UHGV virus genome: UHGV-1374414
Origin: a virus
Reading direction: 5' to 3' (one strand)
Length of the DNA: 45,123 nt
Shown here: positions 1-45,123 of the stretch, one piece after another
How positions within the stretch are numbered: the first letter of the stretch is position 1
How the letters are laid out: the number at the start of each line of letters is the position of its first letter
Position numbers and translations under genes: made by a program
Notes under the pieces: model-generated
What the model was told of the DNA's origin: nothing
The model's input: the letters and a program-made list of their open reading frames with translations, nothing else
Databases searched by the model: none

Positions 1-2153
1 AGCACGCCGCGCTCGACCATATCGTCGATTGCCTTCGTCGATGTGCCGCCTTTCGCAAGTCCAGCCTGGCGGACAATTGCCGATTTACTGAATCCGGTAT
101 GGTCCGGGTTATCTTCCATCAGTTTTTCCAGCGCCGCATAAAGCACTTTCTCTTTTTCGTTGCGCGGTCCTGCGGCGTTCTCCTCCTTAACTGCGGCTTT
201 GCCAGCGGCCTTCGCCTGTTCGATGGCGAACGGTGCCAGGGCGACCGGTACGAGGTAAAGAGTCTCGTCGCGTGGCGTGGATGCGATCGGCTTGACGTCC
301 CAACCGGCAACGACGTCACCGAAGTCTGGCCCGGTGCTGGTGGACTGGTGTGCTTCGAACGCTTCGGACTTGCGGAGATCAACCTTAACCTTGCACTTGA
401 GCAGGACGAAGCCGCGCGGCGCTTGCTTGATGCCGTTACGTGATTTTTCGTGATACAGGTTGAGTTGACCTGGCTGGTTGTCGTCCGGCTGTTCCAGGAA
501 GAACGCAGAATCGACAGCACCATGAAGCGCGCCGGACCCGCGTGGCGTTCTGCTGCCGTTTGCACCTTTCGCCGGGTGGTGGATGACGCCCGCACTGCCA
601 CCTGTATTTTCCGCAATGGCCTTCAGCGCCTTGACCACTTCGCCCATATCGCTGGCGTTGTTCTCGTCGAACGGTTTAGCATCGGCGGACCGCAACGCTA
701 CAGTCTGGTTGAGTGAGTCGAACGCCACCAGGCCAACCGGTTCGCCGTTAGCGGTGCGGTTGATGAAGCTGATAACTTCACGCAGTCCTGATTTGCTGGT
801 GATATCCCAGCCGCGTGATTGCAGATCGATAATGTGCAGCTTGTCCAGGTCGTGCTCGTATTTAATCTGCAATGCTTCCTTACGCTGGTTGGAGGCTTCA
901 CCACCTTCCGCGTCGAAATAGAAACAATGAGACTGGACGACCTTCGCACCGCCGAACGGAATACCCGCGGCAACCGCGCCCATTTGCCCCAGCACGTAGA
1001 ACGATTTGCCGATGTTAGACTCGCCAGCCATATACCAGGTCGATTTGAAGTTAATCAGCCCTTCGATGATCGGGTCGTGCTTACTGAACAGTGCGACCGG
1101 TTCGTTATCCAGGTCAGCGTCGGTACATACGCCGTACTCGTCGCCGTCTCCGACCGCATCAACAATATGATCATATAGGGACTCGACTTCCTCGTCGTCC
1201 AGTCCGGGGAGGATGGCGGCGATTTGCTTGCGTGACATGTTGTGCGGTTCGACGTTCAGGTGGTCCGGGATCCCGATAAGACGCAGCGCCAGGTGCTGGT
1301 GTCTGTTCAGTTCCGAGCAACACTCGTTGCCGGTGTGCATACACTTGAAACGGATCTCGCCATCCTTAACCATGATAGCCGTCGACCCTTCACCACTGTG
1401 CAGGTGTTCGTTCGGGCACGGCACTTCATAACCACGACCGGACGACAGCGGTTCGAATCCTGCCTGGAAGCACCAATCCAGAATGCCGTCCGCCACGCCG
1501 TCATCGCCCTGGGTCAGTTCGCGGCGTACTTCCTCTTTTTCCACTCCCAGCTTATCAGCCAGGCGAAGCAGACGACGGACGCGGGCACGTTTGCCGTAGT
1601 GACACTTAACAACCGATTGCTGGTGAGGCAGGTACATAAGGCGGTTTGTGTCTTTTGTACAATCATCGAAGTCCACATCTGACAGGCCCAGTTGGTGTAA
1701 TAGTGCATACTGGACGCGGCCCAGGTCTTCAGCCGGTACAGGCTTGTCAGTGAGCACCAGGAAACGGGCGCAACGCGTGCCGCCCTTCAGCGGGTGGCGG
1801 TCGCCGGTGGTGGTGTGAAATACGTGTTCCAGACCCGCGTCAATGAACGCCTTACGGCAGCGGCGCAGGGTGCGGGTGTCGGTGCGGTCAATATCAAAGA
1901 ACAGGATCGAGCGGTCCACCGCACTGGTCTTACGACGCAATCCGTCACTGGTATACGCCACGATGCCATCGGCCTTACGCTTGCGGCGCGCATACTCGGC
2001 TTTATCTTCCGTCTTGTTGATATGCACCGAGGAGATTTCTTTCGCATCTTTGATAAATTCGAAAAACTCATCGGTCGTCATCTGGAAGTTTTCCGCCCTG
2101 GCTTTTTCGCCTTTTTTAGCGGGTTTTGTTACAGCGAATTTAATCAAGCTCAT
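1..2153 (-). CDS. replicative primase/helicase (primase-polymerase-like N-terminal domain + P-loop helicase); 5' portion, ORF runs off left edge
   Basis: Stop-free minus-strand frame from ATG 2153-2151 (MSLIKFAVTKPAKK...) to position 1; absent from ORF track because no stop in window. Walker A GESNIGKS near 1002-1025; DxD-like ILFFDIDRTD and Cys/His cluster in N-terminal half. Confidence 0.75.
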   Translation of the reverse strand, partial: MSLIKFAVTKPAKKGEKARAENFQMTTDEFFEFIKDAKEISSVHINKTEDKAEYARRKRKADGIVAYTSDGLRRKTSAVDRSILFFDIDRTDTRTLRRCRKAFIDAGLEHVFHTTTGDRHPLKGGTRCARFLVLTDKPVPAEDLGRVQYALLHQLGLSDVDFDDCTKDTNRLMYLPHQQSVVKCHYGKRARVRRLLRLADKLGVEKEEVRRELTQGDDGVADGILDWCFQAGFEPLSSGRGYEVPCPNEHLHSGEGSTAIMVKDGEIRFKCMHTGNECCSELNRHQHLALRLIGIPDHLNVEPHNMSRKQIAAILPGLDDEEVESLYDHIVDAVGDGDEYGVCTDADLDNEPVALFSKHDPIIEGLINFKSTWYMAGESNIGKSFYVLGQMGAVAAGIPFGGAKVVQSHCFYFDAEGGEASNQRKEALQIKYEHDLDKLHIIDLQSRGWDITSKSGLREVISFINRTANGEPVGLVAFDSLNQTVALRSADAKPFDENNASDMGEVVKALKAIAENTGGSAGVIHHPAKGANGSRTPRGSGALHGAVDSAFFLEQPDDNQPGQLNLYHEKSRNGIKQAPRGFVLLKCKVKVDLRKSEAFEAHQSTSTGPDFGDVVAGWDVKPIASTPRDETLYLVPVALAPFAIEQAKAAGKAAVKEENAAGPRNEKEKVLYAALEKLMEDNPDHTGFSKSAIVRQAGLAKGGTSTKAIDDMVERGV

Positions 2154-2163
2154 TGCCGTGGCC

Positions 2164-2493
2164 TTACTTAGAAGTTTTATTATTGCGTACCCAGGAGCGC
2201 ACTGTGCTCTGATTAATTCCGGTCAACTCGGCAATCATCGCCCATGATTTACCCTCGGCGCGCAAACGGATAACCTGCTTTTTGTATTCTTCCATTTCTT
2301 CATTGTGTTTTTGCAGCTTGCTTGCTGCGGTACCGTTGAGTAGTTCCAGCCTGGCGCGCAATTCTTTTTCGGTAAGCCGTAGTCGTTCGATTTCGAATAA
2401 CACCGCCCCCACGGCATCTGTATAAGCCCATGACCGGCTTGTCTCACTGCAAACAGTCTTCGTTAACATTTCGATTGCGTCGTTTACATTCAT
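2164..2493 (-). CDS. helix-turn-helix DNA-binding protein (possible regulator)
   Basis: 109-aa ORF; C-terminal GKSWAMIAELTGINQSTVRSWVRN is a classic HTH; N-terminal coiled-coil; SD GAGGGA upstream; directly upstream of primase gene. Confidence 0.7.
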   Translation of the reverse strand: MNVNDAIEMLTKTVCSETSRSWAYTDAVGAVLFEIERLRLTEKELRARLELLNGTAASKLQKHNEEMEEYKKQVIRLRAEGKSWAMIAELTGINQSTVRSWVRNNKTSK

Positions 2494-2507
2494 TGCTCTT
2501 CCCTCAG

Positions 2508-2524
2508 TTGGTTAATGACCAACG
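2508..2524. promoter_or_regulatory. palindromic operator-like site GTTGGT-N5-ACCAAC
   Basis: Perfect 6-bp inverted arms around taatg, in the leader of the minus-strand promoter. Confidence 0.4.
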
Positions 2525-2553
2525 AAACTACACCCAAAACTGCATGGTGTCAA
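2525..2553 (-). promoter_or_regulatory. sigma70-like promoter for HTH/primase operon (TTGACA-17-TAGTTT on minus strand)
   Basis: Minus strand reads TTGACA ccatgcagttttgggtg TAGTTT about 35 nt upstream of the HTH gene ATG. Confidence 0.45.
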
Positions 2554-2623
2554 ATCCTTTGGTTATTGAAACGGGCGCGCACGCGTGTAATAATAATTCC
2601 CGTCTCATTGTCTCTTATTGGTT

Positions 2624-2657
2624 AGCGCCGTCGCATTTTGCCTCGGCGCTTTTTTTT
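2624..2657 (+). terminator. intrinsic terminator with no upstream plus-strand gene (orphan)
   Basis: agcgccg-loop-cggcgct stem followed by T8 run. Confidence 0.6.
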
Positions 2658-2667
2658 AAATTAGTTG

Positions 2668-2697
2668 TTGACACCCATCCTGCAACCAATCTATCAT
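2668..2697 (+). promoter_or_regulatory. strong sigma70-like early promoter (TTGACA-18-TATCAT)
   Basis: Consensus -35 TTGACA at 2668-2673, -10 TATCAT at 2692-2697; spacer contains GCAACCAAT motif; about 190-nt leader to first plus gene. Confidence 0.6.
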
Positions 2698-2892
2698 TCA
2701 CTCCGTCGACAGGATGCAGGACGCAAACTGGAGAGGGGCAACGCAGGGGCCGGATCGAAGTGTCAGGATTCCCAACCGTGATTATATAACCAGGTCCACT
2801 ACCCGAACGGGAGAACGCGTAACCTGGCGCTATGTTAAGGCCACCGACGAAGTTAACTGCCGACACCTAAATTAACCAATCGGAGATATACC

Positions 2893-3414
2893 ATGTTTGA
2901 GCAAATCGTAAACCTGATCACTCGCGGCGTAGTAGCACTGGAAACCATCGCTAAACATTATGAAACCGTTGGCGCTGCCGTTGGTAAGCAGGAAGACAAG
3001 AAGCCGTCTAAGGCGAAAAAAGAAGTTGTCGAAGATGACGACGATGATGCCGAAGACGAAAAACCGGCTAAATCTAAAAAAGCACCGGCGAAAGGTAAGG
3101 CCAAAAAAGAAGTCGTAGCAGATGACGACGATGATGCCGAAGACGAAGACGAAAAACCGGCGAAAGCTAAAAAAGCACCGGCGAAAGGCAAAGGTAAGAA
3201 AGATGCCGATCCGCTGGCGGAGATGCGCGACGAAATCAAACAGTATGCCGCGATTATCGCTGGTGGAGATGACGACGATGCGAACGACGAATTCGACGAC
3301 CTGCTGGAATCGTTCGAGATCAAATCAATCGCCAAGCTGGAAGATGACGACGTCGAAGACTTCCACAAAGAGCTAAAAGAAATTGTCGAAACCTATTTCG
3401 AACTGGAAGATTAA
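2893..3414 (+). CDS. highly charged acidic/lysine repeat protein (first early gene)
   Basis: 173 aa; SD GGAG 7 nt upstream; repeats of DDDDDAEDE-KPAKSKKAPAKGK; terminator immediately downstream. Confidence 0.8.
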   Translation: MFEQIVNLITRGVVALETIAKHYETVGAAVGKQEDKKPSKAKKEVVEDDDDDAEDEKPAKSKKAPAKGKAKKEVVADDDDDAEDEDEKPAKAKKAPAKGKGKKDADPLAEMRDEIKQYAAIIAGGDDDDANDEFDDLLESFEIKSIAKLEDDDVEDFHKELKEIVETYFELED

Positions 3415-3422
3415 TATATTCC

Positions 3423-3449
3423 GGCCCGCTAATCTGCGGGCCTCTTTTT
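3423..3449 (+). terminator. intrinsic terminator
   Basis: ggcccgc-taatct-gcgggcc hairpin followed by tcttttt. Confidence 0.65.
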
Positions 3450-3462
3450 AGAGGACGAGACA

Positions 3463-3714
3463 ATGGCACGCTTCACGCTAATCGAGGCGGTGGACTCCCG
3501 CGACCAGAGCCCATATTATTGGCTTTTCGAACGCATCGGCTATTTTCAGTCACGCGTTGCCGTAATAGACAAACGCCGCAACACCCCCGCGCAAATTAAG
3601 CGCACCACCTTTATTAATCCCGACTTTTATATTTGGGCGGATTCCAATCTGGAATTTGTTCGCTTCGCAGTTGCATCCGAAGCAAAAACAATCGACCGCT
3701 GGGAGACAAAATAA
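3463..3714 (+). CDS. hypothetical protein
   Basis: 83-aa ORF; SD GAGGA upstream. Confidence 0.55.
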   Translation: MARFTLIEAVDSRDQSPYYWLFERIGYFQSRVAVIDKRRNTPAQIKRTTFINPDFYIWADSNLEFVRFAVASEAKTIDRWETK

Positions 3715-3902
3715 TGACTGTATTCTTTGTTTCATTTCGTTGCCGTATCACTGGCGACGAGCTACCAGAAATAATTAGGCATGAGAACTGGCTTTGCTGT
3801 TGGGGGAAAGCCTGCGACCTGGCTTTGACAATGAACGAAGACGCGAAGCGGGCCAATGTTAAACACGACTATTACATTGCTCAATTTTCAAGGGTGGAAT
3901 AA
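3714..3902 (+). CDS. hypothetical small protein
   Basis: ATG overlaps upstream stop (TAATG); 62 aa, MTVFFVSF...; ORF-track start 3633 lies inside upstream gene. Confidence 0.45.
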   Translation: MTVFFVSFRCRITGDELPEIIRHENWLCCWGKACDLALTMNEDAKRANVKHDYYIAQFSRVE

Positions 3903-5332
3903 TGGCGATTAAACCAAAACGTAAAACGCAATCCGGTAGCAATACGGAACACTCATTACTCGGGCCATCCGGTGCTAAAAAATGGATGGGTTGCCCCGCC
4001 GCCCTGGTGGTAGAACAAGGTATCCCGAACGAATCCGGGCAAGCGGCAATTAACGGTACGAGTATGCACACCGTATCTGAAGTCGTGCTCAACCGCATTA
4101 TCGCCGGTGAGAAGCTGATAACCGCGAAGACGTACAAAGGGTGCTACGTCGAGAACGAAGGCAAGGGACCGGTGAAGGCACACCCGAAAGCACCGAAAGG
4201 CGGCGTACTGGTAAACGACGACATTGTGAAACAGTGCGACGCGTACATCGACCACTGGCGACCGCTCCTCGAAGTGGCGGAGTTTGTTCAGCTTGAGATG
4301 CGCGCCGATCTTACCCGCGTCCTACACTCGGGCTTCGAGATCGACGGCAACCGGGTTAAGACGTTCGGCACTGCCGATATGGTCATGGTCATGAAGAAGA
4401 CCGACGGCACGTACATGCTGATTGTTGGCGACCTGAAGACGGGACGGCATAAGGTCGAGGCGAAAGAAAACAAACAGCTTATGTTGTACGCGCTCGGCCT
4501 GCTGCGCAAGCTGAAAACTATGTACGACATTACAACCGTGCGCCTGGTTATCTTCCAGCCGTATTGCGGCGGGGCGTCGGAGTGGGATATTACAGTGGAA
4601 GCGCTGGAGATATTCGCGAAGTTTGCGTCCAAGCGTGCTATCGCCGCCCTGGAAGCGTACGCCCGCGGCAAAAAGGGACTCACCCGTGCCGACTTCCGAC
4701 CGAGCGTTGATGCGTGTCAGTGGTGCCGATTTGCGGATCAGTGTAGTGCCCGCGCTAAGGCCGCAATCGACACGATGACCCCACCAACGGCAACAGACGA
4801 AGACCTGGGCGACGACGTGAGTATTGCGACAGAGGAAGAATGCGCCAATCACGACCGCAATATGGCCCGCGAAGCCCGCAAAGCGGCACGACGTGAGAAG
4901 CGTGGTAAGAAAGAAGCGGCCCCCGGCGCTATGACCGCCGCGGAACTTCGCAAGGCATATGAAGGTCTTGACGCAATGCGCCAGCACATCAAGGCTATCG
5001 AGTCCGCGGTGTTCAAGGCCGTAATGGCGGGTGATGGCGAATCGCTGGGCCTCAAGATGGTTGCCGGTAAGGAAGGAATCCGCAAGTGGGCGGACGAGAG
5101 CGAAGTGATTGAAATCTTCACGAAGGCCCGGATCAAACGCGATGTGATGTACAAAGAAACATTGCTCAGTCCTACGGATGCCGAGAAGGTACTGAAGGAC
5201 GAGAAGCCGAAAGTGTGGGCGAAGTTGTGTGATAAAATCACGCGCGCACCGGCTAAACCTGTATTAGCGCCCATTGACGACCCGCGCCCTGCGTGGTCTG
5301 AAGCTACCGACGAGGACTTAAGCAATGAATAA
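3902..5332 (+). CDS. PD-(D/E)XK nuclease, Cas4/RecB-like (DUF2800-like) exonuclease
   Basis: 476 aa; N-terminal LLGPSGAKKWMGCPA; GDLKTGRHK and QLMLYA motifs; C-terminal Cys cluster CQWCRFADQC; start overlaps upstream stop. Confidence 0.7.
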   Translation: MAIKPKRKTQSGSNTEHSLLGPSGAKKWMGCPAALVVEQGIPNESGQAAINGTSMHTVSEVVLNRIIAGEKLITAKTYKGCYVENEGKGPVKAHPKAPKGGVLVNDDIVKQCDAYIDHWRPLLEVAEFVQLEMRADLTRVLHSGFEIDGNRVKTFGTADMVMVMKKTDGTYMLIVGDLKTGRHKVEAKENKQLMLYALGLLRKLKTMYDITTVRLVIFQPYCGGASEWDITVEALEIFAKFASKRAIAALEAYARGKKGLTRADFRPSVDACQWCRFADQCSARAKAAIDTMTPPTATDEDLGDDVSIATEEECANHDRNMAREARKAARREKRGKKEAAPGAMTAAELRKAYEGLDAMRQHIKAIESAVFKAVMAGDGESLGLKMVAGKEGIRKWADESEVIEIFTKARIKRDVMYKETLLSPTDAEKVLKDEKPKVWAKLCDKITRAPAKPVLAPIDDPRPAWSEATDEDLSNE

Positions 5333-5567
5333 AGTATTCGCAATCTTATTGATGTTTTTGCTAGGCGCGCTGGTCTTTGGCCTGTATTGCGTGCAAGGCG
5401 TGTTAGCGGTGGCATGGATTATTCGCCACCCTAGCCAATGGGAGGACGACGGCTACAACAAAGGTGTTCCGGACTGGATGGCGAATAATGGCGACCGCCC
5501 GCCGTTAAGCTGGATCAATAACGCCGCCAACTACGTGAACAGAAATCTTTTTAATAAAAACGCTTGA
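5325..5567 (+). CDS. small membrane protein
   Basis: 80 aa; hydrophobic N-terminus VFAILLMFLLGALVFGLYCV; start overlaps nuclease stop. Confidence 0.5.
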   Translation: MNKVFAILLMFLLGALVFGLYCVQGVLAVAWIIRHPSQWEDDGYNKGVPDWMANNGDRPPLSWINNAANYVNRNLFNKNA

Positions 5568-5592
5568 CCGCTCAGGCGCAACCAAGTAGATT
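5564..5592 (+). promoter_or_regulatory. sigma70-like promoter (TTGACC-17-TAGATT) with GCAACCAAG motif in spacer
   Basis: -35 at 5564-5569, -10 at 5587-5592; direct repeats GCAACCAAG at 5578-5586 and 5594-5602. Confidence 0.5.
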
Positions 5593-5657
5593 AGCAACCA
5601 AGCCGGACGGGGTGGCTCACAATAACCCCGATACATGTGAAAATGAGGAATTGGAAA

Positions 5658-6440
5658 ATGGCTAAAGTCAACCTGAAAAATGTGCGCGTATGTTTCCTGA
5701 AAATTTGGGAACGTGATACCCCTAAACAGGATGGACAAAAACCGGCATACCGCGCCGTGATTCTTCTTGATAAAGAAGATCCGCAGGTGGACAAAGTGGA
5801 AGCGGCAGCGCGCGCAGTGCTCACCGACAAGCTGAAATCCGAGAAGAATGCCGATAAGTGGATGGACCGCCACTACGCCCAGGATTCTAAGGAATGTGCA
5901 GTTCGCGACGGCGACGAGCGCGATGAAGTAACCGAAGAGTTCGAAGGCATGTTGTACATCAACGCCAAATCGTTCAAACAGCCTAACATCCAAACGTCAC
6001 TGGGCGAGAAGCAGACCGAGCAAGGTCTGACCGTAGAAGGCGACGAGATCGAAGGCCAGGAAATCTATTCCGGTTGCTATTGCAACGTGTCCCTCGATAT
6101 CTGGGCGTGGAACAACACCAACGGCAAGGGACTCGGCGCTGGCTTGCTGGGTTTACGCTTCCGGGATGACGGTGAAGCCTTCGGCGGTGGCGGGTCTTCT
6201 TGCTCCGATGAAGACTTGGGCGACGATGACGAAGATGAAGCACCGCGCAAGTCCAAAAAGTCAAAACGTCGCGATGACGATGATGAAGACGACAAGCCGC
6301 GCAAGTCCAAAAAGTCCAAGCGCCGCGATGACGACGACGATGAGGAAGATGAAAAACCTCGTAAACGTCGTAAGCCACGCGATGACGAAGATGAGGACGA
6401 CGACGAAGACGAAGCGCCACGCAAACGTCGCCGCCGTTAA
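5658..6440 (+). CDS. putative ssDNA-binding protein (DUF2815-like) with charged C-terminal repeat tail
   Basis: SD GAGG about 10 nt upstream of ATG 5658; MAKVNLKNVRVCF... N-terminus; C-terminal repeats of DDDDEDD-KPRKSKKSKRR; gene order nuclease-SSB-polymerase. Confidence 0.6.
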   Translation: MAKVNLKNVRVCFLKIWERDTPKQDGQKPAYRAVILLDKEDPQVDKVEAAARAVLTDKLKSEKNADKWMDRHYAQDSKECAVRDGDERDEVTEEFEGMLYINAKSFKQPNIQTSLGEKQTEQGLTVEGDEIEGQEIYSGCYCNVSLDIWAWNNTNGKGLGAGLLGLRFRDDGEAFGGGGSSCSDEDLGDDDEDEAPRKSKKSKRRDDDDEDDKPRKSKKSKRRDDDDDEEDEKPRKRRKPRDDEDEDDDEDEAPRKRRRR

Positions 6441-6458
6441 GGGCAAGGCCCACTATTC

Positions 6459-6484
6459 AAGCCCGCTTAATGCGGGCTTTTTAA
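6459..6484 (+). terminator. intrinsic terminator
   Basis: gcccgc-ttaat-gcgggc hairpin followed by ttttt. Confidence 0.65.
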
Positions 6485-6498
6485 TAGGACAATGAAAA

Positions 6499-6669
6499 AT
6501 GCGCATTAAAGCCAGCGAAGTAAAAGTCGGAATGCAGGTATGGTCCAAATTGCTGGGCGAGTATTTCACCGTTGCCGAGATTCGCAACAATGGCGAAGAG
6601 ATTGCCCTGTCTGACGGCATCTTCTCCATGATCGGCAGCGCTGACGCCGTAGTGAGGATTAAGCAATGA
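6499..6669 (+). CDS. small hypothetical protein (56 aa), translationally coupled to DNA polymerase
   Basis: ATG 6499 with AGGA upstream; stop overlaps polymerase ATG (ATGA); below the ORF-track length cutoff. Confidence 0.4.
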   Translation: MRIKASEVKVGMQVWSKLLGEYFTVAEIRNNGEEIALSDGIFSMIGSADAVVRIKQ

Positions 6670-8957
6670 AAGACTTCGAACGCCTTTTTCTCGATACCGA
6701 GACATTTAGCGGGGTGGACCTGAAGAAAGTGGGCGCATACGCCTACGCAGAACACCCAACAACCGAGATTATGATTTGCACGTACGCCATAGACGAGGGC
6801 CGCGTGCAGACATGGGATTGCACCGAGTCCCCAACAATGCCGCGTGAACTGCGCAAGGCGCTCCGCCAGGTATCCCGCAAGAAAGCAAAAATAGTGATGG
6901 CTAACGGCCTCCTGTTTGACCGCCTGGTTATTCGCGAGAAGTGGGGCATTGACCTGCCGGTAGGCCAGATCGAGGATACCATGATTATGGCCTTTCGCCA
7001 CGCGCTGCCGGGTAGCCTCGATATGCAGTGCCAGGTGTTGGGCGTCGACGCAGAGCACGCGAAGGATAAGGCGGGCAAGGCGCTGATCAAACGATTCTGT
7101 AAGCCAACCCCCAAGACCTACAAAATCCGCCGCTACACGCGCGAGACGCACCCCGAGGAGTGGGCTAAATTCCTGCGCTATGCCGCACTGGATATTATAG
7201 CGATGAGGGAAGTCTATTGGCGCATACCGGACTGGGGTAACACGCCGAAGGAAGATGAAATCCTGCTTATTGACCAGTTGATCAACGACCGCGGCTTCTA
7301 TGTGGACGTTGACCTGGCGAACGCCGCGATCAAAGCGGTGCAGGCGCATAAGGAAGAATTGAAGGAAGAAGCATGGGAGCGCTTCGGCGGTAAGCTGACA
7401 GGCAATGACTTCCTGCCAGCGCTGCGCGACCTGGCGCCTGCGTTCACAATCCACAACGCGCAGAAATCCACGCTTAACGACCTGCTGGAAGACCCGGACT
7501 TCCCCGACGAGGGCAAAGTGCTTATCGAGATGCGCCTCGGTGCGTCATCAACGGCATCGACTAAGTACAATCCGCTCGTTAATGGCTTATCCGCAGATGG
7601 TCGCCGTCGTGGGTGTCTCCAGTATGGCGGGGCGAAACGCACGCTACGCTGGGCGGGCAAAGGCTTCCAGCCGCAAAACCTGGCGCGTGGCGAGTACAGC
7701 GACGACCACGAAGGGAAGATTAAACGCCGCGAGGGTGAAAGCGACGTCTCGTTTTGGGTCCGGTCGCACATGCTCACCAACGGCATCAACTCCCTGTTAC
7801 GCGGGACCGCACACTGGGCGTATGACATATCGAAGCTAACCGCCTCGACCGTTCGCGGGTGCATCATTCCGGCGAAGGGCAAGAAGTTTGTCGTCGCGGA
7901 CTACTCCAACGTGGAAGGGCGTGGCCTTGCCTGGATCGCGGGCGAGAAAACCGCGTTAATGGTGTTTAAGGCCGGACGCGATATCTATTGCGAGACTGCC
8001 GGTAAGATGTTCGGCCTTGACCCGGACTACATTAAATCTAACCGCAAGGACTTACGTCAGATCGGTAAGGCGTGCGAATTGGGGTTGGGCTATGGCGGCG
8101 GCGTTGCGGCGTTCTTGCAGTTCGCTAAAAACCTGGGCCTCGACCTTTACACTATGGCTGACGTCATGAAAGGCACGTTCCCGGATCACATTTTGGCGGC
8201 GGCGAAACGAGGCTATGAGTACGCCCGCATTAACGAAGCGAAGCGCCCGCCGAAGCCTGGTAAGAAAGACGAGCGCCCAACTTACATACTGCCGAAAAAC
8301 GTATGGCTGACGTGCGACGCGATCAAACGTATGTGGCGTGAGGCTCACCCGAAGACGGTAGCCTTTTGGGCCGAGCTTGAGGACGCGGTGTTGTGTGCAA
8401 TCCGCAATCCGGGCAAAGCATACTGGGCTGGCGCTAACGTTCGCCCGGACGGTAGGAAAGCGCTCAAGATTGTTCGCACGAAGGCGAAGCACGACCCAAC
8501 CTTTGACGAGGAGCGCGACGACCCGGACGCCGCGGGGTGGTGGTTGAAAATTGAGTTGCCGTCGGGGCGCATCATGAGCTACCCCGGCATCGCGTTGTCT
8601 GTCACGACCGAGATTGACGAAGACACCGGCAAGAAGCGCACCAGCACACGCATTAAATATCAGGGCGAGAATCAGACGACGCGCCAGTGGGGCTTCCAGT
8701 ATACCTACGGCGGCAAACTGACGGAGAACATCGTACAGGCGTTATGCCGTGATATTCTCGCCTGGTCAATGCCAGGCGTTGAAGCCGCGGGCTATGAAAT
8801 CGTTCTATCGGTGCATGATGAATTGATCACCGAAGTGCCGGACACCGACGACTACACGACCGATGAGCTTTGCGCGCTGATGTGCGACCTGCCTATTTGG
8901 GCGAAAGGCTTCCCTCTTGCCGCAGAAGGCGATTGCATGTATCGCTACCGCAAGTAG
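6666..8957 (+). CDS. family A DNA polymerase with 3'-5' proofreading exonuclease domain
   Basis: 763 aa; Exo motifs FLDTETFS and YAALD; polymerase motif A DYSNVEGRGLAW, motif B RQIGKACELGLGYGGG, motif C SVHDE. Confidence 0.9.
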   Translation: MKDFERLFLDTETFSGVDLKKVGAYAYAEHPTTEIMICTYAIDEGRVQTWDCTESPTMPRELRKALRQVSRKKAKIVMANGLLFDRLVIREKWGIDLPVGQIEDTMIMAFRHALPGSLDMQCQVLGVDAEHAKDKAGKALIKRFCKPTPKTYKIRRYTRETHPEEWAKFLRYAALDIIAMREVYWRIPDWGNTPKEDEILLIDQLINDRGFYVDVDLANAAIKAVQAHKEELKEEAWERFGGKLTGNDFLPALRDLAPAFTIHNAQKSTLNDLLEDPDFPDEGKVLIEMRLGASSTASTKYNPLVNGLSADGRRRGCLQYGGAKRTLRWAGKGFQPQNLARGEYSDDHEGKIKRREGESDVSFWVRSHMLTNGINSLLRGTAHWAYDISKLTASTVRGCIIPAKGKKFVVADYSNVEGRGLAWIAGEKTALMVFKAGRDIYCETAGKMFGLDPDYIKSNRKDLRQIGKACELGLGYGGGVAAFLQFAKNLGLDLYTMADVMKGTFPDHILAAAKRGYEYARINEAKRPPKPGKKDERPTYILPKNVWLTCDAIKRMWREAHPKTVAFWAELEDAVLCAIRNPGKAYWAGANVRPDGRKALKIVRTKAKHDPTFDEERDDPDAAGWWLKIELPSGRIMSYPGIALSVTTEIDEDTGKKRTSTRIKYQGENQTTRQWGFQYTYGGKLTENIVQALCRDILAWSMPGVEAAGYEIVLSVHDELITEVPDTDDYTTDELCALMCDLPIWAKGFPLAAEGDCMYRYRK

Positions 8958-9024
8958 CGGAAATGTTGCTTTTAGCGGAAACGTCGGGCATTATTGTCTG
9001 GCGTTTTCTTTTTCGGGGGTGTAT

Positions 9025-9615
9025 ATGAAACATTGTGGGCGTTGTAATACGGATAAAGACGAGTCCGCTTTTAACAAGGGCCAGTCGTGGTGCGCCAAAT
9101 GCATGGCGGCATATAAGAAAGAGAGACGGGATAGGGAAAGAGGAGCGCCGCCGCGCGAAGTATGGCGAGAGTATACTGGGGAAATCGTAACATGCCGTAC
9201 GTGCGGGGCGCGCAAGCGGCTCACGCCGGAAAACTTCCGGGCAAGCCAGTCTCATATTCGTAAAGAATGCCGGTCGTGCGCTAATAAGTCCCGCCGTGAG
9301 TACAACCACCGGACACCAGAGATCCGCGCTTACTATAAGCTCTTTCAGTACCGTAAGGCGGACGAAAGGAAGGGGTTAAACACCGACCTCACCACCAAGG
9401 ACGTGCTACGCCTTACTTCTCAGCCATGCGCGTACTGCGGATTTACCGGCGACAATGGCGCGGACCGACTCGACAACGCGGTAGGCCATACTAAAGATAA
9501 CTGCGTGCCGTGCTGCGTAGAGTGCAACATAGCCCGCGGGGACCGGTTTACCCCGGACGAAATGAAGAAGTTTATCGGGCCAGCCATAGCTGCCGTAAGG
9601 AAAAGCCGACAATGA
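9025..9615 (+). CDS. HNH endonuclease with N-terminal zinc-ribbon repeats
   Basis: ATG 9025 after GGGGG SD (ORF-track start 8917 lies inside polymerase); two CxxC...CxxC modules; C-terminal CAYCG...DR...H...N...CCVECN HNH motif. Confidence 0.7.
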   Translation: MKHCGRCNTDKDESAFNKGQSWCAKCMAAYKKERRDRERGAPPREVWREYTGEIVTCRTCGARKRLTPENFRASQSHIRKECRSCANKSRREYNHRTPEIRAYYKLFQYRKADERKGLNTDLTTKDVLRLTSQPCAYCGFTGDNGADRLDNAVGHTKDNCVPCCVECNIARGDRFTPDEMKKFIGPAIAAVRKSRQ

Positions 9616-9890
9616 CACCGGAAGGCAAGATTCAAAGTCACCTGATGAAACGGGTGAAAGAGGTCGGCGGATTCTGCCGCAAACTGGCATGGGAGGGGCG
9701 CGCAGGTGCGCCCGACCTGATTATTATCATCAACGGCAAAATAGTGTTCGTCGAAGTGAAGCGCCCCGGAGGAAAACCGAAGCCGCACCAGGTACGTGAA
9801 CATGAGCGAATGGCCCGCCGCGGTGCTGACGTTCGCGTTATCGACAACATATCCGACTGCGATTTATTGGTTGCTGAATTGGTCGCATAG
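9612..9890 (+). CDS. VRR-NUC domain nuclease
   Basis: ATG overlaps HNH stop (ATGA); GAPDLIIIINGKIVFVEVKRPGGKPKPHQ fits VRR-NUC PD-(D/E)XK core. Confidence 0.75.
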   Translation: MTPEGKIQSHLMKRVKEVGGFCRKLAWEGRAGAPDLIIIINGKIVFVEVKRPGGKPKPHQVREHERMARRGADVRVIDNISDCDLLVAELVA

Positions 9891-9930
9891 CGGTATAGTG
9901 TGCCGGTTAGCCATATCGAGGATTTTAGCG

Positions 9931-10104
9931 ATGATTGAAGAAAAACGTTGTAGTAATTGCGGCTGTGTCAAGCCGCTATCCCAGTTCCACAAATACACCG
10001 GTAAGACTGCGCGCAGTCCAGACGGGCATCGGGCAGAGTGCAAATCGTGCCGCAATAAGAAAGAGCGCGAACGGCAGCGCCGCTACCGTGCAGAACAAAA
10101 ATAA
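9931..10104 (+). CDS. small zinc-ribbon protein (CxxC-N22-CxxC + basic tail)
   Basis: 57 aa from ATG 9931 with GAGGA SD; resembles the zinc-ribbon module at the HNH N-terminus. Confidence 0.5.
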   Translation: MIEEKRCSNCGCVKPLSQFHKYTGKTARSPDGHRAECKSCRNKKERERQRRYRAEQK

Positions 10105-10110
10105 TTAATA

Positions 10111-10135
10111 CGGCGGGCTTGTCCCGCCATTTTTG
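10111..10135 (+). terminator. intrinsic terminator
   Basis: ggcggg-cttgt-cccgcc hairpin followed by attttt. Confidence 0.6.
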
Positions 10136-10141
10136 GGAGAC

Positions 10142-10366
10142 ATGACGATGAAAGAACATTACCGACTCACCAAGCTGGGCGAATGCAAACCAGGCGATCG
10201 CGTATGGTTTATCGCTGGCATGAATGATCCGCTGCCGTTGACGGTGTGCTGGCAAAAGTTTAAGAGCTTCCGGGCTACTGGTGTCCACATCGGACACGCC
10301 ACCAACTACGACGCCACAAAAAGGAACTGGAACAGTGAAACCGAAGTCTGGAAAAAGGCGGAATAA
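10142..10366 (+). CDS. hypothetical protein
   Basis: ATG 10142 after GGGAGA; 74 aa. Confidence 0.5.
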   Translation: MTMKEHYRLTKLGECKPGDRVWFIAGMNDPLPLTVCWQKFKSFRATGVHIGHATNYDATKRNWNSETEVWKKAE

Positions 10367-10370
10367 AGAT

Positions 10371-11795
10371 ATGGCACGATTCCGACGCCGCGAATATCAG
10401 AAGTTGATAACCGCGTTCATCCTCAAGCATAAGCGATGTAATATCTGGGCGACAATGGGATCGGGTAAAACCGGCGCGACAATGTGGGCGCTGAATAAAA
10501 TGTTCCAGACTGGCGTCCTGTCCCATCATGAGGACCGCGTACTGGTGCTGGCCCCGCTGCGTGTTGCGTCAGGTACATGGCCCCCGGAGCAGGAGAAATG
10601 GCGGTTCTCATCCCTGCTGGTCGTAGACGGCACTGGGTCGGAGAAGGAACGTATTGCGGCGCTTGAGAGCGATGCTAACGTGGTTTGTGTTAACTATGAT
10701 GTGGTTGAGTGGCTGGTTGACTATTACGGCGATGCGTGGCCCTTTACGGTCGTTGTTGCCGATGAATCCACTAAGCTGAAAGGCTACCGAAGTAAGCAGG
10801 GAAGTAAGCGCGCCCGCGCACTGGCGGCGATTGCACATAAACACGTCAAGCGCTGGATTAACCTTACCGGCACACCAGCGCCAAACGGCTTGAAAGACTT
10901 ATGGGGTCAGACGTGGTTTGTCGACGGTGGCGAACGACTCGGCAGTAGCTATAAGGCATTTACGGATCGCTGGTTTATTAGCAAGCCTGTTAAGCCTGGC
11001 AGCTTCACGATGCAGCACGCTCCGCTAAAGAACTCCGAGAAAGAAATACAACAACGCCTGTCTGACGTATCACTAACCGTTGACGCGGCTGAATACTTCG
11101 GGTGCGACAAGCCAATCTATACGCCGGTTGTCGTGGACCTGCCGAAGAAAGCCCGCAAGATTTACGACCAGTTTGAAAGCGAGCTATTTGCCGAACTGGA
11201 AAGCGGAACAGTGGAAGCGGCTAACGCTGCGTCGAAGACCATCAAGTGCCTTCAGCTTGCATCTGGGGCCGTGTACAAGGTGGACGAAGACGGCGAACGG
11301 ACCGACGAGTGGGTGAAGATTCACGACGCGAAGCTGGACGCGCTTGAAAGTATCGTGGAGGAATTGAACGGGGCGCCGTTGCTCGTTGCGTATCAGTATA
11401 AGCATGACCTTGCACGTCTTAAGAAGAAATTTCCGCACGGCGTTGCTTTGGGTAAAGGAAAGCAGGGCAATAAGGATATGGAAGCATGGAACAGGGGCGA
11501 GATCCCCATCATGTTTGCACACCCGGCATCGGCGGGCCACGGCCTCAACCTGCAGGATGGCGGACATCACCTGGCAATCTTCTCCGATACCTGGAACTTT
11601 GAGCACTTTTCGCAGATCGTTGAACGTATCGGGCCGGTTCGCCAGATGCAGGCCGGACACCCTAGACCGGTATTCGTCTACATTATCCAGGCGCGCGGGA
11701 CACTGGACGAATTGGTCGCCGAGCGTCGCGACAGTAAGCGAGATATTCAGGACGATTTGATGGAATACATGAAAGCGAAGAAGGCGCGCAAATGA
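10371..11795 (+). CDS. SNF2/DEAD-like superfamily 2 helicase
   Basis: ATG 10371 (ORF-track start 10281 overlaps upstream gene); motifs GSGKTG, VVADESTKLK, LTGTPAPNGL, HPASAGHGLNLQ. Confidence 0.8.
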   Translation: MARFRRREYQKLITAFILKHKRCNIWATMGSGKTGATMWALNKMFQTGVLSHHEDRVLVLAPLRVASGTWPPEQEKWRFSSLLVVDGTGSEKERIAALESDANVVCVNYDVVEWLVDYYGDAWPFTVVVADESTKLKGYRSKQGSKRARALAAIAHKHVKRWINLTGTPAPNGLKDLWGQTWFVDGGERLGSSYKAFTDRWFISKPVKPGSFTMQHAPLKNSEKEIQQRLSDVSLTVDAAEYFGCDKPIYTPVVVDLPKKARKIYDQFESELFAELESGTVEAANAASKTIKCLQLASGAVYKVDEDGERTDEWVKIHDAKLDALESIVEELNGAPLLVAYQYKHDLARLKKKFPHGVALGKGKQGNKDMEAWNRGEIPIMFAHPASAGHGLNLQDGGHHLAIFSDTWNFEHFSQIVERIGPVRQMQAGHPRPVFVYIIQARGTLDELVAERRDSKRDIQDDLMEYMKAKKARK

Positions 11796-12487
11796 TAATC
11801 TGGTCATTGTTCGACGGCAGCGGCTTGATGATTGAGCGTGCTGCCGAGATGGGGCATAAGTGCTACTGTTTTAACTACTCCGAAGCCGATCACGGGTCTT
11901 ACCTTGACTACCGGATTTATGGTCGCGGGATCCGCTATCGCAATGAGTTTATCGATATGGACTTTGTGGACCGCGCGATGAATGGCGATTTCGGTACGCC
12001 AGATATCATCTATGCGTTCCCTCCGTGTACGGATCTGGCAGTGAGCGGTGCACCAGCTTTCCCGCGCAAGCGTGCGAAAGACCCGGCCTTTCAGCTTAAG
12101 GCGGTGCGCACCGCGAAGATCGCAGCTTACCTGGGTGATTTCTTTGAAGTGCCATATATGATTGAGAATCCGCGCAGTGTTCTTTCCACCCAGTGGCGCA
12201 AGCCGGATCACTCGTTCGACCCGTGGGAGTATGGGGGCTATCTGCCGGAGGATGACGTACACCCGCTCTTCCCGGAATACATCAACGCCCGCGATTCATA
12301 TCCGAAGCTGACCTGCTTATGGACCGGCAACGGCTTCCGTATGCCAGAGAAGAAACCTGTTTTCGTTGAAAAAGGGTACTCGAAGCAGTATAGTCGCCTC
12401 GGAGGCAAATCAGCCCGCACAAAATTAATCCGGTCGCTCACTCCGCGCGGCTTCGCGATAGCGGTTAACGAGGAAAATTTAAGATGA
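11792..12487 (+). CDS. putative DNA cytosine-C5 methyltransferase-like protein (compact, 231 aa)
   Basis: Motif I SLFDGSG, motif IV AFPPCTDLAVSG (PC catalytic Cys), ENP motif; start overlaps helicase stop. Confidence 0.5.
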   Translation: MIIWSLFDGSGLMIERAAEMGHKCYCFNYSEADHGSYLDYRIYGRGIRYRNEFIDMDFVDRAMNGDFGTPDIIYAFPPCTDLAVSGAPAFPRKRAKDPAFQLKAVRTAKIAAYLGDFFEVPYMIENPRSVLSTQWRKPDHSFDPWEYGGYLPEDDVHPLFPEYINARDSYPKLTCLWTGNGFRMPEKKPVFVEKGYSKQYSRLGGKSARTKLIRSLTPRGFAIAVNEENLR

Positions 12488-12807
12488 ATACGACATTCGA
12501 AGCCATCGACTTTTCGGTCGCAATGACTAACCAGCTATTCACCTACGACAGCAAAACCGGCGTCATCCGTCTGAAGTCCACCGGCTGCAAGATTGGCAAC
12601 ATCAATACTGCCGATGGCGGAACACGTATCGAATGCAACGGAAAGACGCTGTCTGGCGCACGCGTGGCGTGGATTATTGAGACGGGCAATACAATCCCTC
12701 CCGGCTTCGCCGTTGTGTGTCGCCAGCGCACACCGGGCCACTACGGCAACCGAATCAGCAATCTGTATTTGGTAGACGTTGCACGCGACCCTAACTTTTA
12801 TGCGTAA
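12484..12807 (+). CDS. hypothetical protein
   Basis: 107 aa; start overlaps upstream stop; weak HNH/AP2-like resemblance only. Confidence 0.5.
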   Translation: MNTTFEAIDFSVAMTNQLFTYDSKTGVIRLKSTGCKIGNINTADGGTRIECNGKTLSGARVAWIIETGNTIPPGFAVVCRQRTPGHYGNRISNLYLVDVARDPNFYA

Positions 12808-12812
12808 ATTGG

Positions 12813-12841
12813 TTGCATAATCATATTGGTTGCATTATATT
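12813..12841 (+). promoter_or_regulatory. sigma70-like promoter TTGCAT-17-TATATT built from two ATTGGTTGCAT direct repeats
   Basis: ATTGGTTGCAT at 12808-12818 and 12825-12835; -10 TATATT at 12836-12841; gene starts at 12889. Confidence 0.5.
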
Positions 12842-12888
12842 GAGGGTGTCCGGTTTGGACGCCCTTTTTAATACCCGGAGACAACACG

Positions 12889-13347
12889 ATGAAAATTTTA
12901 CAAGAAGAGAAAAATTACTGGGCCGCGCAATGCCTCGAAGCCCGCGAGCAAGCCGATCGGGCGAACGCGGTGGCGGACACCAACCAGGCGCTATATGAAG
13001 GCGAGAAGAAAGTGCGCCAGGAGCTAGAGGAGCGCTTCGAACTGCTTTTCGAATTGATGGGGATTATGCAGCGCACTGGATACACAACCAGCGTTGCGCT
13101 AAATCGCATCACTGCCGATGGTTTGCGTGAGCATTGCAAACGTGCCGAGGAGTACGTGCGCCCAAAAGGTCGCCAGTCTAAGATCGACCGTAAAGATCTG
13201 GTGCTTGTGGCGTGGCGCAATCCCACAAATGGCTATTTTCATGGTCGCCCTATGAGCGCCGAGGAGTCAAAGCGAGTGCAGCGAATCCTGAAGAAAGGCA
13301 ACAATATCGCCCTGTACGCGATAGCCCCCGACCATGACGAAGAATGA
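12889..13347 (+). CDS. hypothetical protein
   Basis: 152 aa; SD GGAG 8 nt upstream. Confidence 0.6.
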   Translation: MKILQEEKNYWAAQCLEAREQADRANAVADTNQALYEGEKKVRQELEERFELLFELMGIMQRTGYTTSVALNRITADGLREHCKRAEEYVRPKGRQSKIDRKDLVLVAWRNPTNGYFHGRPMSAEESKRVQRILKKGNNIALYAIAPDHDEE

Positions 13348-13819
13348 GCAAAAGGATAGCTGGCGCACGCCGCCAGCTTTATTTAAACCGCTGCGCCGTA
13401 AGTTCCGATTCCGTTACGATATGGCGGCGAGCGACGCCAATCATCTGCTACCGCGTTACTTCACGGCGGAGCGCAGCGCGCTTGATGTGGACTGGGCAGA
13501 GTTGAAAGGGTGGAAGTGGTGCAATCCGCCGTATTCCGACCCGCTGCCGTGGGTGGAGTGCGCAGCGCACGGACGCCGGACTGTCATGCTGCTGAATCAG
13601 GACACGTCGACGAAGTGGGCGAGGCTGGCCCGGAAGACTGCAAACCTGATAATTCTTCTGGACTGGCGGATTAGATTCATTCACGCCGTCACCGGTGAAG
13701 TTGGGCCGAGCAATAACAAGTGCCAGCAATTGATAATATTTGACGAAGCGCCGCCCATCGGCAGCGCACAAATTGAAATAATGAGCGAGAGTGAGTTACA
13801 TGAATATCTTAATCGTTGA
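13334..13819 (+). CDS. phage DNA N6-adenine methyltransferase (Dam-like)
   Basis: 161 aa; N-terminal DSWRTPPALF and WCNPPYS (NPPY motif). Confidence 0.75.
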   Translation: MTKNEQKDSWRTPPALFKPLRRKFRFRYDMAASDANHLLPRYFTAERSALDVDWAELKGWKWCNPPYSDPLPWVECAAHGRRTVMLLNQDTSTKWARLARKTANLIILLDWRIRFIHAVTGEVGPSNNKCQQLIIFDEAPPIGSAQIEIMSESELHEYLNR

Positions 13820-14024
13820 CCGCGACCCAGCGGTAGTAGACCAAATGCAAAAAGACTACGGTATTGACCCGCGACGCAATCGTGTGGTGCGCGCGTCTCG
13901 CCCCGAATACATCCAGGGCCTTGACCTCACCGGTTGGCTTGACATGACTCGGCGTTGCCATTTCGTGTGCAACTCCTTTACTGCGCGAAGCGCCCGTTAC
14001 ACCCTTATTGAGAGTTTAAAATGA
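13800..14024 (+). CDS. hypothetical protein
   Basis: ATG 13800; 74 aa; stop overlaps next ATG (ATGA). Confidence 0.45.
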   Translation: MNILIVDRDPAVVDQMQKDYGIDPRRNRVVRASRPEYIQGLDLTGWLDMTRRCHFVCNSFTARSARYTLIESLK

Positions 14025-14491
14025 AATTACTGATTTGCGATTTGGATGGCGTTATTAACGGTTCAAGCGATGCGCGTGCCGACCTGGTTCCGGGTATAAA
14101 AACGAAATCAACCTTCTGGGCAAAGTGGCACAAAGCGCACGTACGCGAAGACCTGAACATGGATATGCTGCCGCTGTTGCGCATGTACAAAGAGCAAGGC
14201 TTCGAGATCGCGTATCTGACCAACCGGCAGCGAGAATGCTGGGACACGACCGCCGAACAACTGGAGGTCTTCCCGGTGGGCCGGTTGTTTATGCGCCATA
14301 TGCAGGACGACACCCCGCCGCCAGAGTTTAAGGCGTGCGCCGTGTTCAAAATGGTTTGCTATGCGGACGTATCGGAACTGGTCATCATTGAAGACTGTCC
14401 GAAGAACATCGCGGCAATTCGTCGGGCGTGTAGCGATCTGGTCCCGAAAATTTACGCAATAAATGTTGCAAAATTTACTTGCAACCAATAG
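14021..14491 (+). CDS. HAD-superfamily phosphatase (nucleotidase / polynucleotide 3'-phosphatase-like)
   Basis: 156 aa; HAD motif I LLICDLDGVI, motif II YLTNR, acidic motif IIEDCP. Confidence 0.55.
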   Translation: MKLLICDLDGVINGSSDARADLVPGIKTKSTFWAKWHKAHVREDLNMDMLPLLRMYKEQGFEIAYLTNRQRECWDTTAEQLEVFPVGRLFMRHMQDDTPPPEFKACAVFKMVCYADVSELVIIEDCPKNIAAIRRACSDLVPKIYAINVAKFTCNQ

Positions 14492-14508
14492 GTTGGTTGC
14501 ACTATAGT
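14479..14508 (+). promoter_or_regulatory. sigma70-like promoter TTGCAA-18-TATAGT overlapping inverted repeat TGCAACCAA-tagg-TTGGTTGCA
   Basis: 9-bp inverted arms at 14480-14488 and 14493-14501; -10 TATAGT at 14503-14508; downstream gene at 14554. Confidence 0.45.
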
Positions 14509-14553
14509 TAACGCGTCGGGGCAATACAGCCCCTCACTTAAAAGGGTAATACT

Positions 14554-15048
14554 GTGAAAGCATACGAATACTGCAAAAACGCCGCCACCACTATGGAACA
14601 GCGCGGGAAAGAAAACGGCTATGACGGCGAGAAAGAAGAACGCAGTGCTAAGCAGATCGCTGCCGTGTTTAACGCGCTTACCGGTCGCGACCTTACCGAA
14701 CAAGAAGCCTGGGTCTTTATGATCTGCCTGAAGCTGGTGCGCCAGCAACGCAAGCACCAGGAAGATAATATCGTCGACCTGGTCGCGTATGCCGCCCTAC
14801 TGGGCGAGTCGTATATGACCGTGCACGACGAGATTCAGGTAGATACAACGGCAGAACAGTTTGAAAGCCTCAAAGGCTGGCCTATCAAGATCAAAGCCAC
14901 TAATTTCAATGCCGCCAATTTCGGCGTCGTAGCCCAGGACGTCCAGCCTATGGTCGTGCTCTCCGGCAAAGATGGGTCGAAAATCCTCATGACGCCGGAA
15001 GACTTCCGCAACATGGAAAAAACACTGGTGACTGGCGCACTGAAATAA
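14554..15048 (+). CDS. hypothetical protein
   Basis: 164 aa; GTG start with AAGGG SD 7 nt upstream. Confidence 0.5.
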   Translation: MKAYEYCKNAATTMEQRGKENGYDGEKEERSAKQIAAVFNALTGRDLTEQEAWVFMICLKLVRQQRKHQEDNIVDLVAYAALLGESYMTVHDEIQVDTTAEQFESLKGWPIKIKATNFNAANFGVVAQDVQPMVVLSGKDGSKILMTPEDFRNMEKTLVTGALK

Positions 15049-15089
15049 TTTAATCGCGGGCTTCGGCCCGCATCATCGAGGATCACACG

Positions 15090-15665
15090 ATGTACGGCGA
15101 ATATGAAATATCTGGTAAACAATTCCACCTGGCGGCAATGATAGCAAGCATCGAGTTTGATCAATGGCGCTTAAAGTCTGACGCGTGCAAGCAAAGCCGA
15201 CTGGTCGGTGTGCTGGGCGAAATGTTTGCAGGCATGTACCTTGAAGGGCAAGCAGGCGGGCGCAGTTGTATACCGCAGGGTCTGCTTATGCGTACGGGCC
15301 TGTTTAGCGCCAATACCATTGACCGCGGCGATATCATCATGGTCGGCAAGCGCAAGGTTAAGTCCGGTCCAGACTTCCGCGAGCATGTGATCGATGCCGT
15401 ATGGACCTACGAGGTTAAGGCCACCAGCGGCATCCGTCGCGGACTGGTTGAGGCACGTTGCGCTCGCGAATATCTATCACGTCGCGTTGCCGGGGTTATC
15501 CTGGTTGGTGTGTCGTTAGGGCCGCAAAGCGCGCACGGCGTGATTGAGGATATCGCGGAGCCGTACGTGATTGTGAACGACTGGCCCTTAGTGGAAGTGG
15601 AGGGAAAGGAATATTTCGAAAGCCCGCTGGTGCGGCGCAAAATGGACTGGGAAAACTCAAACTAA
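15090..15665 (+). CDS. hypothetical protein (possible PD-(D/E)XK-like nuclease)
   Basis: 191 aa; SD GAGGA 8 nt upstream; weak motif GDIIMVGK...IDAVWTYEVK. Confidence 0.55.
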   Translation: MYGEYEISGKQFHLAAMIASIEFDQWRLKSDACKQSRLVGVLGEMFAGMYLEGQAGGRSCIPQGLLMRTGLFSANTIDRGDIIMVGKRKVKSGPDFREHVIDAVWTYEVKATSGIRRGLVEARCAREYLSRRVAGVILVGVSLGPQSAHGVIEDIAEPYVIVNDWPLVEVEGKEYFESPLVRRKMDWENSN

Positions 15666-15693
15666 AAAAAAAGGGCCGTACGGCCCTTTCTTC
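15664..15693. terminator. bidirectional intrinsic terminator between convergent early (plus) and late (minus) transcription
   Basis: A9 run, gggccg-ta-cggccc hairpin, then T-rich tail; terminator-like on both strands. Confidence 0.7.
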
Positions 15694-17517
15694 TCATTTC
15701 TCCGCTAACTTACTTTCTAATGCCTCTACCTTCGCCGCTAAATGCTGAACAGTCGCGATGAGGTCAAGTAGTAGGACGTTTTCATCTAATGCCAGAAACT
15801 CTTTACCGGTTGCGTTGGTGTACTTGCGGACATACTGCGGGTCGATCTCTTCCAACTGCTGCGCGATAAAACCACGTCTAACAGTCTCTTTTTTGTCGTA
15901 GTTATAAACAAAGGAAGAGTATTCCATTGCCATAACGTTATCGAACGCAACTTGAGTGTCGATCCTGGCGATATCATGCTTCAGCGCCCTGTCGGATACC
16001 GGGGATTTTGCGAAAATATATCCAACAGACCCAACGTTGTTGCCGAAGGTAATATCGTATGACTCGGCGTTAAAGGTAGTATTCCGAACGATATCGGCGT
16101 TAGGCTGTGTTCCAGTCGCCAGATCATAGTCAAAGACCTGCGAAATCATAGCGTGAGGGTGTGATGACCCCGCAACGGGGTGAATCAACGCCCCGAACGA
16201 AATGAAGTTACGCCACCCACCACCCGCCGTGCCAGCGCCGCCACCGACAAAACCTACGTGGCCCGAGTATTGGCTGTCCATCCAGGTATTAGCAAGGGTC
16301 ACGTAGGTATTAACAGGCGACGCAGAAATGGACGACGGCCACAATGCTTTATAAAAAATAAGCCTACCATCATATTTAAAGTCCCACGCCGGCGAGTTAG
16401 CCGGGTCGAGGACGTTAACGGTCGCCAAACGGGTCCAGGCGTCTACGTTATTACGCCCCTGAAGCTGAATCGACGTTCTGTATTTTTCGGCCCCAGCAAC
16501 TACCACAGATGAGTCGAATCTACCGCCGTATACTTCTGCGCCATTCGCCGGATCTGAAGCGTAATTATTGCGTAAACCCCAAAGCCCCACGTCATCAAGA
16601 CCGCGCCACACCCACCCTTTAGTCGCAGAGTCAAGAGGGTCGACTGGGTCCGCGCCTACGCGAAGCGGTCCGGGCGGCATAAGGTTTGCCCACGACGCGC
16701 CTTTGTCCGCAAGCCCCGCGAGGTTGCCGGATTTGGTTAGTAGGTTGTCAGGGTTTACGCTTTGCGCCCACGCCTTGGCCTGATCGCGAAATCCCTGCGC
16801 GGCAGCGCTGGCGGCCTGCGCGTCAGTCTTCGCCGTATTGGCTTCGTCGCGAATAACGCCGGTATCCGTCTTGATCTGATTCGTCTGGTCCTTGATGGCC
16901 TGCGTATCAGTCTTAATCTGGTCAGTCTGCGTCTTGATGGTATTAGTGGCGTCGTGGATCGCCTGTGTATCAGCCTTAATCTGATTGGTGGCGTCGCGGA
17001 TGCCCGCCGTCTCGGTCTTGAAGCCTTCGGCCTCGTTCCGGTATCCCTGCGCGGCTGCTTCAGATGCAGCGGCTTGCTGTTGCAGGTTGCGCATCTCGAC
17101 GGGGTCTACTTCCTTCATCAAGGATGACAGGTAGCCCCATGACATACCCTGCATAACTTGCCCGTTGGGCAGCGTAACGGTGATTTCTTCAGCGTCGCCG
17201 AAGATTGCACGCCAGTTGTTTTCATCCGCGATCATCAAGCGTAATGCTTTCTGTGCCTGGACCGTTACGCCCATAGTTGCCAGGGACATGGTATCGCGCG
17301 CTACGCTATCCCACGCAAGCCCGGTTGCCGTTGGGCCGTCGAACGGCAGCACCAGGGTAAGCGCAGTGTCGCTTTCGATGGATGAAATTGCGATAGTGTA
17401 AGGGACTTGCCCCACTACCAGCGACAGAAAGTCGCCAGCCTTCAGCGCGGTAAACGTTGTGCCGACCCCCACAACCGCCTTGCTGTTATTCGTTACGGAT
17501 AGAGTACCCGCTGCCAT
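15694..17517 (-). CDS. tail fibre protein with C-terminal intramolecular chaperone (S74-like) domain
   Basis: ATG 17517 with GAGGA SD (ORF-track start 17544 lies in promoter motif); 11-aa repeats IKTDTQAIKDQTNQ; C-terminal ...VAFDNVMAMEYSSFVYNYD...AKVEALESKLAEK. Confidence 0.7.
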   Translation of the reverse strand: MAAGTLSVTNNSKAVVGVGTTFTALKAGDFLSLVVGQVPYTIAISSIESDTALTLVLPFDGPTATGLAWDSVARDTMSLATMGVTVQAQKALRLMIADENNWRAIFGDAEEITVTLPNGQVMQGMSWGYLSSLMKEVDPVEMRNLQQQAAASEAAAQGYRNEAEGFKTETAGIRDATNQIKADTQAIHDATNTIKTQTDQIKTDTQAIKDQTNQIKTDTGVIRDEANTAKTDAQAASAAAQGFRDQAKAWAQSVNPDNLLTKSGNLAGLADKGASWANLMPPGPLRVGADPVDPLDSATKGWVWRGLDDVGLWGLRNNYASDPANGAEVYGGRFDSSVVVAGAEKYRTSIQLQGRNNVDAWTRLATVNVLDPANSPAWDFKYDGRLIFYKALWPSSISASPVNTYVTLANTWMDSQYSGHVGFVGGGAGTAGGGWRNFISFGALIHPVAGSSHPHAMISQVFDYDLATGTQPNADIVRNTTFNAESYDITFGNNVGSVGYIFAKSPVSDRALKHDIARIDTQVAFDNVMAMEYSSFVYNYDKKETVRRGFIAQQLEEIDPQYVRKYTNATGKEFLALDENVLLLDLIATVQHLAAKVEALESKLAEK

Positions 17518-17538
17518 AGCTAAATCCTCGTAAATTGG

Positions 17539-17566
17539 TTGCATTCTTGATCGAGCGGTGTAATAC
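17539..17566 (+). promoter_or_regulatory. candidate promoter TTGCAT-16-TAATAC with ATTGGTTGCAT motif
   Basis: ATTGGTTGCAT at 17534-17544, about 55 nt upstream of lipoprotein gene. Confidence 0.35.
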
Positions 17567-17597
17567 TAAAACTCAACCAAATATAGGAGATGATACC

Positions 17598-17816
17598 ATG
17601 AAAACTTTAATTATGATTTGTGCTGTTCTTTTGTCCGGTTGCTCCGCTATGCCGACTAAAGTCTGCGACGCGACATACCAGAATAGTGGCATGGATTACT
17701 CAGTCCCCGTGTTTGGGGTCGCAGATTTTAGCGGTCACAAAATGTTACGGGCGGGATACCCGTTCAACTTCCAATACGTGTCAGTTGACCACTTCAAAAG
17801 CACAACCTGCAAATAA
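17598..17816 (+). CDS. small lipoprotein, candidate superinfection-exclusion protein (Cor/Llp-like)
   Basis: 72 aa; SD AGGAG 8 nt upstream; signal peptide with lipobox LLSGC; opposite strand to flanking tail genes; terminator follows. Confidence 0.6.
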   Translation: MKTLIMICAVLLSGCSAMPTKVCDATYQNSGMDYSVPVFGVADFSGHKMLRAGYPFNFQYVSVDHFKSTTCK

Positions 17817-17837
17817 GCCCCTTTCGGGGCTTTCTTC
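17814..17837 (+). terminator. intrinsic terminator
   Basis: agcccc-tttc-ggggct hairpin followed by ttcttc. Confidence 0.55.
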
Positions 17838-18510
17838 AATCATAATTGGCAGTGTTAATCGCCATAATCGCGTTGCCGTTGTTAGTATACCCCACCACAT
17901 CCCCCGTGGCGTTCCCCGACGACGCTGCCGATATACGCGTTCGCGACCCATCAAATCTGGCCCCCGTGTACGCTGTTACCGATATTACCTGCGGCTGGCC
18001 CTGCACAAAAAACCGGATCAGCGTAGACCCCAATATGCCCGGAGCGACGGCGTAGCTGCCGTTTAGCGTCTGGTCAATGTTAATCCCCCCGTTAGCGCCT
18101 GGCGATCCGACGGTAACTAAATCGCTTAGTACCCGGCTCTCGTTCGTCAGCACTAGCCTCCCCGTCTTATCCCAAATAGCGAAGCCCCACCGCGGAAGGG
18201 TCTGTGGGAATATGGCAAAGATGTATGCCGTCATCGTGAATCCTTGCCCAAATGGATTGCTGGCGCTCACCTTCACCACATTACCAACGCGAGAAGACCC
18301 TACGACGGTCGGCTGGGCGGTGTGCGTAGTTTTCACAAACGCTATTGCGGGGTAGTCACCGCCCAAATTAATATCGGCAGCCGCCGCCTGCGCAGTACCG
18401 TTAGCCGAAGACCCAACAACCACACGGCGGAATAGACAAAACGGCGTCGATTCTGGTGTGATAAACGGGTTGCCGTTTGGTAAGTCAATCAGCGCTCCGT
18501 AATTAGCCAT
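17836..18510 (-). CDS. tail protein (possible fibre/receptor-binding component)
   Basis: 224 aa; SD GGAG; lies between the J-like gene and the tail fibre gene. Confidence 0.5.
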   Translation of the reverse strand: MANYGALIDLPNGNPFITPESTPFCLFRRVVVGSSANGTAQAAAADINLGGDYPAIAFVKTTHTAQPTVVGSSRVGNVVKVSASNPFGQGFTMTAYIFAIFPQTLPRWGFAIWDKTGRLVLTNESRVLSDLVTVGSPGANGGINIDQTLNGSYAVAPGILGSTLIRFFVQGQPQVISVTAYTGARFDGSRTRISAASSGNATGDVVGYTNNGNAIMAINTANYD

Positions 18511-18812
18511 TATGCTCGCTCCACAAAAACAATAACGTCACATTCAGATGCGGAGTAAACCCCGCCACCTACCGCACTTGCCGCGGAAACCGTGATAGTG
18601 TTCCCGCTGGCGGTTATTCTGCGTCCTGGCCCGACCGCGCCTTTATCCAGTGCGACCACGTATCCGACCTTCATCCCCGCCGGTACAGGGAATGACCATG
18701 CGCCTGATTTTTGTCCTTCCGCAAGATGAATCCTTCCGATCACGCTTACCGGTTTAATGCCGTAGTTGTTTGGGCGTCCTTGCGCGTCCCACGTTGCGAT
18801 ACCGAATGCCAT
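18510..18812 (-). CDS. hypothetical tail-associated protein
   Basis: 100 aa; stop overlaps next start (TAATG). Confidence 0.5.
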   Translation of the reverse strand: MAFGIATWDAQGRPNNYGIKPVSVIGRIHLAEGQKSGAWSFPVPAGMKVGYVVALDKGAVGPGRRITASGNTITVSAASAVGGGVYSASECDVIVFVERA

Positions 18813-18823
18813 AAATAACCTCG

Positions 18824-18846
18824 TTAAAAAGGGGCCGAAGCCCCTA
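18824..18846 (-). terminator. intrinsic terminator/attenuator after J-like gene
   Basis: Minus strand: aggggcttcggcccct hairpin followed by ttttt. Confidence 0.5.
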
Positions 18847-18848
18847 TA

Positions 18849-21800
18849 CTACCAGCGACCAGTAAGCTCGCCAATTTGCACGCGTAAAACACCGTTCTCG
18901 TCTTTAACGCTGTAGTTGGTGTTGGTCTGCTTTGTACCACCACCGCTTCCGGTCCCCAGGTTGATAAACGTTCCATCCTTACCTAAGCGCCAGCCTCGCG
19001 TGCTGCCGTCGTAGTTATTAGATTGCAGCGTGTCCGTGATCTGCGCGAAGTTGATAGTCGCGTCCTTGATGCGTGCCGTGTCGATGTACACCGCCCCACC
19101 GTCTACGATAAACGCGGACGAAAGCGACCCGTTAGATGGGTGCATGATGTAGAACTGGTCCGCCTTGAACGCGATGCGTGATTTAACCGCGCCACCTTCC
19201 GCCACGACCGAAAGCTGCATACCGGCATCGTAGTAAGTACCGTTATACGTCACGCCAGCCTTAAGGCTGTATGTGGCACTACCGCCAGCATGGTTAAACG
19301 AAGACGTCATCTTCTGCTCGATAGCTGCGGACTGCTGACCGAACTGCGCCGCGACCTGGGTCTTATACTCCGCCAGTGCGCCCGCTACGTCTGCCGTTGC
19401 CGTTTGTACCTGCTGGATGGCTGCTTCCTGTTCCGAAAACTTAGCGGCAACAGTTTGCTGGTACTGGGCGAACGCTTGTTCATGCGTGCTTTGCGCAGTC
19501 TGCAACGTGTGGATCGCCGCTTCCGCATCGTCAAGGCGCGTGCCGATCAACGTCTCAAGTTGCGCGACCGCCTTGTGGGCATCCGCTGCCACGTTATACG
19601 CCACCGTGATTTCCGCATAAATCCCTTTATATTCGGCGCGGGCATTGAATAGCTGCTGGGCGTCCGTGAGCATTGATTCATAAATGCCTTGCGGAATGGT
19701 GTCTATTGCTTCCTGGAAGCGTTTACCATCCTCGGAAGTCAAGAACTCGTCATCAAGCCCCTTCATGTACTCGTCAACTTTGTCACTCACCTGGCCTTCA
19801 AACGGGGCGGACCAGTCCGACAGGTTGCCGATTTTATCAGCTACACGGGCGCGCAACTGCTGGTAAATGCCGAACTCCAGCGACGTTTGCGCATACTCCG
19901 CCCCAGGGTATGGGACGTTGGTTAGGAACTTCCATTCCGTTTCGCCCGTCTTGCGGACCTCAAGCTCGGTGTAAGAGATATCCGTCGCGGCGTTGTTGTG
20001 GTTCCACTTCCACAAAATTTGGTGGAGGCCAGAAATCGCGTTGGTGATGATAGGCGCGTTAAGCCCGCCGAGGCGACCTTCCACCGGCGTGATCGCGGAA
20101 GACACCCACGGGGACGAGATTTCGCCCATACCAATTGCGCGGACGCGTGCCTGGTAGTTACCGGAGAACACGTTAGGGATGTGCGCCCCATTCGACGCCG
20201 TGCGCGGGATATTCACCCAGTCGTTACCCCACTGGATTTCCATATTCTGCAAGCTGGTGCGTCGCCACTGGATTTCATACACCACGGCATCTTTCACCGG
20301 CGGGAAAACAATATCCACGTTGGTGATTAGCTGGCCTTGCGATGAGATCTGCGACGGGGTGATGGTAACGGATTCCGGCCCCTTCATTACACCGTCTGGC
20401 ACTTGCGTGAAGATACCAGGATCAAGGCGAGCGCCATTATCAACGGCATCATACTTGCTATCGTTGTATTCAATCCCGCGCACCGAGAAAGTGCTGGTAG
20501 AGTCGTCATATTCCAGGTCGGTGATGCGGAATTTCTGCAACTGGATATCATCGCCATCAACGCAAAACGGTTGGTCTGGAATCGGGTCGGCATCCAGTGC
20601 GGTTTTTAGAGTGACCTTGTTGCCGCTGACGTTGGCGATCTCGCGAGTCTCCACATTACCGCTATCGGTGCGTACCAGGAACTTATCGCCAGGGCGGAAC
20701 GTGATTTCGCAGTCCGTGTTCAGCACGGTACGCGTGCCTGGATCTGACAACAGGCGACCGCCTCGGGTCTCGAAGCCGCCAGAAATGTTTGTATCCGCGA
20801 TCGCGACTACGCTACCTGGAATAAAGAATAACCCTTCCATGCCAACTTTAAAGCTAACTTGCTGGTCAAGCTGGTTGGATATTAGCGCCCAGTGCCCGCG
20901 GCGTTGCGCTTCAGATTCACGCGTACAGCCGATCGCCGTGATATCAAGACGGTTGATCTTATGGCGGCGCACCAGTTCGACGCGCTGGCCCGTTGCGATA
21001 ACGTCATCATAGTGGTTTTTCGGGTTGCCGTATGCTACCGCGAAAGTGGAGTACCGCGTTTTCTGACTACCGGATGCGTAGTCGAATCGCCCATCAATTA
21101 CCGATGCGTTGGTGATAGTGTGAGATACCGCGGCTACCGGTTGGTCGCTGACGATATTCAACATCTGGTTGCCCCACCAGGTCATTCCGGCAAAGATGGC
21201 GGCTAAATCCTTAAGCACGGTCCAGGCGTCTGTCTGCGACTGGATGTACATATCATTCTTAAATCGGATTTCCCGCCCGCCGTTGCCGTCGCTTACCAGT
21301 TGATCGCAGCGCTGCGCAATCTGGTAAAGCGCATATCGGTTTAACATCTGCGGCTTGATCCTACGACCGAGGCCGAAGCGCTCAGTAATACAAATATCGT
21401 ACCAGTGCCACGCGGGATTATCTGTCCATGCGCGTTTGAACGTTCCATCCCAGTCCCCGGAATAGGTATGATTAATCGGGTCGTAGTTGTTCGGTATTAG
21501 AACTTTGCGGCCTTTGCACTTGATGGACACGCGCGGGATGTTCTGGAACGCTTTGGCGTCGAACTCCACAAACAACAGCGCGGTTAGCGGGTAACGCAGG
21601 CGGGCGTCGATAATCTCAGTGATGGATTGCACCCGGATATCATTAACCACTTTCGCCGATGTGGAGTCTGCCGTTATGCGGTGCACCTCCACTCGCCAGC
21701 CGGTATTCACGTTCGGCGGTAATTCGATGCGGTGGTCGCGCTCATATAGCGACATTGTTTTACCAACGGCGGCGAATCTGAACTCACGCGGGTCGGCGTT

Positions 21801-22268
21801 ATCCGTATACACAACGATCTTATAGTCGATGCGCCCGCCCACCAGGTCGCCATTATCTTCGTTGGTGTACAGGGCCGGAATACCGACACGAATGCGCACA
21901 GCGTCAAGACTGGTGTCGTTAATCTGGCGCACCCACGGCGTGCCGTTTTCCAGTTTTACACCGACGGATTGCTCGCTTTCTACCGCTGAAAATCCGTGGA
22001 TCACGTCCTGGTGCTGTGTGCCCGGGCGGAACTCCACGCGCGCGCCGGGGAAGTTTTCCGACAGGTCGGCGTTCTGGATCGGCGTGCCGTCCAGATATAC
22101 TCGCTGCCGCAATTCGCTGGCGCTGGTAATACTTTCGAATTCCCCTTCCCCTAGCGCAAGCAAGATGCGGATTTTAGCCAGGGAATGCAGGCTATCCGGC
22201 GTTTCCTGCGGGGTGTGCTGTTTGCCGCCGCCGCCTTTATGCCCTGTGACGTCGTAGATAATCGTCAT
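18849..22268 (-). CDS. tail tip / host-specificity protein (lambda J-like)
   Basis: 1139 aa; N-terminal ...GKQHTPQETPDSLHS... and YSGDWDGTFKRAWTDNPAWHWYD match remembered lambda J motifs; last gene of J/I/K/L/M order. Confidence 0.8.
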   Translation of the reverse strand: MTIIYDVTGHKGGGGKQHTPQETPDSLHSLAKIRILLALGEGEFESITSASELRQRVYLDGTPIQNADLSENFPGARVEFRPGTQHQDVIHGFSAVESEQSVGVKLENGTPWVRQINDTSLDAVRIRVGIPALYTNEDNGDLVGGRIDYKIVVYTDNADPREFRFAAVGKTMSLYERDHRIELPPNVNTGWRVEVHRITADSTSAKVVNDIRVQSITEIIDARLRYPLTALLFVEFDAKAFQNIPRVSIKCKGRKVLIPNNYDPINHTYSGDWDGTFKRAWTDNPAWHWYDICITERFGLGRRIKPQMLNRYALYQIAQRCDQLVSDGNGGREIRFKNDMYIQSQTDAWTVLKDLAAIFAGMTWWGNQMLNIVSDQPVAAVSHTITNASVIDGRFDYASGSQKTRYSTFAVAYGNPKNHYDDVIATGQRVELVRRHKINRLDITAIGCTRESEAQRRGHWALISNQLDQQVSFKVGMEGLFFIPGSVVAIADTNISGGFETRGGRLLSDPGTRTVLNTDCEITFRPGDKFLVRTDSGNVETREIANVSGNKVTLKTALDADPIPDQPFCVDGDDIQLQKFRITDLEYDDSTSTFSVRGIEYNDSKYDAVDNGARLDPGIFTQVPDGVMKGPESVTITPSQISSQGQLITNVDIVFPPVKDAVVYEIQWRRTSLQNMEIQWGNDWVNIPRTASNGAHIPNVFSGNYQARVRAIGMGEISSPWVSSAITPVEGRLGGLNAPIITNAISGLHQILWKWNHNNAATDISYTELEVRKTGETEWKFLTNVPYPGAEYAQTSLEFGIYQQLRARVADKIGNLSDWSAPFEGQVSDKVDEYMKGLDDEFLTSEDGKRFQEAIDTIPQGIYESMLTDAQQLFNARAEYKGIYAEITVAYNVAADAHKAVAQLETLIGTRLDDAEAAIHTLQTAQSTHEQAFAQYQQTVAAKFSEQEAAIQQVQTATADVAGALAEYKTQVAAQFGQQSAAIEQKMTSSFNHAGGSATYSLKAGVTYNGTYYDAGMQLSVVAEGGAVKSRIAFKADQFYIMHPSNGSLSSAFIVDGGAVYIDTARIKDATINFAQITDTLQSNNYDGSTRGWRLGKDGTFINLGTGSGGGTKQTNTNYSVKDENGVLRVQIGELTGRW

Positions 22269-22882
22269 TCGTTCAAGTCCTCGGTTACGATTCCGGCTGA
22301 AATAATAGCGCCGCCGATCTCACGTTCACCCCATAATACACCAAGTGCCGTTCCTTGCGCGGTCGTGTTTACCGGTCCGCCGAACGCGTACGACGCCTTG
22401 TTATCCACGTCCTGCCGTGTCTGCAATCCTTTCGGTTGCGGCGACAGTAATTGCATAACGCCACCCAGCGCCATCGACATCCCGAACGAAAACGTCGCTG
22501 CACCGATAGAGGCCGCGGTCGCCGCTGAAGCTCCGAAAGCGGCAGTCGCAAGCCCGCCGGTATAGAACGACGCCACTACGATCGCGACACCCGCCAGCAA
22601 TTGGCCCAGCCCCCTTTTTGCACCGGTCATAACCGGCGCGATGGTAATGACGCGGTTGCCGTGGAACTCGCCTAGCTCATCATAGCCGGTCATTGTGTGG
22701 TTGCCTTTGCGCACCTTGAACATCATGTTGTCCAGGTGGGCCGACATTAAAAAGTCCTGTAGGCCTGGCAACTTCACACACAGGCCGGTGATACCCTCGC
22801 CCGGCGTGAAGCAGTCCAGCTTATGCACTTTACCGAAACGACGTCCTAAGACGCCGTATAGTTTAAAGGTGGTCATTGCCAT
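22265..22882 (-). CDS. tail assembly protein (lambda I-like)
   Basis: 205 aa; hydrophobic Gly/Ala-rich C-terminal half; position between K-like and J-like genes. Confidence 0.6.
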   Translation of the reverse strand: MAMTTFKLYGVLGRRFGKVHKLDCFTPGEGITGLCVKLPGLQDFLMSAHLDNMMFKVRKGNHTMTGYDELGEFHGNRVITIAPVMTGAKRGLGQLLAGVAIVVASFYTGGLATAAFGASAATAASIGAATFSFGMSMALGGVMQLLSPQPKGLQTRQDVDNKASYAFGGPVNTTAQGTALGVLWGEREIGGAIISAGIVTEDLNE

Positions 22883-23613
22883 TCTGTGATATCCCCCGGT
22901 AGGTCTTTATGACGTACCCATTTAACCACATTGTCGCGGAAAAATCCCGCCCGGAAGGGGATCACGCTCGACAGGCTGCCGTAGATATGGTGTAGTAATT
23001 GGTTGCCCGGAAGGTAGATTCCGGCATGGTTAGGCACTGGCGCGCTAATCTGCATGATGACCATCGCCCCCGGCGTATTCTCCTCACACTCCCGGAAGCC
23101 AGCGCCATACCAATTGTCCATATACAGGTTTTCGCCTGTCTCCCACCAGTTGTACGGTACACGGAAGTCTGGCAGGTTTACGCCCTGCTTTTTATGCCAA
23201 TCCATAACGAGGCCATAACAATCCGTAATTCCGAGAACAAATCGGCGACCTACCAGCGGCGGGTCTTCCGGGTCGATCTCGATAAAGTCGCCATATTCGT
23301 TAGTGATGGTCCAGACGACGCCGCTGCCGTTGCAGCCGTTAACGTCGCCCAATGACGGGGTTAACTCGCGCTGACCGGGGTGCGAGTGGACTACGCGCAC
23401 GACGTCGCCCATATCCTCGGCATCCATCCAGGCCATATCGCTAATTGTAAACGCGTCTTTGCGCGAGCGCGCGCCGGTGGGGTCTTCGAAGACGTTCAGG
23501 CACGGGATAAACACTTGTTTGCGGCCCACCATGACGACCAGCCCGCACGCTTCTTCCGGCAGACATGCCGCAACGTGTGCGGCGATATCGCGTTTAACCT
23601 TCTTCGTTAGCAT
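22873..23613 (-). CDS. tail assembly protein (lambda K-like; JAB/MPN + NlpC/P60 motifs)
   Basis: 246 aa; HSHPGQRELTPSLGD (JAMM-like) and C-terminal GITDCYGLVMDWH (NlpC/P60-like Cys). Confidence 0.65.
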   Translation of the reverse strand: MLTKKVKRDIAAHVAACLPEEACGLVVMVGRKQVFIPCLNVFEDPTGARSRKDAFTISDMAWMDAEDMGDVVRVVHSHPGQRELTPSLGDVNGCNGSGVVWTITNEYGDFIEIDPEDPPLVGRRFVLGITDCYGLVMDWHKKQGVNLPDFRVPYNWWETGENLYMDNWYGAGFRECEENTPGAMVIMQISAPVPNHAGIYLPGNQLLHHIYGSLSSVIPFRAGFFRDNVVKWVRHKDLPGDITEWQ

Positions 23614-23615
23614 GA

Positions 23616-24404
23616 CTACCCCTTAATTAATTTGGACCCTGGAAAACCGCCGAAGTCCAGCACCGCCGCTTTTGGGTCCGCGAGACCTTGTCCAAAACGA
23701 AGATAGCAGTCCGACAAGCATCCGCCGCATCGGTCCATATTCATCGATATGACTTCGTTTCCACGCTCGTCGTAGTATTTGATGCCCGGCTTAGCAAGGT
23801 TCCACGTGCAACCGTCCCCGCTGGCGTACTTCCCATTGAGCGCCCATTCGCACATGTTCATGATCTGGCGGCGGGGAACTACTTGCCCCTCCATATCCGC
23901 GGGGGAGGATAGTGCGAAGGTGATTTGCTTGCCTGGATTGCGCCCGACCTGTGAGTCGATGTAATACTCCTGGACACGTTTTTGCGTCGGGTCTGGATCC
24001 GACCCGTTATCCAGGAACTTCGCGAATGTGTCGATTATTTCAACCTTCGCGCCCAGTAGCTGGTCGTGATTCAGTGACAACCTGGTGATTATGCCGCCAA
24101 TATCGACGATGGTCAGCTGCGGTTCTGCTGCCGTTGATGTGGAGAAGTTGAGGCCGGACAGGTCGAAGGGCCAAAATTCGAACTCCTGCCCGCCGAAGAA
24201 GATGGATTTAGGTTTTAGCTTGTCCTCGTCACCGCCTGCGGCGGCAATATCCTCGGCAGTGTGCGGAATAAAGCAGTAGTGAAAATAGTGATGGCCCGCG
24301 CCGATCGCGCCGTCGCCCGGCTCCACGTCCTGCGCGTCAATGTGAATCAGGCGAACGCGGCCCGATGGGTCAAAGCGCGTCGCCTCGCGATATAGTTTAT
24401 TCAT
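23616..24404 (-). CDS. tail tip protein (lambda L-like)
   Basis: 262 aa; Cys cluster CGGCLSDCY; position in M-L-K-I-J order. Confidence 0.6.
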   Translation of the reverse strand: MNKLYREATRFDPSGRVRLIHIDAQDVEPGDGAIGAGHHYFHYCFIPHTAEDIAAAGGDEDKLKPKSIFFGGQEFEFWPFDLSGLNFSTSTAAEPQLTIVDIGGIITRLSLNHDQLLGAKVEIIDTFAKFLDNGSDPDPTQKRVQEYYIDSQVGRNPGKQITFALSSPADMEGQVVPRRQIMNMCEWALNGKYASGDGCTWNLAKPGIKYYDERGNEVISMNMDRCGGCLSDCYLRFGQGLADPKAAVLDFGGFPGSKLIKG

Positions 24405-25000
24405 CTTACGAATCCAATAGCGGTCTTAAGGGTGGCGGACACCGTTGCCGTGTAGTGCCCGTTGTCAGTGTACGACAAGCTCGAACGCTCGACCACGAAT
24501 AAACCTGTTTCGCCATCCGGGGCGGTGACGACAAACGGCTTGACGAAGTGCCCGCGAAGGAAGTTGTAAACCAGTTTAGGGTTGCACCACTTATCAGTAG
24601 TCAGCCCGATGAATTGCACGGGGAACTGTTTCGTTTCGGCGTTCGGGCCGTCCGCGATGTTCTGACCGTAACCGTTACCGAATTGCAATTCCTCGGACCG
24701 GAAAGCCAACTGCACGTCTCCGCCGCCTTGCAATTGCATGTGCCAGTAATAGGGCCATTCGTTTGACCGCGGGTCGTGCGCTTCGATTAGCTCATAAGCC
24801 GCACCGGCTTTTGTCGGACCTGCCCAGTTATCTTTCAGTGTAATGACCGTGTTCGAGTTGAATGCTGCAATTTTGCCGGTGTAGTCGTTGCCGTCGATGC
24901 GGGTAAATACGCGGACCTTCCCGATATCGCTCAAGAACGCCGTTCCCGCGCCCGTGACGGTCTTACTTCCCTTAGTTAATGTGATTGTACCTTGTGACAT
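24401..25000 (-). CDS. minor/distal tail protein (lambda M-like position)
   Basis: 199 aa; immediately downstream of tape measure gene; overlapping stop/start with L-like gene. Confidence 0.55.
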   Translation of the reverse strand: MSQGTITLTKGSKTVTGAGTAFLSDIGKVRVFTRIDGNDYTGKIAAFNSNTVITLKDNWAGPTKAGAAYELIEAHDPRSNEWPYYWHMQLQGGGDVQLAFRSEELQFGNGYGQNIADGPNAETKQFPVQFIGLTTDKWCNPKLVYNFLRGHFVKPFVVTAPDGETGLFVVERSSLSYTDNGHYTATVSATLKTAIGFVR

Positions 25001-25002
25001 AA

Positions 25003-25036
25003 AAAAGCCCCCACGATGGATGTGAGGGCCATTTTA
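25003..25036 (-). terminator. hairpin + T-run attenuator between tape measure and M-like gene
   Basis: Minus strand: ccctcac-loop-gtggggg hairpin followed by ctttttt. Confidence 0.4.
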
Positions 25037-27679
25037 TCATCGTTTGTAAAGTACACCACCCGGTTTCGTCGCTTTCACGATCTCGGCCTTCACCGCTTCG
25101 GTGATTTGCTTTCCGAACGCCTGCGCGGTGCGCGGGTCTGGTCCGCTAACACTGGTATCCGTCTTACCGGTCCCCATGTTAACGTTGGTCGTTACAATCA
25201 TCCCTCCGCCTACACCGGCAGCGGCAACGCCCAGTTTGCCGTCCGGCCCGCGCTTCAGTGGCATGATGGCTTCGGGTCCGGCCTCCCCCATCAATCCTGC
25301 GCCCTTAGCGAACGCCTGGACGCCATAACTGAAAAAGGTGGGCTGGCTTACCACTTGCCCCGAATAGGCCGCTAGGTTGCCCCCTGCGTACGCTCCGCCG
25401 TCCGCATTCTTAGTGAGGCCGGAAAAGATAGCGCCGAACAATCCGTTTTTGCCGCCGTCGCCACCGAAAGCGCTAACGATGGACTTGAACGCCTGCGAGG
25501 TAGCCAGCTTTATTAATTCGCTCAGAATGGACTTAACCATATCTTTTGCGTTCAGCTTGCCAGTCTCGAAAAACTCGTTCATCGTGTCCTGCATAGCGCC
25601 GAACGTGAATTTTGTGAGTGACGCCATCTGCGTATAGCCGTTACCCATTTCATCCACGCTATCCTTAAGCCCACGGCTGAATCCATCCCATAGTGAGGCG
25701 TTAGCACCGGTCTGTGCTTCCTGCACTTCGCGCAGCTTAGACACCGCCAGATCAATATCGGTATCGTTAGCGCCCACCCGCTTCAGGCGGTCAATTAGCT
25801 GCAATTCTTCGCGCAGGTTAGCCGCTTCGCGAGTGGAAAGCGCATAGCCCGCCGCGGTTGCTTTTAGCTCGGCGTTCTGGTTCTTAACGAAGGCGTCGAT
25901 CTGCGCGTGCGCCTTGACCTGCTTCTCTTTCGCGTCCAGCAATTTAGCTTCTTCTACGATCTGCTCGCGGACTTCCTTCACGCGCCCGAACTCGACTAAT
26001 TGCTGCTTCTCTGCTGCCGTTAGTGCCCTTTCTTTGCTTGCGGCGATTAACTGCTCATTATCCGCGATCAGCTTGTTTAGGGCCGCTTGCGCGCGTTGCG
26101 TGCGGGTCTGCGTCGAGGAGTTGGCTTCGATCTGCTTTCCAGACTCACGAAGCTGTGCCAGTTCGCTTCGCGCGACTTCCAGCATTTTCAGCCCGGCATC
26201 GACTCGAATAGCGGCGGCCTTCTTCGGGGCGGGGTCTTTGTAACGCTTGTTTACCTGCTTCACCGCCTCGGCAAGCTCTTTCTCGTCAATCACGCCGCGC
26301 TTATTAAGCAAATTGAGGCGGGCGATCTCGTCGGCGCGCCTCTTCGCGTTGGTTGCGTACTCCTTCTCAAACGCAGCGCGGTCGCGGGCGGTGCGGTTTG
26401 CCTCTTCGTTCGACTTTGCTGCTTCATCCGCGGCGCGGGCGTTGTCACGCTCCGCACGGTTACGCAGGGTGAGCGACGCCACTACTTTTTCCTGGGCTAC
26501 CAGTTCGCTATAAAGCATGTTAATACGTGCTTTCTGCGCCTCGGTCATTACCCCACCGGCAGCGTTTACCGCTTTCATCTCGGCATAATAGGCCGTAGTC
26601 ATGCGCTGCAAGGATTCCCGCGCTTTCATCTCGGACTCATTCGAGGACTGCGCGCGACCCACATCCAGGATTGCATCCCACATAGATTTCGCTGCCGATG
26701 TGACGACGTTCATCGACCGCTCAAGCGTGCCCATGTTGGACTTAATATCGTTGGTCATAGTGGTGAACGACGCGGCTGCGGTTTTGTTAGCCAGCGCCAC
26801 TGCTTCAGTCTCACGACCCATATCCACAAGCGACTGCACCTGCTGGATCTGCGCTTCGTTTACGACGTGATACTTATCCGCCAATGCTCGCAAGCCGCCT
26901 ACCGGGTCGGTTGACAGCTTCGCCACCGCCGCGACCACATCCTCGATCGGCTGGCTGGATACCTTCGAAAAATCATTCACCACTTTCGCCAGCGTGCCGA
27001 AGTCTGCACCCGCTTTCACACCAGCCGCCGCCAGTGCCTGGATTGTGTCACGCGTTTTACGGAATGACCCGCCCATGCGCTCGGCGTTCTCGGATAGCAC
27101 CAGGATCTGGTTTGCCGTTAGGCCGGAAATGTTACCTGACAGCGCCAGCGTCTTGTTAAGCGCTGCGACCTGGTTCTCTGCGCGGGACGTAATTGCCACG
27201 CCCACGCCTAACGTTGCCGTTACGGCGGCAAGGCCGATCCCTACTGGGCCGAGGAAGCCCGCAACAAAACGCAGCGTGTTACCCAGTCCGCCGAACGCCC
27301 CGGTAAGCTGTGGTAACTGCTGAAGCATAACGCGGTGCACCGGCATACCCATCTCAAGCGTAACTGCGATATCCTGTAACTGGAATGCGGCGTTACGCGA
27401 GGCAAAGCCCAGGTTTTTGGTCGACATGCCTAACCGGTTGGCAAGTCGCTCCTGTTTCGTCATGCCATCGGCGGCGCGCTGCGATTCGTTCGCCAGCTTT
27501 TCCATTCCTCCCGCGGCGTCACTCGTCACCTTTTTGGATTTGCCGAGGGTGTCGTTTAATTTCTTAACCTTGTTTTCTGTGTTCTCGGATTTCTGTGCGA
27601 AGGAGTCCAACACAGTATTTGCCGTTCTGATTTGTGCAACATCCGCCTTCAGCGTGATGCCTGCTGCTTGATCTGCCAT
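25037..27679 (-). CDS. tail tape measure protein
   Basis: 880 aa; Ala/Gln/Lys-rich, coiled-coil-like; SD AAGGGGA; position between chaperone and distal tail genes. Confidence 0.85.
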   Translation of the reverse strand: MADQAAGITLKADVAQIRTANTVLDSFAQKSENTENKVKKLNDTLGKSKKVTSDAAGGMEKLANESQRAADGMTKQERLANRLGMSTKNLGFASRNAAFQLQDIAVTLEMGMPVHRVMLQQLPQLTGAFGGLGNTLRFVAGFLGPVGIGLAAVTATLGVGVAITSRAENQVAALNKTLALSGNISGLTANQILVLSENAERMGGSFRKTRDTIQALAAAGVKAGADFGTLAKVVNDFSKVSSQPIEDVVAAVAKLSTDPVGGLRALADKYHVVNEAQIQQVQSLVDMGRETEAVALANKTAAASFTTMTNDIKSNMGTLERSMNVVTSAAKSMWDAILDVGRAQSSNESEMKARESLQRMTTAYYAEMKAVNAAGGVMTEAQKARINMLYSELVAQEKVVASLTLRNRAERDNARAADEAAKSNEEANRTARDRAAFEKEYATNAKRRADEIARLNLLNKRGVIDEKELAEAVKQVNKRYKDPAPKKAAAIRVDAGLKMLEVARSELAQLRESGKQIEANSSTQTRTQRAQAALNKLIADNEQLIAASKERALTAAEKQQLVEFGRVKEVREQIVEEAKLLDAKEKQVKAHAQIDAFVKNQNAELKATAAGYALSTREAANLREELQLIDRLKRVGANDTDIDLAVSKLREVQEAQTGANASLWDGFSRGLKDSVDEMGNGYTQMASLTKFTFGAMQDTMNEFFETGKLNAKDMVKSILSELIKLATSQAFKSIVSAFGGDGGKNGLFGAIFSGLTKNADGGAYAGGNLAAYSGQVVSQPTFFSYGVQAFAKGAGLMGEAGPEAIMPLKRGPDGKLGVAAAGVGGGMIVTTNVNMGTGKTDTSVSGPDPRTAQAFGKQITEAVKAEIVKATKPGGVLYKR

Positions 27680-27744
27680 TATGCAGTCCCCTTTTTTTTA
27701 TGCAGTTGCCGATTGACATTGTATCAGCGAATTTCAAACAAACC

Positions 27745-27918
27745 TTATGCAGTCTCAGACGAGGGGGACCATTGACCCCCGTCTAGTCTGAAAGACTGGG
27801 GTTTGTCCCGCCTGTCCCGATCGGCTAAAAACCGCGGCAGCACTGGCTGGGGCGGGGTGCTGTCCCGCTTTGTCCCGCCCATTGTTTGTCCCGCTTTCTG
27901 TCCCGCTTACTTTATGCA
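27745..27918. repeat. composite repeat element copy 1: GC-rich hairpins followed by array of TGTCCCGC iterons, bounded by TTATGCA motifs
   Basis: Hairpin cagacgaggggg/cccccgtctag 27756-27786; six TGTCCCG(C) direct repeats (27794, 27803, 27861, 27871, 27886, 27898); about 85 percent identical to 44690-44873. Confidence 0.8.
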
Positions 27919-27929
27919 CGAAATCCGAA

Positions 27930-28062
27930 TAGGTATGCACATTTACAGGGCGGGACAAAACGGGACGTCCCGCTTGTCCCGTTTTGAGTTTATGCAGTGG
28001 AAGTGAGTAGGTATGCAGTTTTGCAGGTGCGGGACAAAACGGGACGTCCCGCTTGTCCCGCT
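27930..28062. repeat. two tandem ~80-bp units each containing a 33-bp palindromic core GCGGGACAAAACGGGACGTCCCGCTTGTCCCG
   Basis: Cores at 27949-27981 and 28028-28060 with perfect 12-bp palindrome CGGGACGTCCCG; each preceded by GTATGCA. Confidence 0.8.
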
Positions 28063-28742
28063 TCACTGTGCGGGGTTCTGCTGCGCCATCTCATCAAGCG
28101 CAATTCGTTCCATTAGCTTGATATCTTTAAACGCGCGCTGCTCGTTTTCGATACCGTGCATCTTAAATAACCACTCCAGCACGCCGTAGTCGATGCCGTA
28201 TGCGCCACCAAATCCGGTGCGCCATTGCGTTGAGCAATCTGTGAAGACTGCGACTACCTTCGCGTTGTCGGGCCATAGCGCAACAGGCGGACAAACATCT
28301 TCGGGGGCCGCGCCCCATAAACTTGCGGCTAAATCTTCGGAGGGTGGCGGCGGGCCATAAAAGCGTCGCGCCGCCTCAATTAGTTTTTTTCACGCAATCC
28401 CATCAGTTCGAGATAGTACGACGTGTGGAACACACCGAACGCGCGTGGGTAGTTGACCACCAGGCGGCGGACGTTCTCCGCGTTGAATTCGTCTGGCAGA
28501 TTCCAGCCTTCTGCGACGTGCATGATGGCCTCGACCATAACGTTAAAGCCGTCCGGGTCATTGTCGTCATATTCCGACAGCTTGCGTTCAGTGTCCTGCA
28601 TGGTCTGCGAAAATTCGTCGATCGGGCGGTGGCGTACGGTAAACGTCATTTTGCCGGGTTCGGTCTCACCAGGGCGCGGGATCTCAATCGGCAGCTTAAA
28701 GGTTGGTTTAGGGTCAAGTGTGAAGAGTGGTGCTTTAGCCAT
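28063..28742 (-). CDS. tail assembly chaperone G-T fusion made by programmed -1 ribosomal frameshift
   Basis: G frame ends at A7 run (mRNA G AAA AAA AC UAA); -1 frame then stays open about 105 codons to TGA at 28063-28065. Confidence 0.6.
28380..28742 (-). CDS. tail assembly chaperone (lambda G-like)
   Basis: ATG 28742 with GGAGA SD (ORF-track start 28757 is TTG); 120 aa; between major tail and tape measure genes. Confidence 0.7.
   Translation of the reverse strand: MAKAPLFTLDPKPTFKLPIEIPRPGETEPGKMTFTVRHRPIDEFSQTMQDTERKLSEYDDNDPDGFNVMVEAIMHVAEGWNLPDEFNAENVRRLVVNYPRAFGVFHTSYYLELMGLREKN
28383..28389 (-). other. -1 frameshift slippery heptamer A_AAA_AAC
   Basis: Seven consecutive A on minus strand (plus-strand T7 at 28384-28390) two codons before G stop. 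Confidence 0.55.
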
Positions 28743-28758
28743 TGTAGTATTCTCCAAT

Positions 28759-28781
28759 AAAAAAAGGGCCGTGCTGGCCCC
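28759..28781 (-). terminator. intrinsic terminator/attenuator after major tail gene
   Basis: Minus strand: gggcc-agcac-ggccc hairpin followed by T7. Confidence 0.6.
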
Positions 28782-28811
28782 ATATTAACACTCGCTATTT
28801 AAGCGACCAAA

Positions 28812-29537
28812 TCAAGACAATGCCTCGACCAGATCCTTACGGTAGATAACCATATCAGACTGCATGGTCAGCGTGGATTGCACCGTTTCCACGTTGTTTA
28901 CTTCAGCGGAAGGAATCTTCTGGAAAGATACCTTTGCCGGGTAAATACGGATCTCACCTTTGCCGCTTGCCGCTGCCGGGTTAGTGAACTTAATCACAGT
29001 GGTTTTCTGTGTGTCGTCCAGGTCTTCCAGGATTGGGCGGATCGGGTCTTCTTCGTCGTGGGTGAAGGTGTAAGTCTGCACAAACGGATTTTTCGTGGTG
29101 TTCAGACTGATCGCGGTGTTCACCTGCAACGGCTGGAAGGTAGTAGTCTGCTGGTCGCCACCAGACACGGCAACGTTAGTAATGAAAGGGAAGTCGATAA
29201 AGCTCGACACCTTCACCACTTCGCCCGGAGTGCCTACACCAAACGCGCCAGTAGGATATTTGGTCACGTCCGAGGTGTCGAAGCGCGCCAGCGTAACGTC
29301 GTTGGTAGCCACTTTACCCACGAGGAACGCGCGGTTCAGCGCACGGACCCACGGAGTTTTAGTGAACATTACCACGTCGCCAACCTTCAGGCCATGAGAA
29401 GCCGCGCAGGTGATAACGCAACCTTTCGTAAGATCAGAGATAGACGCGGCTGCGTTGGTAGCTGCCGTAACAGCGATGCCGCTGCCCAGTACGGACCCAA
29501 TCTGGACGCTGGACCCGTTAGGAAGTTGATAACCCAT
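28812..29537 (-). CDS. major tail protein
   Basis: 241 aa; SD AGGAG; followed by attenuator then G/G-T; position typical of lambda V. Confidence 0.65.
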   Translation of the reverse strand: MGYQLPNGSSVQIGSVLGSGIAVTAATNAAASISDLTKGCVITCAASHGLKVGDVVMFTKTPWVRALNRAFLVGKVATNDVTLARFDTSDVTKYPTGAFGVGTPGEVVKVSSFIDFPFITNVAVSGGDQQTTTFQPLQVNTAISLNTTKNPFVQTYTFTHDEEDPIRPILEDLDDTQKTTVIKFTNPAAASGKGEIRIYPAKVSFQKIPSAEVNNVETVQSTLTMQSDMVIYRKDLVEALS

Positions 29538-29597
29538 AATGACGCTCCTGTTTAGATATACGGATTAATGATACCGCACGCATAGAATTGCGCCAAA

Positions 29598-30020
29598 TCA
29601 GGCGCAACAGGTGTAGGGGACTGTGACCACGATGCGGGCACGATCAACATCCTCAATCACGGAACTGGTGTACGGCGCGTCCTGAAGCTGGAATGCAGCG
29701 CCAGTAAGCCTTACGGACTGCCACTTGTCAGACGTCGCGATGGCGTCAGCCAGTTCGCTCGCATACTGTGTGCCAGTACCCGCGGGAAATACCACAGCAA
29801 CCTGATACACACCTGCATAGATCCGGCCCTTCTGCTGGAATCCCACAAACTGGGTCGGGGCCGGAAGCAGATACGGTTCCAAGTAGACACCGCTGCCGTT
29901 TGCGTGGTCGCCGCTCACGTTCTCCCAGTTAACCTTTATCGGGCGCGTGCTAGTGCTCAGGCTAACCGATAGCTCTTCGACAACGCTGTTAAGCGCCTTG
30001 CGGATTAGAGTATTGCTCAT
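29598..30020 (-). CDS. tail terminator / tail completion protein (position-based)
   Basis: 140 aa; upstream of major tail gene. Confidence 0.45.
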   Translation of the reverse strand: MSNTLIRKALNSVVEELSVSLSTSTRPIKVNWENVSGDHANGSGVYLEPYLLPAPTQFVGFQQKGRIYAGVYQVAVVFPAGTGTQYASELADAIATSDKWQSVRLTGAAFQLQDAPYTSSVIEDVDRARIVVTVPYTCCA

Positions 30021-30613
30021 TATTTCACCTTCGAATTAATTTCAGCCGCTACTACACGAACAATCCCCGCGGGCGCTTGTTTACTCCAGCCATACTCAAG
30101 TCGCTGCGCATACGGCACATTGTTAGTAAACCAGATCGACCCGTATTCACCGGAATCGTAATGCGCCAGCACTTCACGCCCTGCGGCTAATGTTGCCGCT
30201 CCGGCCTTGTCCACGCGGTCAATAGCGCCGACAGCCGGGCGGTCGAACGTAACCTGCCAGTTTCCCCGGAAGCGTCCGCCGGTGTAATTCTTCGCAGCCC
30301 AGCCACGCTGGCGGAACGTGACGTTGCCGTTTTTAGTTTTGAATGATACAAGCACACTGGCGTGCTTCTTCTGCCCACGCTTCAGTTTGCCGCCGTTCTT
30401 GCGGCGCTGTGCGGCGTTCGCCTTGTTCGCGTGTTCGCGTGCAAGCGCGTAAGCCCTGTTAATTTTCCACCGGCGGGGGTCGCCCACCGGGGAGATCTCA
30501 ATAAGGCGTCCGAGTATTTGCATACCGTACGCCCGCACCGCCTTGTCGTTGTTCTCCTTCGTCTTATCCACCCACGTAGCAATAGTGGCGGCGAATGAGT
30601 AGACTTCAGCCAC
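30020..30613 (-). CDS. head-tail connector / neck protein (position-based)
   Basis: 197 aa; GTG start with AAGGGG SD; stop overlaps next start. Confidence 0.45.
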   Translation of the reverse strand: MAEVYSFAATIATWVDKTKENNDKAVRAYGMQILGRLIEISPVGDPRRWKINRAYALAREHANKANAAQRRKNGGKLKRGQKKHASVLVSFKTKNGNVTFRQRGWAAKNYTGGRFRGNWQVTFDRPAVGAIDRVDKAGAATLAAGREVLAHYDSGEYGSIWFTNNVPYAQRLEYGWSKQAPAGIVRVVAAEINSKVK

Positions 30614-30614
30614 G

Positions 30615-30968
30615 TTAGCCCCTTAGCTGTAGTTGAAACAGCATGGTAGTGCCCGCCGGTTGCAGTGGGTTAGGGTTGACGACCCGGTAGTCAGTGCCGT
30701 CCAGGTTAACCAGGTCTCCCACCCGCAATTGCTCAACCGCCCGACATAAAAACTTCACATCACCGGCAACGATACGCGTTCCGTCGATCTCGCTAGGCTT
30801 GTACTCCTCGCGAAGACCGATGACGTCAAACGACGTTGGCGGGATTACCACTTCGTCGCCGTCTACGCGGTCAACCGATCCCGGACGCGCAACCGTAACG
30901 GTCATGCCGAATTTATTAATCAGCTTATTCACTTTCCGCTTTAATCCTGCGTAATTAAAGCCCGCCAT
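30615..30968 (-). CDS. head closure / head-tail adaptor protein (position-based)
   Basis: ATG 30968 with AGGAG SD (ORF-track start 30977 is GTG); 117 aa. Confidence 0.45.
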   Translation of the reverse strand: MAGFNYAGLKRKVNKLINKFGMTVTVARPGSVDRVDGDEVVIPPTSFDVIGLREEYKPSEIDGTRIVAGDVKFLCRAVEQLRVGDLVNLDGTDYRVVNPNPLQPAGTTMLFQLQLRG

Positions 30969-31072
30969 CTTCTTCACTCTCCTGTGCCGGTGGTACTGGT
31001 TCTGGCTCCGGTTGTTCTGGTTGCCGTTTAGTGTTGGCGGCGATTATCGCCGCGAGTAATGCAGGATTCATA

Positions 31073-31573
31073 TTACCCCCTGAATACGTCGAAATTTCCT
31101 GCGGCGTTGCCGCCTGAATCAACCCAGTGCCCTAACAAGCCATCCCACCACGGAAACGACACCCCGCTACCAATCGACGCCGGGTCGTATTCCATCGTGA
31201 TCGGGCCGACCGTTTCGCGGATAGTCTCTTTACCATCGCCGACCGGAGAAATATCGATCTCGTCCGCCACCAACAGCGCCAGCCGGTAAACAGCTTGCTC
31301 AACGGCAACGGGGATTGATGCAAAGTCTACGATTTTCCCGACAGGCACTACCGCCACGACTTCGGTTAGCGTGTCGCGCACCGGCTTCCCGTCCGATGGG
31401 TAGTTGATGCGGGGCCATGCGTCTATTCCTGTCTGGTCCGCCTGTTCGCCGATCCAGTTGATGCCGTTAAGGAAGTCATTAACGATGGTAAGGTGTCGCG
31501 TCGCATCGCCCAGCGTAATTTCAACGCCTCGCGCAGCGGCATAATCAACAAAGGTTTGCGGGTCGCCATACAT
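31073..31573 (-). CDS. head completion / head-tail joining protein (position-based)
   Basis: ATG 31573 with AGGAG SD; ORF-track start 31615 lies inside the terminator hairpin after the capsid gene. Confidence 0.5.
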   Translation of the reverse strand: MYGDPQTFVDYAAARGVEITLGDATRHLTIVNDFLNGINWIGEQADQTGIDAWPRINYPSDGKPVRDTLTEVVAVVPVGKIVDFASIPVAVEQAVYRLALLVADEIDISPVGDGKETIRETVGPITMEYDPASIGSGVSFPWWDGLLGHWVDSGGNAAGNFDVFRG

Positions 31574-31587
31574 CTTATTTGCTCCTA

Positions 31588-31612
31588 TAAAAAAGGCGGG
31601 CATAAGCCCGCC
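31588..31612 (-). terminator. intrinsic terminator after major capsid gene
   Basis: Minus strand: gggcgggc-ttat-gcccgcc hairpin followed by tttttta. Confidence 0.65.
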
Positions 31613-31631
31613 CATTTGGGATGTGCGTAGA

Positions 31632-32732
31632 TCAGGACGCTTTGGTCGCAGTCAGCGTAACCAGTACGCCCGCCGTTTCCTTGATGTGACGGGTCGGCAC
31701 TTCCTGTGCGGCCTGGGTCTTACGACGGCCTTTAGTATCGCCATCACCAACAGCGCCAACATCCTGAACGGTTGCCGGTGCGTTGTCTACCTGGCCCTGA
31801 TCCAGTTCCCAGTTAGCGGAAGTGGTGATATCGTCCAGTTTGAACGAGCGCACACCTTCGATCGGGGTACGAGCGGATGCCTTCAGACGATAGCCTTTAA
31901 CCGCCACGTTGAAGTCGAACTCGCCCTGCCACCAGCGTTCGATGTTCTCGTTACCGCCTTTTTCCTGCGCCAGCATATCGAGGCCGTTGGTGGTAACTGC
32001 AACCGCGCCAGGGACCAGACCCAGCATTGTACCTGCACCCATAGCATCGGCAGCGGCATCGGAGATAATGAAACGACGTCCCAGGCCATCGCCCATTACC
32101 TGGAGATCGCCAATTGCGAATACCTGTTCGGCAGAAGGGAGCGCCTGGTACGCAATGAAGTTTGCCCAGGTAACGCCGTCCATAAACCAGGACTTAATCA
32201 AAGACGCCTGATCGCCGAACTTAGAAGCCGCCAGCGGGAAGTCTGCCAGGGTCGGGAAGGTACGACCGCCAACGCCGTCAACGCGCGCCGGTTGGGTGTA
32301 TTTTGCCGCTGCGTTGCTTTCGATCGCCGCTTTACTTGCGCCGATACCCGCTTTCAGGTAATGCAGCATAATCGCTTGAGTAGCCTGTGCCGCGATCTCA
32401 GCCGCAACGCTGTTAACGTTGGTTTCGATCTTAGCCATCATGGCCTTCGTGATTGCTACCGGACCCACTTTCGCGGAAAGGTTAACCGAGTTGGTCAGCA
32501 TACGCGCCAGCACTTTTGCGGTCGCCGGAGTACCTACAGGGGCGTAGGCGTTACGGTCGGTAACGAGGTTGGCTATCAAGCCTACGGACATTTTTTCTAC
32601 AACATCCTTCAGCACTTCACCCGTACCGAGAACAACAGCGCCATTGGCGGCAGCGTTGAAAACGTTCAGGTTGTCGGGGATCATTTGCGTAACCGCGGTA
32701 ACGAGTTTACGCTGGAACACTGTTAAAGACAT
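31632..32732 (-). CDS. major capsid protein
   Basis: 366 aa; SD AAAGGA; follows scaffold gene and is followed by strong terminator; antisense ORF 31623-32726 rejected. Confidence 0.75.
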   Translation of the reverse strand: MSLTVFQRKLVTAVTQMIPDNLNVFNAAANGAVVLGTGEVLKDVVEKMSVGLIANLVTDRNAYAPVGTPATAKVLARMLTNSVNLSAKVGPVAITKAMMAKIETNVNSVAAEIAAQATQAIMLHYLKAGIGASKAAIESNAAAKYTQPARVDGVGGRTFPTLADFPLAASKFGDQASLIKSWFMDGVTWANFIAYQALPSAEQVFAIGDLQVMGDGLGRRFIISDAAADAMGAGTMLGLVPGAVAVTTNGLDMLAQEKGGNENIERWWQGEFDFNVAVKGYRLKASARTPIEGVRSFKLDDITTSANWELDQGQVDNAPATVQDVGAVGDGDTKGRRKTQAAQEVPTRHIKETAGVLVTLTATKAS

Positions 32733-32798
32733 ATCGAAATCCTTTGAGTTGTGAGCATTCGCCCAGTGACGTTAATGTTACCTTAGATTTACGCGCTC

Positions 32799-32824
32799 GC
32801 AAAATTGCCCGCTTTCGCGGGCAA
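32799..32824 (-). terminator. hairpin + T-run attenuator between scaffold and capsid genes
   Basis: Minus strand: ttgcccgc-gaaa-gcgggcaa hairpin followed by tttt. Confidence 0.45.
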
Positions 32825-32829
32825 TCTGC

Positions 32830-33534
32830 TTACTCGTCGTCGCCCATCTTAGCGATGATTTCACCCGCCTGTTTCGTAAGGTCAGTGATACCGAAGCTGT
32901 GGCCCATAGTGATTTTCGACTTCACATCTTCGACAACCTGCGTCGGTTTGCTAGGCGCGCCACCGGCTGGCGTGCCGGCCAGGACGGATGCAAAATCGGC
33001 GTTATTACGGAACTCTTTTTCAAGCTCTTCCATAGTCAGCGCGGACGGTTTGCCATCCTGCAAGACACGCACTTTCAAGCTGCCGTCTTCGCCGTCTTCC
33101 AGCGTCAGGCGGTCCATTACGTGGCGTTGCATGATGCCCGCATTCTTACCGAACAGCTTCGACGCCAGGTCTTTGGCAGCGCTGCCGATGGTTAGATCGT
33201 GGATCTGCTTGCGGTAGGCTTCGATTTTTCCCGATGTGTCTGCTTCGTGTTTCGCAAACTTATCCTTCCAGGACTTATCGATCGCTTCGAGGTCGCCATT
33301 TTTGCGCGCGGCGGCTTCCTCTTTCTCTTTCGCAAGGCGCTCAGCTTCGGCGCGGCGTTCGGCTTCTGCCTTCTTCTCGCTCACCAGCTTCGCGTTGTTG
33401 TCTTTCAGACCCTTGATTTCCGCCTGTACTTCTTCTGCGGTCATGAACGTTGATTTATACCCATCGCCATCGGCAACAAAAAGCGCCTTCATACCTTCCG
33501 GCAACGCGTCATATTCTGCTTTAGTAAGTTTCAT
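32830..33534 (-). CDS. capsid scaffolding protein
   Basis: ATG 33534 with GGGGGA SD; 234 aa, charged coiled-coil KAEAERRAEAERLAKEKEEAAARK; immediately upstream of capsid gene. Confidence 0.65.
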   Translation of the reverse strand: MKLTKAEYDALPEGMKALFVADGDGYKSTFMTAEEVQAEIKGLKDNNAKLVSEKKAEAERRAEAERLAKEKEEAAARKNGDLEAIDKSWKDKFAKHEADTSGKIEAYRKQIHDLTIGSAAKDLASKLFGKNAGIMQRHVMDRLTLEDGEDGSLKVRVLQDGKPSALTMEELEKEFRNNADFASVLAGTPAGGAPSKPTQVVEDVKSKITMGHSFGITDLTKQAGEIIAKMGDDE

Positions 33535-33624
33535 GCTATCCCCCTGGGATTGTGGCAGAGCAGGCCACCCGCTCGACTTCACGCTTCTAATATTATCAGC
33601 GATAAAAATAATCGCAAAATTCGC

Positions 33625-33653
33625 TTGCAATCCGCGTATTGGTTGCATATATT
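33625..33653 (+). promoter_or_regulatory. sigma70-like promoter TTGCAA-17-TATATT with tandem ATTGGTTGCA motifs
   Basis: Motif copies at 33638-33648 and 33651-33661; 25-nt stretch 33650-33674 identical to minus-strand 44510-44486. Confidence 0.5.
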
Positions 33654-33681
33654 GGTTGCACACCAACATGAGGATATGACA

Positions 33682-34194
33682 ATGATTAAAGTTAACTATG
33701 CCGATCTTAAAGCCGCTATGATGTGCGCCGCAACTAATGACGTGCGGTACTATCTGAATGGTGTATTTTTCGACGAGAAAGGATTCATCGTGGCCACCGA
33801 CGGTCATCGTTTGTTCTGCGGGTCCGCGGTTGTTCCCGGAGGTGAAAGTAAAATAGTAGCAATTAAAGGCCGCTTACCTACAAAATTCGAATACTGCAAC
33901 ATAGACGGCACATCCGCTGCGTTCTTTGATAGTAAAGACGTATTAATCGGTACCATACCCGTAGAGATCATAGACGGCAGATTCCCAGACTGGCGTCGTG
34001 TTACGTCTTTCGACAGCGCTAAAGTGGAGGCTATAGGGTTTGCCGGGGTATACCTGTCCGACGCCTGCAAAATTGCTAAATTGTTCGACCGTAAGTTTGA
34101 TAGCTTAAAACTGGAATTTCAGGGAGTAGACAAGGCGACACGTGTGCTGTTCAAAGGCGGTGCCTTCCTTGTTATCATGCCGATGCGTTTGTAG
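33682..34194 (+). CDS. truncated beta sliding clamp (DnaN)-like protein
   Basis: 170 aa; SD GAGGA 7 nt upstream; NDVRYYLNG, VATDGHRL, DGRFPDWRRV and C-terminal VIMPMRL match remembered E. coli DnaN domain II/III (QDVRYYLNG, ATDGHRLA, DGRFPDYRRV, VVMPMRL). Confidence 0.75.
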   Translation: MIKVNYADLKAAMMCAATNDVRYYLNGVFFDEKGFIVATDGHRLFCGSAVVPGGESKIVAIKGRLPTKFEYCNIDGTSAAFFDSKDVLIGTIPVEIIDGRFPDWRRVTSFDSAKVEAIGFAGVYLSDACKIAKLFDRKFDSLKLEFQGVDKATRVLFKGGAFLVIMPMRL

Positions 34195-34201
34195 CTAACA
34201 G

Positions 34202-34238
34202 AAAAAGGGGCCATCACGGCCCCCGAATTATTTTCTGC
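34202..34238. terminator. bidirectional intrinsic terminator
   Basis: A-run, ggggcc-atcac-ggcccc hairpin, then gaattatttt. Confidence 0.6.
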
Positions 34239-34444
34239 AACTCCAGCACTTGCGCCCGCAGCTTCGCGCCGCATTCCATATTTTTCACGTCAATCATCAA
34301 ATCTTCGTCGGGGTCCGCGGACGGGTTATCGAACTTGCACGGCGGTCGCAGTGCCGACTCCGTTAGCGGCATCAACGGCACGTTGCTTGATCCGCACGCG
34401 CTCAGCATCAAAACTACAATCAGGGCGGTTAGGGCGCGTAACAT
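34214..34444 (-). CDS. outer-membrane spanin (Rz1-like lipoprotein), partly embedded in i-spanin gene
   Basis: ATG 34444 with AAGAGG SD; signal peptide with lipobox LSAC; Pro-rich; out-of-frame overlap with 34326-34655. Confidence 0.6.
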   Translation of the reverse strand: MLRALTALIVVLMLSACGSSNVPLMPLTESALRPPCKFDNPSADPDEDLMIDVKNMECGAKLRAQVLELQKIIRGP

Positions 34445-34655
34445 ATTTAACAACCTCTTTCGTGATAGTCCGGTATTCTACGTCGCGGGCTTGTTCGGCC
34501 TGCACGGAGCGCTCAATAACTTTAGTTTGCTGCCGTTGGGCTTCTGCTTGCGCTTCTTGCGCCGCCTCCGCCACTACGCCAGCGCGATAGGAGTCACCTA
34601 GCCAGAATCCTACCACCAGACCGATAACCAGTCCGATCGCTGCATATTTAATCAC
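34326..34655 (-). CDS. inner-membrane spanin (Rz-like)
   Basis: GTG 34655 with GGGGG SD; N-terminal TM helix AAIGLVIGLVVGFWLG then charged coiled-coil AEAAQEAQAEAQRQQ. Confidence 0.55.
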   Translation of the reverse strand: MIKYAAIGLVIGLVVGFWLGDSYRAGVVAEAAQEAQAEAQRQQTKVIERSVQAEQARDVEYRTITKEVVKYVTRPNRPDCSFDAERVRIKQRAVDAANGVGTATAVQVR

Positions 34656-35751
34656 GCCATAGCCCCCTGTTTTTAAGCTGCGCAATAGTCATTAGTTCGC
34701 CAGTATCGGTGAACATCTTCGGCACTTTCACTCCGCGCATAATCTGGTCTGCGCGCTGCACCCCATATAATTCCTCCAGAATATGGCGCGGCTGGCGCTG
34801 CACCCAGGAGAAGAAATCAGTCTGCGCGTCGACCTGCTCACTCAGCAATCTGCCCGCTTCAGCCTTCAGTGCCGGACGCTTACCACTGGGCCAATCTTCC
34901 ATACCTTTGACTTTCCACGTCTCCGTCGACCGGCAGCAATAATGCAGCTTGCCAGGGCCAGCGCCATATTGTGATCCCGCCACCACTTTCCCTCCGCGCC
35001 TTCCTTTGGTGTCGGGAGTAACATCAACCGGATAAAACAGGCGATCGCGTAGCTGGCACATGGGAGAAGTATGCGTGTCCAATGTAGCCAACCATTGGCG
35101 ACCTTCGAGAATATCGTCATTAGCTTTTACCATTAATTCGCGGGCGGTCGCCGCATAGTGGTTGACCGCGGACTTAACAACGCTTGAGATTGCTTGCGCA
35201 CTACGACCGCCTAGCGCGCGCCTCACATCCGCGATAATTTCCATCGTCGGCTTGCCCTGGATGAAGCCAGCGCGCACCTGATTACCGATCTGCGTCCTGG
35301 TCCACTCAGAGAGTGAGTCAGGCCATTGCATCATCGTATTACCCTGGAACGGGTTTTTCATAGCCGTCGCTGCGATCTGTGCACCGGTCACTACCCCAAC
35401 CACCTCGACAGCCGGTACGGCGACCGCGGGCTGGATCGCTGCCGTTAATGTATCGGCAAGATAATCAGCCTCGGTGTCGGCGAACTCCTGAAGGCTTTCA
35501 GCCAGCGCCTTAAACTCGGTGCGCAGTTCCGTTTTGACGGTCTTGTCGAGTTGCGTCAACAGTGTGGTAAGCGCCTTGTTATTCATGGACTTTTTGCCAT
35601 CAAGTAACTCGGTCAGCTTACCCAGTAAAGTGGGCCGGAACTTCTCCCACATAGCCAGCACCCTTCGCGCCTGGTCATTGCTCAGGCGCTGGGTGAAGAT
35701 GTGACGGCGAATCATTCGATCCGCCATATATTGATTAATTGTCTTCGCCAT
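34648..35751 (-). CDS. minor head / head morphogenesis protein (position-based)
   Basis: 367 aa immediately downstream of portal gene with overlapping start. Confidence 0.5.
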   Translation of the reverse strand: MAKTINQYMADRMIRRHIFTQRLSNDQARRVLAMWEKFRPTLLGKLTELLDGKKSMNNKALTTLLTQLDKTVKTELRTEFKALAESLQEFADTEADYLADTLTAAIQPAVAVPAVEVVGVVTGAQIAATAMKNPFQGNTMMQWPDSLSEWTRTQIGNQVRAGFIQGKPTMEIIADVRRALGGRSAQAISSVVKSAVNHYAATARELMVKANDDILEGRQWLATLDTHTSPMCQLRDRLFYPVDVTPDTKGRRGGKVVAGSQYGAGPGKLHYCCRSTETWKVKGMEDWPSGKRPALKAEAGRLLSEQVDAQTDFFSWVQRQPRHILEELYGVQRADQIMRGVKVPKMFTDTGELMTIAQLKNRGLWRD

Positions 35752-37255
35752 TGTCCGCTACCTTGTCCGGGTCTTCTTCGGTAGATTCTACCGCATCAGG
35801 GGACATTTGAGGCAATGGATTCTGATTTCGCAATTCGTCTTCCACCTGCTCGACGGTTTGCGAGTCGTCGATGACGCCCTGCGCCATCATCCACTTGATG
35901 AAGTCAGCCAGTCGGACCGTGCCAGTCTGCACACCCGACATCATCGCGGTCATAAGCTGTGCATCAACCGTGATTTCGGTGTAGAACTTATTCAGCGTCA
36001 CACGCTGGTCGGCGGTGTCGCCCGTGAATAGCTGGACGATTTGCAGCGCACGGTTGAAAGCCTTCTCAACGTTACCGGCAATAAGCGACAGGATACTGTT
36101 ATCAGTCTGCGCATCATAGGCCGCCTCGGTTGCCGTCTTAGGTGCGGTCCCCTTCTCGACCAGGGCCGCGCCCAGTTTAGCCATTTGCAATTCGCGGCGC
36201 TCACACAGTGCAACAGACAAGTTGCGCTCCTCGGCCTGAATCAGTTTAGCGTCCATGTTCTGACCCAGAATGACGCCCTTAGTCGCACCGAGGGCAATGC
36301 CTCCCTTCAGGTTCTTGTCAGCCCATGATTGAGTCAAGCCCATTGCCACCAGGGTAGGTTGACCCACGATGTGCGCAATCTCGGCGACGTCCGCTTCGGC
36401 GTTGTAGTGCTTAATGTTGATGGATGCGATATCCGCCAGCGGAGCGGCGTCAGGCGTTGCGTTGTTGTCCACCGCACCACACCAGCAAAACGGAAGTTGT
36501 GTAAGCGCATTACCGGCGGCATCCACCAGCGGTACAAGGTCGGTGCGGGTAAATCCACGCGGCAAGTCCATTTGCACCTCGGACGTGTCCGCGTTGTAGT
36601 ACCAGCGGCGGGCGTGTGCCGCACCGTTAATCATGCGAAGCTCGGTCCAGATTGTTACTTCGTGGTTTGCGAAGTCGTCCGGGTCTTCGGTGCTGATTTC
36701 GTCCGTTTCCTTCAGCACAATTAGCGTATCGACACCGTGGGTCTGCCGCCAGTTGATGATCTGTTCTGCCGTGTACAGGCGGATAAGCGGGCGGTGTGAC
36801 GCCATCTCAGCGGCTGTCTGCGGCACTACGTTACCCAGTTCATCAAAATGCGCCTGGCGGTCGTAGTCGACCATAAAGCCCGCACGTCCCGATTGCAGCA
36901 CTTCAGACATAGCACCGCGCAGGAGTTGCGGCAGCGGCATACCACTGCCGTCTACGTCGTCAATCAGGTCCGCCATCGCCCCGGAAAGGTCGAGACTTAC
37001 CGGTTTAGCAAAGGCAACGCCTAACAGCGCGTTAAGTGTGCGGGCGGTGGCGTTCAGGAATACAGCGCGTTGCTTATACGCCTTATATCTCGCCCGTGCT
37101 TTCGGGTCAGTGTTGTCGCCACTGGCTGGGTGTGGAAGGTATAAGGGGCCGCACGCCTTCACGGCGCGCTCCCCTGCTACACAGTCACGGATCATTTTCC
37201 ACTCTGGCGCGATGCGCGCATAGAGCGGGTGCTGGTTGTCAACGTTAACGGTCAT
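35735..37255 (-). CDS. portal protein
   Basis: 506 aa; SD AAGGA; directly downstream of large terminase gene. Confidence 0.65.
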   Translation of the reverse strand: MTVNVDNQHPLYARIAPEWKMIRDCVAGERAVKACGPLYLPHPASGDNTDPKARARYKAYKQRAVFLNATARTLNALLGVAFAKPVSLDLSGAMADLIDDVDGSGMPLPQLLRGAMSEVLQSGRAGFMVDYDRQAHFDELGNVVPQTAAEMASHRPLIRLYTAEQIINWRQTHGVDTLIVLKETDEISTEDPDDFANHEVTIWTELRMINGAAHARRWYYNADTSEVQMDLPRGFTRTDLVPLVDAAGNALTQLPFCWCGAVDNNATPDAAPLADIASINIKHYNAEADVAEIAHIVGQPTLVAMGLTQSWADKNLKGGIALGATKGVILGQNMDAKLIQAEERNLSVALCERRELQMAKLGAALVEKGTAPKTATEAAYDAQTDNSILSLIAGNVEKAFNRALQIVQLFTGDTADQRVTLNKFYTEITVDAQLMTAMMSGVQTGTVRLADFIKWMMAQGVIDDSQTVEQVEDELRNQNPLPQMSPDAVESTEEDPDKVADNGEDN

Positions 37256-37265
37256 GGTCGTTTCC

Positions 37266-38651
37266 TTAGTAGAAGTCTACAGTTGGAACAACGGCGACAG
37301 GACGAATCACTGGGAACAGGTGCGCAATTGGATAGCCAGCGGCATCGTTCATGTGGTCCACACCGGCGGTTTTATCCGGCTCGCCTTTCTTCAGGTCGTA
37401 AACCTGCTGTTCCAGACATTTCGCTAGTGTAGGGCATTTATCCAGGTTGACAAAATACTGGCGCACGCCCTTCGAGTTGCACATCATCGTATTCATCGCG
37501 ATCAATCGGTCTTTCACAGGTGGGTTAACACTGTCATACTCCACCTCGAAGCCCGCGTCTTCCAGTTGCGCTATATCGGACGATGATGCGTTGACAGTCT
37601 TGCGAGACTTGCCGCTGCTATCCGGGTAAACGACAACACGACCGGCAGCACAATGATCGGGGTAGCGCTCCTCGATCGCCTCAATCATAGCCGGGGTATC
37701 GAACAGGTCCACGAATTCATCCACTGCGTGAATCTCGTCGCGGAACTCCTTGTTTTCGGTGATGCGCTGCCGTCTGACGTACACGACCGCCGCCATTTTC
37801 GTGACGTTAAAGTCCATACCGATAATCAGCGTGTCTTCCGGCTGCACTTCTTCGGTGCTGGCGTTATCCTCACGATTGAACATCTTGTATACCGCGCCCG
37901 ACGTAAGGTTGACAAACATACCGTTCAGGTACGCATCAATCAGGTTAGCCGGGTACTGGCTGCGCAGAGTGTCGATAAAGTCAGCCGGTAAGTGGTGATT
38001 ATCGGTAGTCTTCGCCCGGATCAAACGTTTCTGGCTATCCTTCTCCACTTCGAAAATCTGGTACATCGCCCGGAAGCCTTCAGGCGTGGATACGATGACG
38101 AACTGGCGTACCAAGCCAGCACGCAGACGACCAAGCAATTTGTGATATGCCGCCATCGCGACGTCTTGCTTCGTGGTGTCGAACTCGTCGGCAACAATCC
38201 ATGCGGCGTTAACCCCGATAAGGCGGGTGTAGTTTTCCATTGACTCGCAGATTACGCGGGTCCATTTGCCTTTCACCAGAACGCTGTAGATCTTGTCCTG
38301 CTTATTGAACTTCCACCGGAAGCCCGCCTCGTCAAACGCCTTTTCCAATTCTGGATACATGATTTTAACCAGAAGTGGAATAGTCGGTTCTGTAACGATG
38401 CCATCATGACCAGGGTTCAGGGTTAAAAGCTGGATGACCTTTCGCGCCGCGACCCATGACTTGCCACCACCGAAGCCGGAGCACAGGCCGAGGATTTTAG
38501 TCTTCGTGTCGCGCAGTAGCTCCACCTGGTGAGGAAGGCAATCAGGCTGGTAAAGGCGGACGGCCTGTGCAACGCGTGTCGGGCGCGGCGGTCTGTTTCG
38601 CTTTGCGATCGCGCGTTCAAGGGCGCGATGTTCTGCCGCATAGTTACGCAT
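37266..38651 (-). CDS. terL: terminase large subunit
   Basis: 461 aa; Walker A GFGGGKS, Walker B WIVADEFD; start overlaps small subunit stop (TAATG). Confidence 0.85.
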   Translation of the reverse strand: MRNYAAEHRALERAIAKRNRPPRPTRVAQAVRLYQPDCLPHQVELLRDTKTKILGLCSGFGGGKSWVAARKVIQLLTLNPGHDGIVTEPTIPLLVKIMYPELEKAFDEAGFRWKFNKQDKIYSVLVKGKWTRVICESMENYTRLIGVNAAWIVADEFDTTKQDVAMAAYHKLLGRLRAGLVRQFVIVSTPEGFRAMYQIFEVEKDSQKRLIRAKTTDNHHLPADFIDTLRSQYPANLIDAYLNGMFVNLTSGAVYKMFNREDNASTEEVQPEDTLIIGMDFNVTKMAAVVYVRRQRITENKEFRDEIHAVDEFVDLFDTPAMIEAIEERYPDHCAAGRVVVYPDSSGKSRKTVNASSSDIAQLEDAGFEVEYDSVNPPVKDRLIAMNTMMCNSKGVRQYFVNLDKCPTLAKCLEQQVYDLKKGEPDKTAGVDHMNDAAGYPIAHLFPVIRPVAVVPTVDFY

Positions 38652-39202
38652 TACTCACCCTGACCTTTGCCAGTAGGCTCCACAACGACGTCGCCGTTAT
38701 CATCTTCGTCGTCATCCAGCGGTACATCGTCCCGGACGCCGTGGTTGGCTTTAAGCAGGAAGGTAGCGAAGCCCGCCGCGATGGTCACGCCGCCAGCTTC
38801 CATCAGGAACGTTTTCTGCAACTCCATAGCGTCCGCCATCGCCTCGGCGAACTCCTCATGTGCGCGCGCCCAGCGGTACAGGCAGGCGACGCCTACACCA
38901 ATATCTGCGGCAAAGCGACCTAGAGTCGGCATCTTGTTGCGAGGGATTACCTGCGCAGCACCTTTGTCGGAGTAGTTGATTTGCCAGGCTACGGCATCGG
39001 CGAAATAGCGGCGAAGCTGGTCACAATACACGGTACGGTAGTCGGTAGGACGTCCACATTTGCCGCCTCTACGGCGCTTGCCGTATTCGATCTCCGGCCC
39101 GAGATTGGTGTGTTCTGTTTGCTCGCCTGGTTTACGGCGCGGGGTAACTGCTACTCGTCCGTCCAGTTTAGCGCGACGGCCTTTAACTTTAATTTCTGCC
39201 AT
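38651..39202 (-). CDS. putative terminase small subunit
   Basis: ATG 39202 with AAAGGG SD; basic N-terminus, acidic C-terminus; translationally coupled to terL. Confidence 0.5.
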   Translation of the reverse strand: MAEIKVKGRRAKLDGRVAVTPRRKPGEQTEHTNLGPEIEYGKRRRGGKCGRPTDYRTVYCDQLRRYFADAVAWQINYSDKGAAQVIPRNKMPTLGRFAADIGVGVACLYRWARAHEEFAEAMADAMELQKTFLMEAGGVTIAAGFATFLLKANHGVRDDVPLDDDEDDNGDVVVEPTGKGQGE

Positions 39203-39282
39203 GATATAAGCCCTTTTGTGCATATGCGCCGACCATCGGCAACATAGGAGACGGCCCTGCCATCTAAGGGGATTATAACAGG

Positions 39283-39308
39283 CACAAAAAAGCCCACCAA
39301 ATCGGCGG
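39283..39308 (-). terminator. intrinsic terminator upstream of terminase genes
   Basis: Minus strand: gcccgcc-gattt-ggtgggc hairpin followed by tttttt. Confidence 0.5.
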
Positions 39309-39318
39309 GCTAGGAGGA

Positions 39319-39531
39319 TTAAACGGGGCGACCGTAGTATCGGGTTAACATGCTTTCTACTTCGCGTATAGCGCCTTCTGTGTAGCGTATTTGCGATAGT
39401 ATCTCGATCCGCTCGCTGATAGACATGCCTATCGCCGCTGCCGTTCGTTCGAATCGGCGCAAGCCTTCGAGTTGTTTGCGTAGTTCCTTCAGGCGGGTGG
39501 CCTGCGTGCTCATGAATACTTGTCTAATCAT
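39319..39531 (-). CDS. hypothetical protein
   Basis: 70 aa; start overlaps upstream stop (ATGA). Confidence 0.45.
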   Translation of the reverse strand: MIRQVFMSTQATRLKELRKQLEGLRRFERTAAAIGMSISERIEILSQIRYTEGAIREVESMLTRYYGRPV

Positions 39532-40670
39532 TTCAACATTTCCGGGCTAATGGTTAAGCGCGCTACTTCGCCGTAGTTGGCGCTGTAGGTGATTACGTTG
39601 GCACTGCGTCCGGACATCCAACCGCCGCGGCTGGCATATGCGTCTTTCGCTGCGAGGGTCCGGTGCTGTTCAACAATCATGTTGCGGGATTCAACAATCT
39701 TCTGGTGGTGCAAGTGGCCTACATGCGCGTAGCTGTACTCGCTGGCCCCGAAAGCCTGTCTGAATTTAGAAATCATAACGGTTTCGATGGCATCGAAGCG
39801 CGCTTTGTGCCCGTGGTGGAAGAACAGCGTGGTCTTGCCGTGCTGCACCATTTTGTACACGTCCGGGGACGTGTCCACATCGACACGAGGCTCGTTCTCG
39901 TACAGCGTATTGAACATTTCAGCCAGCCAAATCATACCAGACTCGTCATGATTCCCCTGGACGATTAGCAGTTTGACTTTGTGGTGTTTTTGCAGCGCCA
40001 GCTCCACCACGTTGCGCACCATGCGAATCATGTATCGTACCAGCTTCTGGTAGCGGGTATCTGCGTCCAGTACGTGACCGCTGGCAGGAGTGACGGCATC
40101 GAGGCTATCAAAGTGGGCCATATCACCGAGGATATTAATCACGGCAGTGCCTGCGTCCGGTGCGCGTGCGAAGGCTTCGACAAACCAGCGGTAGAACAGG
40201 TCTTCGGCAATCGCCATATCCCAGTCTTCGCCCGTCTCTTCGCCCCAGGCCAACATGCCCAGGTGGAAGTCGGACACGGTGTACAGGTTGAGTAGGTCAA
40301 GTGCCTGGATCGGGACTGGTGGGGCGCTTACTGGTGCTGCCGGTTTTATTTCGCTGTTCATACCCTCGACAACAGCGCGCATGGCTTCAAGCTGGCGCTC
40401 CTTGTCCTGCTCAGTGATAACCCACGACATGACTTCTTCGCCATTGCCGCGCACCAGGGCGGATACGCGCTTAACACCGAAGCCATCGGCAACGCGCTTA
40501 CGGATTACGGCATCGTTACCGTGACCAATACCTTTCTTCGACAGGCGGGCTTTGCGCATGTAGACATTTCGGAGGGAAAGACCGTACCTCTTAGCAATAT
40601 CTTTCGAGGTAGTGCCGGATTGCAACTCGGCGATCAATTGCTCGTCGGTGATTTTAGTTTGCGGGTGCAT
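39528..40670 (-). CDS. calcineurin-like metallophosphoesterase with N-terminal HTH domain
   Basis: 380 aa; N-terminal TSKDIAKRYGLSLRNVYMRKARL (HTH); phosphoesterase motifs SDFHLG, GDMAHFD, GNHDE, HHGH, GHLHH. Confidence 0.7.
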   Translation of the reverse strand: MHPQTKITDEQLIAELQSGTTSKDIAKRYGLSLRNVYMRKARLSKKGIGHGNDAVIRKRVADGFGVKRVSALVRGNGEEVMSWVITEQDKERQLEAMRAVVEGMNSEIKPAAPVSAPPVPIQALDLLNLYTVSDFHLGMLAWGEETGEDWDMAIAEDLFYRWFVEAFARAPDAGTAVINILGDMAHFDSLDAVTPASGHVLDADTRYQKLVRYMIRMVRNVVELALQKHHKVKLLIVQGNHDESGMIWLAEMFNTLYENEPRVDVDTSPDVYKMVQHGKTTLFFHHGHKARFDAIETVMISKFRQAFGASEYSYAHVGHLHHQKIVESRNMIVEQHRTLAAKDAYASRGGWMSGRSANVITYSANYGEVARLTISPEMLK

Positions 40671-40801
40671 ATTAATTCACTTCATGATTAAGGGACCGAA
40701 GACAATATACCACGGTCCCTATTGTGGCGTGTTATAGCAGTTCGCAAATAACCATACCGATAAATGCTGCGGTGGACCGGATGGCCAATACCCAAATATC
40801 A

Positions 40802-41029
40802 TTACGTGCCATAGTGTAACTCCATCTCAGTGAAAGCGGCGCTTATGCCGTCGTTAGTTATCCATACACCGCGCGTATCGCTAAACTTGAATACTTCAGT
40901 CCAGTTCCCGTGCTCATTCATAACGTAATACTTATCGTCAATCAGGAAAACACCATATTCCAGATACTGGATTACGGCGCGCGTAGCGGATTCATGACAG
41001 ATGACCGTGCAGATTAATTCAGGTTCCAT
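40802..41029 (-). CDS. hypothetical protein
   Basis: ATG 41029 with GAGGAG SD; 75 aa. Confidence 0.5.
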   Translation of the reverse strand: MEPELICTVICHESATRAVIQYLEYGVFLIDDKYYVMNEHGNWTEVFKFSDTRGVWITNDGISAAFTEMELHYGT

Positions 41030-41059
41030 AGTGTAATACTCCTCTCGTTGATTGGTCGC

Positions 41060-41089
41060 AGTATGGCGTATATGTTGGTTGCAAGTCAA
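41060..41089 (-). promoter_or_regulatory. sigma70-like promoter TTGACT-18-CATACT (minus strand) with TTGCAACCAAC motif in spacer
   Basis: Located between terminator 41096-41128 and gene starting at 41029. Confidence 0.4.
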
Positions 41090-41095
41090 GCAATA

Positions 41096-41128
41096 AAAAG
41101 CCCGGAATTAACCGGGCTTGTGGTTTTA
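41096..41128 (-). terminator. intrinsic terminator after Ig-like gene (hairpin could act on both strands)
   Basis: agcccgg-ttaatt-ccgggct hairpin with T runs on both sides. Confidence 0.6.
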
Positions 41129-41539
41129 TCCTGCGGCTCCCGTTACGGTGAAGATGGCGGACGCCATCGCCCCGCCCCCATCGGATGCCACCCAGAAGAT
41201 GTGGACGCCACCCTCCGTTCTTGCTGTGATTTCGCCGGTAGCCTGATTGATTTCCGCGCATTCTGGGTTTGCAGACACCCACTTCCCTACCTTGTTAGTT
41301 GCGTCGGATGGCAGGACGGCAACAGAAGCGGCGGCTTTCGCCCCAACTGCGGCTGACACTGGGGTGATGGTTATGGTCGCACTTGCCACTGGCTTACTTT
41401 CCGGCGGGCTAGGTAACTTCGCGTCGAAGACCCCAGCGCGGCTGATCGTATCCGCTACAATAGCGCGTGCGCCTGGGTCTTCGATTTTAGCCAGCGCAGC
41501 AAGCGCGTCGGCGTTATGATCAAGAATACTTTTTAACAT
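41126..41539 (-). CDS. bacterial Ig-like (Big_2-type) domain protein
   Basis: 137 aa; ITPVSAAVGAKAAASVAVLPSDATNKVGKWVSANPECAEINQATGEI resembles Big_2 fold. Confidence 0.55.
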   Translation of the reverse strand: MLKSILDHNADALAALAKIEDPGARAIVADTISRAGVFDAKLPSPPESKPVASATITITPVSAAVGAKAAASVAVLPSDATNKVGKWVSANPECAEINQATGEITARTEGGVHIFWVASDGGGAMASAIFTVTGAAG

Positions 41540-41555
41540 ACTGTGTTACCCCGTA

Positions 41556-42047
41556 TTATGCTGCGTTACGTCCGATTCTCTCGGCAACGTCCCACTGCTT
41601 ACCATCGAATAGCGCTTGCCTGCCGATTGCTCGACGGACCAGACCCTTGAGCACTTCCCCGCCTTGCTTGCGGAACTGCGGCAGAGTAGCACGGACCTTC
41701 GCCCAGTCACCCAGTCGCACTGCATCATCGAAGTCATTAGCGATATGGTCCGGTACGATCGGACCCTGACCTGCATTGATTACCAGATCCACCAGCGCGT
41801 CGAATTGCGCCTGGTTAATGCTCGGATGTGCGTATTTGTTCACCCAATCTTCCGCATACGCCACGTCACGCTTGAGTAGTTCCAGCGCTTCCGCGCGGGT
41901 AATGCTTCGAGGCGGGTTAGTGCCGGTGTGTCCATAACCCCAGGTGTACAGGCCGCGGGCCTGCTCTTTCTTAGTCGCGAAATACGGCACTGGGCTAAAA
42001 GCCTCCCATGCTGCCGTGAATCGCAGACCGTTGTCACTGAATCGCAT
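41556..42047 (-). CDS. endolysin (phage lysozyme, GH24-like)
   Basis: 163 aa; N-terminal ...EAFSPVPYFATKKEQARGLYTWGYGHT resembles T4-lysozyme catalytic region; preceded by two small membrane proteins. Confidence 0.7.
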   Translation of the reverse strand: MRFSDNGLRFTAAWEAFSPVPYFATKKEQARGLYTWGYGHTGTNPPRSITRAEALELLKRDVAYAEDWVNKYAHPSINQAQFDALVDLVINAGQGPIVPDHIANDFDDAVRLGDWAKVRATLPQFRKQGGEVLKGLVRRAIGRQALFDGKQWDVAERIGRNAA

Positions 42048-42279
42048 GTTTTACCCCATTCAAAACAGCATTACGCAGCGTGCGCAATGCAAACAGCCAG
42101 ATTAACGCGGTCCAGGTGGTATCAGATACGTCTCCTGTTTGCAGCAGTCCGATAATACAGACCATTGCCGTTAACAGATACAGCACCCGACCGAAAATGC
42201 CATCCTGGACGGACGGCGCATACACGTTAAACAGGGACGAAGCCCCGATGATAACAAACAACAGGACGGAGATAATCAT
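42034..42279 (-). CDS. holin/antiholin-like small membrane protein
   Basis: 81 aa with 2-3 hydrophobic helices; overlaps endolysin start. Confidence 0.55.
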   Translation of the reverse strand: MIISVLLFVIIGASSLFNVYAPSVQDGIFGRVLYLLTAMVCIIGLLQTGDVSDTTWTALIWLFALRTLRNAVLNGVKHAIQ

Positions 42280-42566
42280 TTTGCACCCCCCGGAAGTCGG
42301 AACGACGCAATAGTCCCCCTGATCCGGTCGGCGATTGGCATCCAGAAGATCGCAGTTACGAAGCCCAAACCGGCGACAGTGCGCTCACCCGACAAACCAG
42401 CCCACTCAGCGATAGCCGGTGCGCCAAATATGGCACACAGGAAGCCAACTACGATATATAAAACGAAGTTCAGCGGCCCTTTCGTAGCCTCGCCATGAAT
42501 GCGTGCGCCTACGAAGCCGCCAGCCAGACATGCGATGGCAAATAGCCACTCGTTTATCTTATCCAT
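42276..42566 (-). CDS. holin-like membrane protein
   Basis: 96 aa; three predicted TM helices; first gene after upstream terminator. Confidence 0.55.
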   Translation of the reverse strand: MDKINEWLFAIACLAGGFVGARIHGEATKGPLNFVLYIVVGFLCAIFGAPAIAEWAGLSGERTVAGLGFVTAIFWMPIADRIRGTIASFRLPGGAK

Positions 42567-42567
42567 A

Positions 42568-42600
42568 AAAAAGTCCCAGTAAGTTTTAGCTCACTGGGAC
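42568..42600 (-). terminator. intrinsic terminator upstream of lysis cassette
   Basis: Minus strand: 9-bp perfect stem agtcccagt/actgggact followed by tttttt. Confidence 0.55.
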
Positions 42601-42618
42601 TATATCACGCTTGCATAA

Positions 42619-42906
42619 TTAATCGAAAATGGACCACTTGCCGACGCCTTTCCACTCCCACCCGGATGATCGAACGGCTTCGAATGTTCGACCGCCTATC
42701 ATATCCCGATACCATAGCCACCACATGCGAAGCCGGGTTGGGTGTTCCGTGATGCCACGGCGCTTGTATATCTGGAATGTCATGCGGGTAATGCTGGCAG
42801 CTTCCACGGCAGGCCAAATCAGGAATACCCATATCGCGCCCAGCACTGCCTTGGTAAGGCATAGCCAACTGGCCAATCCAAACCAATATATAAAATCGTG
42901 TAACAT
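42619..42906 (-). CDS. small membrane protein
   Basis: ATG 42906 with GGAGGGGG SD; 95 aa; hydrophobic N-terminal helices; overlaps alternative ORF 42819-43031. Confidence 0.5.
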   Translation of the reverse strand: MLHDFIYWFGLASWLCLTKAVLGAIWVFLIWPAVEAASITRMTFQIYKRRGITEHPTRLRMWWLWYRDMIGGRTFEAVRSSGWEWKGVGKWSIFD

Positions 42907-43027
42907 CGTATCGCCCCCTCCGGTTTGCCAATATGGCGCGCCCATGCACGCGCCACGAAGTAATTGCGAAACACCCGACCGCCTATCTCAAAGCGGTTGT
43001 GCATCAGCGTATCACGGATAGTCGAAC

Positions 43028-43570
43028 TCATTTCAGAATCACCGAGCGCGGGTCAATGGCGTTCATGCTGCCGTCACGTTCGACGCGGATGAATCCCACA
43101 CCGTATTCCCGCGCCTGGCGCTGCGCATTCGTCACAGCATCAAAGCGATTGATGATTTCATGCGTCGCCCGTTTCATTTTCGCTTGCACCTGGGTCGCGT
43201 CGTAAGTCGCGCGCTCATGTGGCCGGCGGTTACGCAGGCAGTATTTGCGGCCCACGCGCTCGTAGTTGACCAGCCCGAAGTACATCATACCCCTCTGTAT
43301 GTTACCCCCTACGCCGCCATTGCGGGTCTGCATACGCAGGCCGTTCCGGTAGGTGCGTTCCACGACCCACAGCTGCCCGTCGCGAACATCCCGCAGCACA
43401 TCGCCGCGCTTGATATCGTGGGTTAGTACGTCAAAGTTTGCCGGTAGGTGGACCGTATCCTCCAGACACTCAAGGCCGCTGTGTATGTGGCGCAAGCGCA
43501 CGCAGGTAGGAAGGGTCTGGATCGGTCTCATGATATAGCCGTCGGCTTTACGGCGGAATAGTAATTTCAT
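43028..43570 (-). CDS. hypothetical protein, paralog family member 1 (with C-terminal extension)
   Basis: 180 aa; shares GDVLRD-x4-G-LWV and GLV-Y-RVGRK with 43567-43911. Confidence 0.6.
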   Translation of the reverse strand: MKLLFRRKADGYIMRPIQTLPTCVRLRHIHSGLECLEDTVHLPANFDVLTHDIKRGDVLRDVRDGQLWVVERTYRNGLRMQTRNGGVGGNIQRGMMYFGLVNYERVGRKYCLRNRRPHERATYDATQVQAKMKRATHEIINRFDAVTNAQRQAREYGVGFIRVERDGSMNAIDPRSVILK

Positions 43571-43911
43571 TTGCGCAGTCTCCAGGTTGCTTTACGGCCT
43601 ACGCGGGTGTAGTCCACCAGGCCAATCGTGTTAATAGTTTGCTGTTTGCCATCCGGGCGGGCAAGCAGTAGCGTGTGCTGCCGTTTGTCTTTCTCCCAAA
43701 TACTAGCCGCAACCCATAGTTCGCCAGTGTGCTTGTCGCGCAGCACATCGCCACACCGGACGTTATGCTTGAAATAGTCGTATGCGCTCAGCATACCGAT
43801 CGGCAGCGCCAGGCGGTCGTCGCCCAGTCCTAAGATGACGAACGCGCCGCGAACGTCGATAAGGTCATAAGTGGACCCCGATTGCTCGTGGCGTGCGGTT
43901 ACTCGAATCAT
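43567..43911 (-). CDS. hypothetical protein, paralog family member 2
   Basis: 114 aa; RCGDVLRDKHTGELWV...GLVDYTRVGRKATWRLRK; ATGA overlaps on both sides. Confidence 0.6.
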   Translation of the reverse strand: MIRVTARHEQSGSTYDLIDVRGAFVILGLGDDRLALPIGMLSAYDYFKHNVRCGDVLRDKHTGELWVAASIWEKDKRQHTLLLARPDGKQQTINTIGLVDYTRVGRKATWRLRK

Positions 43912-44177
43912 TTGCTCAGTCTCCAGTGTTTGCCTACCCGCTCAATGGCGGGCTTTCGGCGTAATGTAATACGGATCCCCATTGGTTGCAAGGAAGTCCG
44001 CACCCTGAAATCGTGTTGTGCTGCGAACTGGTGCAAGTAGCGAGTCTGCGTTAACGGCTTTACGTCGTCGCGATAGCACCAGAATACCGATTCGCCCTCA
44101 ACCGCATTCTCAGCCCATATTCGTATGCAATGCAGGGGAATATGCCACGAAAGCTGTTTTGCGCGTCTGCGGCTCAT
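43908..44177 (-). CDS. hypothetical protein (possible diverged third paralog)
   Basis: 89 aa; C-terminus IERVGKHWRLSK resembles RVGRKATWRLRK of neighbour. Confidence 0.5.
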   Translation of the reverse strand: MSRRRAKQLSWHIPLHCIRIWAENAVEGESVFWCYRDDVKPLTQTRYLHQFAAQHDFRVRTSLQPMGIRITLRRKPAIERVGKHWRLSK

Positions 44178-44186
44178 TTTGGCCCC

Positions 44187-44477
44187 CTATTTCGCAAGCT
44201 GGGAGAATAGTTCGCGCTGGGCTTTAATCCGGGCGACGTTAGTCACTGCCGTTTCGCCGATACCGAAGCGATACGCCAGGCGTTCACGGGCAAATGCCAG
44301 CGCGTAAGCCCTGATAGCCGCGCGCAACGGCTCGGGGTCTTCCATGCCCGCGGTCGCATCCATGATCGCAAACCAGGTCGGAGCTACCAGGCGCTCCCAC
44401 GGTGCTCTGCCGTGGGTATATCTCACTTCGACCGGTTTTGCCACCGCCATTGTGTAATTCCAGATTAACGCTCTCAT
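44187..44477 (-). CDS. hypothetical protein (first gene of minus-strand operon after control region)
   Basis: 96 aa; SD GAGGA 9 nt upstream; leader identical to that of DnaN-like gene. Confidence 0.55.
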   Translation of the reverse strand: MRALIWNYTMAVAKPVEVRYTHGRAPWERLVAPTWFAIMDATAGMEDPEPLRAAIRAYALAFARERLAYRFGIGETAVTNVARIKAQRELFSQLAK

Positions 44478-44505
44478 TGTTCAGTCCTCATGTTGGTGTG
44501 CAACC

Positions 44506-44534
44506 AATATAGCAGGGTGCCAGGGCGGATGCAA
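44506..44534 (-). promoter_or_regulatory. sigma70-like promoter TTGCAT-17-TATATT (minus strand) from two ATATTGGTTGCA repeats
   Basis: Minus-strand -35 = plus 44529-44534, -10 = plus 44506-44511. Confidence 0.5.
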
Positions 44535-44611
44535 CCAATATTAATCACGCGCATGAAAAAGTTGATCGCTATCTGCTGTGACTGCAAACTGCGTTTTTCA
44601 CTCCGCATAAT

Positions 44612-44630
44612 GCAACCTGCATTGGTTGCC
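44612..44630. promoter_or_regulatory. inverted repeat GCAACC-tgcatt-GGTTGC (motif-derived operator-like site)
   Basis: Perfect 6-bp arms; overlaps ATTGGTTGCC at 44621-44630. Confidence 0.35.
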
Positions 44631-44689
44631 TAGTTCACCGGCGACCGCACTTCGCATCATGCTGCCGTGTATTTTGCAATCCCCGGATT

Positions 44690-44873
44690 TTATTCAGTCT
44701 CAGACGAGGGGGGCCACTGACCCCCGTCTAGTCTGAAAGACTGGGGTGCTGTCCCGCTGTCCCGCTCCTCTGGAAGCCGCGCCATCCGGGGCGGGACTGG
44801 GGTGCTGTCCCGCTTTGTCCCGCCCCTTGTTTGTCCCGCTTTTTGTCCCGCTTACTTTATGCAATAAAACTGC
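44690..44873. repeat. composite repeat element copy 2 (hairpins + TGTCCCGC iteron array), near primase gene 3' end
   Basis: About 85 percent identical to 27745-27918 in same orientation; five to six TGTCCCGC iterons; AT-rich tract follows. Confidence 0.8.
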
Positions 44874-44900
44874 ATAACTATTCACTATATCTACACTACA

Positions 44901-45002
44901 CGGCAACCAATGCGACCAGCTAAAAACACTCAATCCGGCAACCAATGCTCGCACAAATTAATCGTTTAGCGATATGGGGATTCCCATATCGGCAACCAAT
45001 GC
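44901..45002. repeat. three direct repeats of CGGCAACCAATGC plus a 20-bp palindrome
   Basis: Repeats at 44901-44913, 44936-44948, 44990-45002; palindrome GATATGGGGATTCCCATATC at 44971-44990. Confidence 0.7.
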
Positions 45003-45014
45003 GCGCAGAATTTA

Positions 45015-45123
45015 ATCTTTTAAATCATCATCGGTCGCCGAAAGCGTGATGGGTATATTCGTTTTAATGACGATATTCGACGACCCATAGATGGCCCCGG
45101 TATGCGGATCGGTATAAAAACCG
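45015..45123 (-). CDS. 3' end of the same primase/helicase gene if the sequence is circular (stop TAA at 45012-45014)
   Basis: Minus-strand frame open from right edge to TAA. The 2 leftover nt at positions 2-1 plus 1 nt at 45123 make an in-frame CTC codon, giving ...DMVERGV-L-GFYTDPHTGAIYGSSNIVIK...DDDLKD*. Confidence 0.55.

What the first reader, a model, noticed from the sequence alone, without database searches (positions are those of the whole stretch)
2566..2657. Orphan intrinsic terminator in the divergent control region: possible short RNA or insulator
A strong plus-strand terminator (7-bp GC stem, T8) lies upstream of the main early promoter with no plus-strand gene before it. A weak promoter-like pair (TTGAAA ... 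AATAAT) about 55 nt upstream could give a ~55-nt transcript; alternatively it blocks read-through into the early operon.
Basis: inference. Interest (0 to 1): 0.45.

Follow-up and report, generated by a model that had tools for sequence, protein, structure and literature searches.

The report
Predicted anti-RBS small RNA gene
Between the two divergent early promoters of this Dhillonvirus coliphage lies a tiny, highly conserved promoter-to-terminator unit that probably makes a ~55-nt RNA complementary to the ribosome-binding sites of the first gene on each side; this is predicted from sequence comparison only and has not been shown experimentally.

Summary
At 2566-2657 a sigma-70 promoter match (TTGAAA, 17-nt spacer, TGn-AATAAT) sits about 8 nt upstream of a 22-nt unstructured stretch. 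That stretch is followed by a 10-pair hairpin and a T8 run, which together form a canonical intrinsic terminator on the + strand.

The window is a complete Dhillonvirus (HK578-like) genome. The RNA body occurs in all 155 Dhillonvirus records and nowhere else.

Conservation is sharply bounded. All 7 bases between the -10 and G2602 vary, while only 1 of the 22 bases after G2602 varies. The hairpin carries two compensatory pair changes in the one divergent allele.

The overlapping 36-aa ORF is broken in relatives, so it is not coding.

New here: the unstructured part (2609-2625) is complementary to the Shine-Dalgarno region of the first rightward gene (2872-2888). It scores best of 65 start regions, and 1 of 5000 shuffles reaches that score. 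In most relatives it is also complementary to the first leftward gene, with 17 contiguous pairs in WF5505.

Best reading: a stand-alone phage small RNA that represses translation of both flanking immediate-early genes. Its T-run probably doubles as the UP element of the early promoter. No experiment supports this yet, and seed-target covariation is inconclusive.

In passing: the adjacent 5' leader (2700-2856) is a covariation-supported structured RNA shared with other phage genera and absent from Rfam.

The parts
2566..2571 (+). -35 hexamer TTGAAA of the small-RNA promoter (P_s)
   Evidence: Invariant in 19 distinct relatives.
2586..2594 (+). Extended -10, TGt-AATAAT, of P_s
   Evidence: Invariant in 19 distinct relatives. 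HK578's GenBank record annotates a promoter overlapping this region.
2595..2601 (+). Variable discriminator between the -10 and the inferred start site
   Evidence: 7 of 7 columns vary among 25 distinct relatives, in contrast to both flanks.
2602..2657 (+). Predicted small RNA of about 54-56 nt, with the start at G2602 inferred
   Evidence: The start is inferred from the promoter geometry and from the conservation boundary. The 3' end follows from the terminator. The body is present in 155 of 155 Dhillonvirus records.
2602..2623 (+). Unstructured 5' region (seed), GUCUCAUUGUCUCUUAUUGGUU
   Evidence: Unpaired in the MFE fold. Only 1 of 22 columns varies, making it the most conserved stretch of the region.
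2609..2625 (+). Anti-RBS core, UGUCUCUUAUUGGUUAG
   Evidence: Inverted repeat I1. Pairing to 2872-2888 at -18.0 kcal/mol. It stays intact in Opt212 despite a 5-nt duplication just upstream.
2624..2650 (+). Terminator hairpin: 7 + 3 pairs with an internal loop
   Evidence: 100% paired in 19 distinct sequences. Two pairs changed on both sides (G-C to U-A, G-C to C-G), and one A-U became G-U.
2650..2657 (+). T8 tract (T8 to T13 in relatives): the terminator U-tail, which also sits at about -54 to -47 of P_R, where an UP element would lie
   Evidence: The UP-element reading is inference from position.
2668..2697 (+). P_R, the main rightward early promoter, TTGACA-18-TATCAT
   Evidence: The -10 varies among TATCAT, TATTAT and TAATAT in relatives.
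2525..2553 (-). P_L candidate: TTGACA (2553 to 2548), 17-nt spacer, TAGTTT (2530 to 2525). It lies back-to-back with P_s.
   Evidence: Read from the sequence. The -35 is conserved, and the -10 becomes TAGTAT in HK578-type phages. HK578's record annotates a promoter here.
2872..2888 (+). Proposed target 1: UUAACCAAUCGGAGAUA in the leader of the first rightward gene. SD GGAG is at 2882-2885 and the ATG at 2893.
   Evidence: Best of 65 start regions, reached by 1 of 5000 seed shuffles. Energy -18.7 kcal/mol, reached by 5 of 2000 dinucleotide shuffles.
2488..2516 (-). Proposed target 2: the start region of the first leftward gene (109-aa HTH protein). UAACCAA (2514 to 2508) lies just 5' of the SD, and the ATG is at 2493 to 2491.
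   Evidence: Gapped duplex of -19.9 kcal/mol covering the SD and AUG, reached by 38 of 2000 shuffles. Much stronger in relatives: WF5505 has 17 contiguous pairs (0 of 1000 shuffles) and the slur05 type scores 29 (1 of 1000). Absent in HK578 and CHD5UKE2.

Best explanation
Positions 2566-2657 are a self-contained host-RNA-polymerase transcription unit. It lies back-to-back with the leftward early promoter and immediately upstream of the rightward early promoter.

It makes a primary transcript of about 55 nt. This starts near G2602 and ends in the U-tract at 2650-2657. The RNA has 22 unstructured nucleotides followed by a terminator hairpin and a poly-U tail, which is the anatomy of an enterobacterial base-pairing small RNA.

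Its pyrimidine-rich 3' seed (UGUCUCUUAUUGGUUAG) pairs with a UUAACCAA-N1-2-GGAGA motif. That motif forms the Shine-Dalgarno region of the first rightward gene (2872-2888) and, in most relatives, of the first leftward gene. Pairing would occlude ribosome binding, so translation of the two immediate-early genes would fall as the RNA accumulates.

The T-tract and the following AAATTAG also lie where an UP element for P_R would be, so the terminator tail probably has a second job.

Shown here: the sequence elements, their conservation, the compensated hairpin, the non-coding status, and complementarity above chance.

Inferred: that the RNA is made, where it starts, that it binds these targets, and that the effect is repression.
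For: Promoter and terminator anatomy.

Among 20 runs of T>=6 in the window, this is the only + strand run that directly follows a strong hairpin. The other such hairpin-plus-T-run sites are on the - strand within the coordinates of the - strand ORF block.

The body is present in 155 of 155 Dhillonvirus records: 76 identical and 74 with one or two changes.

Conservation boundary: 7 of 7 columns vary at 2595-2601, against 1 of 22 at 2602-2623. The seed is more conserved than P_R, than either flanking coding sequence, or than the hairpin.

The hairpin is 100% paired, with two compensatory pairs. It also has an A-U to G-U change that is tolerated only in + strand RNA.

The 36-aa ORF is broken by frameshifts or stops in several relatives and has no PHROG family.

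Seed against the rightward start region: ungapped score 29, best of 65 start regions, reached by 1 of 5000 shuffles. Energy -18.7 kcal/mol, reached by 5 of 2000 dinucleotide shuffles.

Seed against leftward start-region variants:
- WF5505: 17 contiguous pairs, 0 of 1000 shuffles.
- slur05 type: 1 of 1000.
- EP23 type: 6 of 1000.
- Window type: 38 of 2000 by energy.

Of the six TTGGTTA heptamers in 45 kb, four lie in this 400-nt region. Three are conserved, and they are exactly the seed and the two start regions.

Opt212 carries a 5-nt duplication in the 5' seed that leaves the 17-nt anti-RBS core intact.
Against: There is no experimental evidence of the transcript. Two literature searches turned up no obvious Dhillonvirus transcriptome or small-RNA study; only titles and abstract openings were screened.

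Seed and targets are almost invariant, so there is essentially no seed-target covariation. In the one divergent allele (L013, LM40P1, Ioannina) the seed loses a U and the rightward target changes at two positions. Pairing is kept as two 6-pair helices but weakens to about -13 to -14 kcal/mol, without clean compensation.

The leftward target is missing in HK578 and CHD5UKE2. In the window itself it is only a gapped duplex, whose ungapped score is not above chance (393 of 1000).

Unconstrained duplex energies are poorly discriminating: several unrelated start regions reach -20 kcal/mol.

The rightward start region resembles the T7 gene 10 leader (my own knowledge). It could therefore be conserved for translational efficiency alone.

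Three copies of a 15-17-nt motif could instead be protein-binding sites.
Confidence: 0.5

Rival explanations
1. DNA-level operators. The three copies of GTCTC-N3-TTGGTTA (the leftward site at 2500-2514, the middle site at 2610-2624, and the inverted rightward site at 2873-2887) would be binding sites for a phage regulator. The obvious candidate is the 109-aa HTH protein encoded next door. It would control P_L, P_s and P_R, and any transcript would be incidental.
For: The motif clusters in the control region. The adjacent divergent gene encodes an HTH_23 / Sigma70_r4-like DNA-binding protein. The leftward and rightward copies lie just downstream of the predicted start sites, where a repressor could act.
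Against: It does not explain why the middle copy is framed by an invariant promoter and a terminator hairpin kept by compensatory changes.

Among the leftward-site variants, most changes within the SD purine tract are A/G changes, which a U-rich RNA partner tolerates as G-U pairs. Mismatches do occur at other positions.

Complementarity extends over 17 nt and coincides with the SD rather than with a palindrome or a regular repeat.

The fourth TTGGTTA, at 2559, is specific to this window.
Confidence: 0.15
2. Pure transcriptional architecture. The hairpin and T-run would serve only as an insulator and UP element for P_R. P_s would be a decoy or polymerase-recruiting promoter, and its short product would have no function of its own.
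For: The T8-T13 run plus AAATTAG lies at about -54 to -41 of P_R, matching where UP-element subsites lie (sequence; established knowledge of UP elements). The terminator ends 11 nt before the -35 of P_R.
Against: It does not explain the near-total invariance of the 22 transcribed nucleotides upstream of the hairpin, when the 7 nt before them are fully variable. It also does not explain their complementarity to the flanking start regions. An UP element does not need a G+C hairpin kept by compensatory substitutions.
Confidence: 0.15
3. The RNA is real but acts on host mRNAs or host proteins (for example Hfq titration). The match to the phage start regions would be secondary.
For: Its anatomy fits the Hfq-binding module of enterobacterial small RNAs: a U/A-rich stretch next to the terminator hairpin and a long U-tail (sequence; family features from my own knowledge). 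The anti-SD-like CUCUU seed could reach many mRNAs.
Against: Not tested, because no host target search was possible with these tools. The best match among the 65 phage start regions is the immediately adjacent gene, which chance does not predict.
Confidence: 0.12
4. The terminator ends a small protein gene, the 36-aa ORF 2515-2625 that is annotated in GeorgBuechner and other records.
For: The ORF exists in the window and is annotated as a CDS in some GenBank records.
Against: There is no Shine-Dalgarno sequence before its ATG. Internal stops occur in L005, L011 and L013, and frameshifted middle or C-terminal parts occur in L003, L004, L006, L010 and L042. It has no PHROG family. The only candidate promoter upstream of it (2463-2490) is not conserved.
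Confidence: 0.03

Closest known systems
Enterobacterial trans-acting, Hfq-type base-pairing small RNAs, found classically as orphan promoter-plus-terminator pairs in intergenic regions; includes prophage-encoded DicF
   Same: An own sigma-70 promoter and an intrinsic terminator in an intergenic region. A conserved unstructured seed, and a U/A-rich stretch next to a terminator hairpin with a long U-tail. Imperfect complementarity to Shine-Dalgarno regions. Divergent arrangement with a regulator gene, as in oxyS-oxyR and gcvB-gcvA (my own knowledge).
   Different: It is encoded by a virulent siphovirus, not the host or a prophage. The proposed targets are the two genes flanking its own locus. 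There is no sequence or Rfam relationship to any known small RNA. Hfq dependence is untested.
P1/P7 c4 RNA
   Same: A phage RNA of similar size whose complementary sites lie on the same strand downstream and include a ribosome-binding site. It acts in trans by imperfect pairing (my own knowledge).
   Different: c4 is processed out of the same transcript as its target, in a temperate phage's immunity region. Here the RNA has its own promoter and is separated from the target transcript by a terminator and P_R. There is no sequence similarity.
P22 sar RNA and lambda OOP RNA (cis-antisense phage RNAs)
   Same: Short (about 70-nt) phage transcripts with their own promoter and intrinsic terminator that control neighbouring early or regulatory genes. 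sar blocks the ant ribosome-binding site (my own knowledge).
   Different: Those are transcribed from the strand opposite their target and are fully complementary to it. No gene or predicted transcript lies opposite 2602-2657. The targets here are 250 nt downstream on the same strand and about 100 nt away on the other strand.
Short terminated leader transcripts of lambdoid phages (lambda 6S RNA from pR' to tR', and StxS)
   Same: A constitutive promoter followed closely by an intrinsic terminator gives a short RNA. In the case of StxS the RNA has a regulatory role of its own (my own knowledge).
   Different: Those units sit upstream of late genes and are read through under Q antitermination. 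Here a full-strength promoter (P_R) follows the terminator, and no antiterminator is known.

Membership tests
Intrinsic (Rho-independent) terminator | G+C-rich hairpin immediately followed by a run of at least 6 U on the transcribed strand | tested here: met
   7 + 3 pair hairpin at -16.7 kcal/mol, z = -4.3. T8 starts at the last stem position, and relatives have T8 to T13. The - strand has no T-run after the hairpin.
Intrinsic (Rho-independent) terminator | Stem maintained in evolution | tested here: met
   190 of 190 cells paired. Two pairs changed on both sides and one changed to G-U. All of these changes come from a single lineage.
Intrinsic (Rho-independent) terminator | Termination activity | not testable with these tools
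   Needs in vitro transcription, Term-seq or a reporter assay.
Sigma-70 promoter (extended -10 type) | -35 and -10 hexamers with 17 +/- 1 spacing, and TGn upstream of the -10 | tested here: met
   TTGAAA-17-AATAAT, 10 of 12, TG present. Invariant in 19 distinct relatives. L013 has a 2-nt shorter spacer, but the AATAATAA repeat offers an alternative -10.
Sigma-70 promoter (extended -10 type) | Initiation by the host holoenzyme | not testable with these tools
   The start at about G2602 is inferred from geometry and from the conservation boundary.
Trans-acting base-pairing small RNA (enterobacterial type) | Conserved unstructured seed | tested here: met
   Unpaired in the MFE fold. Only 1 of 22 columns varies, against 7 of 7 just upstream.
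Trans-acting base-pairing small RNA (enterobacterial type) | Complementarity to a target start region above chance | tested here: met
   Rightward gene: best of 65 start regions, 1 of 5000 and 5 of 2000 shuffles. Leftward gene: from 0 of 1000 to 38 of 2000 depending on the phage.
Trans-acting base-pairing small RNA (enterobacterial type) | Seed and target co-vary | tested here: inconclusive
   Only one divergent allele exists. Pairing persists in it but is weaker, with no clean compensation.
Trans-acting base-pairing small RNA (enterobacterial type) | Detected transcript, Hfq binding and a regulatory effect | not testable with these tools
   Two literature searches turned up no obvious Dhillonvirus transcriptomics; only titles and abstract openings were screened.
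Cis-antisense phage RNA (lambda OOP, P22 sar) | Overlaps its target gene on the opposite strand | tested here: not met
   Nothing is encoded, and no promoter is predicted to read, opposite 2602-2657. P_L starts at about 2518 and reads away from it.
P1/P7 c4-type RNA | Processed from the same transcript as its target | tested here: not met
   An own promoter and terminator, and a separate promoter (P_R) for the target transcript. This is architecture only; processing itself was not tested.
Any Rfam 15 family | Covariance-model match | tested here: not met
   The best overlapping matches score 18-20 bits against gathering scores of 43-72.
Small protein gene | Reading frame conserved among relatives | tested here: not met
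   Stops and frameshifts in several relatives. No PHROG family.

The most novel reading that the evidence does not exclude
A virulent coliphage places one small RNA gene in the middle of its only divergent early control region. That single seed would shut down translation of the first gene of both early operons: the HTH regulator (leftward) and the acidic 173-aa protein (rightward). This would make a built-in RNA timer or dosage governor of the immediate-early phase. The seed looks like an antisense copy of the shared UUAACCAA-GGAGA start-region motif, so the regulator may have arisen by local duplication of its own target.
Probability: 0.35. Interest if true: 0.65.

Novelty: new member of a known kind. 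Interest (0 to 1): 0.5.

Why it matters
Regulatory small RNAs are well studied in temperate phages and prophages, but few are known in virulent phages.

Dhillonviruses are common coliphages. They are used as model and therapy candidates in the BASEL collection, in defence-system studies (SECphi18) and in phage-therapy isolates.

If confirmed, this would be a genus-wide, 55-nt riboregulator sitting in the master control region. It would give a simple handle on early gene timing and a compact part for phage engineering. It would also correct existing annotations, which call the region a hypothetical protein or merely a 'terminator'.

Separately, the structured leader RNA noticed next to it is a candidate new RNA family. 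It is shared by several siphovirus genera.

Tried and rejected
- Rfam on the region and on related loci: nothing.
- tRNA and tmRNA scan: nothing.
- The 36-aa ORF as a gene: rejected, because the frame is broken in relatives.
- A longer transcript from the promoter-like site at 2463-2490: rejected, because its -10 is not conserved.
- TTGGTTA as a four-site operator array: the site at 2559 is specific to this window.
- Ranking targets by unconstrained RNAduplex energy: uninformative, because many start regions reach -18 to -21 kcal/mol. I replaced it with ungapped scoring and shuffle tests.
- Metagenome scan anchored on the rightward gene start: mostly unrelated marine contigs, plus one chimeric contig carrying an Illumina adapter (L026). 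It added no new small-RNA allele beyond those already seen.
- Protein-anchored search for distant relatives: the 109-aa protein and the small RNA are confined to Dhillonvirus, so no deeper covariation is available.
- Literature searches for Dhillonvirus or HK578 transcription: nothing relevant.
- HK022 put RNA as an identity for the neighbouring leader RNA: the architecture differs, about 70 nt with two stem-loops against about 150 nt with a junction.

Full report
**Identity of the window**

BLAST of the region against phage genomes gives 93-98% identity to Dhillonvirus (HK578-like) coliphages such as HK1, Gluttony, SO-1 and GeorgBuechner. The 45,123-base window has the size of a whole genome of this genus.

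The ORF map shows two blocks. Rightward genes run from 2893 to about 15.7 kb. Leftward genes fill the rest, including the 109-aa gene at 2164-2493 and the helicase-primase gene that runs off the left end. The 399-nt gap at 2494-2892 is therefore the single divergent early control region of the phage.

**The observation**

- Promoter: TTGAAA (2566-2571), a 17-nt spacer, then TG-n-AATAAT (2586-2594). This is a 10 of 12 match with an extended -10 motif.
- Hairpin: A2624 to T2650 form 7 outer pairs and 3 inner pairs. The fold is -16.7 kcal/mol, z = -4.3, and 0 of 200 shuffles fold as well.
- T-run: T8 at 2650-2657.
- Next promoter: P_R, TTGACA-18-TATCAT, at 2668-2697.

As classes, promoter-like and terminator-like matches occur at chance frequency here. 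The pattern scan missed this hairpin because of its loop limit.

The window contains only 20 runs of six or more T on both strands. This is the only + strand run in that list that directly follows a strong hairpin. The other such hairpin-plus-T-run sites are on the - strand, within the coordinates of the - strand ORF block.

**Is it a gene for a protein?**

A 36-aa ORF (2515-2625) ends inside the hairpin and is annotated in GeorgBuechner and CHD5UKE2. In relatives it acquires internal stops (L005, L011, L013) or frameshifts (L003, L004, L006, L010, L042). It has no Shine-Dalgarno sequence and no PHROG family. It is not a conserved coding sequence.

**Conservation**

The 48-nt body (2602-2649) is found in 155 phage records, all of them Dhillonvirus. 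That is the same number of records that carry the neighbouring 109-aa gene. Of these, 76 are identical, 74 have one or two changes, and 5 are more diverged (one at 90-95%, four at 80-90%).

I aligned 25 distinct versions of the wider region. Variability by segment:

| Segment | Coordinates | Variable columns |
|---|---|---|
| Promoter | 2566-2594 | 6 of 29 |
| Between the -10 and G2602 | 2595-2601 | 7 of 7 |
| Unstructured part of the predicted RNA | 2602-2623 | 1 of 22 |
| P_R | 2668-2697 | 8 of 30 |
| Leftward coding sequence | 2300-2493 | 87% of columns |

The switch from fully variable to invariant falls where a sigma-70 promoter with this -10 would start transcription. This is the strongest single argument that the transcribed sequence itself is under selection.

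In 19 distinct sequences of the unit:
- All 190 hairpin cells pair.
- In the divergent allele, two pairs have changed on both sides (G-C to U-A and G-C to C-G).
- One A-U pair has become G-U, which is acceptable only in + strand RNA.

These changes come from one lineage, so they represent one or a few events.

**What the RNA could do**

The repeat search showed that 2611-2624 is the inverted complement of 2873-2886, with 86% complementarity.

Read as RNA, 5'-UGUCUCUUAUUGGUUAG-3' (2609-2625) pairs with 5'-UUAACCAAUCGGAGAUA-3' (2872-2888). That gives 13 Watson-Crick pairs, 3 G-U pairs and one mismatch, at -18.0 kcal/mol. The target contains the Shine-Dalgarno GGAG (2882-2885) of the first rightward gene, whose ATG is at 2893.

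With an ungapped pairing score, this start region is the best of 65 in the genome (29 against 24 for the next). Only 1 of 5000 shuffled seeds reaches that score. By duplex energy, 5 of 2000 dinucleotide shuffles do.

The start region of the first leftward gene also carries UAACCAA immediately 5' of its Shine-Dalgarno sequence.
- In the window the match is gapped. Three helices cover the SD and AUG at -19.9 kcal/mol, reached by 38 of 2000 shuffles. The ungapped score is not significant.
- In relatives the leftward leader differs and matches better:
  - WF5505 reads UAACCAAUAGGAGACAG: 17 contiguous pairs, reached by 0 of 1000 shuffles.
  - The slur05 type is reached by 1 of 1000 shuffles.
  - The EP23 type is reached by 6 of 1000 shuffles.

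Most differences among these leaders within the SD purine tract are A/G changes, which the U-rich seed tolerates as G-U pairs. Mismatches occur at a few other positions.

Of the six TTGGTTA heptamers in 45 kb, four lie in this region. The three that are conserved are the seed and the two start regions. The fourth, at 2559, is specific to this window.

**Limits of that inference**

- Seed and targets hardly vary, so covariation cannot be assessed properly.
- In the L013, LM40P1 and Ioannina allele the seed has lost one U and the rightward target has two changes. Two 6-pair helices remain, but the energy falls to about -13 to -14 kcal/mol and the changes are not cleanly compensatory.
- HK578 and CHD5UKE2 have a different leftward gene start that lacks the motif.
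- Unconstrained duplex energies are poorly discriminating.
- The rightward start region resembles the phage T7 gene 10 leader, with a UUAAC element plus GGAGAUAUAC. This comparison is from my own knowledge. It means the region could be conserved for translational strength alone.
- Two literature searches turned up no obvious transcriptome or small-RNA study of this genus; only titles and abstract openings were screened.
- GenBank records annotate only a promoter (HK578) or a terminator (WF5505, CS16) here.

**Mechanism proposed**

Host RNA polymerase would fire P_L, P_s and P_R on entry. P_s would give a terminated RNA of about 55 nt whose anatomy fits enterobacterial Hfq-type small RNAs: an unstructured seed, a U/A-rich stretch next to a terminator hairpin, and a tail of 8-13 U. 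As the RNA accumulates, it would pair with the Shine-Dalgarno regions of the first rightward and first leftward genes and reduce their translation.

The leftward gene encodes an HTH_23 / Sigma70_r4-like DNA-binding protein. The rightward gene encodes a highly charged 173-aa protein of unknown function, phrog_3127.

The terminator also keeps P_s transcription out of P_R. Its T-run plus AAATTAG lie at about -54 to -41 of P_R, the position of an UP element (inference).

My estimates: about 0.75 that the RNA is made, and about 0.5 overall for the model including anti-RBS action on at least one flanking gene.

**Rivals**

1. The three motif copies are operators for the neighbouring HTH protein. This is plausible, but it does not explain the promoter and compensated-terminator frame around the middle copy, nor the G-U-tolerant variation.
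2. The unit is only an insulator and UP element. This does not explain the invariant seed.
3. The RNA targets the host. This was not testable here.
4. It is a small protein gene. Rejected.

**Comparison with known systems**

It works like a trans-acting base-pairing small RNA. Among phage RNAs it is nearest in logic to P1/P7 c4, which has same-strand, imperfect pairing to a downstream ribosome-binding site. It is more distant from P22 sar and lambda OOP, which are cis-antisense. It is not a member of those families:
- It has no overlap with an opposite-strand gene.
- It has its own promoter and terminator rather than being processed out of a longer transcript.
- It has no sequence or Rfam similarity to any of them.

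I rate it a new member of a known kind, and it remains a prediction only.

**Noticed in passing: a structured leader RNA**

The 5' leader between P_R and the rightward start region (about 2700-2856) is a separate, optional element. It is absent from some Dhillonviruses: YD-2008.s, Envy, WF5505, CHD5UKE2 and the L013 type. It is present at up to 94% identity, on the gene strand, in intergenic gaps of Hanrivervirus, Warwickvirus, Murrayvirus, HeidiAbel_Bas97 and Serratia phage MQ-4. In every case it follows a promoter-like sequence.

A covariance model built from 8 sequences finds one copy per locus, at 147-168 bits. On 20 distinct sequences the proposed fold is a hairpin plus a three-way junction. 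In that fold 94.4% of cells pair, and 10 pairs (63 cells) changed on both sides, against 4-19 cells in slid controls (compare).

Nothing in Rfam 15 matches it. Its architecture differs from the roughly 70-nt, two-hairpin put RNA of HK022 (PMC9378689). Its position right after early promoters, and upstream of the terminator at 3423-3450, makes an antitermination or leader function worth testing.

Some records, such as GeorgBuechner, merge this element into the first CDS.

Noticed in passing
window 2700-2856 (+); also L043:1477-1626, L044:1492-1640, L045:1492-1639, L046:1492-1640, L047:1477-1626: A structured RNA element of about 150 nt lies in the 5' leader directly after P_R. It is present or absent among Dhillonviruses and is shared (core 92-94% identical) with intergenic, promoter-proximal gaps of Hanrivervirus, Warwickvirus, Murrayvirus, HeidiAbel_Bas97 and Serratia phage MQ-4. 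The fold is a hairpin plus a three-way junction, supported by covariation: 94.4% of cells paired and 10 pairs (63 cells) changed on both sides, against 4-19 cells in slid controls. No Rfam 15 family matches. This is a candidate new phage RNA family; its function is unknown, and an antitermination or leader role is a guess.
   Followed up: partly
window 2714-2875 and about 2872: Other Dhillonviruses have one extra C (CTAAACTTAACC against CTAAA-TTAACC in the window). With it, an ATG at 2714 is in frame with the 173-aa gene, and GeorgBuechner annotates a 232-aa CDS. In the window the frame is broken, leaving a 53-aa ORF. The stretch is a covarying RNA that is intergenic in other genera, so the long CDS annotation is probably wrong.
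   Followed up: partly
window 3423-3450 (+): A strong terminator-like hairpin (GGCCCGC-TAATCT-GCGGGCC, then TCTTTTT) follows directly after the first rightward gene. P_R, the leader RNA and the 173-aa gene would therefore form a short immediate-early unit unless the terminator is read through. WF5505's record annotates the equivalent terminator.
   Followed up: no
window 2575-2589: The spacer of the small-RNA promoter is a 15-nt perfect alternating purine-pyrimidine, G+C-rich tract (GCGCGCACGCGTGTA). It is kept as an alternating tract of variable length in relatives (CGCGCGCGCGTGTA in HK578). It lies between divergent promoters, where negative supercoiling accumulates, so it might make P_s sensitive to supercoiling or Z-DNA. 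This is speculation.
   Followed up: no
window 2872-2895: The start region of the first rightward gene (UUAACCAAUCGGAGAUAUACCAUG) resembles the phage T7 gene 10 leader, which has the epsilon element UUAACUUUA plus GGAGAUAUACAUAUG. The comparison is from memory and was not tested. It may be a high-efficiency translation start.
   Followed up: no
window 2677-2721: An inverted repeat (ATCCTGC / GCAGGAT) spans the P_R -10 and the +1 region. It gives a weak, sub-threshold Rfam match to DUF2693-FD on the - strand (20.3 bits, E = 0.19). It may be an operator, or part of the first hairpin of the leader RNA.
   Followed up: no
L050 (Opt212), about 451-500: One relative carries a 5-nt duplication (TGTCT) in the 5' part of the predicted small-RNA seed. 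It leaves the 17-nt anti-RBS core intact.
   Followed up: partly
L026 (OQVL01056812.1): This metagenome contig joins Dhillonvirus sequence, within the terminator hairpin, to an Illumina adapter (ACACTCTTTCCCTACACGACGCTCTTCCGATCT). It is a chimeric assembly artefact.
   Followed up: yes
L043, L047 and L044, just upstream of the leader RNA copies: The leader RNA copies in the two Drexlerviridae phages (slyngel, JLBYU07) and in the Murrayvirus Lumpael are preceded by ATAGCACnnnTTGnTAAAA. This is the unexplained 21-nt intergenic repeat reported for phage TLS (PMC11447400). In these loci it sits where a promoter -35 region would lie.
   Followed up: partly
H81/H82 and H170/H177 (SECphi18, ZCEC10 records): Some deposited Dhillonvirus genomes are linearised at, or within about 100 bases of, the small-RNA terminator T-run, so the control region is split across the record ends. 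This is probably an assembly or annotation convention.
   Followed up: no

What the first reader, a model, noticed from the sequence alone, without database searches (positions are those of the whole stretch)
2893..3414. First early gene encodes an acidic/basic repeat protein: candidate DNA mimic or host-takeover factor
It is the first gene after the strongest consensus promoter (TTGACA-18-TATCAT), with a strong SD and its own terminator. The product contains three blocks of DDDDDAEDE alternating with KPAKSKKAPAKGK. Early-expressed highly acidic phage proteins are often DNA mimics (Ocr/ArdA-like anti-restriction) or injected proteins. The alternating charge blocks are unusual and could also act as a nucleic-acid chaperone.
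Basis: partly seen in the sequence, partly recalled or inferred. Interest (0 to 1): 0.6.

Follow-up and report, generated by a model that had tools for sequence, protein, structure and literature searches.

The report
Conserved acidic lead gene of replication module
The gene is real, but its acidic/basic repeats are only a variable-length floppy spacer between a conserved helix and a conserved acidic three-helix head, in an uncharacterised protein that always heads a widespread phage DNA replication gene cluster rather than resembling any known anti-restriction DNA mimic.

Summary
A 173-aa ORF (2893-3414, +) follows the only 11/12 sigma-70 promoter match in the window. It has a GGAG ribosome-binding site and its own hairpin/T-run terminator, and it contains an 87-93-nt tandem duplication encoding acidic and lysine-rich blocks.

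The window is a Dhillonvirus, an E. coli siphovirus. The protein has three parts:
- an amphipathic N-terminal helix;
- a disordered, charge-blocky spacer, which carries the repeats;
- a confidently predicted, very acidic three-helix bundle (net -21).

Among 103 homologues the spacer varies from 17 to 81 aa with 0, 1 or 2 acidic blocks, while both ends are under strong purifying selection. So the repeats are not the conserved functional surface.

The family (phrog_3127, function unknown) always sits first in the DUF2800-exonuclease / gp2.5-type SSB / PolA module. This holds in Dhillonvirus, Jersey- and Kagunavirus-like phages and distant metagenomic relatives, and probably in Enc34 (ORF3).

There is no sequence or fold match to Ocr, ArdA, Gam or any characterised protein.

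Best reading, at low-to-moderate confidence: an abundant, non-enzymatic, DNA-tethered adaptor of the replication-recombination machinery. A Gam-like decoy for a host nuclease is the main rival. The Ocr-like and injected-protein ideas are not supported.

The parts
2624..2657 (+). Upstream hairpin plus T8 (terminator-like) that insulates the transcription unit from upstream transcription
   Evidence: strand folding gives dG -16.7 kcal/mol, z -3.3. The sequence is read. The built-in scan missed it because the loop exceeds its limit.
2668..2697 (+). Sigma-70-type promoter TTGACA-18-TATCAT
   Evidence: 11/12. It is the only match of 11/12 or better in the whole window. It is conserved in Dhillonvirus loci, and strong TTGACA-17/18-TATAGT sites lie upstream of distant homologues.
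2698..2881 (+). 5' leader of about 195 nt, probably non-coding
   Evidence: No Rfam match above threshold and folding is not better than shuffles (z 0.23). The leader ORF (2714-2875) is out of frame here but fused in frame to the gene in 9 of 15 related loci. That explains the database entries of 202-240 aa, many about 231 aa.
2882..2885 (+). Shine-Dalgarno GGAG, 7 nt before the ATG
   Evidence: Sequence read.
2893..3414 (+). CDS, 173 aa, member of phrog_3127 (unknown function)
   Evidence: E 4.5e-53, full length. 107 homologues. pN/pS is 0.10 for the N-terminal part and 0.06 for the C-terminal part.
2896..2973 (+). N-terminal amphipathic helix (aa 2-27), conserved motif M-[FL]-E/D-x-h-h-x-L-h-x-R-x-V-h-A-x-E-x-I-A
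   Evidence: AF2 predicts a helix at 2-27 with pLDDT about 75. R11, V13, A15, E17 and A20 are invariant across 29 divergent homologues.
2974..3207 (+). Disordered, blocky polyampholyte spacer (aa 28-105) carrying the acidic and lysine-rich repeat blocks
   Evidence: pLDDT about 41. FCR 0.62, NCPR -0.01, kappa 0.45 (z 6.4 against shuffles). Length ranges from 17 to 81 aa among homologues.
3009..3208 (+). Tandem DNA duplication (87-93-nt unit, 2 copies) that generates the repeated protein blocks
   Evidence: TRF score 264. Direct repeats D2 and D3 are 80-92% identical.
3208..3411 (+). Conserved acidic three-helix-bundle domain (aa 106-173; helices 107-124, 128-140, 154-169)
   Evidence: pLDDT above 90. 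Net charge -21. A domain profile finds 43 cluster representatives, all with the domain at the C-terminus. Net charge is -4 to -26 in every representative.
3423..3450 (+). Intrinsic terminator or attenuator directly after the gene, followed by the ribosome-binding site of the next gene (ATG 3463)
   Evidence: Conserved in Dhillonvirus with the loop found in both orientations. Comparable hairpin/T-run sites follow the gene in 8 of 28 distant loci.

Best explanation
The gene encodes an abundant, non-enzymatic accessory protein that heads the DUF2800-exonuclease / gp2.5-type SSB / DNA polymerase A replication-recombination module.

Shown:
- It has three parts: a conserved amphipathic N-terminal helix; a disordered, charge-segregated spacer whose length and number of acidic/basic blocks change freely by tandem duplication and deletion; and a conserved, strongly acidic three-helix bundle.
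- Both ends are under strong purifying selection.
- The gene keeps the same promoter-proximal place in front of the exonuclease, SSB and polymerase genes across Dhillonvirus, Jersey- and Kagunavirus-like phages and distant metagenomic relatives. Enc34 ORF3 has the same place and build, but its homology is weak.

Inferred mechanism:
- The N-terminal helix self-associates or docks, which makes the protein multivalent.
- The lysine-rich blocks give weak, non-specific DNA contact. They resemble histone H1, and distant relatives carry R-G-R-P/K cores like AT-hooks.
- The acidic bundle binds a basic, nucleic-acid-binding surface on a partner from the same module. Candidates are the SSB, whose tail in this lineage is itself a blocky acidic/basic repeat ending in PRKRRRR, the exonuclease, the polymerase or the primase-helicase.
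- The protein would therefore act as a DNA-tethered recruiting or regulating hub.
- The strong promoter plus terminator would give stoichiometric excess over the downstream enzymes.

The repeats tune spacer length and charge patterning. They are not the active surface.
For: Gene and transcription signals.

Architecture:
- AF2 predicts a helix at 2-27, disorder at 28-105 and a three-helix bundle at 107-169 with pLDDT above 90.
- Alignments show conserved ends and an unalignable middle.

The spacer is variable:
- It spans 17-81 aa with 0, 1 or 2 acidic blocks in 103 homologues.
- Variants with no acidic block occur on ~44-kb contigs of full genome length.

Selection: pN/pS is 0.10 for the N-terminal part and 0.06 for the C-terminal part.

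Conserved properties of the family:
- The C-terminal domain is acidic in all representatives (net -4 to -26).
- Spacer charge blockiness exceeds shuffles in 25 of 32 representatives.

Synteny:
- In all 27 distant viral loci that extend far enough downstream, the order is this gene, then DUF2800 exonuclease, Enc34-type SSB and PolA. One further locus ends just after the gene.
- The same order holds in very distant relatives P0151 and P0129.
- Enc34 ORF3 has the same position and the same build, with hhalign E 0.0097 in the expected register.
- The literature already recognises a duf2800-gp2.5-polA module but not this fourth member (PMC8093625).

DNA-contact motifs in distant relatives: KRGRPAK, AKRGRKP and PKRGRPAG.

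SSB tail: alternating acidic/basic blocks with variable copy number in the same lineages, kappa 0.54.

Some relatives carry two tandem copies of the C-terminal domain, as expected for a modular binding unit.
Against: - No partner has been identified. No binding, DNA-contact or oligomerisation data exist.
- Conserved position at the head of an operon is also what a host-directed inhibitor would show; T7 gene 0.3 is the first gene of its early region and lambda gam lies upstream of bet and exo (general knowledge).
- An acidic, DNA-like head combined with DNA-binding motifs could equally be a self-inhibited decoy.
- In the window protein the basic blocks are K-G-K, not canonical R-G-R-P AT-hooks.
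- Spacer blockiness might partly reflect the mutational process (tandem duplication) rather than selection.
- The neighbouring DUF2800 nuclease is dispensable in Bas14 (10.64898/2026.07.14.737667), so a role restricted to that enzyme would not explain the strong conservation.
Confidence: 0.35

Rival explanations
1. Gam- or gp5.9-like decoy. The acidic three-helix head, made multivalent by the N-terminal helix, mimics DNA and blocks a host end-processing nuclease (RecBCD). This would protect the linear, headful-packaged phage DNA and the recombination intermediates made by the adjacent exonuclease and annealing SSB.
For: - The head is strongly acidic (net -21 over 70 aa, pI 4.05), and this is conserved family-wide.
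- The gene is promoter-proximal and separately terminated, which fits a stoichiometric inhibitor needed at once.
- It lies just upstream of an exonuclease plus SSAP pair. This parallels lambda gam-bet-exo, and T7 5.9 lying next to gene 6 (general knowledge; synteny).
- No annotated RecBCD inhibitor appears in the 23-kb part of a Dhillonvirus genome that was read.
- Packaging is reported to be headful (PMC13348001).
Against: - No Pfam hit to Gam, or to any anti-nuclease family that Pfam models.
- No structural match to known DNA mimics.
- A pure decoy has no obvious need for AT-hook- or H1-like DNA-binding segments, or for a long spacer.
- The acidic positions are conserved in character rather than in place.
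Confidence: 0.2
2. Condensate scaffold. The blocky polyampholyte spacer, together with the similarly blocky tail of the phage SSB, drives electrostatic co-condensation on DNA. This would form a membraneless replication compartment.
For: - Spacer FCR 0.62, net charge about 0, kappa 0.45 (z 6.4). SSB tail FCR 0.85, kappa 0.54 (z 9.9).
- Blockiness recurs in 25 of 32 divergent homologues whose spacers cannot be aligned.
- SSB tails in the same lineages have 1-4 acidic/basic blocks.
- The inferred high expression fits a scaffold.
- High-kappa polyampholytes are known to self-associate (established polymer-physics work on charge patterning).
Against: - The evidence is purely compositional.
- Variants without acidic blocks occur on contigs of full genome length.
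- Enc34 and the distant relative L047 have ordinary acidic SSB tails, yet they carry an ORF of the same build (Enc34) or a homologue (L047).
- Blockiness can arise from repeat expansion alone.
Confidence: 0.1
3. One reading: an Ocr/ArdA-type DNA mimic that blocks type I/III restriction or BREX, or another host-takeover factor aimed at a host DNA-binding protein such as H-NS or RNA polymerase.
For: - Acidic (pI 4.44) and the first gene behind the strongest promoter.
- The size is in the range of known mimics.
Against: - No sequence or fold similarity to Ocr or ArdA.
- The acidic repeats are dispensable.
- Strong purifying selection and deep synteny with replication genes are atypical for anti-defence genes.
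- Dhillonvirus phages are reported as comparatively sensitive to type I/II restriction. They also carry their own Dam- and Dcm-like methyltransferases.
- The one anti-defence protein found in the literature searched for this genus (anti-Tmn, ORF35) is a different gene with a beta-sheet domain (PMC11846954).
Confidence: 0.06
4. A virion-associated, injected or prohead-core protein.
For: - One GenBank record labels the homologue 'prohead core protein'.
- A homologue in Salmonella phage MB78 is named '13.88 kDa late protein'.
Against: - The 'prohead core' label comes from automatic Prokka annotation without proteomics.
- The gene lies in the replication module, far from the structural genes, behind a sigma-70 promoter.
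- The basis of the MB78 label could not be traced.
Confidence: 0.02

Closest known systems
Uncharacterised homologues: phrog_3127 (e.g. Jersey_49, TheodorHerzl gp48, eiAU Gp46, MB78 '13.88 kDa late protein') and probably Enc34 ORF3
   Same: Same three-part build, the same acidic C-terminal domain and the same position at the head of the exonuclease-SSB-polymerase module.
   Different: None has an assigned function. Spacer sequences cannot be aligned. Distant members (P0106, P0129, P0151, and Enc34 ORF3 if it is a member) lack the GGDDDD loop and have a different N-terminal helix sequence.
T7 Ocr and plasmid/phage ArdA (DNA-mimic anti-restriction proteins)
   Same: Small, very acidic, expressed from the first gene of an early transcription unit.
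   Different: No sequence or fold similarity. Here the acidity sits in a 65-aa three-helix bundle plus a disordered spacer, not in an elongated DNA-shaped dimer. The gene is a conserved replication-module member.
Lambda Gam and T7 gp5.9 (RecBCD inhibitors encoded beside phage exonuclease/annealase genes)
   Same: Small, helical and acidic, encoded next to a phage exonuclease plus single-strand-annealing protein pair.
   Different: No homology detected. The protein has an additional long polyampholyte spacer with DNA-binding-like motifs. Inhibition is untested.
Acidic C-terminal tails of gp2.5-type and bacterial SSBs (including Enc34 ORF6)
   Same: An acidic element tethered by a disordered segment. 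In those proteins it binds basic DNA-binding clefts and recruits replisome partners (PMC5686142).
   Different: Here the acidic element is a folded bundle on a separate polypeptide. The cognate SSB in this lineage has an unusual alternating acidic/basic tail with a basic end.
HMGA, HMGB and histone-H1-type architectural proteins
   Same: Lysine/proline/alanine-rich or AT-hook-like basic segments combined with an acidic C-terminal part. Distant relatives carry R-G-R-P/K cores.
   Different: There is no homology, and this is a bacterial virus. The window protein has K-G-K rather than R-G-R-P. The acidic part is a folded domain.

Membership tests
phrog_3127 (phage protein family, function unknown) | Full-length match to the family profile | tested here: met
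   E 4.5e-53, residues 1-173 against profile positions 1-178 of 178. Distant homologues P0114, P0119 and P0110 hit the same family.
Lead gene of the duf2800-gp2.5-polA replication/recombination module | Same-strand position directly upstream of the DUF2800 PD-(D/E)XK exonuclease, Enc34-type SSB and family-A DNA polymerase | tested here: met
   Window neighbours are identified. The order is kept in all 27 distant loci that extend far enough downstream, in L046 and L047, and in Jersey. Enc34 ORF3 is a positional equivalent with weak profile similarity.
Ocr (PF08684) / ArdA (PF07275) DNA-mimic anti-restriction proteins | Sequence homology to the family | tested here: not met
   No Pfam hit at E <= 1 for the protein or for 29 homologues. 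A PDB sequence-profile search finds nothing relevant.
Ocr / ArdA DNA-mimic anti-restriction proteins | Fold that mimics the shape and charge of B-form DNA | tested here: not met
Ocr / ArdA DNA-mimic anti-restriction proteins | Very low pI and high density of Asp/Glu | tested here: met
   Whole protein pI 4.44, net -23. C-terminal domain pI 4.05 with 27 acidic residues out of 70.
Ocr / ArdA DNA-mimic anti-restriction proteins | Protects the phage from type I restriction in vivo | not testable with these tools
   Only indirect evidence: BASEL text says Dhillonvirus phages are comparatively sensitive to type I/II restriction systems.
Lambda Gam (PF06064) / T7 gp5.9 host-nuclease inhibitors | Sequence homology to the family | tested here: not met
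   No Pfam hit to the Gam family. gp5.9 was not compared directly.
Lambda Gam / T7 gp5.9 host-nuclease inhibitors | Binds and inhibits RecBCD | not testable with these tools
   Only the analogy of gene neighbourhood is available.
AT-hook / HMGA-like DNA-binding segments | R-G-R-P core flanked by basic residues | tested here: inconclusive
   The core is present in distant relatives: P0138 PKRGRPAG, P0149 KKRGRPAK, P0106 and P0151 AKRGRKP. The window protein has KGKAKK and KGKGKK instead.
Blocky (high-kappa) polyampholyte disordered region | High fraction of charged residues, near-zero net charge and charge segregation beyond chance, with predicted disorder | tested here: met
   FCR 0.62, NCPR -0.014, kappa 0.454 against shuffles 0.121 +/- 0.052, with 0 of 1000 shuffles reaching it. 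pLDDT is about 41 across aa 28-105.

The most novel reading that the evidence does not exclude
This protein and the phage SSB both carry copy-number-variable, charge-segregated acidic/basic disordered regions. They might co-condense electrostatically on phage DNA to build a membraneless replication-recombination compartment in small siphoviruses. The acidic three-helix head and the N-terminal helix would supply specific valency.
Probability: 0.1. Interest if true: 0.75.

Novelty: new variant of a known kind. Interest (0 to 1): 0.42.

Why it matters
The duf2800-gp2.5-polA module is one of the commonest replication-recombination cassettes in tailed phages. Its proteins are already known as triggers of retron defences. 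This work points to a fourth conserved component that has not been recognised in the literature searched: a small acidic protein always encoded first.

Knowing its partner would do several things:
- complete the parts list of this replisome;
- possibly reveal a new class of host-nuclease decoy or replisome adaptor;
- explain the odd alternating-charge tails of the SSBs in these phages.

It also corrects annotation. The 202-240-aa database versions (many about 231 aa) and the labels 'prohead core protein' and '13.88 kDa late protein' look unreliable.

Tried and rejected
- Pfam, NCBIfam and PHROGs scans gave only unknown-function PHROGs. The weak DUF6669 hits (best E 0.017) stay below threshold and vanish in divergent members.
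- A PDB sequence-profile search gave only chance hits to ribosomal protein S20.
- AFDB50 was unavailable.
- A second word-indexed protein search with the domain profile gave no domain fusions.
- Rfam and folding of the 195-nt leader found nothing.
- Anti-Tmn of Dhillonvirus was considered and rejected. It is a different gene (ORF35) with a different predicted structure.
- The labels 'prohead core protein' and '13.88 kDa late protein' were traced to automatic annotation and to an MB78 entry that could not be verified.
- A literature search for BASEL Dhillonvirus locus tags turned up only other genes (the DUF2800 nuclease and the portal) as defence triggers.
- The antisense ORF 2958-3368 is a compositional artefact of the repeat, being serine-rich.
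- An EF-hand-like reading of the GGDDDD loop and a beta-clamp-binding motif in the N-terminal helix were checked by eye and do not fit.

Full report
**What the window is.** The region matches 176 phage genomes at 80-97% nucleotide identity, almost all of them E. coli Dhillonvirus siphoviruses. The neighbouring genes are:
- a divergently transcribed HTH protein, with a helicase beyond it on the minus strand;
- on the plus strand after the target, an 83-aa protein (phrog_4965);
- a DUF2800 PD-(D/E)XK exonuclease;
- an Enc34/gp2.5-type SSB;
- a family-A DNA polymerase.

**Checking the observation.**
- The 173-aa ORF at 2893-3414 exists.
- TTGACA-18-TATCAT lies at 2668-2697 and is the only match of 11/12 or better in the 45-kb window. 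It is about 195 nt upstream of the ATG.
- GGAG lies 7 nt before the ATG.
- A 7-bp all-GC hairpin with a T-run follows the stop codon. It is conserved in most related genomes.
- A second hairpin plus T8 at 2624-2657 lies just upstream of the promoter, so the unit is insulated on both sides.
- The repeat is a genuine tandem duplication of 87-93 nt.
The spacer has two acidic and three basic blocks. The 'third' acidic block (DDDDANDE, aa 126-133) is a loop of the folded C-terminal domain.
- The spacer is electrically neutral (net -1). The acidity comes from the C-terminal domain, net -21.

**Anatomy.** With a 29-sequence alignment, AlphaFold2 predicts three parts:
- a helix at aa 2-27 (pLDDT about 75);
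- disorder at aa 28-105 (pLDDT about 41);
- a three-helix bundle at aa 107-169 (pLDDT above 90).

107 homologues were found. In 103 of them the spacer ranges from 17 to 81 aa with 0, 1 or 2 acidic blocks. The N-terminal helix and the C-terminal domain are nearly invariant. Variants with no acidic block occur on ~44-kb contigs of full genome length (P0082, P0092). pN/pS is 0.10 for the N-terminal 30 codons and 0.06 for the C-terminal 70 codons. The gene is therefore real and constrained at its ends. The repeats are an indel-prone spacer and not the essential surface.

The spacer is not featureless, however. It is a strongly charge-segregated polyampholyte: FCR 0.62, net charge about 0, kappa 0.45 against 0.12 +/- 0.05 for shuffles. 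Charge blockiness beyond chance recurs in 25 of 32 divergent homologues whose spacers cannot be aligned. A basic stretch next to the C-terminal domain is always kept.

**The wider family and its context.**
- A profile of the C-terminal domain, searched against 1.84 billion representatives, found 43 proteins. Nearly all full-length ones are about 115-270 aa, and the small ones have the same helix-spacer-acidic-domain build. A few carry two copies of the domain.
- All representatives have an acidic C-terminal domain, net -4 to -26.
- Related PHROGs (3127, 18562, 408, 7721 and others) are all of unknown function.
- In all 27 distant viral loci that reach far enough downstream, the gene order is this gene, then DUF2800 exonuclease, SSB and PolA. 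In those loci the target is 28-59% identical and PolA about 60-81% identical to the window.
- These loci are Jerseyvirus-, Kagunavirus- and related phages.
- Two much more distant relatives, P0151 and P0129, show the same order.
- Enc34, the reference phage for this SSB family, has ORF3 (124 aa) in the same place and with the same build. Its profile match is weak but in the expected register.
- The literature recognises a duf2800-gp2.5-polA module (PMC8093625) but not this upstream member.
- Strong sigma-70-like promoters precede the gene in most lineages. Hairpin/T-run sites follow it in most Dhillonvirus loci and in 8 of 28 distant loci.

**Comparison with known proteins.**
- There are no hits to Ocr, ArdA, Gam or any characterised family in Pfam, NCBIfam or PDB sequence searches.
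- BFVD returns only uncharacterised phage proteins, plus the MB78 '13.88 kDa late protein', which is the source of a label copied into many records.
- The anti-Tmn protein described for this genus is a different gene.
- BASEL text states that Dhillonvirus phages are comparatively sensitive to type I/II restriction. These phages also carry Dam- and Dcm-like methyltransferases.

**Interpretation.** Deep synteny, purifying selection and the lack of enzyme features point to a stoichiometric accessory protein of the replication-recombination module. I favour a DNA-tethered adaptor, at confidence 0.35:
- The N-terminal helix provides self-association or docking.
- The lysine-rich or AT-hook-like blocks provide weak DNA contact. 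Distant relatives carry KRGRPAK and AKRGRKP cores.
- The acidic bundle binds a basic nucleic-acid-binding surface of a module protein.

The rivals are:
- Gam/gp5.9-like decoy for RecBCD (0.2). This is the main rival, suggested by the neighbourhood with an exonuclease plus annealing-SSB pair and by the expression signals.
- Condensate scaffold acting with the SSB (0.1). The SSB tail in these lineages is also a copy-number-variable acidic/basic block repeat.
- Ocr-like anti-restriction (0.06).
- Virion protein (0.02).

All of these mechanisms are inference. No partner or activity has been shown.

**Verdict.** The feature is real and the repeat is genuine. What stands out instead is a conserved, uncharacterised fourth component of a very common phage replication module.

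Noticed in passing
window 5637-6440 (tail from about 6222 to 6437); loci L002-L047: The gp2.5/Enc34-type SSB ends in alternating acidic/basic blocks, (DDDDEDDKPRKSKKSKRR)n, finishing in PRKRRRR. The classic purely acidic tail is absent. Block number varies from 1 to 4 among Dhillonvirus, Jersey- and Kagunavirus-like loci. Enc34 and a distant relative (L047) have ordinary acidic tails. Kappa is 0.54, z 9.9 against shuffles.
   Followed up: partly
window 2714-2892; loci L001, L002, L004, L006, L010-L012, L014, L015; GeorgBuechner gp48: In 9 of 15 related genomes an upstream leader ORF (MQDANW...) is in frame with the gene, so databases list products of 202-240 aa (many about 231 aa). In the window a 1-nt indel separates the frames. 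All distant homologues start at the MFEQ/MLDK methionine, which is preceded by GGAG. The long versions look like start-site mis-annotations.
   Followed up: partly
window 2515-2657: A 36-aa ORF (MTNETTPKTAWCQILWLLKRARTRVIIIPVSLSLIG), annotated as gp49 in phage GeorgBuechner, lies in the divergent intergenic region. It is followed at once by a strong hairpin plus T8 (dG -16.7, z -3.3). A 10/12 promoter-like site (2566-2594) lies inside it. It could be a tiny gene or a small transcript.
   Followed up: no
window 3423-3442 versus loci L007, L008, L014, L015: The loop of the terminator hairpin after the gene occurs in both orientations among Dhillonviruses (TAATCT versus AGATTA), while the GC stem is unchanged.
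   Followed up: no
window 3463-3714: The 83-aa protein just downstream (phrog_4965, no Pfam or NCBIfam hit) is co-conserved with the target in 19 of the 28 distant loci, at 27-34% identity. It is a candidate functional partner.
   Followed up: partly
window 3902-5332: The DUF2800 nuclease is the orthologue of Bas14_0045. A 2026 preprint reports that protein as an AdnA/RecB-like end-resection nuclease that triggers retron type IX. It tolerates truncation in escape mutants, so it is dispensable in the laboratory.
   Followed up: partly
L001 3971-4084 (Zar3M); L004, L010: Some Dhillonviruses carry an extra insertion of about 130 nt between the target gene and the 83-aa gene, annotated as a 37-aa CDS in Zar3M.
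   Followed up: no
proteins P0110, P0113, P0117, P0140, P0144: Some family members carry two tandem copies of the acidic C-terminal domain. One DUF669 (SSB-like) protein, P0107, carries a similar acidic/basic repeat linker followed by an acidic helical C-terminus.
   Followed up: no

What the first reader, a model, noticed from the sequence alone, without database searches (positions are those of the whole stretch)
6180..6440. SSB-like protein ends in an unusual mixed-charge repeat tail sharing the (D/E)n-KP-x-K-SKK unit with the first early protein
Bacterial SSB tails are acidic and mediate partner binding. Here the tail alternates acidic runs with KPRKSKKSKRR, the same unit type as in 2893-3414, although the DNA is not identical. 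The shared motif may be a common interaction module.
Basis: seen in the sequence. Interest (0 to 1): 0.4.

Follow-up and report, generated by a model that had tools for sequence, protein, structure and literature searches.

The report
Charge-striped disordered tail on phage SSB

Summary
The window is a Dhillonvirus (HK578-like coliphage). ORF 5658..6440 is a gp2.5/Enc34-type SSB (Pfam PF10991, E=1.4e-31; the AlphaFold model matches the Enc34 SSB and T7 gp2.5). Residues 175-260 (nt 6180-6440) are predicted to be disordered. They comprise a Gly hinge, a conserved acidic motif SDEDLGDDDEDE, then four [x-Pro-basic]/[acidic] units, ending APRKRRRR-COOH. Charge segregation is far beyond chance (kappa 0.54 against 0.10 in shuffles, 0 of 5000).

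The tail type is conserved across Dhillonvirus, Eiauvirus, Guernseyvirinae and metagenomic relatives, with 1-5 units. It is under purifying selection (pN/pS 0.08) and always has x-Pro at acid-to-basic boundaries. About 10% of the sampled DUF2815 clusters carry mixed-charge tails; the rest have classical acidic tails with a hydrophobic tip.

The first gene of the operon (2893..3414) belongs to a large uncharacterised family with an N-terminal helix, a disordered linker and a three-helix domain. Its linker carries the same unit in every mixed-tail lineage and in none of four acid-tail contexts. The DNA of the two regions is only about 67-69% alike.

I read the tail as a selected, multivalent electrostatic variant of the SSB tail; this mechanism is inferred, not shown. 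A separate motif, [ST]DxDL, is shared by the SSB and the DUF2800 nuclease and is a better candidate for a docking motif. New variant of a known kind; moderate interest.

The parts
5658..6440 (+). SSB gene (260 aa), gp2.5/Enc34-type (DUF2815)
   Evidence: ORF. An AGGA ribosome-binding site lies 9 nt upstream of ATG 5658. Pfam PF10991 E=1.4e-31. phrog_112 E=1.8e-55. PDB sequence hits 4klk, 4jg2, 5odj.
5658..6179 (+). OB-fold ssDNA-binding domain (residues 1-174)
   Evidence: AlphaFold pLDDT is 93-98 over residues 1-170. Foldseek: Enc34 SSB with ssDNA 5odl E=2e-12, T7 gp2.5 1je5 E=1.6e-6.
6183..6203 (+). Gly/Ser hinge GGGGSSC
   Evidence: Sequence. The AFGG(G/A/S) hinge is conserved in all relatives.
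6204..6239 (+). Proximal acidic motif SDEDLGDDDEDE ([ST]-D-x-D-L core)
   Evidence: Present in 82/86 SSBs of related loci. Equivalent to the DDFDDLGDD of acid-tailed family members.
6240..6272 (+). Basic block 1, APRKSKKSKRR
   Evidence: part of the 54-nt tandem repeat.
6273..6293 (+). Acidic block 2, DDDDEDD
6294..6326 (+). Basic block 2, KPRKSKKSKRR
   Evidence: Between units 1 and 2, 5 of the 7 differing codons are synonymous.
6327..6353 (+). Acidic block 3, DDDDDEEDE
6354..6380 (+). Basic block 3, KPRKRRKPR
6381..6413 (+). Acidic block 4, DDEDEDDDEDE
6414..6437 (+). C-terminal basic block APRKRRRR, the most conserved unit; it is the only unit in Jersey- and Kagunavirus
6459..6483 (+). Hairpin plus T-run (terminator-like) after the SSB gene
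   Evidence: Read directly in the sequence: AAGCCCGC-TTAAT-GCGGGCTT followed by TTTT. The consensus scan did not list it. vB_Eco_CS16 and vB_EcoS_WFI annotate a terminator here.
2893..3414 (+). First gene of the rightward operon (173 aa; phrog_3127, no Pfam): N-terminal helix, disordered linker, acidic three-helix C-domain
   Evidence: AlphaFold: helix 2-26, residues 27-106 at pLDDT about 40, helices 107-168 at pLDDT 84-91. Sigma-70-like promoters at 2566-2594 and 2668-2697, hairpin at 3423-3442.
2992..3174 (+). Linker units EDKKPSKAKK (2992-3021), EDDDDDAEDEKPAKSKK (3031-3081) and DDDDDAEDEDEKPAKAKK (3121-3174), within the 93-nt tandem repeat 3009-3188
3902..5332 (+). DUF2800 / PD-(D/E)XK nuclease that carries the SSB's acidic motif twice
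   Evidence: Pfam PF10926 E=1.7e-65.
4793..4807 (+). Internal TDEDL (ATDEDLGDD), followed by a Dhillonvirus-specific mixed-charge insertion
   Evidence: (family D9); comparison with other genera.
5306..5320 (+). C-terminal TDEDL (ATDEDLSNE*)
   Evidence: 82/84 related nucleases have [DE]xDL within their last 9 residues.

Best explanation
The region encodes the intrinsically disordered C-terminal tail of a gp2.5/Enc34-type phage SSB. In this tail the classical acidic tail has been elaborated into tandem [acidic block]-x-Pro-[basic block] units that end in a poly-Arg C-terminus instead of the usual acidic-hydrophobic tip.

Shown here: the tail is disordered; it is charge-segregated far beyond chance; it is kept by selection on the protein rather than the DNA; and it is conserved, with variable copy number, across a clade of enterobacterial siphophages.

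Inferred mechanism: the tail acts as a multivalent electrostatic element. The acidic blocks, beginning with the conserved [ST]DxDL motif, would do the classical tail jobs known for T7 gp2.5 and Enc34 ORF6, namely occupying the DNA-binding groove off DNA and docking partner proteins. The P-K/R blocks would neutralise the acidic blocks in cis or in trans and contact nucleic acid. Neighbouring SSB molecules, and proteins carrying the same block pattern (the operon's first protein; the nuclease insertion in Dhillonvirus), would then associate on ssDNA. In logic this resembles T4 gp32, where a short basic K/R/S/T motif on one monomer binds an acidic surface on the next to give cooperativity.
For: SSB identity; literature.

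Disorder: tail pLDDT is 51-67 with no secondary structure.

Non-random charge pattern: kappa 0.54 against 0.10, with 0 of 5000 shuffles reaching it.

Conservation: every relative at 41% identity or more carries such a tail, with 1-5 units. There are further, probably independent, cases in distant DUF2815 members (P0110, P0115, P0118-P0120, P0253, P0266, P0278, P0295, P0309) and in a DUF669/phrog_378 SSB-type protein.

Selection on the protein: tail pN/pS is 0.084 against 0.05 for the OB domain, with similar pS (0.25 against 0.21) and no charge reversals. Indels among 151 Dhillonvirus records are almost all multiples of 3.

Defined polarity: of 145 acidic-run ends that are not the DL motif, 124 have Pro at +2, while basic-to-acid junctions have none. 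The Pro and Arg codons differ between units (CCG/CCT/CCA; CGC/CGT).

Net charge stays mildly negative (-1 to -12) whatever the length.

Co-occurrence with the early-protein linker: 77/86 SSB ORFs and 66/75 early-protein ORFs carry the unit, against 11/1310 other ORFs. The unit is present in both proteins in the distant marine lineage L087. It is absent from the early-like protein in four acid-tailed contexts, L090-L093.

Precedents: removing the Enc34 tail changes ds/ssDNA discrimination; the gp32 LAST motif; charge blockiness drives condensation of disordered regions (PMC9106583, 10.1101/771592).
Against: No binding, cooperativity or condensation was or could be tested; the mechanism rests on analogy. 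Unit number is flexible (isolates with 1-4 units are viable), so no single internal unit is essential. The early-protein linker can lose all its acidic runs (P0202, P0212, P0218), so pattern-matched co-assembly is not obligatory. Same-genome against cross-genome unit similarity is only marginal (p about 0.04). The co-occurrence counts are phylogenetically clustered, with few independent origins. From my own knowledge, not checked here: highly charged linkers reduced rather than increased cooperativity when swapped into E. coli SSB.
Confidence: 0.45

Rival explanations
1. One reading: the (D/E)n-x-P-K/R unit is a specific short linear motif recognised by one folded receptor (phage polymerase, helicase-primase or a host protein). 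The SSB and the early protein compete for or co-occupy that receptor.
For: The x-Pro boundary and the terminal P-R-[RK]-x-R-R are conserved from Dhillonvirus to Jersey- and Kagunavirus at 37-39% OB identity. The unit is almost confined to these two proteins. Units in one genome look alike: KPRKSKK and KPAKSKK here; EDEAPKR and EDEAPKK, DEPAPRR and DEPAPKK in L087.
Against: Internal basic blocks differ widely in length (6-14 residues) and sequence between lineages, and copy number varies. The early-protein unit can be lost. Co-variation is marginal (p about 0.04). No receptor is identified. The units are R-rich in most SSBs but K-rich in the early protein.
Confidence: 0.2
2. The tail is a tolerated low-complexity expansion. 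Slippage or unequal recombination in GAY/GAR/AAR-rich codon runs generates acid/base repeats in any disordered segment of these genomes. They act only as a spacer plus generic acidic tail, with no function tied to the basic blocks.
For: Tandem DNA repeats are present in both genes. Copy number varies among near-identical phages. Both regions are predicted to be disordered.
Against: Tail pN/pS is 0.084, close to the OB fold, with the same synonymous divergence. A basic C-terminus and the x-Pro polarity are kept across genera. Net charge is held in a narrow range. The motif is absent from about 99% of other ORFs in the same loci.
Confidence: 0.2
3. The Arg/Lys blocks are mainly nucleic-acid-binding arms (arginine-rich-motif, SPKK or AT-hook-like). 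They give this gp2.5-like protein extra duplex, primer or annealing activity; the acidic blocks merely keep them soluble or auto-inhibited.
For: The family is annotated as 'ssDNA binding and annealing protein'. Variants read SPRK or TPRR at the boundary. The terminal PRRERRRR and PRKRRRR resemble arginine-rich motifs (my own knowledge). Tail-less Enc34 SSB gains dsDNA binding, which shows that the tail tunes DNA selectivity.
Against: S/T before Pro is not conserved (A, K and R are commonest). There is no R-G-R-P core. Net tail charge is negative, so strong DNA binding by the free tail is doubtful. Untested.
Confidence: 0.12
4. The repeats work at the DNA level (iterons or origin, a recombination hotspot, or a programmed frameshift site) and the protein pattern is a by-product.
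For: There are direct repeats of 54 and 93 nt. Long alternative-frame ORFs overlap the tail. Two database proteins read the +1 frame (P0004, P0006).
Against: Synonymous sites diverge as fast as in the OB domain. The repeat copies differ mostly at synonymous positions. The DNA repeat is not conserved between genera, whereas the charge pattern is. In vB_EcoS-22664B1 the shift is a 2-nt insertion, after which the normal frame still encodes an intact tail and its stop, so it looks like a sequencing error or a very recent lesion.
Confidence: 0.03

Closest known systems
Enterobacter phage Enc34 ORF6 / DUF2815 SSBs (PF10991; PDB 5odj, 5odk, 5odl, 4klk, 4jg2)
   Same: Same family by sequence and predicted fold. 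Same gene neighbourhood (DUF2800 nuclease upstream, family-A polymerase downstream). An unstructured C-terminal segment starts with an acidic motif right after the OB fold.
   Different: Enc34 and most of the family (about 125 of 150 sampled cluster representatives) have a purely acidic tail of 20-40 residues ending in a hydrophobic tip. Here the tail is about 86 residues, has 28 basic residues in four blocks, and ends in RRRR.
T7 gp2.5
   Same: Same OB-fold variant (Foldseek E=1.6e-6). In T7 the acidic tail competes with ssDNA for the groove and docks the polymerase and the helicase-primase, and the helicase shares a similar acidic C-terminus. That parallels the [ST]DxDL motif shared here by the SSB and the nuclease.
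   Different: gp2.5 needs its C-terminal Phe. This protein has no aromatic or hydrophobic C-terminus, and its acidic motif is internal.
E. coli SSB (disordered linker plus DDDIPF tip)
   Same: Modular layout of OB domain, disordered linker and interaction motif. Some distant DUF2815 members with mixed-charge repeats even end in DDEIPF (P0119), so in those proteins the repeats are a linker before a host-like tip.
   Different: A different OB family (tetrameric). The E. coli linker is Gly/Gln/Pro-rich and nearly uncharged. In the Dhillonvirus clade the tip is missing.
T4 gp32 N-terminal basic 'LAST' motif (K-R-K-S-T) with acidic core or C-domain
   Same: A short K/R/S/T-rich segment and acidic segments in one SSB, used for neighbour-to-neighbour cooperativity and autoregulation. 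RKSKKSKRR is compositionally like (K/R)3(S/T)2.
   Different: An unrelated protein. In gp32 the motif is N-terminal and single, not C-terminal and tandemly interleaved with acid. The analogy is functional only and untested.
Blocky mixed-charge disordered regions of eukaryotes (Ki-67 repeats, R/D-R/E mixed-charge domains of nuclear-speckle proteins)
   Same: High fraction of charged residues with strong segregation (kappa about 0.5). In those systems blockiness drives electrostatic self-association and condensation.
   Different: A bacterial virus, a much shorter region, and no evidence here of condensates.
Histone H1 / SPKK / AT-hook-type basic DNA-binding repeats
   Same: x-P-K/R-K/R turns followed by lysine or arginine runs. 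The early-protein linker KPAKSKKAPAKGKAKK is H1-like.
   Different: S/T before Pro is not conserved, there is no RGRP core, and every basic run is paired with an acidic run.

Membership tests
Enc34/gp2.5-type SSB (Pfam PF10991, DUF2815) | Sequence match above the curated Pfam threshold | tested here: met
   110 bits against a cut-off of 26, E=1.4e-31, residues 3-193. phrog_112 E=1.8e-55.
Enc34/gp2.5-type SSB (Pfam PF10991, DUF2815) | gp2.5-like OB-fold variant | tested here: met
   AlphaFold pLDDT 93-98 for residues 1-170. Foldseek 4klk E=5e-13, 5odl E=2e-12, 1je5 E=1.6e-6.
Enc34/gp2.5-type SSB (Pfam PF10991, DUF2815) | Binds ssDNA | not testable with these tools
   Indirect only. The SECphi4/18 orthologues (same tail type) are the genetically identified trigger of Retron-Eco8, with escape mutation T56P in the OB domain.
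Enc34/gp2.5-type SSB (Pfam PF10991, DUF2815) | Unstructured, net-acidic C-terminal tail ending in a hydrophobic or aromatic residue | tested here: not met
   The tail is unstructured and net -8, but it has 28 basic residues in four blocks and ends in RRRR. About 125 of 150 sampled relatives do have the classical tail.
Enc34/gp2.5-type SSB (Pfam PF10991, DUF2815) | Gene neighbourhood DUF2800 nuclease - SSB - family-A polymerase | tested here: met
Bacterial SSB-Ct tip (D-D-D-I-P-F type) | Acidic residues followed by a hydrophobic C-terminal tripeptide with free carboxylate | tested here: not met
   The C-terminus is APRKRRRR. The tip is present in distant relatives such as P0119 (DDEIPF) and P0319 (DDIPF).
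T4 gp32 LAST motif | (K/R)3(S/T)2 segment at the N-terminus that binds the neighbouring monomer | tested here: inconclusive
   The composition is similar (RKSKKSKRR), but the position is C-terminal and repeated and the protein is not homologous. The function cannot be tested.
SPKK / AT-hook DNA-binding motifs | S/T-P-K/R-K/R turn, or an R-G-R-P core | tested here: not met
   The window has APRK, KPRK, KPRK, APRK. Across 62 distinct tails the residue before Pro is A (44+5), K (29+6+3), R (23), S (7) or T (3). There is no RGRP.
Blocky mixed-charge disordered region | High fraction of charged residues, both signs, segregated into blocks (high kappa), disordered | tested here: met
   Fraction of charged residues 0.82; kappa 0.54 against 0.10 in shuffles; pLDDT 51-67.
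Blocky mixed-charge disordered region | Drives self-association or condensation | not testable with these tools
   Needs purified protein.
Iterons / origin repeats inside a gene | Several near-identical direct DNA repeats conserved at DNA level | tested here: not met
   2.3 copies at 80%. Differences between copies are mostly synonymous. pS in the tail equals pS in the OB domain.

The most novel reading that the evidence does not exclude
The acid-xPro-basic block pattern is a phage-encoded 'charge barcode'. It co-assembles the SSB, the conserved uncharacterised first protein of the operon and, in Dhillonvirus, the DUF2800 nuclease through its mixed-charge insertion into one electrostatic assembly or condensate on ssDNA. 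It has arisen more than once: in the Dhillonvirus/Guernseyvirinae clade, in the marine lineage L087, and in a DUF669-type SSB with a K-rich neighbour (L088). In each case the disordered regions of different proteins of one replication module evolve the same 'flavour'.
Probability: 0.15. Interest if true: 0.7.

Novelty: new variant of a known kind. Interest (0 to 1): 0.45.

Why it matters
SSB tails are the hubs through which replication, recombination and repair proteins are recruited. All textbook cases (E. coli SSB, T7 gp2.5, T4 gp32, Enc34 ORF6) are acidic. Here a large, easily cultured group of coliphages and Salmonella phages (Dhillonvirus, Jerseyvirus, Kagunavirus and others) has replaced the acidic-hydrophobic tip with Pro-Arg/Lys blocks that are kept under purifying selection. 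That implies a different way of regulating or connecting the SSB.

It also gives a first handle on a family of at least 1,900 uncharacterised proteins (phrog_3127 and relatives) that always sits at the head of the DUF2800-DUF2815-PolA operon.

These SSBs are sensed by defence systems such as Retron-Eco8, and Dhillonviruses can be rebuilt in vitro, so tail engineering is directly testable. If the tail proves to drive cooperative or condensate-like assembly, it would be a compact natural model for how charge patterning works in a bacterial virus.

Tried and rejected
1. Fold search of the early-protein model against the PDB found nothing significant (best E=0.48). Weak hits to small three-helix bundles, including the Red-beta C-terminal domain, are uninformative.
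2. Pfam, and PHROG function labels, for the early protein and its analogues in other contexts: all 'unknown function'.
3. Co-variation tests (same-genome against permuted pairings) gave only p about 0.04 for SSB units against early-protein units and p about 0.03-0.04 for the SSB acidic motif against the nuclease C-terminus. I treat these as suggestive only.
4. The frameshifted tails P0004 and P0006 as evidence that the tail is dispensable: rejected. The vB_EcoS-22664B1 record has a 2-nt insertion after which the normal frame still encodes an intact tail.
5. A DNA-level role (iterons or a frameshift site): rejected on synonymous-site behaviour.
6. The anti-Tmn protein of Dhillonvirus is a different gene with a different fold description. 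The HK578 OLD-escape gene gp43 is the 83-aa neighbour, not the early protein.
7. Literature searches for mixed-charge, arginine-rich or polyampholyte SSB tails in phages found no description of this tail type. The Retron-Eco8 structural paper read (PMC13402713) worked with T7 SSB. Absence from this library does not prove absence from the literature.
8. Long antisense and +1-frame ORFs over the tail (6077..6424 on the minus strand; 6166..6495 on the plus strand) are mechanical consequences of the codon repeats. I found no support for them.
Full report
WHAT THE WINDOW IS. A megablast of 2800-6700 hits 156 phage records, 148 of them at 80% or more coverage and 80-95% identity. Nearly all are Escherichia or Shigella phages of the genus Dhillonvirus (HK578-like); the best is vb_EcoS_bov11C2 at 94%. 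The layout around the finding is conserved. A helicase-primase and a small HTH gene lie on the minus strand. Then comes a divergent promoter region, with sigma-70-like sites at 2566-2594 and 2668-2697 (HK578 annotates promoters at the equivalent place). On the plus strand follow a 173-aa gene (2893..3414), small ORFs, a DUF2800/PD-(D/E)XK nuclease (3902..5332), an 80-aa ORF, the gene of interest (5658..6440), a 56-aa ORF, a family-A DNA polymerase (6666..8957) and, further on, an SNF2 helicase.

CHECK OF THE OBSERVATION. The ORF most likely starts at ATG 5658, with AGGA 9 nt upstream; homologues begin MAKVNLKNVRV. It stops at 6438-6440. The tail reads FGGGGSSC / SDEDLGDDDEDE / APRKSKKSKRR / DDDDEDD / KPRKSKKSKRR / DDDDDEEDE / KPRKRRKPR / DDEDEDDDEDE / APRKRRRR*. 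Tandem Repeats Finder reports a 54-nt period at 6222-6347 (2.3 copies, 80%) and, in the other gene, a 93-nt period at 3009-3188 (2.0 copies, 87%).

The 78 residues from S183 hold 36 acidic and 28 basic residues (fraction charged 0.82, net -8). The charge-segregation parameter kappa is 0.54 against 0.10+/-0.04 in 5000 shuffles of the same residues, and none reach it. There are 7 sign switches against 31 expected. The linker of the 173-aa protein behaves the same way: kappa 0.42 against 0.12, 0 of 5000. It contains EDKKPSKAKK, EDDDDDAEDEKPAKSKK and DDDDDAEDEDEKPAKAKK. A regular-expression scan of all six frames of the window finds the acid-xP-basic pattern only in these two ORFs. The DNA of the matching stretches is only 60-69% identical.

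THE PROTEIN IS AN SSB. Pfam gives PF10991 (Enc34_ssDNA-bd, formerly DUF2815) at E=1.4e-31 over residues 3-193. PHROGs gives phrog_112, 'Gp2.5-like ssDNA binding protein and ssDNA annealing protein', at E=1.8e-55. Sequence search of the PDB finds 4klk, 4jg2 and the Enc34 SSB 5odj. An AlphaFold model built on 113 sequences has pLDDT 93-98 for residues 1-170. Foldseek matches it to 4klk (5e-13), to Enc34 SSB bound to ssDNA (5odl, 2e-12) and to T7 gp2.5 (1je5, 1.6e-6). In the literature, the orthologues in the Dhillonviruses SECphi4, SECphi6 and SECphi18 are the genetically identified trigger of Retron-Eco8. Their escape mutation T56P lies in the OB domain, and their sequences in the supplementary table show the same tail type. 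That study displayed only residues 1-186 and left the 'flexible C-terminal residues' out. I found no description of the tail's composition.

THE TAIL ITSELF. In the model, residues 175-260 have pLDDT 51-67 and no secondary structure, so the tail is predicted to be disordered.

In 120 homologues from the 5.8-billion-protein collection, every relative at 41% identity or more has an acid/base alternating tail, with total lengths of 210-290 aa. Most relatives below 38% identity are 172-200 aa long and have a purely acidic tail ending in a hydrophobic tip (DFV, DIFG, PLFG and the like). Annotated phages show the gradient:
- Jerseyvirus and Kagunavirus: one unit (SVDDLEDDEDE-APRRERRRNR*, NDLEDDEEDE-APRRERRRR*).
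- Cornellvirus: two units, ending KRRSYEDDEE.
- Eiauvirus: three units.
- Dhillonvirus: two to four units.

Eighty further viral contigs gave 62 distinct tails. Three regularities stand out. (a) Right after the hinge comes an acidic motif with a Leu, [ST]-[DN]-D-D-L-[GDE]-D-D, in 82 of 86 SSBs. (b) Of 169 acidic-run ends, 24 are that DL motif. Of the remaining 145, 124 are followed by x-Pro at +2 (APR 44, KPR 29, RPR 23, SPR 7 and others), whereas basic-to-acid junctions are direct and never use Pro. The unit therefore has a fixed polarity: acid, x-Pro, base. (c) The last unit, x-P-R-[RK]-x-R-R(-R), is the best conserved and is the only one in the minimal tails. Net tail charge stays between -1 and -12 whatever the length.

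SELECTION ACTS ON THE PROTEIN. Among Dhillonvirus genes with tails of equal length (6 pairs), pN/pS is 0.084 in the tail and 0.05 in the OB domain, with similar synonymous divergence (pS 0.25 and 0.21). None of the 24 replacements reverses charge. Units 1 and 2 of this window differ at 7 codons, 5 of them synonymous. The four boundary Pro codons are CCG, CCG, CCT, CCA. Among 151 records that match 6120-6500, length differences are almost all multiples of three (-57 to +12 nt). This argues against a neutral low-complexity stretch and against a DNA-level element.

Two database proteins read the +1 frame through the tail (P0004, P0006). I examined the record behind P0004 (vB_EcoS-22664B1). It has a 2-nt insertion after DDDLGD, and the normal frame still encodes an intact tail and its stop afterwards. 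So it is a sequencing error or a very recent lesion, and not evidence that the tail is dispensable.

HOW UNUSUAL THE TAIL IS IN THE FAMILY. An exhaustive HMMER search of 1.84 billion cluster representatives found 2619 relatives at E of 0.001 or better. Of the best 150, about 15 have mixed-charge tails and about 125 have classical acidic tails. The mixed ones include distant, probably independent cases: P0266 with a 170-residue R/D/S/G tail; P0309 with six DDDDDRGSRSRSR units; P0278; P0253; P0295; and P0110, P0115 and P0118-P0120 from the first search. Several of these keep an acidic-hydrophobic tip after the repeats, and P0119 ends in DDEIPF like E. coli SSB. In those proteins the repeats are a linker. 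In the Dhillonvirus/Guernseyvirinae clade the tip has been replaced by the basic end. This is the sharpest difference from T7 gp2.5 (which needs its C-terminal Phe) and from the bacterial SSB-Ct.

THE OTHER PROTEIN. The 173-aa product has no Pfam match; it hits phrog_3127, 'unknown function'. A profile search finds at least 1,898 members, none with a Pfam domain or a meaningful name. AlphaFold (39 sequences) gives an N-terminal helix (residues 2-26), a disordered stretch (27-106, pLDDT about 40) and a confident acidic three-helix domain (107-168, pLDDT 84-91). Foldseek finds nothing significant for it.

The two ends are nearly invariant within Dhillonvirus, but the linker ranges widely: whole-protein length runs from 115 to about 180 aa. 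Some variants (P0202, P0212, P0218) have no acidic run at all, though all keep a short Lys-rich piece. In every other genus the linker holds at least one acidic run followed by a KP-basic piece: EEEKPKRKPRKAK in Jersey- and Kagunavirus, EEKPKRKPRQAK in Cornellvirus, SEKPKRGKK and DDKPKRGRKK in Eiauvirus. Over the 86 loci a slightly looser pattern ([DE]{2,}-x-P-..K/R..K/R) occurs in 77/86 SSB ORFs, 66/75 early-protein ORFs, 15/84 nucleases (one fixed site) and 11/1310 other ORFs.

DO THE TWO TAIL TYPES TRAVEL TOGETHER? I looked at three kinds of context.

First, a marine metagenomic contig (L087). Its SSB is only about 32% identical, with four DDDEDEAPRRRR-type units before a DDEIPF tip. The same synteny holds, and the gene in the 'first' position reads ...DEDDDEPAPKKPAK...GEDEAPKKRASLID*, which is close to the SSB's DDEPAPRRRRKP and EDEAPKRSSR.

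Second, four contexts whose SSB has a classical acidic tail (L090-L093). An analogous small protein (N-helix, linker, small helical domain; phrog_408, 18562, 22695, 7721, all unknown) precedes the nuclease. Its linker is Pro/Ala/Thr/Lys-rich or acidic and has no acid-xP-basic unit.

Third, an unrelated 65-kb phage contig (L088). A DUF669/phrog_378 SSB-type protein carries four DDEDDEDEKPAKGKK units, and a 135-aa Lys-rich protein 2 kb away carries DDEDDEKPAKKAKK.

So the 'flavour' of the disordered regions is shared within a replication module in at least two or three separate settings. The caveat is that most of the positive cases belong to one clade. A permutation test of same-genome against cross-genome unit similarity over 12 lineages gives only p about 0.04.

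A SECOND SHARED MOTIF. The repeat finder paired 4796-4817 with 6207-6228 at 86% identity (family D9). The nuclease contains ATDEDLGDD internally (4793-4807) and ends in ATDEDLSNE* (5306-5320); the SSB has CSDEDLGDD. In 82 of 84 related nucleases the last nine residues contain [DE]xDL or [DE]DL. In the acid-tailed lineages both proteins use the Phe-containing form: DEFDDLSA* against ADDFDDIEE, LDDFD* against VDDFDD, FEDLAGAEDLV* against FEELETPDEEFV*. In the mixed-charge clade both use the Phe-less form. In L091 a GapR-like protein next to the SSB ends in NNDLV*, as the SSB does. Permutation tests are again only marginal (p 0.03-0.04), and the F/no-F split is a single evolutionary event. Still, the pattern recalls T7, where gp2.5 and the gp4 helicase share an acidic C-terminus that docks on the polymerase (established knowledge; summarised). 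In Dhillonvirus only, the internal nuclease motif is followed by a mixed-charge insertion (…EEECANHDRNMAREARKAARREKRGKKEAAP), absent from the other genera.

HOW IT MOST LIKELY WORKS. Shown: a disordered, strongly charge-segregated tail, selected at the protein level, that keeps the family's proximal acidic motif, has lost the hydrophobic tip and ends in Pro-Arg/Lys.

Inferred: the acidic blocks retain the classical roles documented for T7 gp2.5 and Enc34 ORF6. There the tail lies in the DNA-binding groove of a neighbour and controls ss/dsDNA discrimination, and it docks replication partners. The interleaved basic blocks can pair with acidic blocks in cis, giving a self-neutralised tail off DNA, or in trans, linking neighbouring SSBs. 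They could also pair with the acidic C-domain or the like-patterned linker of the early protein, and they can touch nucleic acid. The closest functional precedent is T4 gp32, where a short basic K-R-K-S-T segment of one monomer binds an acidic surface on the next and produces cooperativity and autoregulation. Work on eukaryotic disordered regions shows that blockiness of this degree promotes electrostatic self-association. I put 0.45 on this electrostatic-multivalency reading.

The rivals are: a specific linear motif for one receptor (0.20); a merely tolerated expansion (0.20); a primarily nucleic-acid-binding or annealing arm (0.12); and a DNA-level element (0.03).

VERDICT. The finding is real, and its annotation as an SSB is correct. 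The 'unusual tail' is a genuine, conserved and apparently undescribed variant of the SSB C-terminal tail, so it is a new variant of a known kind. The suggestion that the unit is shared with the first protein of the operon holds at the level of a defined charge-block unit with an x-Pro boundary. That it is a discrete interaction module is not shown. Interest is moderate. The tail would surprise an SSB specialist mildly. It gives a handle on a very large uncharacterised protein family, and it is directly testable in tractable coliphages.

Noticed in passing
window 4793-4807 and 5306-5320 (DUF2800 nuclease 3902..5332); SSB 6204-6239: The nuclease carries the SSB's proximal acidic motif twice (internal ATDEDLGDD and C-terminal ATDEDLSNE*). 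Across 11 lineages the nuclease C-terminus mirrors the SSB motif: with Phe in acid-tailed lineages, without Phe in the mixed-charge clade. This may be a shared docking motif like the gp2.5/gp4 tails of T7.
   Followed up: partly
window 4808-4945 (nuclease residues about 303-348): A Dhillonvirus-specific insertion after the internal TDEDL motif is itself mixed-charge (…EEECANHDRNMAREARKAARREKRGKKEAAP). It is absent from the Eiauvirus, Cornellvirus, Jerseyvirus and Kagunavirus nucleases.
   Followed up: partly
window 2893..3414; L090-L093, L087: A small protein with an N-terminal helix, a disordered linker and a small helical C-domain (phrog_3127, 408, 18562, 22695, 7721; all of unknown function; at least 1,898 members for the phrog_3127-like profile) sits upstream of the DUF2800-DUF2815 pair in every context examined. 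Its role is unknown.
   Followed up: partly
L088:8001-8834 and L088:10967-11374: An unrelated 65-kb phage contig has a DUF669/phrog_378 SSB-type protein with four DDEDDEDEKPAKGKK units. A nearby 135-aa Lys-rich protein has DDEDDEKPAKKAKK. The same unit type thus occurs in a second SSB family.
   Followed up: partly
L091:6001-6591 and L091:6595-6867: In an acid-tailed relative, the SSB and the adjacent GapR-like DNA-binding protein end in the same tip (…KNNDLV* and …DNNDLV*).
   Followed up: no
window 3463..3714 (83-aa ORF): Its HK578 counterpart by position and length, gp43, is reported to give escape from the P2 OLD defence when hit by a 1-nt deletion (bioRxiv 10.64898/2026.07.10.737580). Function unknown; phrog_4965.
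   Followed up: no
window 6499..6669 (56-aa ORF between SSB and polymerase): The SECphi18 homologue, nearly identical in protein sequence, appears with an E21 frameshift among defence-escape mutants in the supplementary table of 10.1101/2022.08.27.505566. I did not identify which defence system.
   Followed up: no
L094 (MZ234008.1, vB_EcoS-22664B1), locus 218-1027: The deposited SSB CDS is frameshifted by a 2-nt insertion after DDDLGD. The normal frame still encodes an intact three-unit tail, so this is probably a sequencing error. P0006 shows a similar shift.
   Followed up: yes
window 3423-3442: A GC-rich hairpin plus T-run lies directly after the first gene. This suggests that this gene can be transcribed as its own short unit from the strong promoter-like sites at 2566-2697.
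   Followed up: no
window 5983..6453 (-), 6077..6424 (-), 6166..6495 (+): Long ORFs in other frames overlap the tail (Ser-rich antisense; Thr/Lys/Met-rich +1 frame). They are a mechanical consequence of the GAN/AAR codon repeats. No support for coding was found.
   Followed up: partly
window 2893..3414, residues 128-140: Helix 2 of the early protein's C-domain reads (A/C)-(N/A)-D-E-F-D-D-L-L-E. This closely resembles the DUF2815 family's proximal tail motif (S-A-D-[DE]-F-D-D-L-x-D). The resemblance is not kept in the analogous proteins of acid-tailed lineages, so it may be chance.
   Followed up: no

What the first reader, a model, noticed from the sequence alone, without database searches (positions are those of the whole stretch)
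11792..13819. Two DNA methyltransferases of different classes (compact C5-cytosine-like and Dam-like N6-adenine)
The 231-aa protein has C5-MTase motifs I, IV and an ENV-like motif but seems to lack a normal target-recognition domain. The 161-aa protein matches the phage Dam family (NPPY). Together with the VRR-NUC, HNH and Cas4-like nucleases this looks like a self-protection/anti-restriction module; the minimal C5-like enzyme could instead be a non-canonical modification enzyme.
Basis: partly seen in the sequence, partly recalled or inferred. Interest (0 to 1): 0.5.

Follow-up and report, generated by a model that had tools for sequence, protein, structure and literature searches.

The report
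Two compact orphan phage DNA methyltransferases
This coliphage (a Dhillonvirus) carries two very small stand-alone DNA methyltransferase genes, one cytosine-C5 type and one adenine-N6 type; both are real and conserved, but they are already annotated in more than 150 sequenced relatives and a relative of the cytosine enzyme has been studied experimentally, so the finding is ordinary.

Summary

The window is a near-complete Dhillonvirus genome. Both genes are annotated as Dcm-like and Dam-like in more than 150 relatives and are under purifying selection (dN/dS 0.045 and 0.12).

The 231-aa protein belongs to a large family of about 230-aa phage enzymes (phrog_757; 1512 phage records). It is 53% identical to the KarlJaspers Dcm. 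The orthologue of that protein in phage K42 was reported to put 5mC on retron Ec86 msDNA and to trigger that defence system. A non-canonical modification is therefore unlikely.

The "anti-restriction module with nucleases" reading is not supported. The nucleases belong to a DUF2800/SSB/PolA/VRR-NUC/SNF2 replication module, and BASEL data show Dhillonviruses are comparatively restriction-sensitive.

The recognition sequences remain open: CCWGG and GATC are assumed, not mapped. Verdict: already known, low interest.

The parts
11792..12487 (+). Compact (231 aa) C5-cytosine DNA methyltransferase of the phage 'Dcm-like' family (phrog_757). Its start overlaps the helicase stop (ATGA) and its stop overlaps the start of the next gene (ATGA).
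11810..11824 (+). Motif I, FDGSG (AdoMet-binding loop after beta1)
   Evidence: Translation. F7, G9, S10 and G11 are invariant in A1.
12020..12028 (+). Motif IV, PPC, with the catalytic nucleophile Cys79
   Evidence: Translation. C79 is invariant in 76/76 diverse family members. It corresponds to C82, one of the four residues (C82, E128, K175, K176) replaced together in the K42 Dcm quadruple-alanine mutant.
12164..12172 (+). Motif VI, ENP (ENV-like; Glu125)
   Evidence: Translation. E125 and P127 are invariant. E125 corresponds to K42 E128.
12218..12445 (+). Family-specific C-terminal region (residues ~143-218) that takes the place of a TRD. It comprises a conserved insert between beta6 and beta7 (P144...Y170-x-K172-x-T174...W177) and about 40 residues before the last helix.
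   Evidence: Secondary structure of the model. Invariant P144, Y170, W177 and P185. The C-terminal half is more conserved than the N-terminal half, with mean top-residue frequency 0.57 against 0.43.
12484..12807 (+). 107-aa HNH_3-like small protein (annotated as a homing or HNH endonuclease in relatives). It is not part of the methyltransferase function.
   Evidence: phrog_99 at 3.8e-16; PF13392 only at 0.082. Restricted to Dhillonvirus and Eiauvirus, 162 records. dN/dS 0.044.
12889..13347 (+). 152-aa protein of unknown function. It overlaps the Dam-like start by 14 nt.
   Evidence: No Pfam, NCBIfam or PADLOC hit. phrog_10530, labelled 'DNA ligase' without supporting evidence. dN/dS 0.26.
13334..13819 (+). 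Compact (161 aa) N6-adenine DNA methyltransferase of the phage Dam family (PF05869); an orphan enzyme consisting of the catalytic core only.
13523..13534 (+). Motif IV, NPPY (catalytic motif of amino-methyltransferases)
   Evidence: Translation. P66 and Y67 are invariant; N64 and P65 are at least 90% conserved.
13418..13432 (+). DMAAS segment, with invariant Asp29 at the end of beta1. Inferred to be the AdoMet-binding acidic residue.
   Evidence: Translation. D29, A31 and A32 are invariant. Strand 26-32 in the model. The role of Asp29 is an inference.
10281..11795 (+). SNF2-type DNA helicase immediately upstream (context: the C5-MTase gene is translationally coupled to it)
   Evidence: PF00176 at 5.5e-11; phrog_62 at 9.4e-157. 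4-nt ATGA overlap.

Best explanation
The interval encodes two orphan (solitary) DNA methyltransferases that sit in the early DNA-replication gene block of a Dhillonvirus.

The 231-aa protein is a stripped-down C5-cytosine methyltransferase.
- It has a Rossmann core with FDGSG for AdoMet binding.
- Cys79 (PPC) attacks C6 of a flipped-out cytosine, and Glu125 (ENP) protonates N3.
- A short, family-conserved C-terminal region replaces the usual large variable TRD.
- It most likely converts cytosine to 5-methylcytosine in phage DNA, and incidentally in host DNA. Dcm-type CCWGG sites are the leading candidate; there are 146 in this genome.

The 161-aa protein is a core-only N6-adenine methyltransferase (NPPY) of the phage Dam family. 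It most likely makes m6A, with GATC as the leading candidate target (163 sites).

Both enzymes would act during replication, so that progeny DNA is fully methylated whatever the host's dam/dcm status and however fast the phage replicates. That protects the phage only against restriction enzymes whose sites overlap these marks. The cost is that the phage becomes visible to methylation-sensing defences such as retron Ec86/Eco1.

Shown here: gene reality, family membership, fold, catalytic motifs and purifying selection.
Taken from the literature on a 53%-identical orthologue: formation of 5mC.
Inferred: the recognition sequences and the anti-restriction benefit.
For: - Identity of the window: 92-93% nucleotide identity to Dhillonviruses (mckay, Maverick, Oekolampad/Bas18), where the genes are annotated as Dcm-like C5 and Dam-like N6 methyltransferases.
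- C5 enzyme, motifs and their invariance.
- C5 enzyme, sequence links: weak PF00145 hits in 22/35 relatives and phrog_757 at 1.5e-82.
- C5 enzyme, orthologue: 53% identity over the full length to KarlJaspers bas06_0055. The orthologue of that protein in phage K42 raised 5mC on msDNA (LC-MS), was toxic only with retron Ec86 present, and lost the effect in a quadruple C82A/E128A/K175A/K176A mutant; escaper phages carried dcm-disrupting mutations.
- C5 enzyme, family size: about 1900 50%-identity clusters, nearly all 205-260 aa, so the compact form is the norm and not a truncation.
- Synteny: Edwardsiella phage eiAU has a canonical PF00145 C5-MTase followed by a PF05869 Dam in the same post-helicase slot. 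This is a non-orthologous replacement by the same activity.
- Dam-like enzyme: PF05869 at 7e-36; NPPY and D29 conserved; model matches N6-adenine MTases; 30% identity to the phage T1 dam product.
- T1 Dam methylates GATC. This is from my own knowledge of Scherzer/Auer/Schweiger 1980s biochemistry and was not checked here.
- Selection: dN/dS 0.045 and 0.12.
- Many Dhillonviruses carrying the gene were isolated on E. coli K-12 MG1655. By inference they are therefore not heavily marked in the R-5mC contexts cut by McrBC, which fits a YmC site such as C5mCWGG. The MG1655 genotype and the McrBC specificity are from my own knowledge.
Against: - No direct methylation data exist for this phage or, as far as my searches found, for any Dhillonvirus.
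- CCWGG specificity of the compact family was assumed from E. coli Dcm in the Ec86 study and was not mapped. In that study msDNA carried little 5mC in dcm+ MG1655 without the phage enzyme. This raises the question of whether the phage enzyme really has the same target as host Dcm.
- The family occurs in phages of very different hosts (Vibrio, Arthrobacter, Prochlorococcus), for which a Dcm/EcoRII-type site is not an obvious fit.
- The Dam-like protein is only 30% identical to T1 Dam, lacks its N-terminal ~50 residues and an internal insert, and falls below the TIGR01712 equivalog cut-off (87.1 against 97.05). GATC is therefore a guess.
- CCWGG and GATC counts are unremarkable: 146 against 158 expected, and 163 against 212 (Markov) or 173 (base composition) expected.
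- BASEL found Dhillonviruses RM-sensitive, and found no simple link between MTase genes and restriction resistance in the related Drexlerviridae. A protective benefit is therefore unproven.
- K176 of the K42 enzyme is Leu173 here.
Confidence: 0.78

Rival explanations
1. The compact C5 enzyme is a true 5mC methyltransferase, but its target is not CCWGG. It recognises a shorter or degenerate motif, or prefers single-stranded, hairpin or replicating DNA, using the family-conserved C-terminal region rather than a variable TRD.
For: - The C-terminal half is more conserved than the catalytic half across members that are 32-55% identical. This is the opposite of canonical C5-MTases, whose TRDs vary with specificity (established knowledge).
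- The family is spread over phages of unrelated hosts.
- In dcm+ MG1655, msDNA gained 5mC only when the phage enzyme was expressed.
- The closest structural neighbours are DNMT3A/B, which read only a dinucleotide with a small TRD.
Against: - Mutating the CCTGG of the msDNA abolished Ec86 defence.
- Dhillonviruses remain sensitive to type II RM systems in BASEL.
- They plate on McrBC+ MG1655 (genotype from my own knowledge). Both points argue against dense or RmC-context methylation.
Confidence: 0.22
2. The 231-aa protein installs a non-methyl group (carboxymethyl, hydroxymethyl or similar) on C5 of cytosine, or acts on RNA as DNMT2 does. That would make it a non-canonical modification enzyme.
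For: - The protein has no Pfam hit of its own.
- The motif II residue is Asn28 here, whereas the wider family has Asp.
Against: - The K42 orthologue, which also has Asn at that position, produced 5mC on DNA by LC-MS.
- No hypermodification genes such as glycosyl- or aminotransferases, kinases or dNMP hydroxymethylases lie nearby.
- Dhillonviruses are RM-sensitive.
Confidence: 0.04
3. The two methyltransferases together with VRR-NUC, HNH and the Cas4-like nuclease form one co-evolved self-protection/anti-restriction module.
For: All of these genes lie on the same strand within about 10 kb, several with overlapping stop and start codons.
Against: - The nucleases sit in a DUF2800/PD-(D/E)XK, Enc34-type SSB, PolA, VRR-NUC and SNF2 helicase set typical of phage replication and recombination.
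- The compact C5-MTase occurs in 1512 phage records of many families (Drexlerviridae, rV5-like and large myoviruses) without this neighbourhood.
- The HNH-like gene is lineage-restricted.
- PADLOC has no defence or anti-defence model for the C5 enzyme and calls the Dam-like protein an orphan MTase.
Confidence: 0.04
4. The enzymes are active methyltransferases whose main benefit is not escape from restriction. Instead they control phage DNA metabolism, for example by avoiding MutH/Vsr processing of under-methylated replicating DNA, or by timing replication, packaging or gene expression.
For: - Both genes are embedded in the replication module, and the C5 gene is translationally coupled to the helicase.
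- Dhillonviruses gain no broad RM resistance.
- The hosts already carry Dam and Dcm, so redundancy with the host marks suggests a kinetic role during fast replication. This is an inference.
Against: - No data exist either way.
- K42 escaper phages that lost dcm were viable, so the C5 enzyme is dispensable under laboratory conditions.
Confidence: 0.2

Closest known systems
Phage KarlJaspers / K42 'Dcm' (bas06_0055), the trigger of retron Ec86 (Eco1); family phrog_757
   Same: - 53% identity over the full length, and about the same size (231 against 236 aa).
- The same FDGSG, PPC and ENP motifs; the experimentally mutated residues C82, E128 and K175 correspond to C79, E125 and K172.
- The same Asn at the motif II position.
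- The same annotation in BASEL.
   Different: - It comes from a different phage lineage (Drexlerviridae against Dhillonvirus) and a different genomic neighbourhood.
- K176 is Leu173 here.
- Activity, target site and Ec86 triggering have not been tested for the Dhillonvirus protein.
Canonical bacterial C5-cytosine methyltransferases (PF00145: E. coli Dcm, M.HhaI, M.HaeIII)
   Same: - The same order and chemistry of motifs I, IV and VI.
- Weak sequence matches over motifs I-IV (M.HaeIII at E 0.43; Dcm motif IV).
   Different: - About 100-240 residues shorter.
- No recognisable QxRxR motif VIII and no large variable TRD.
- ENP instead of ENV.
- No PF00145 hit for this protein, and the profile-profile match to E. 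coli Dcm is not significant.
- The C-terminal half is conserved across the family rather than variable.
Catalytic domain of eukaryotic DNMT3A/DNMT3B
   Same: - It is also a compact C5-MTase with a small TRD.
   Different: - Only 12-16% sequence identity.
- DNMT3 enzymes work as DNMT3L-assisted tetramers and read CpG. No oligomerisation or CpG preference is known or testable here.
- The resemblance is one of architecture and is not evidence of a specific relationship.
Phage Dam family PF05869 (phage T1 dam product ST20, HP1/HP2 Dam, Stx-phage Dam-like proteins)
   Same: - A Pfam match well above threshold.
- A conserved NPPY motif and a conserved acidic residue after beta1.
- 30% identity to T1 and KarlJaspers Dam and 37.6% to the Stx-phage proteins.
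- Small size with no separate TRD.
   Different: - It is shorter than T1 Dam (161 against 237 aa), lacking the N-terminal ~50 residues and a ~15-residue insert.
- It is below the TIGR01712 equivalog cut-off.
- Close relatives are confined to Dhillonvirus-like phages.
- Its target sequence is unknown.

Membership tests
C5-cytosine DNA methyltransferase superfamily (PF00145-type) | Motif I FxGxG AdoMet-binding loop | tested here: met
   F7-D-G9-S-G11 follows beta1. F7, G9 and G11 are invariant in A1.
C5-cytosine DNA methyltransferase superfamily (PF00145-type) | Motif IV Pro-Cys with the catalytic cysteine | tested here: met
   P77-P78-C79 sits at the end of beta4. C79 is invariant in 76/76 diverse members.
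C5-cytosine DNA methyltransferase superfamily (PF00145-type) | Motif VI ENV (the Glu that protonates N3) | tested here: met
   E125-N126-P127 (ENP). E125 is invariant.
C5-cytosine DNA methyltransferase superfamily (PF00145-type) | Motif VIII QxRxR | tested here: inconclusive
   No QxRxR is present. A conserved W135-R136 and K172 may substitute. I could not superpose coordinates to decide.
C5-cytosine DNA methyltransferase superfamily (PF00145-type) | Large variable target-recognition domain between motifs VIII and IX | tested here: not met
   Only about 40 residues lie between beta7 (174-179) and the last helix (219-229). The whole protein is 231 aa, against 327 aa for the M.HhaI chain. This region is conserved, not variable.
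C5-cytosine DNA methyltransferase superfamily (PF00145-type) | Pfam PF00145 match above the gathering score | tested here: not met
   This protein gives no hit even at E<=1. 22/35 close relatives give weak hits, the best at 1.3e-6.
C5-cytosine DNA methyltransferase superfamily (PF00145-type) | C5-MTase three-dimensional fold | tested here: met
   [not shown]
C5-cytosine DNA methyltransferase superfamily (PF00145-type) | Produces 5-methylcytosine in DNA | not testable with these tools
   Reported by LC-MS for the K42 enzyme, whose Bas06 counterpart is 53% identical to this protein (bioRxiv 10.1101/2023.08.16.553469). Not done for this protein.
Compact phage 'Dcm-like' family (phrog_757; K42/KarlJaspers Dcm) | Full-length homology at about 205-260 aa | tested here: met
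   phrog_757 at 1.5e-82 over residues 1-229. 53% identity end to end with bas06_0055. The family's length distribution is 205-260 aa.
Compact phage 'Dcm-like' family (phrog_757; K42/KarlJaspers Dcm) | Residues mutated in the inactive K42 enzyme (C82, E128, K175, K176) | tested here: met
   C79, E125 and K172 are conserved. K176 corresponds to L173 here, the one difference.
Compact phage 'Dcm-like' family (phrog_757; K42/KarlJaspers Dcm) | CCWGG target and triggering of retron Ec86 | not testable with these tools
   The site was assumed, not mapped, even for K42. Nothing is known for Dhillonvirus.
Phage Dam family (PF05869) | Pfam match above the gathering score | tested here: met
   123.8 bits against a cut-off of 28.1, E 7.2e-36, covering residues 2-143.
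Phage Dam family (PF05869) | (D/N)PPY catalytic motif | tested here: met
   N64-P65-P66-Y67. P66 and Y67 are invariant.
Phage Dam family (PF05869) | NCBIfam TIGR01712 'phage N-6-adenine-methyltransferase' equivalog cut-off | tested here: not met
   87.1 bits against a cut-off of 97.05. The protein is a divergent, shortened member.
Phage Dam family (PF05869) | N6-adenine amino-methyltransferase fold | tested here: met
   [not shown]
Phage Dam family (PF05869) | GATC specificity | not testable with these tools
   Only 30% identity to T1 Dam. The GATC count is unremarkable.
Type II restriction-modification system | A cognate restriction endonuclease adjacent to the methyltransferase | tested here: not met
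   The neighbours are a helicase, an HNH_3-like 107-aa protein, a 152-aa protein of unknown function, a 77-aa protein of unknown function and a HAD phosphatase. PADLOC calls the Dam-like protein an orphan MTase and has no hit for the C5 enzyme.

The most novel reading that the evidence does not exclude
The compact, TRD-less C5 family, including this protein, may not be a Dcm mimic at all. It may have a single family-wide mode of target recognition, carried by its highly conserved C-terminal half. That mode could be a very short motif, or a preference for hairpin, single-stranded or replicating DNA. This would explain why it methylates retron msDNA that host Dcm leaves largely unmodified, and why the same enzyme is kept by phages of unrelated hosts.
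Probability: 0.2. Interest if true: 0.55.

Novelty: already known. Interest (0 to 1): 0.2.

Why it matters
For this window it matters little. Both genes are standard, already-annotated features of Dhillonviruses, and they do not define a new system.

The wider point is modest. A very large family of about 230-aa phage C5-methyltransferases (1512 phage records, about 1900 clusters at 50% identity) escapes Pfam and NCBIfam, lacks a normal TRD, and has never had its recognition sequence mapped directly. Yet it determines sensitivity to a defence system (retron Ec86/Eco1), and presumably to 5mC-dependent restriction.

Mapping its specificity would help predict phage host range against RM, type IV and retron defences. 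It could also provide a very small C5-methyltransferase scaffold for use as a tool.

Tried and rejected
1. Sequence-only links from the 231-aa protein to solved structures gave nothing significant. This covered phmmer and two family profiles against PDB sequences, and hhalign against E. coli Dcm. The best results were M.HaeIII at E 0.43, DNMT2 at 0.5 and Dcm motif IV at E 0.13. Only the structure-based searches were decisive.

2. I considered the translationally coupled 107-aa HNH-like protein as a separate specificity subunit for the TRD-less C5 enzyme. I rejected this because it is confined to Dhillonvirus and Eiauvirus (162 records) and is unrelated to the gene next to the KarlJaspers dcm.

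3. I considered the 152-aa protein that overlaps the Dam-like start as a Dam partner. No family or structure information was available, and phage eiAU has no such gene before its Dam. This was left open.

4. Motif counting for CCWGG, GATC and other palindromes, meant to infer specificity from avoidance or enrichment, gave no informative deviation.

5. Literature searches for methylome data on Dhillonvirus, Drexlerviridae or BASEL phages found none.

6. I checked M.EcoGII-type and other non-specific adenine MTases as relatives of the Dam-like protein. M.EcoGII is a class beta enzyme; I did not check whether it or the phiOS31/phiP27 proteins fall in PF05869, so nothing was transferred from them.

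7. The third homologue search, using a profile of the Dam-like protein, returned mostly near-identical T1-like Dam proteins and added little diversity.

Full report
**What the window is.** The 3.5 kb around the finding is 91-93% identical at the nucleotide level to more than 150 Escherichia phages of the genus Dhillonvirus, including mckay, Maverick and Oekolampad/Bas18. In those genomes the same genes are annotated as helicase, C-5 cytosine methylase, HNH endonuclease, hypothetical proteins and Dam-like N6-adenine methyltransferase. At 45,123 bp the window is essentially a complete Dhillonvirus genome; the BASEL paper gives 43-46 kb for the genus.

**Check of the observation.**
- The 231-aa protein carries FDGSG (residues 7-11), PPC (77-79) and ENP (125-127).
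- The 161-aa protein carries NPPY (64-67) and matches Pfam PF05869 'Dam' at E 7.2e-36.
- Both genes are under purifying selection relative to phage Oekolampad, with dN/dS 0.045 and 0.12.
- The finding's interval also contains a 107-aa HNH_3-like gene (12484-12807) and a 152-aa gene of unknown function (12889-13347).
- The C5 gene overlaps the SNF2 helicase stop and the HNH-like start by ATGA. The 152-aa gene overlaps the Dam-like start by 14 nt.

**The 231-aa protein: sequence evidence.**
- It has no Pfam or NCBIfam hit and no significant sequence match to any PDB chain.
- It matches PHROG 757 'DNA methyltransferase' at 1.5e-82.
- 22 of 35 close relatives give weak PF00145 hits.

**The 231-aa protein: structure evidence.**
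- An AlphaFold2 model built on 35 homologues is confident (pLDDT 91.1, pTM 0.89).
- Foldseek agrees; its top 40 are DNMT3A/B/C.
- The secondary-structure order fits the class: beta1 with FDGSG, beta4 with PPC, beta5 with ENP, a beta6/beta7 hairpin, and a C-terminal helix.
- Only 104 residues follow ENP, with about 40 between beta7 and the last helix.

**The family is compact by design.**
- A profile search of 1.84 billion representatives found 1913 clusters (181 at E<=1e-30), nearly all 205-260 aa long.
- tblastn finds the gene in 1512 phage records. These include Dhillonvirus, T1-like Drexlerviridae, rV5-like and large myoviruses, and Klebsiella, Salmonella, Vibrio, Arthrobacter and Prochlorococcus phages.
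- In 76 members only 32-55% identical to the query, C79, E125, P127, P144, Y170, W177 and P185 are invariant.
- The C-terminal half is more conserved than the N-terminal half, with mean top-residue frequency 0.57 against 0.43. This is the reverse of canonical C5-MTases, in which the TRD is the variable part (established knowledge).

**Link to experiments.** The protein is 53% identical over its full length to bas06_0055 of phage KarlJaspers. A preprint on retron Ec86 (bioRxiv 10.1101/2023.08.16.553469) used KarlJaspers strain K42 and its 711-bp dcm gene.
- All four escaper phages carried mutations that disrupt, or may disrupt, dcm.
- Dcm expression was toxic only when Ec86 was present.
- LC-MS showed increased 5mC on msDNA with the wild-type Dcm but not with a C82A/E128A/K175A/K176A mutant.
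- The authors also noted the DNMT3A-like predicted fold.
- Those residues map to C79, E125, K172 and L173 here.

The simplest reading is that the Dhillonvirus protein is an active 5mC DNA methyltransferase. A non-canonical modification is unlikely.

One caveat matters. The CCWGG target was assumed from E. coli Dcm and supported only by mutating the CCTGG of the msDNA. Moreover, msDNA had little 5mC in dcm+ MG1655 without the phage enzyme. The true recognition mode of this family is therefore not settled.

**The 161-aa protein.**
- Besides the Pfam hit, it matches phrog_111 (7.5e-55) and PADLOC 'orphan methyltransferase' models. It falls below the TIGR01712 equivalog cut-off, at 87.1 against 97.05 bits.
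- D29, P66 and Y67 are invariant among its relatives.
- It is 30% identical to the Dam-like proteins of KarlJaspers and phage T1. The T1 protein (ST20) is annotated as similar to HP2 dam. The Dhillonvirus protein lacks their N-terminal ~50 residues and an internal insert.
- T1 Dam is GATC-specific according to classical biochemistry. This is from my own knowledge and was not verified here. At 30% identity the target cannot be transferred with confidence.

**Genomic context and the 'module' idea.**
- Upstream on the same strand lie a DUF2800/PD-(D/E)XK protein (the 'Cas4-like' nuclease), an Enc34-type SSB, a family A DNA polymerase, a VRR-NUC protein and the SNF2 helicase. Downstream lie a HAD-type phosphatase and a DUF6378 protein. 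This is a replication/recombination block, not an anti-restriction cassette.
- The compact C5 gene occurs in many phage families without these neighbours.
- The small HNH-like gene is restricted to Dhillonvirus and Eiauvirus.
- Edwardsiella phage eiAU has, in the same post-helicase slot, a canonical PF00145 C5-MTase followed by a PF05869 Dam. This is a non-orthologous replacement, and it supports 'cytosine MTase plus adenine MTase' as the conserved functional pair.
- No restriction endonuclease partner is present, so both enzymes are orphans.

**Biological role (inferred).**
- Phage-encoded orphan MTases are generally taken to protect progeny DNA from restriction at overlapping sites.
- The BASEL study, however, found Dhillonviruses comparatively sensitive to type I/II RM, and saw no simple relation between MTase genes and restriction resistance in the related Drexlerviridae.
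- Counts of CCWGG (146 against about 158 expected) and GATC (163 against 173-212 expected) are unremarkable.
- Many Dhillonviruses carrying the gene were isolated on MG1655. That strain is McrBC+ (my own knowledge), which argues against dense R-5mC methylation and fits a YmC site such as C5mCWGG.
- A documented cost of the C5 enzyme's family is detection by retron Ec86.

**Verdict.** The nuclease 'module' is wrong, and a non-canonical modification is unlikely. The genes are at least 93-99% identical in protein sequence to annotated genes in many deposited genomes, and the C5 family has an experimentally studied member. The finding is therefore already known and of low interest. What remains open is the real sequence or structure specificity of the two compact enzymes. 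I give a 0.2 probability that the C5 family does not simply mimic Dcm.

Noticed in passing
window 12808-12834, 9866-9887, 14480-14501, 33638-33660, 41051-41083, 43981-43990 and 44499-45000: The 10-nt motif ATTGGTTGCA occurs 20 times (up to 1 mismatch) against 3.3 expected, and none of 100 shuffles reached 20. Many of the copies lie in closely spaced pairs. One pair lies inside the finding's interval, between the HNH-like gene and the 152-aa gene. It is followed by a hairpin (GGGTGTCC-GGTTT-GGACGCCC) and a run of T. The motif is probably a phage promoter or operator element that separates the two methyltransferase genes into different transcription units.
   Followed up: partly
window 12889-13347 (+): This 152-aa protein has no Pfam, NCBIfam or PADLOC hit. 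PHROG 10530 labels it 'DNA ligase', and one GenBank record notes 'possible DNA ligase but no evidence'. It overlaps the Dam-like start codon by 14 nt and evolves faster than its neighbours (81% amino-acid identity to Oekolampad, dN/dS 0.26). Its function and any link to the Dam-like enzyme are unknown.
   Followed up: partly
window 12484-12807 (+): This 107-aa HNH_3-like protein (phrog_99 at 3.8e-16; Pfam HNH_3 only at E 0.08) appears to lack the usual HNH histidines in the 'ARVAW...VVCRQR' segment, judged by eye. It is nevertheless under strong purifying selection (dN/dS 0.044). It is confined to Dhillonvirus and Eiauvirus phages. It may be a DNA-binding remnant rather than an active homing endonuclease.
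   Followed up: partly
window 12808-12888 compared with L001 7905-8147 (phage Oekolampad): Oekolampad carries an extra 243-bp ORF between the HNH-like gene and the 152-aa gene. Several other relatives match this window in two pieces, which may reflect the same insertion. This window instead has an 81-nt intergenic gap there, so a small-gene insertion or deletion has occurred at the position of the ATTGGTTGCA pair.
   Followed up: no
residue 28 of the 231-aa protein (window 11873-11875): The motif II position after beta2 is Asp in 91% of the wider compact C5-MTase family. It is invariantly Asn in the enterobacterial-phage subgroup, which includes this protein and the KarlJaspers/K42 Dcm. This is a subgroup-specific change in a residue that normally contacts the AdoMet ribose.
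   Followed up: partly
L006 (Edwardsiella phage eiAU) 2983-4522: In the slot after the helicase, phage eiAU has a canonical 330-aa PF00145 C5-methyltransferase directly followed by a PF05869 Dam. The pairing of a cytosine and an adenine methyltransferase is therefore conserved between these siphophage genera, although the cytosine enzyme has been swapped for an unrelated one.
   Followed up: yes

What the first reader, a model, noticed from the sequence alone, without database searches (positions are those of the whole stretch)
12808..12841. Genome-wide enriched ATTGGTTGCA / GCAACCAAT motif forms the core of most intergenic promoters
I found by eye at least 17 non-coding occurrences of TTGGTTGC or its reverse complement (about 1-2 expected by chance for a fixed 8-mer on both strands in 45 kb): 2682, 5578, 5594, 12809, 12826, 14481, 14493, 17535, 33639, 33652, 41075, 44500, 44531, 44623, 44903, 44938, 44992. 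They usually sit in promoter spacers or supply the -35 (TTGCAT) and flank the -10 (TATATT); several are tandem or inverted pairs. The core TTGGTTGCAACCAA is palindromic, so it may be both a promoter element and the site of a dimeric regulator. Coding occurrences (22999, 43982) were not counted exhaustively.
Basis: seen in the sequence. Interest (0 to 1): 0.7.

Follow-up and report, generated by a model that had tools for sequence, protein, structure and literature searches.

The report
Conserved operator-like motif at Dhillonvirus promoters
A 9-10 bp sequence, ATTGGTTGC(A/C), is built into nearly every early, middle and accessory-gene promoter of this E. coli siphophage and all its relatives, and is most likely the binding site of a phage-wide transcription regulator that has not been described.

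Summary
TTGGTTGC or its complement occurs 21 times, against 2.0 expected. It is the most over-represented 9/10-mer in the window. Sixteen copies lie in the 8.3% of the window that is non-coding.

The window is a complete, circularly permuted Dhillonvirus (HK578/SO-1-like) genome. The motif overlaps about eleven predicted sigma-70-type promoters just upstream of genes. In some it lies in the spacer next to the -10, in either orientation. In others it supplies a TTGCAx -35, or covers +1. The motif stays invariant while neighbouring bases drift. The same layout survives in relatives with about 70% nucleotide identity.

Position and orientation relative to the -10 vary, and one relative has a flipped site. 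The proposed palindrome TTGGTTGCAACCAA never occurs. It therefore behaves as an asymmetric operator overlapping promoters, not as a fixed promoter element.

The only recognisable DNA-binding protein is the 109-aa HTH protein (2164-2493, minus strand). It is lineage-restricted, has an invariant C-terminal HTH, and carries variant sites in its own promoter. Binding and the sign of regulation are inferred, not shown, and a host factor is not excluded.

This is a new member of a known kind: a phage global regulator with dispersed operators.

The parts
12808..12841 (+). P4, the reported site. Motif copy 12808-12817 supplies the -35 TTGCAT (12813-12818). Second copy 12825-12834 lies in the spacer, 2 nt from the -10 TATATT (12836-12841). 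The gene starts at 12889.
   Evidence: Sequence. The copies are near-invariant while the 6-8 nt between them vary across 16 genomes. The same geometry is present in L018 and L022.
2668..2697 (+). P1: TTGACA-18-TATCAT, 11 of 12 matches and the best sigma-70 match in the window. An antisense motif (2681-2690) lies in the spacer, 2 nt from the -10. The gene starts at 2714.
   Evidence: In the alignment the motif TGCAACCAATCTA is invariant while the spacer bases beside it, and the spacer length, vary.
2508..2553 (-). PL, the promoter of the HTH and helicase-primase operon: TTGACA-17-TAGTTT (2553-2525). It is followed by the palindrome TTGGTCATTAACCAA (2522-2508) around +1.
   Evidence: It is conserved in 16 genomes. 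L017/L018 carry an exact motif in the HTH 5' region. L022 has ATTGGTG in the spacer of TTGACT-16-TACTAT.
2164..2493 (-). Gene for the 109-aa HTH protein, the candidate binder. It is the first gene of the leftward operon and lies immediately upstream of the helicase-primase gene.
   Evidence: Pfam matches HTH_23 (2e-7), HTH_28 and Sigma70_r4_2 at residues 65-105. The family is confined to this phage lineage. The C-terminal 60 aa are invariant and the N-terminus is swapped among relatives.
5564..5601 (+). P2: TTGACC-17-TAGATT. Antisense motif copies lie in the spacer (5578-5585) and just after the -10 (5594-5601). It sits upstream of the SSB and DNA polymerase genes.
   Evidence: and the footprint.
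9866..9899 (+). P3: motif 9866-9875 gives the -35 TTGCTG. A degenerate copy ATTGGTCGCA (9878-9887) lies in the spacer. The -10 is TATAGT (9894-9899).
   Evidence: The same layout is present in L018 and L022.
14479..14508 (+). P5: TTGCAA-18-TATAGT, with an inverted pair TGCAACCAA-N4-TTGGTTGCA (14480-14501).
   Evidence: In L039 the -10-proximal copy is flipped in orientation at the same position.
17534..17567 (+). P6: motif 17534-17543 gives the -35 TTGCAT. The -10 is TAATAC/AATACT. It drives the small plus-strand gene 17598-17816, which lies inside the tail module.
33625..33666 (+). P7: TTGCAA-17-TATATT. Motif copies are at 33638-33647 (spacer) and 33651-33660 (-10/+1, part of the palindrome TTGGTTGCACACCAA). 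It drives a plus-strand accessory gene, 33682-34194.
   Evidence: The cassette is conserved, but the gene downstream differs among relatives (at least 4 alternatives).
41051..41089 (-). P8: TTGACT-18-CATACT directly after a terminator. An antisense motif (41074-41083) abuts the -35. A degenerate copy (41051-41060) follows the -10. Then come the RBS GAGAGGAG and an ATG at 41029.
   Evidence: The same layout is present in L018 and L022.
44493..44539 (-). P9: motif 44530-44539 gives the -35 TTGCAT. The spacer is 17 nt and variable. The -10 TATATT overlaps a second motif, 44499-44508 (palindrome 44493-44507). The gene starts at 44477.
44877..45002 (-). Region-B sites: three direct copies of GCATTGGTTGCC (44902-44913, 44937-44948, 44991-45002) just after the helicase-primase stop codon. 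The copy at 44902 may act as the -35 of a weak promoter, TTGCCG-18-AATAGT (44906-44877), that reads into the GCGGGACA repeats.
44619..44630 (+). A fourth GCATTGGTTGCC copy, inverted relative to the other three. Together the four copies bracket the GCGGGACA repeat and hairpin block.
   Evidence: It is conserved with variable flanks.
22998..23007 (+). Copy inside a coding region (tail gene), conserved in GeorgBuechner. No function is assigned.
43981..43990 (+). Copy inside a coding region. On the minus strand it forms TTGCAA-17-TACATT (43991-43963), a possible internal promoter.
26348..26357 (+). Copy inside the tape-measure gene. It is not conserved in GeorgBuechner and is probably a chance occurrence.

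Best explanation
ATTGGTTGC(A/C) is the asymmetric operator of a phage-wide transcription regulator. It is laid over the host-RNA-polymerase (sigma-70) promoters of the early, DNA-metabolism, lysis-proximal and accessory transcription units of Dhillonviruses.

The most likely reader is the phage's own 109-aa protein (2164-2493, minus strand). It consists of a long helix followed by a C-terminal three-helix HTH. It is made from the divergent control region, and its own promoter carries variant sites.

Most promoters have a site in the -14 to -27 spacer region or over +1. Several of them already have consensus -35 and -10 boxes and must fire before any phage protein exists. Occupancy is therefore most simply expected to repress. 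That would mean autoregulation and a shut-down or throttling of early and middle transcription as the protein accumulates. The motif-free structural-operon promoters would remain active.

Copies placed exactly at the -35 could in addition mediate activation, but this is speculative.

Shown here: enrichment, location, promoter context, purifying selection, and co-occurrence with the HTH family.

Inferred: that a protein binds, which protein it is, and the sign of regulation.
For: 1. Enrichment and intergenic bias: 21 copies vs 2.0 expected. Sixteen of 21 lie in the 8.3% of the window that is non-coding (P = 7e-14)..

2. Promoter overlap. Six copies lie fully inside the 26 sites scoring at least 9/12 against the sigma-70 consensus. 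Those sites cover 1.65% of the window (P = 9e-7). About eleven -35/-10 pairs lie 17-50 nt upstream of start codons in the correct orientation (distances measured by me from the sequences and coordinates).

3. Selection. Motif columns are invariant in 79% of cases, against 58% for other intergenic columns. Differing cells are 4.8% vs 13.6% (Fisher P = 5e-6). The footprints show variable bases directly beside invariant motifs.

4. Deep conservation of the layout. The motif is still the top enriched word, at the same promoters with the same geometry, in relatives of about 70% nucleotide identity. These are L017-L019 and L022.

5. Orientation and position are free. The motif occurs sense or antisense, at the -35, in the spacer or at +1. 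One site is flipped in L039. This fits occupancy of a site rather than polymerase recognition.

6. Candidate reader. It is the only recognisable DNA-binding domain among the 30 products scanned against Pfam, i.e. the small and unassigned ORFs rather than every gene. The family is restricted to this lineage. The HTH half is invariant while the N-terminal 45 aa are exchanged. Variant sites are conserved in its own promoter in three lineages.

7. Negative control. Hafnia phage TS33 has the same gene layout and a helicase-primase 45% identical. It carries a Cro/C1-type HTH at that position and has only one TTGGTTGC in 40 kb.
Against: - There is no binding, footprint or 5'-end data. Every promoter is a consensus prediction.
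- The L022 homologue is only 45% identical, with changes in the putative recognition helix (STVRSWVRN vs STIKNWIYR). Yet the motif is unchanged. There is therefore no protein-DNA covariation, and a more conserved reader, such as a host protein, would explain the invariance equally well.
- A 9-10 bp asymmetric site with variable pair spacing is unusual for a small HTH protein that probably dimerises through a long helix.
- Four copies in region B flank origin-like repeats rather than clear promoters.
- Repression of essentially all early and middle promoters, including the one reading towards the terminase gene, has not been reconciled with how the late genes are expressed.
Confidence: 0.55

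Rival explanations
1. The motif is the binding site of a conserved host protein, either a transcription factor or a nucleoid protein of Enterobacterales. The phage uses it at its promoters, and the phage HTH protein does something else, such as a replication role.
For: The motif is unchanged across phage lineages whose HTH proteins are only 45% identical. A slowly evolving host reader would explain that. From memory only, ATTGGT resembles half-sites of FadR-type GntR regulators (PdhR, UxuR), and GTTGCAT resembles the CytR octamer.
Against: - I could recall no E. coli factor with an ATTGGTTGC consensus.
- The GntR-type sites are TTGGT-N3-ACCAA palindromes. Here most sites are single and asymmetric, and the three palindromes have N5.
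- The CytR-like 3' extension (ATT) is not conserved, whereas the 5' ATTGG is.
- Hafnia phage TS33, related and infecting Enterobacterales, has no enrichment.
- The host genome could not be scanned with these tools.
Confidence: 0.15
2. The motif is an intrinsic promoter element read by RNA polymerase itself, either unmodified or modified by a phage factor. This is the first reader's main idea: a special -35 or extended element that defines 'phage promoters'.
For: In P3, P4, P6 and P9 the sense copy sits so that TTGCAx lies 17 nt (16 or 17 in P6) upstream of a TAnnnT -10. The motif contains two TTG triplets.
Against: - P1, P2 and P8 have their own consensus -35 and carry the motif antisense in the spacer.
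- Copies also sit at +1, and in region B without a convincing -10.
- The orientation flips in L039.
- The invariant ATTGG half is not something sigma-70 region 4 needs.
- The relaxed promoter overlap statistic is partly circular because the motif contains TTG.
Confidence: 0.12
3. The motif is primarily a replication element. It would be the set of binding sites (iterons) of an origin-binding protein encoded with the helicase-primase gene. On this view the promoter copies are secondary.
For: The HTH gene is co-transcribed with the helicase-primase gene. Six copies cluster in the 534-bp region just after that gene. Four identical 12-mers bracket the repeat and hairpin block there.
Against: - About 15 copies lie elsewhere, each tied to a -35/-10 pair in front of a gene.
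- Region A, the duplicate of the repeat block (27680-28062), has no ATTGGTTGC copy.
- A different repeat, GCGGGACA, looks like the true iteron. It changes to GGGGTGCCA in L022 while ATTGGTTGC does not.
- The HTH N-terminus varies independently of the helicase-primase. The HTH is 77% identical in JLBYU60 while the helicase-primase is 99.4% identical.
Confidence: 0.08

Closest known systems
Phage P1 C1 repressor and its dispersed asymmetric operators (from my own knowledge)
   Same: It is a single phage-encoded regulator with many (more than 15) asymmetric operators scattered over the genome. Each overlaps a promoter. Some sites are single and some are paired in either orientation.
   Different: P1 is temperate and C1 is its immunity repressor. 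The operators are 17 bp. C1 is a 283-aa protein unrelated to the 109-aa HTH here. Dhillonviruses are regarded as strictly virulent.
Mycobacteriophage L5 gp71 'stoperators'. These are cited as an analogy for the TLS phage repeats in PMC11447400.
   Same: There are about 30 copies of a short asymmetric site spread through the genome in short intergenic spaces. They are read by a small HTH protein that binds as a monomer.
   Different: Stoperators are oriented with the direction of transcription and act on elongation. Here both orientations occur and the sites overlap core promoter elements. L5 is temperate.
Lambda Cro/CI operators in a divergent control region
   Same: A small HTH gene is the first gene of one arm of a divergent early control region. 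Its sites overlap the -35/-10 of both divergent promoters, giving autoregulation. The positional equivalent in the related Hafnia phage TS33 is a Cro/C1-type HTH.
   Different: Lambda operators are 17-bp dyads confined to two regions. Here the sites are asymmetric 9-10-mers at about eleven promoters genome-wide. The HTH belongs to a different family (HTH_23/sigma-r4-like).
T4 MotA box at middle promoters
   Same: It is a phage-specific 9-bp word associated with host-polymerase promoters that keep a sigma-70 -10.
   Different: The MotA box has a fixed position (-30) and orientation, and it replaces the -35. The present motif does not. That was tested here and not met.
21-nt direct repeats of T1-like phage TLS (PMC11447400)
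   Same: It is an uncharacterised, genome-wide, mostly intergenic repeat in a virulent coliphage that uses host polymerase. The authors discuss it as a possible operator or enhancer.
   Different: The sequence is different (aaATAGCACnnnTTGnTAAAA). The repeats are direct only. They are not shown to overlap -35/-10 pairs.
KorA/KorB global regulon of IncP plasmids (from my own knowledge)
   Same: A mobile element places copies of one operator at most of its promoters. The operators sit at defined positions relative to the -35/-10 in order to throttle expression.
   Different: It is a plasmid system. The operators are palindromic and the proteins are unrelated.

Membership tests
Sigma-70-type promoter | -35-like and -10-like hexamers separated by 16-18 nt | tested here: met
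   Five motif-bearing sites pass the 9/12 rule (2668+, 5564+, 14479+, 33625+, 41089-). Five or six more pass TTGnnn-16..18-TAnnnT. The relaxed rule is partly circular because the motif contains TTG.
Sigma-70-type promoter | Located upstream of, and pointing towards, a gene | tested here: met
   The -10 boxes end 17-50 nt before start codons at 2714, 5643, 9931, 12889, 14554, 17598, 33682, 41029, 44477 and 2493 (distances measured by me).
Sigma-70-type promoter | Transcript 5' ends 5-9 nt downstream of the -10 | not testable with these tools
   No transcriptome or 5'-end data for any Dhillonvirus was found in the paper library.
Operator of a phage-encoded repressor or regulator | Sites overlap core promoter elements (-35, spacer, -10, +1) | tested here: met
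   Every predicted motif-bearing promoter has at least one copy between -40 and +16 (positions derived by me).
Operator of a phage-encoded repressor or regulator | A cognate DNA-binding protein is encoded by the same genome and co-occurs with the sites | tested here: met
   An HTH protein is present in every relative that carries the motif. It is absent, and the motif is not enriched, in Hafnia phage TS33. Co-occurrence is not proof of binding.
Operator of a phage-encoded repressor or regulator | Protein and site co-vary | tested here: inconclusive
   The HTH half is invariant in 19 cluster representatives. The one divergent homologue (45% identity, altered recognition helix) still has the same motif.
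Operator of a phage-encoded repressor or regulator | Direct binding and a regulatory effect | not testable with these tools
   This needs EMSA or footprinting, and reporters.
   TTGGTTGCAACCAA is absent; the best matches have at least 2 mismatches. Pair spacings run from 9 to 54 nt, in direct or inverted order (spacings read by me). Only three TTGGT-N5-ACCAA palindromes exist, and they are not kept in L022 or L013.
MotA-box-like positional promoter element | Fixed distance and orientation relative to the -10 | tested here: not met
   Sense copies lie 19 nt from the -10 in P3, P4 and P9. Other copies lie 1-2 nt, 9 nt or 0 nt from the -10, in antisense orientation, or after the -10 (distances measured by me). 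The orientation flips in L039.
L5-type stoperator | Orientation correlates with the direction of transcription | tested here: not met
   P1, P2 and P8 carry antisense copies. P3, P4, P6, P7 and P9 carry sense copies. P5 carries one of each (strands compared by me with the promoter strands).
Replication iterons | A tandem array at or near the origin, next to the initiator gene, with specificity co-evolving with the initiator | tested here: not met
   Only 6 of 21 copies are in region B, and none is in its duplicate, region A. The sequence is unchanged in L022, where the neighbouring GCGGGACA repeats are replaced by GGGGTGCCA.
Structured RNA element | A stable or covarying RNA fold, or an Rfam match | tested here: not met
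   There are no Rfam hits in the window. The +1 palindromes fold at -3.5 kcal/mol with z about 0. Most copies lie upstream of the predicted start sites.

The most novel reading that the evidence does not exclude
A strictly virulent siphophage runs its whole early and middle programme through one small modular protein. That protein has a frozen C-terminal HTH that reads about 20 asymmetric ATTGGTTGC sites, and an N-terminal 45-aa module that is swapped between phages. It acts as a dual switch: repressor at spacer and +1 sites, activator at -35 sites. Through the four sites that bracket the origin-like repeats beside the helicase-primase gene, it also couples transcription shut-off to origin firing.
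Probability: 0.15. Interest if true: 0.6.

Novelty: new member of a known kind. Interest (0 to 1): 0.4.

Why it matters
Dhillonviruses are among the most frequently isolated coliphages. More than 150 genomes are in the phage collection searched here. They are part of the BASEL collection and are candidates for phage therapy. Their transcription programme, however, is uncharted.

This motif gives a ready-made map of about eleven promoters and operators, and it points to a testable regulator. The candidate gene is mis-annotated in GenBank as 'transposase', 'resolvase' or 'Gam inhibitor'.

The motif also marks conserved expression cassettes, such as 33625-33660, into which different accessory genes are plugged. 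That is useful for finding anti-defence genes and for phage engineering.

If the protein is confirmed, it would be a compact example of a genome-wide regulon in a virulent phage that relies only on host polymerase.

Tried and rejected
- Palindrome or dimer-site idea. TTGGTTGCAACCAA is absent. The TTGGT-N5-ACCAA palindromes are real (3 vs 0.02 expected) but occur at only three promoters and are not conserved in L013 or L022.

- RNA explanation. Rfam finds nothing. The 5'-UTR hairpins are no more stable than shuffled sequence.

- The 380-aa 'putative transcriptional regulator' of the SO-1 annotation (39528-40670). It is a metallophosphoesterase/exonuclease, not a DNA-binding regulator.

- Search for other DNA-binding proteins. 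Pfam scans of 30 small or unassigned products found only the 109-aa HTH.

- Structure. The AF2 model has pLDDT 85. Foldseek against the PDB gave only generic HTH matches (DeoR, LuxR-type, IstA, resolvase), none significant. A PDB sequence search was uninformative.

- Covariation test. A 45%-identical homologue (P0025) was found through the representative search, and its contig was recovered. The motif there is unchanged, so there is no covariation signal.

- Literature. Searches for the sequence itself, and for Dhillonvirus, HK578, SO-1 or SSL-2009a together with 'promoter', found no description of the motif. The sequence-string search returned only primer hits.

- Host regulon. This could not be tested, because no whole E. 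coli genome can be scanned for an 8-10-mer with these tools.

Full report
**Observation.**
TTGGTTGC or its complement occurs 21 times in the 45,123-bp window. Dinucleotide-preserving shuffles give 2.02 +/- 1.65, with a maximum of 6, and 0 of 100 reach 21.

Copies at 9867 and 26349 were missed. The extended form is A-TTGGTTGC-(A/C). GCAACCAAT (16 vs 0.30 expected) and TGCAACCAAT (10 vs 0.07) are the most over-represented 9- and 10-mers of the whole window.

**What the window is.**
It is a complete, circularly permuted Dhillonvirus genome (HK578/SO-1-like E. coli siphophage). It is 88-95% identical to more than 150 GenBank phages. The two ends of the window join inside the helicase-primase gene.

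I mapped the GeorgBuechner gene set onto the window. This gives a plus-strand block at 2515-15665 (recombination, SSB, DNA polymerase, helicase, methylases). The minus-strand arm starts at the HTH gene (2493-2164). It then runs through the helicase-primase gene, small genes, the lysis genes, terminase, and the head and tail genes down to 15694.

Non-coding DNA is 8.3% of the window. It holds 16 of the 21 copies (P = 7e-14). Two more copies lie in the last codons of genes.

**Anatomy.**
The copies coincide with sigma-70-like promoters immediately upstream of genes. Six copies lie fully inside the 26 sites that score at least 9/12 against the consensus. Those sites cover 1.65% of the window (P = 9e-7).

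Two layouts recur.
- **Class I** has its own consensus -35 and carries the motif antisense in the spacer.
  - P1: 2668 TTGACA-18-TATCAT.
  - P2: 5564 TTGACC-17-TAGATT, with a second copy just after the -10.
  - P8: 41089(-) TTGACT-18-CATACT, with a degenerate second copy after the -10.
  - Sources.
- **Class II** has a sense copy placed so that its TTGCAx is the -35, with the core 19 nt from the -10. There is usually a second copy in the spacer or over the -10/+1 region.
  - P3: 9871.
  - P4: 12813, the reported site.
  - P6: 17539.
  - P9: 44534(-).
  - Sources.

P5 (14479) and P7 (33625) have TTGCAA -35 boxes with a copy abutting the -10.

PL is the promoter of the HTH gene itself: TTGACA-17-TAGTTT at 2553-2525(-). 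It is followed by TTGGTCATTAACCAA. The pattern TTGGT-N5-ACCAA occurs three times against 0.02 expected, each time around +1 of a promoter (PL, P7, P9).

Six copies lie in the 534-bp 'region B' after the helicase-primase gene. Four identical 12-mers, GCATTGGTTGCC, bracket a block of other repeats there.

The intergenic regions inside the structural operon have no copy. Two of them show extended -10 candidates instead, at 39272-39280(-) and 33590-33598(-).

**Conservation.**
GeorgBuechner has 20 copies at the orthologous places. Fourteen IMG/VR genomes have the same.

In alignments of nine promoter regions from 7-20 genomes, motif columns are invariant in 79% of cases. Other intergenic columns are invariant in 58%. 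Differing cells are 4.8% against 13.6% (Fisher P = 5e-6). The footprints are sharp. In P1, P2, P4, P7, P8 and P9 the bases next to the motif, and even the spacer length, vary while the motif does not.

Relatives with only about 70% nucleotide identity, a different gene content, or both still show ATTGGTTGC as the top enriched word. These are L017-L019 and L022. The motif sits at the same promoters with the same geometry. For example, GCAACCAA-TC-TAATAT in P1, TTGACG-tGCAACCAA in P8, and two sense copies in P4.

In L039 the -10-proximal copy of P5 is flipped in orientation at the same position.

**Candidate reader.**
Thirty small or unassigned products were scanned against Pfam. Only the 109-aa product of 2164-2493(-) has a DNA-binding domain: HTH_23, HTH_28 and Sigma70_r4_2 at residues 65-105.

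The '380-aa regulator' of the SO-1 annotation is a metallophosphoesterase.

The HTH family is tiny and lineage-restricted:
- In the phage collection, its matches are Dhillonvirus-type genomes of about 42-46 kb. A few records carry other host names.
- It forms 24 clusters among 5.8 billion proteins.
- It has three full-length representatives among 1.84 billion; the other hits are generic HTH matches.

Residues 46-106 are essentially invariant, while the N-terminal 45 residues exist in several unrelated versions.

The AF2 model (pLDDT 85) is a long helix (21-79) ending in a three-helix HTH. Foldseek finds only generic HTH domains, none significant.

Hafnia phage TS33 has the same gene layout and a helicase-primase 45% identical. 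It carries a Cro/C1-type HTH at that position and has one TTGGTTGC in 40 kb.

Against the assignment, the L022 homologue is 45% identical with a changed recognition helix, yet its genome uses the same motif. So there is co-occurrence but no covariation.

**Mechanism.**
The shown facts are these. The motif is a selected, asymmetric, orientation-independent 9-10-mer. It overlaps the core of about eleven predicted host-polymerase promoters. It is conserved together with one lineage-specific HTH protein.

The inference is that the motif is an operator. Class I promoters are near-consensus and must fire on naked incoming DNA. A protein sitting at -14 to -27 or over +1 is therefore most simply a repressor. 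That would give autoregulation at PL and a throttling or shut-off of early and middle units, leaving the motif-free structural promoters active. Whether the copies at the -35 also activate is open.

I put 0.55 on 'operator of a phage-wide regulator at sigma-70 promoters'.

**Rivals.**
- **A host factor (0.15)** would explain the invariance. I know of no matching E. coli consensus, and the host genome could not be scanned.
- **An intrinsic polymerase element (0.12)** fits class II. It fails on antisense copies, +1 copies, the flipped site and the invariant ATTGG half.
- **Iterons (0.08)** fit the region-B cluster. They do not fit the 15 promoter copies or the absence from region A. A different repeat, GCGGGACA, behaves like the iteron. 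It is clustered in regions A and B, and in L022 it is replaced by GGGGTGCCA while the adjacent hairpin and ATTGGTTGC are kept.
- **An RNA role** is not supported.

**Comparison with what is known.**
The motif works like the dispersed asymmetric operators of phage P1 C1, and in part like the L5 stoperators, lambda Cro/CI and the IncP Kor regulon. It is not a member of any of those families. The protein is unrelated, the phage is virulent, and the orientation rule of stoperators and the fixed position of T4 MotA boxes were tested and not met.

The closest published parallel in a virulent coliphage is the uncharacterised 21-nt repeat of TLS (PMC11447400).

No paper in the searchable library describes the Dhillonvirus motif. 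The SO-1 GenBank record only flags regions A and B as repeats.

**Verdict.**
The feature is real, strongly non-random and conserved. The 'palindromic core' and the 'promoter element' readings are not.

It is a new member of a known kind. Interest is moderate (0.4): it is useful for a much-isolated phage genus and directly testable, but not conceptually surprising.

Noticed in passing
window 27680-28062 and 44478-45011: Two regions about 17 kb apart share a ~170-bp segment of GCGGGACA(A) repeats. The window has 16 copies of GCGGGACA, at least 12 of them in these two regions. The segment also holds a conserved long hairpin at 27745-27805 and 44690-44745 (RNA fold -25 and -28 kcal/mol, z -3.7 and -4.3). 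These are the 'region A/B' repeats of the SO-1 GenBank record. Region A sits between the tail chaperone and tape-measure genes, and region B sits after the helicase-primase gene. This looks like an origin plus a second cis site, as in P4 ori/crr (my analogy)..
   Followed up: partly
L022 12600-13131: In the distant relative L022 the hairpin is kept (-26.7 kcal/mol). The neighbouring repeats are GGGGTGCCA instead of GCGGGACA, while ATTGGTTGC is unchanged. This is iteron-like turnover of specificity.
   Followed up: partly
whole window, e.g. 552, 2974, 9589, 18055 ... 44661: ACGGCAGC occurs 27 times against about 2 expected. Twenty-three copies are on the minus strand regardless of gene direction. 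It is also the top 8-mer in Hafnia phage TS33. It could be a strand-skewed octamer of the Chi type or a packaging or replication-polarity signal.
   Followed up: no
window 33625-34194; loci L023-L036: The P7 promoter-operator cassette is conserved, but the gene it drives differs among relatives, with at least four unrelated starts. It is a plus-strand accessory ('moron') slot inside the minus-strand structural module. Here it holds a 170-aa protein with only a weak DNA_pol3_beta_2 hit.
   Followed up: partly
window 2164-2493 (-) and homologues P0001-P0025: The HTH protein has an invariant C-terminal 60 aa, but its N-terminal ~45 aa exist in several unrelated versions. This is domain swapping. 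GenBank annotations ('transposase', 'resolvase', 'Gam nuclease inhibitor') are almost certainly wrong.
   Followed up: partly
window 2714-2875 and 2893-3414 (+): The first rightward gene is one 232-aa ORF in GeorgBuechner. Here it is split into two frames, so there is a frameshift, a sequencing error or a real pseudogene.
   Followed up: no
window 41029-40802 (-) and about 40811-40731 (-): Two small ORFs downstream of P8 are not in the transferred annotation. One is 75 aa with the strong RBS GAGAGGAG. The other is about 26 aa and hydrophobic.
   Followed up: no
window 39272-39280 (-) and 33590-33598 (-): Extended -10 candidates TGTTATAAT (before the small terminase gene) and TGATAATAT (before gp08 and the major capsid gene) lie in motif-free intergenic regions. 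They may be late promoters. For the second, the P7 motif pair lies roughly 40-70 nt upstream on the other strand.
   Followed up: no
window 8958-9611: This ~650-bp stretch is absent from GeorgBuechner. It lies between the DNA polymerase gene and the VRR-NUC gene. ORF 8917-9615 has no Pfam match.
   Followed up: no
window 28383-28391 (-): The slippery sequence GAAAAAAAC lies at the end of the 120-aa gene upstream of region A. It is the expected -1 frameshift site of the tail assembly chaperone G/GT pair.
   Followed up: no
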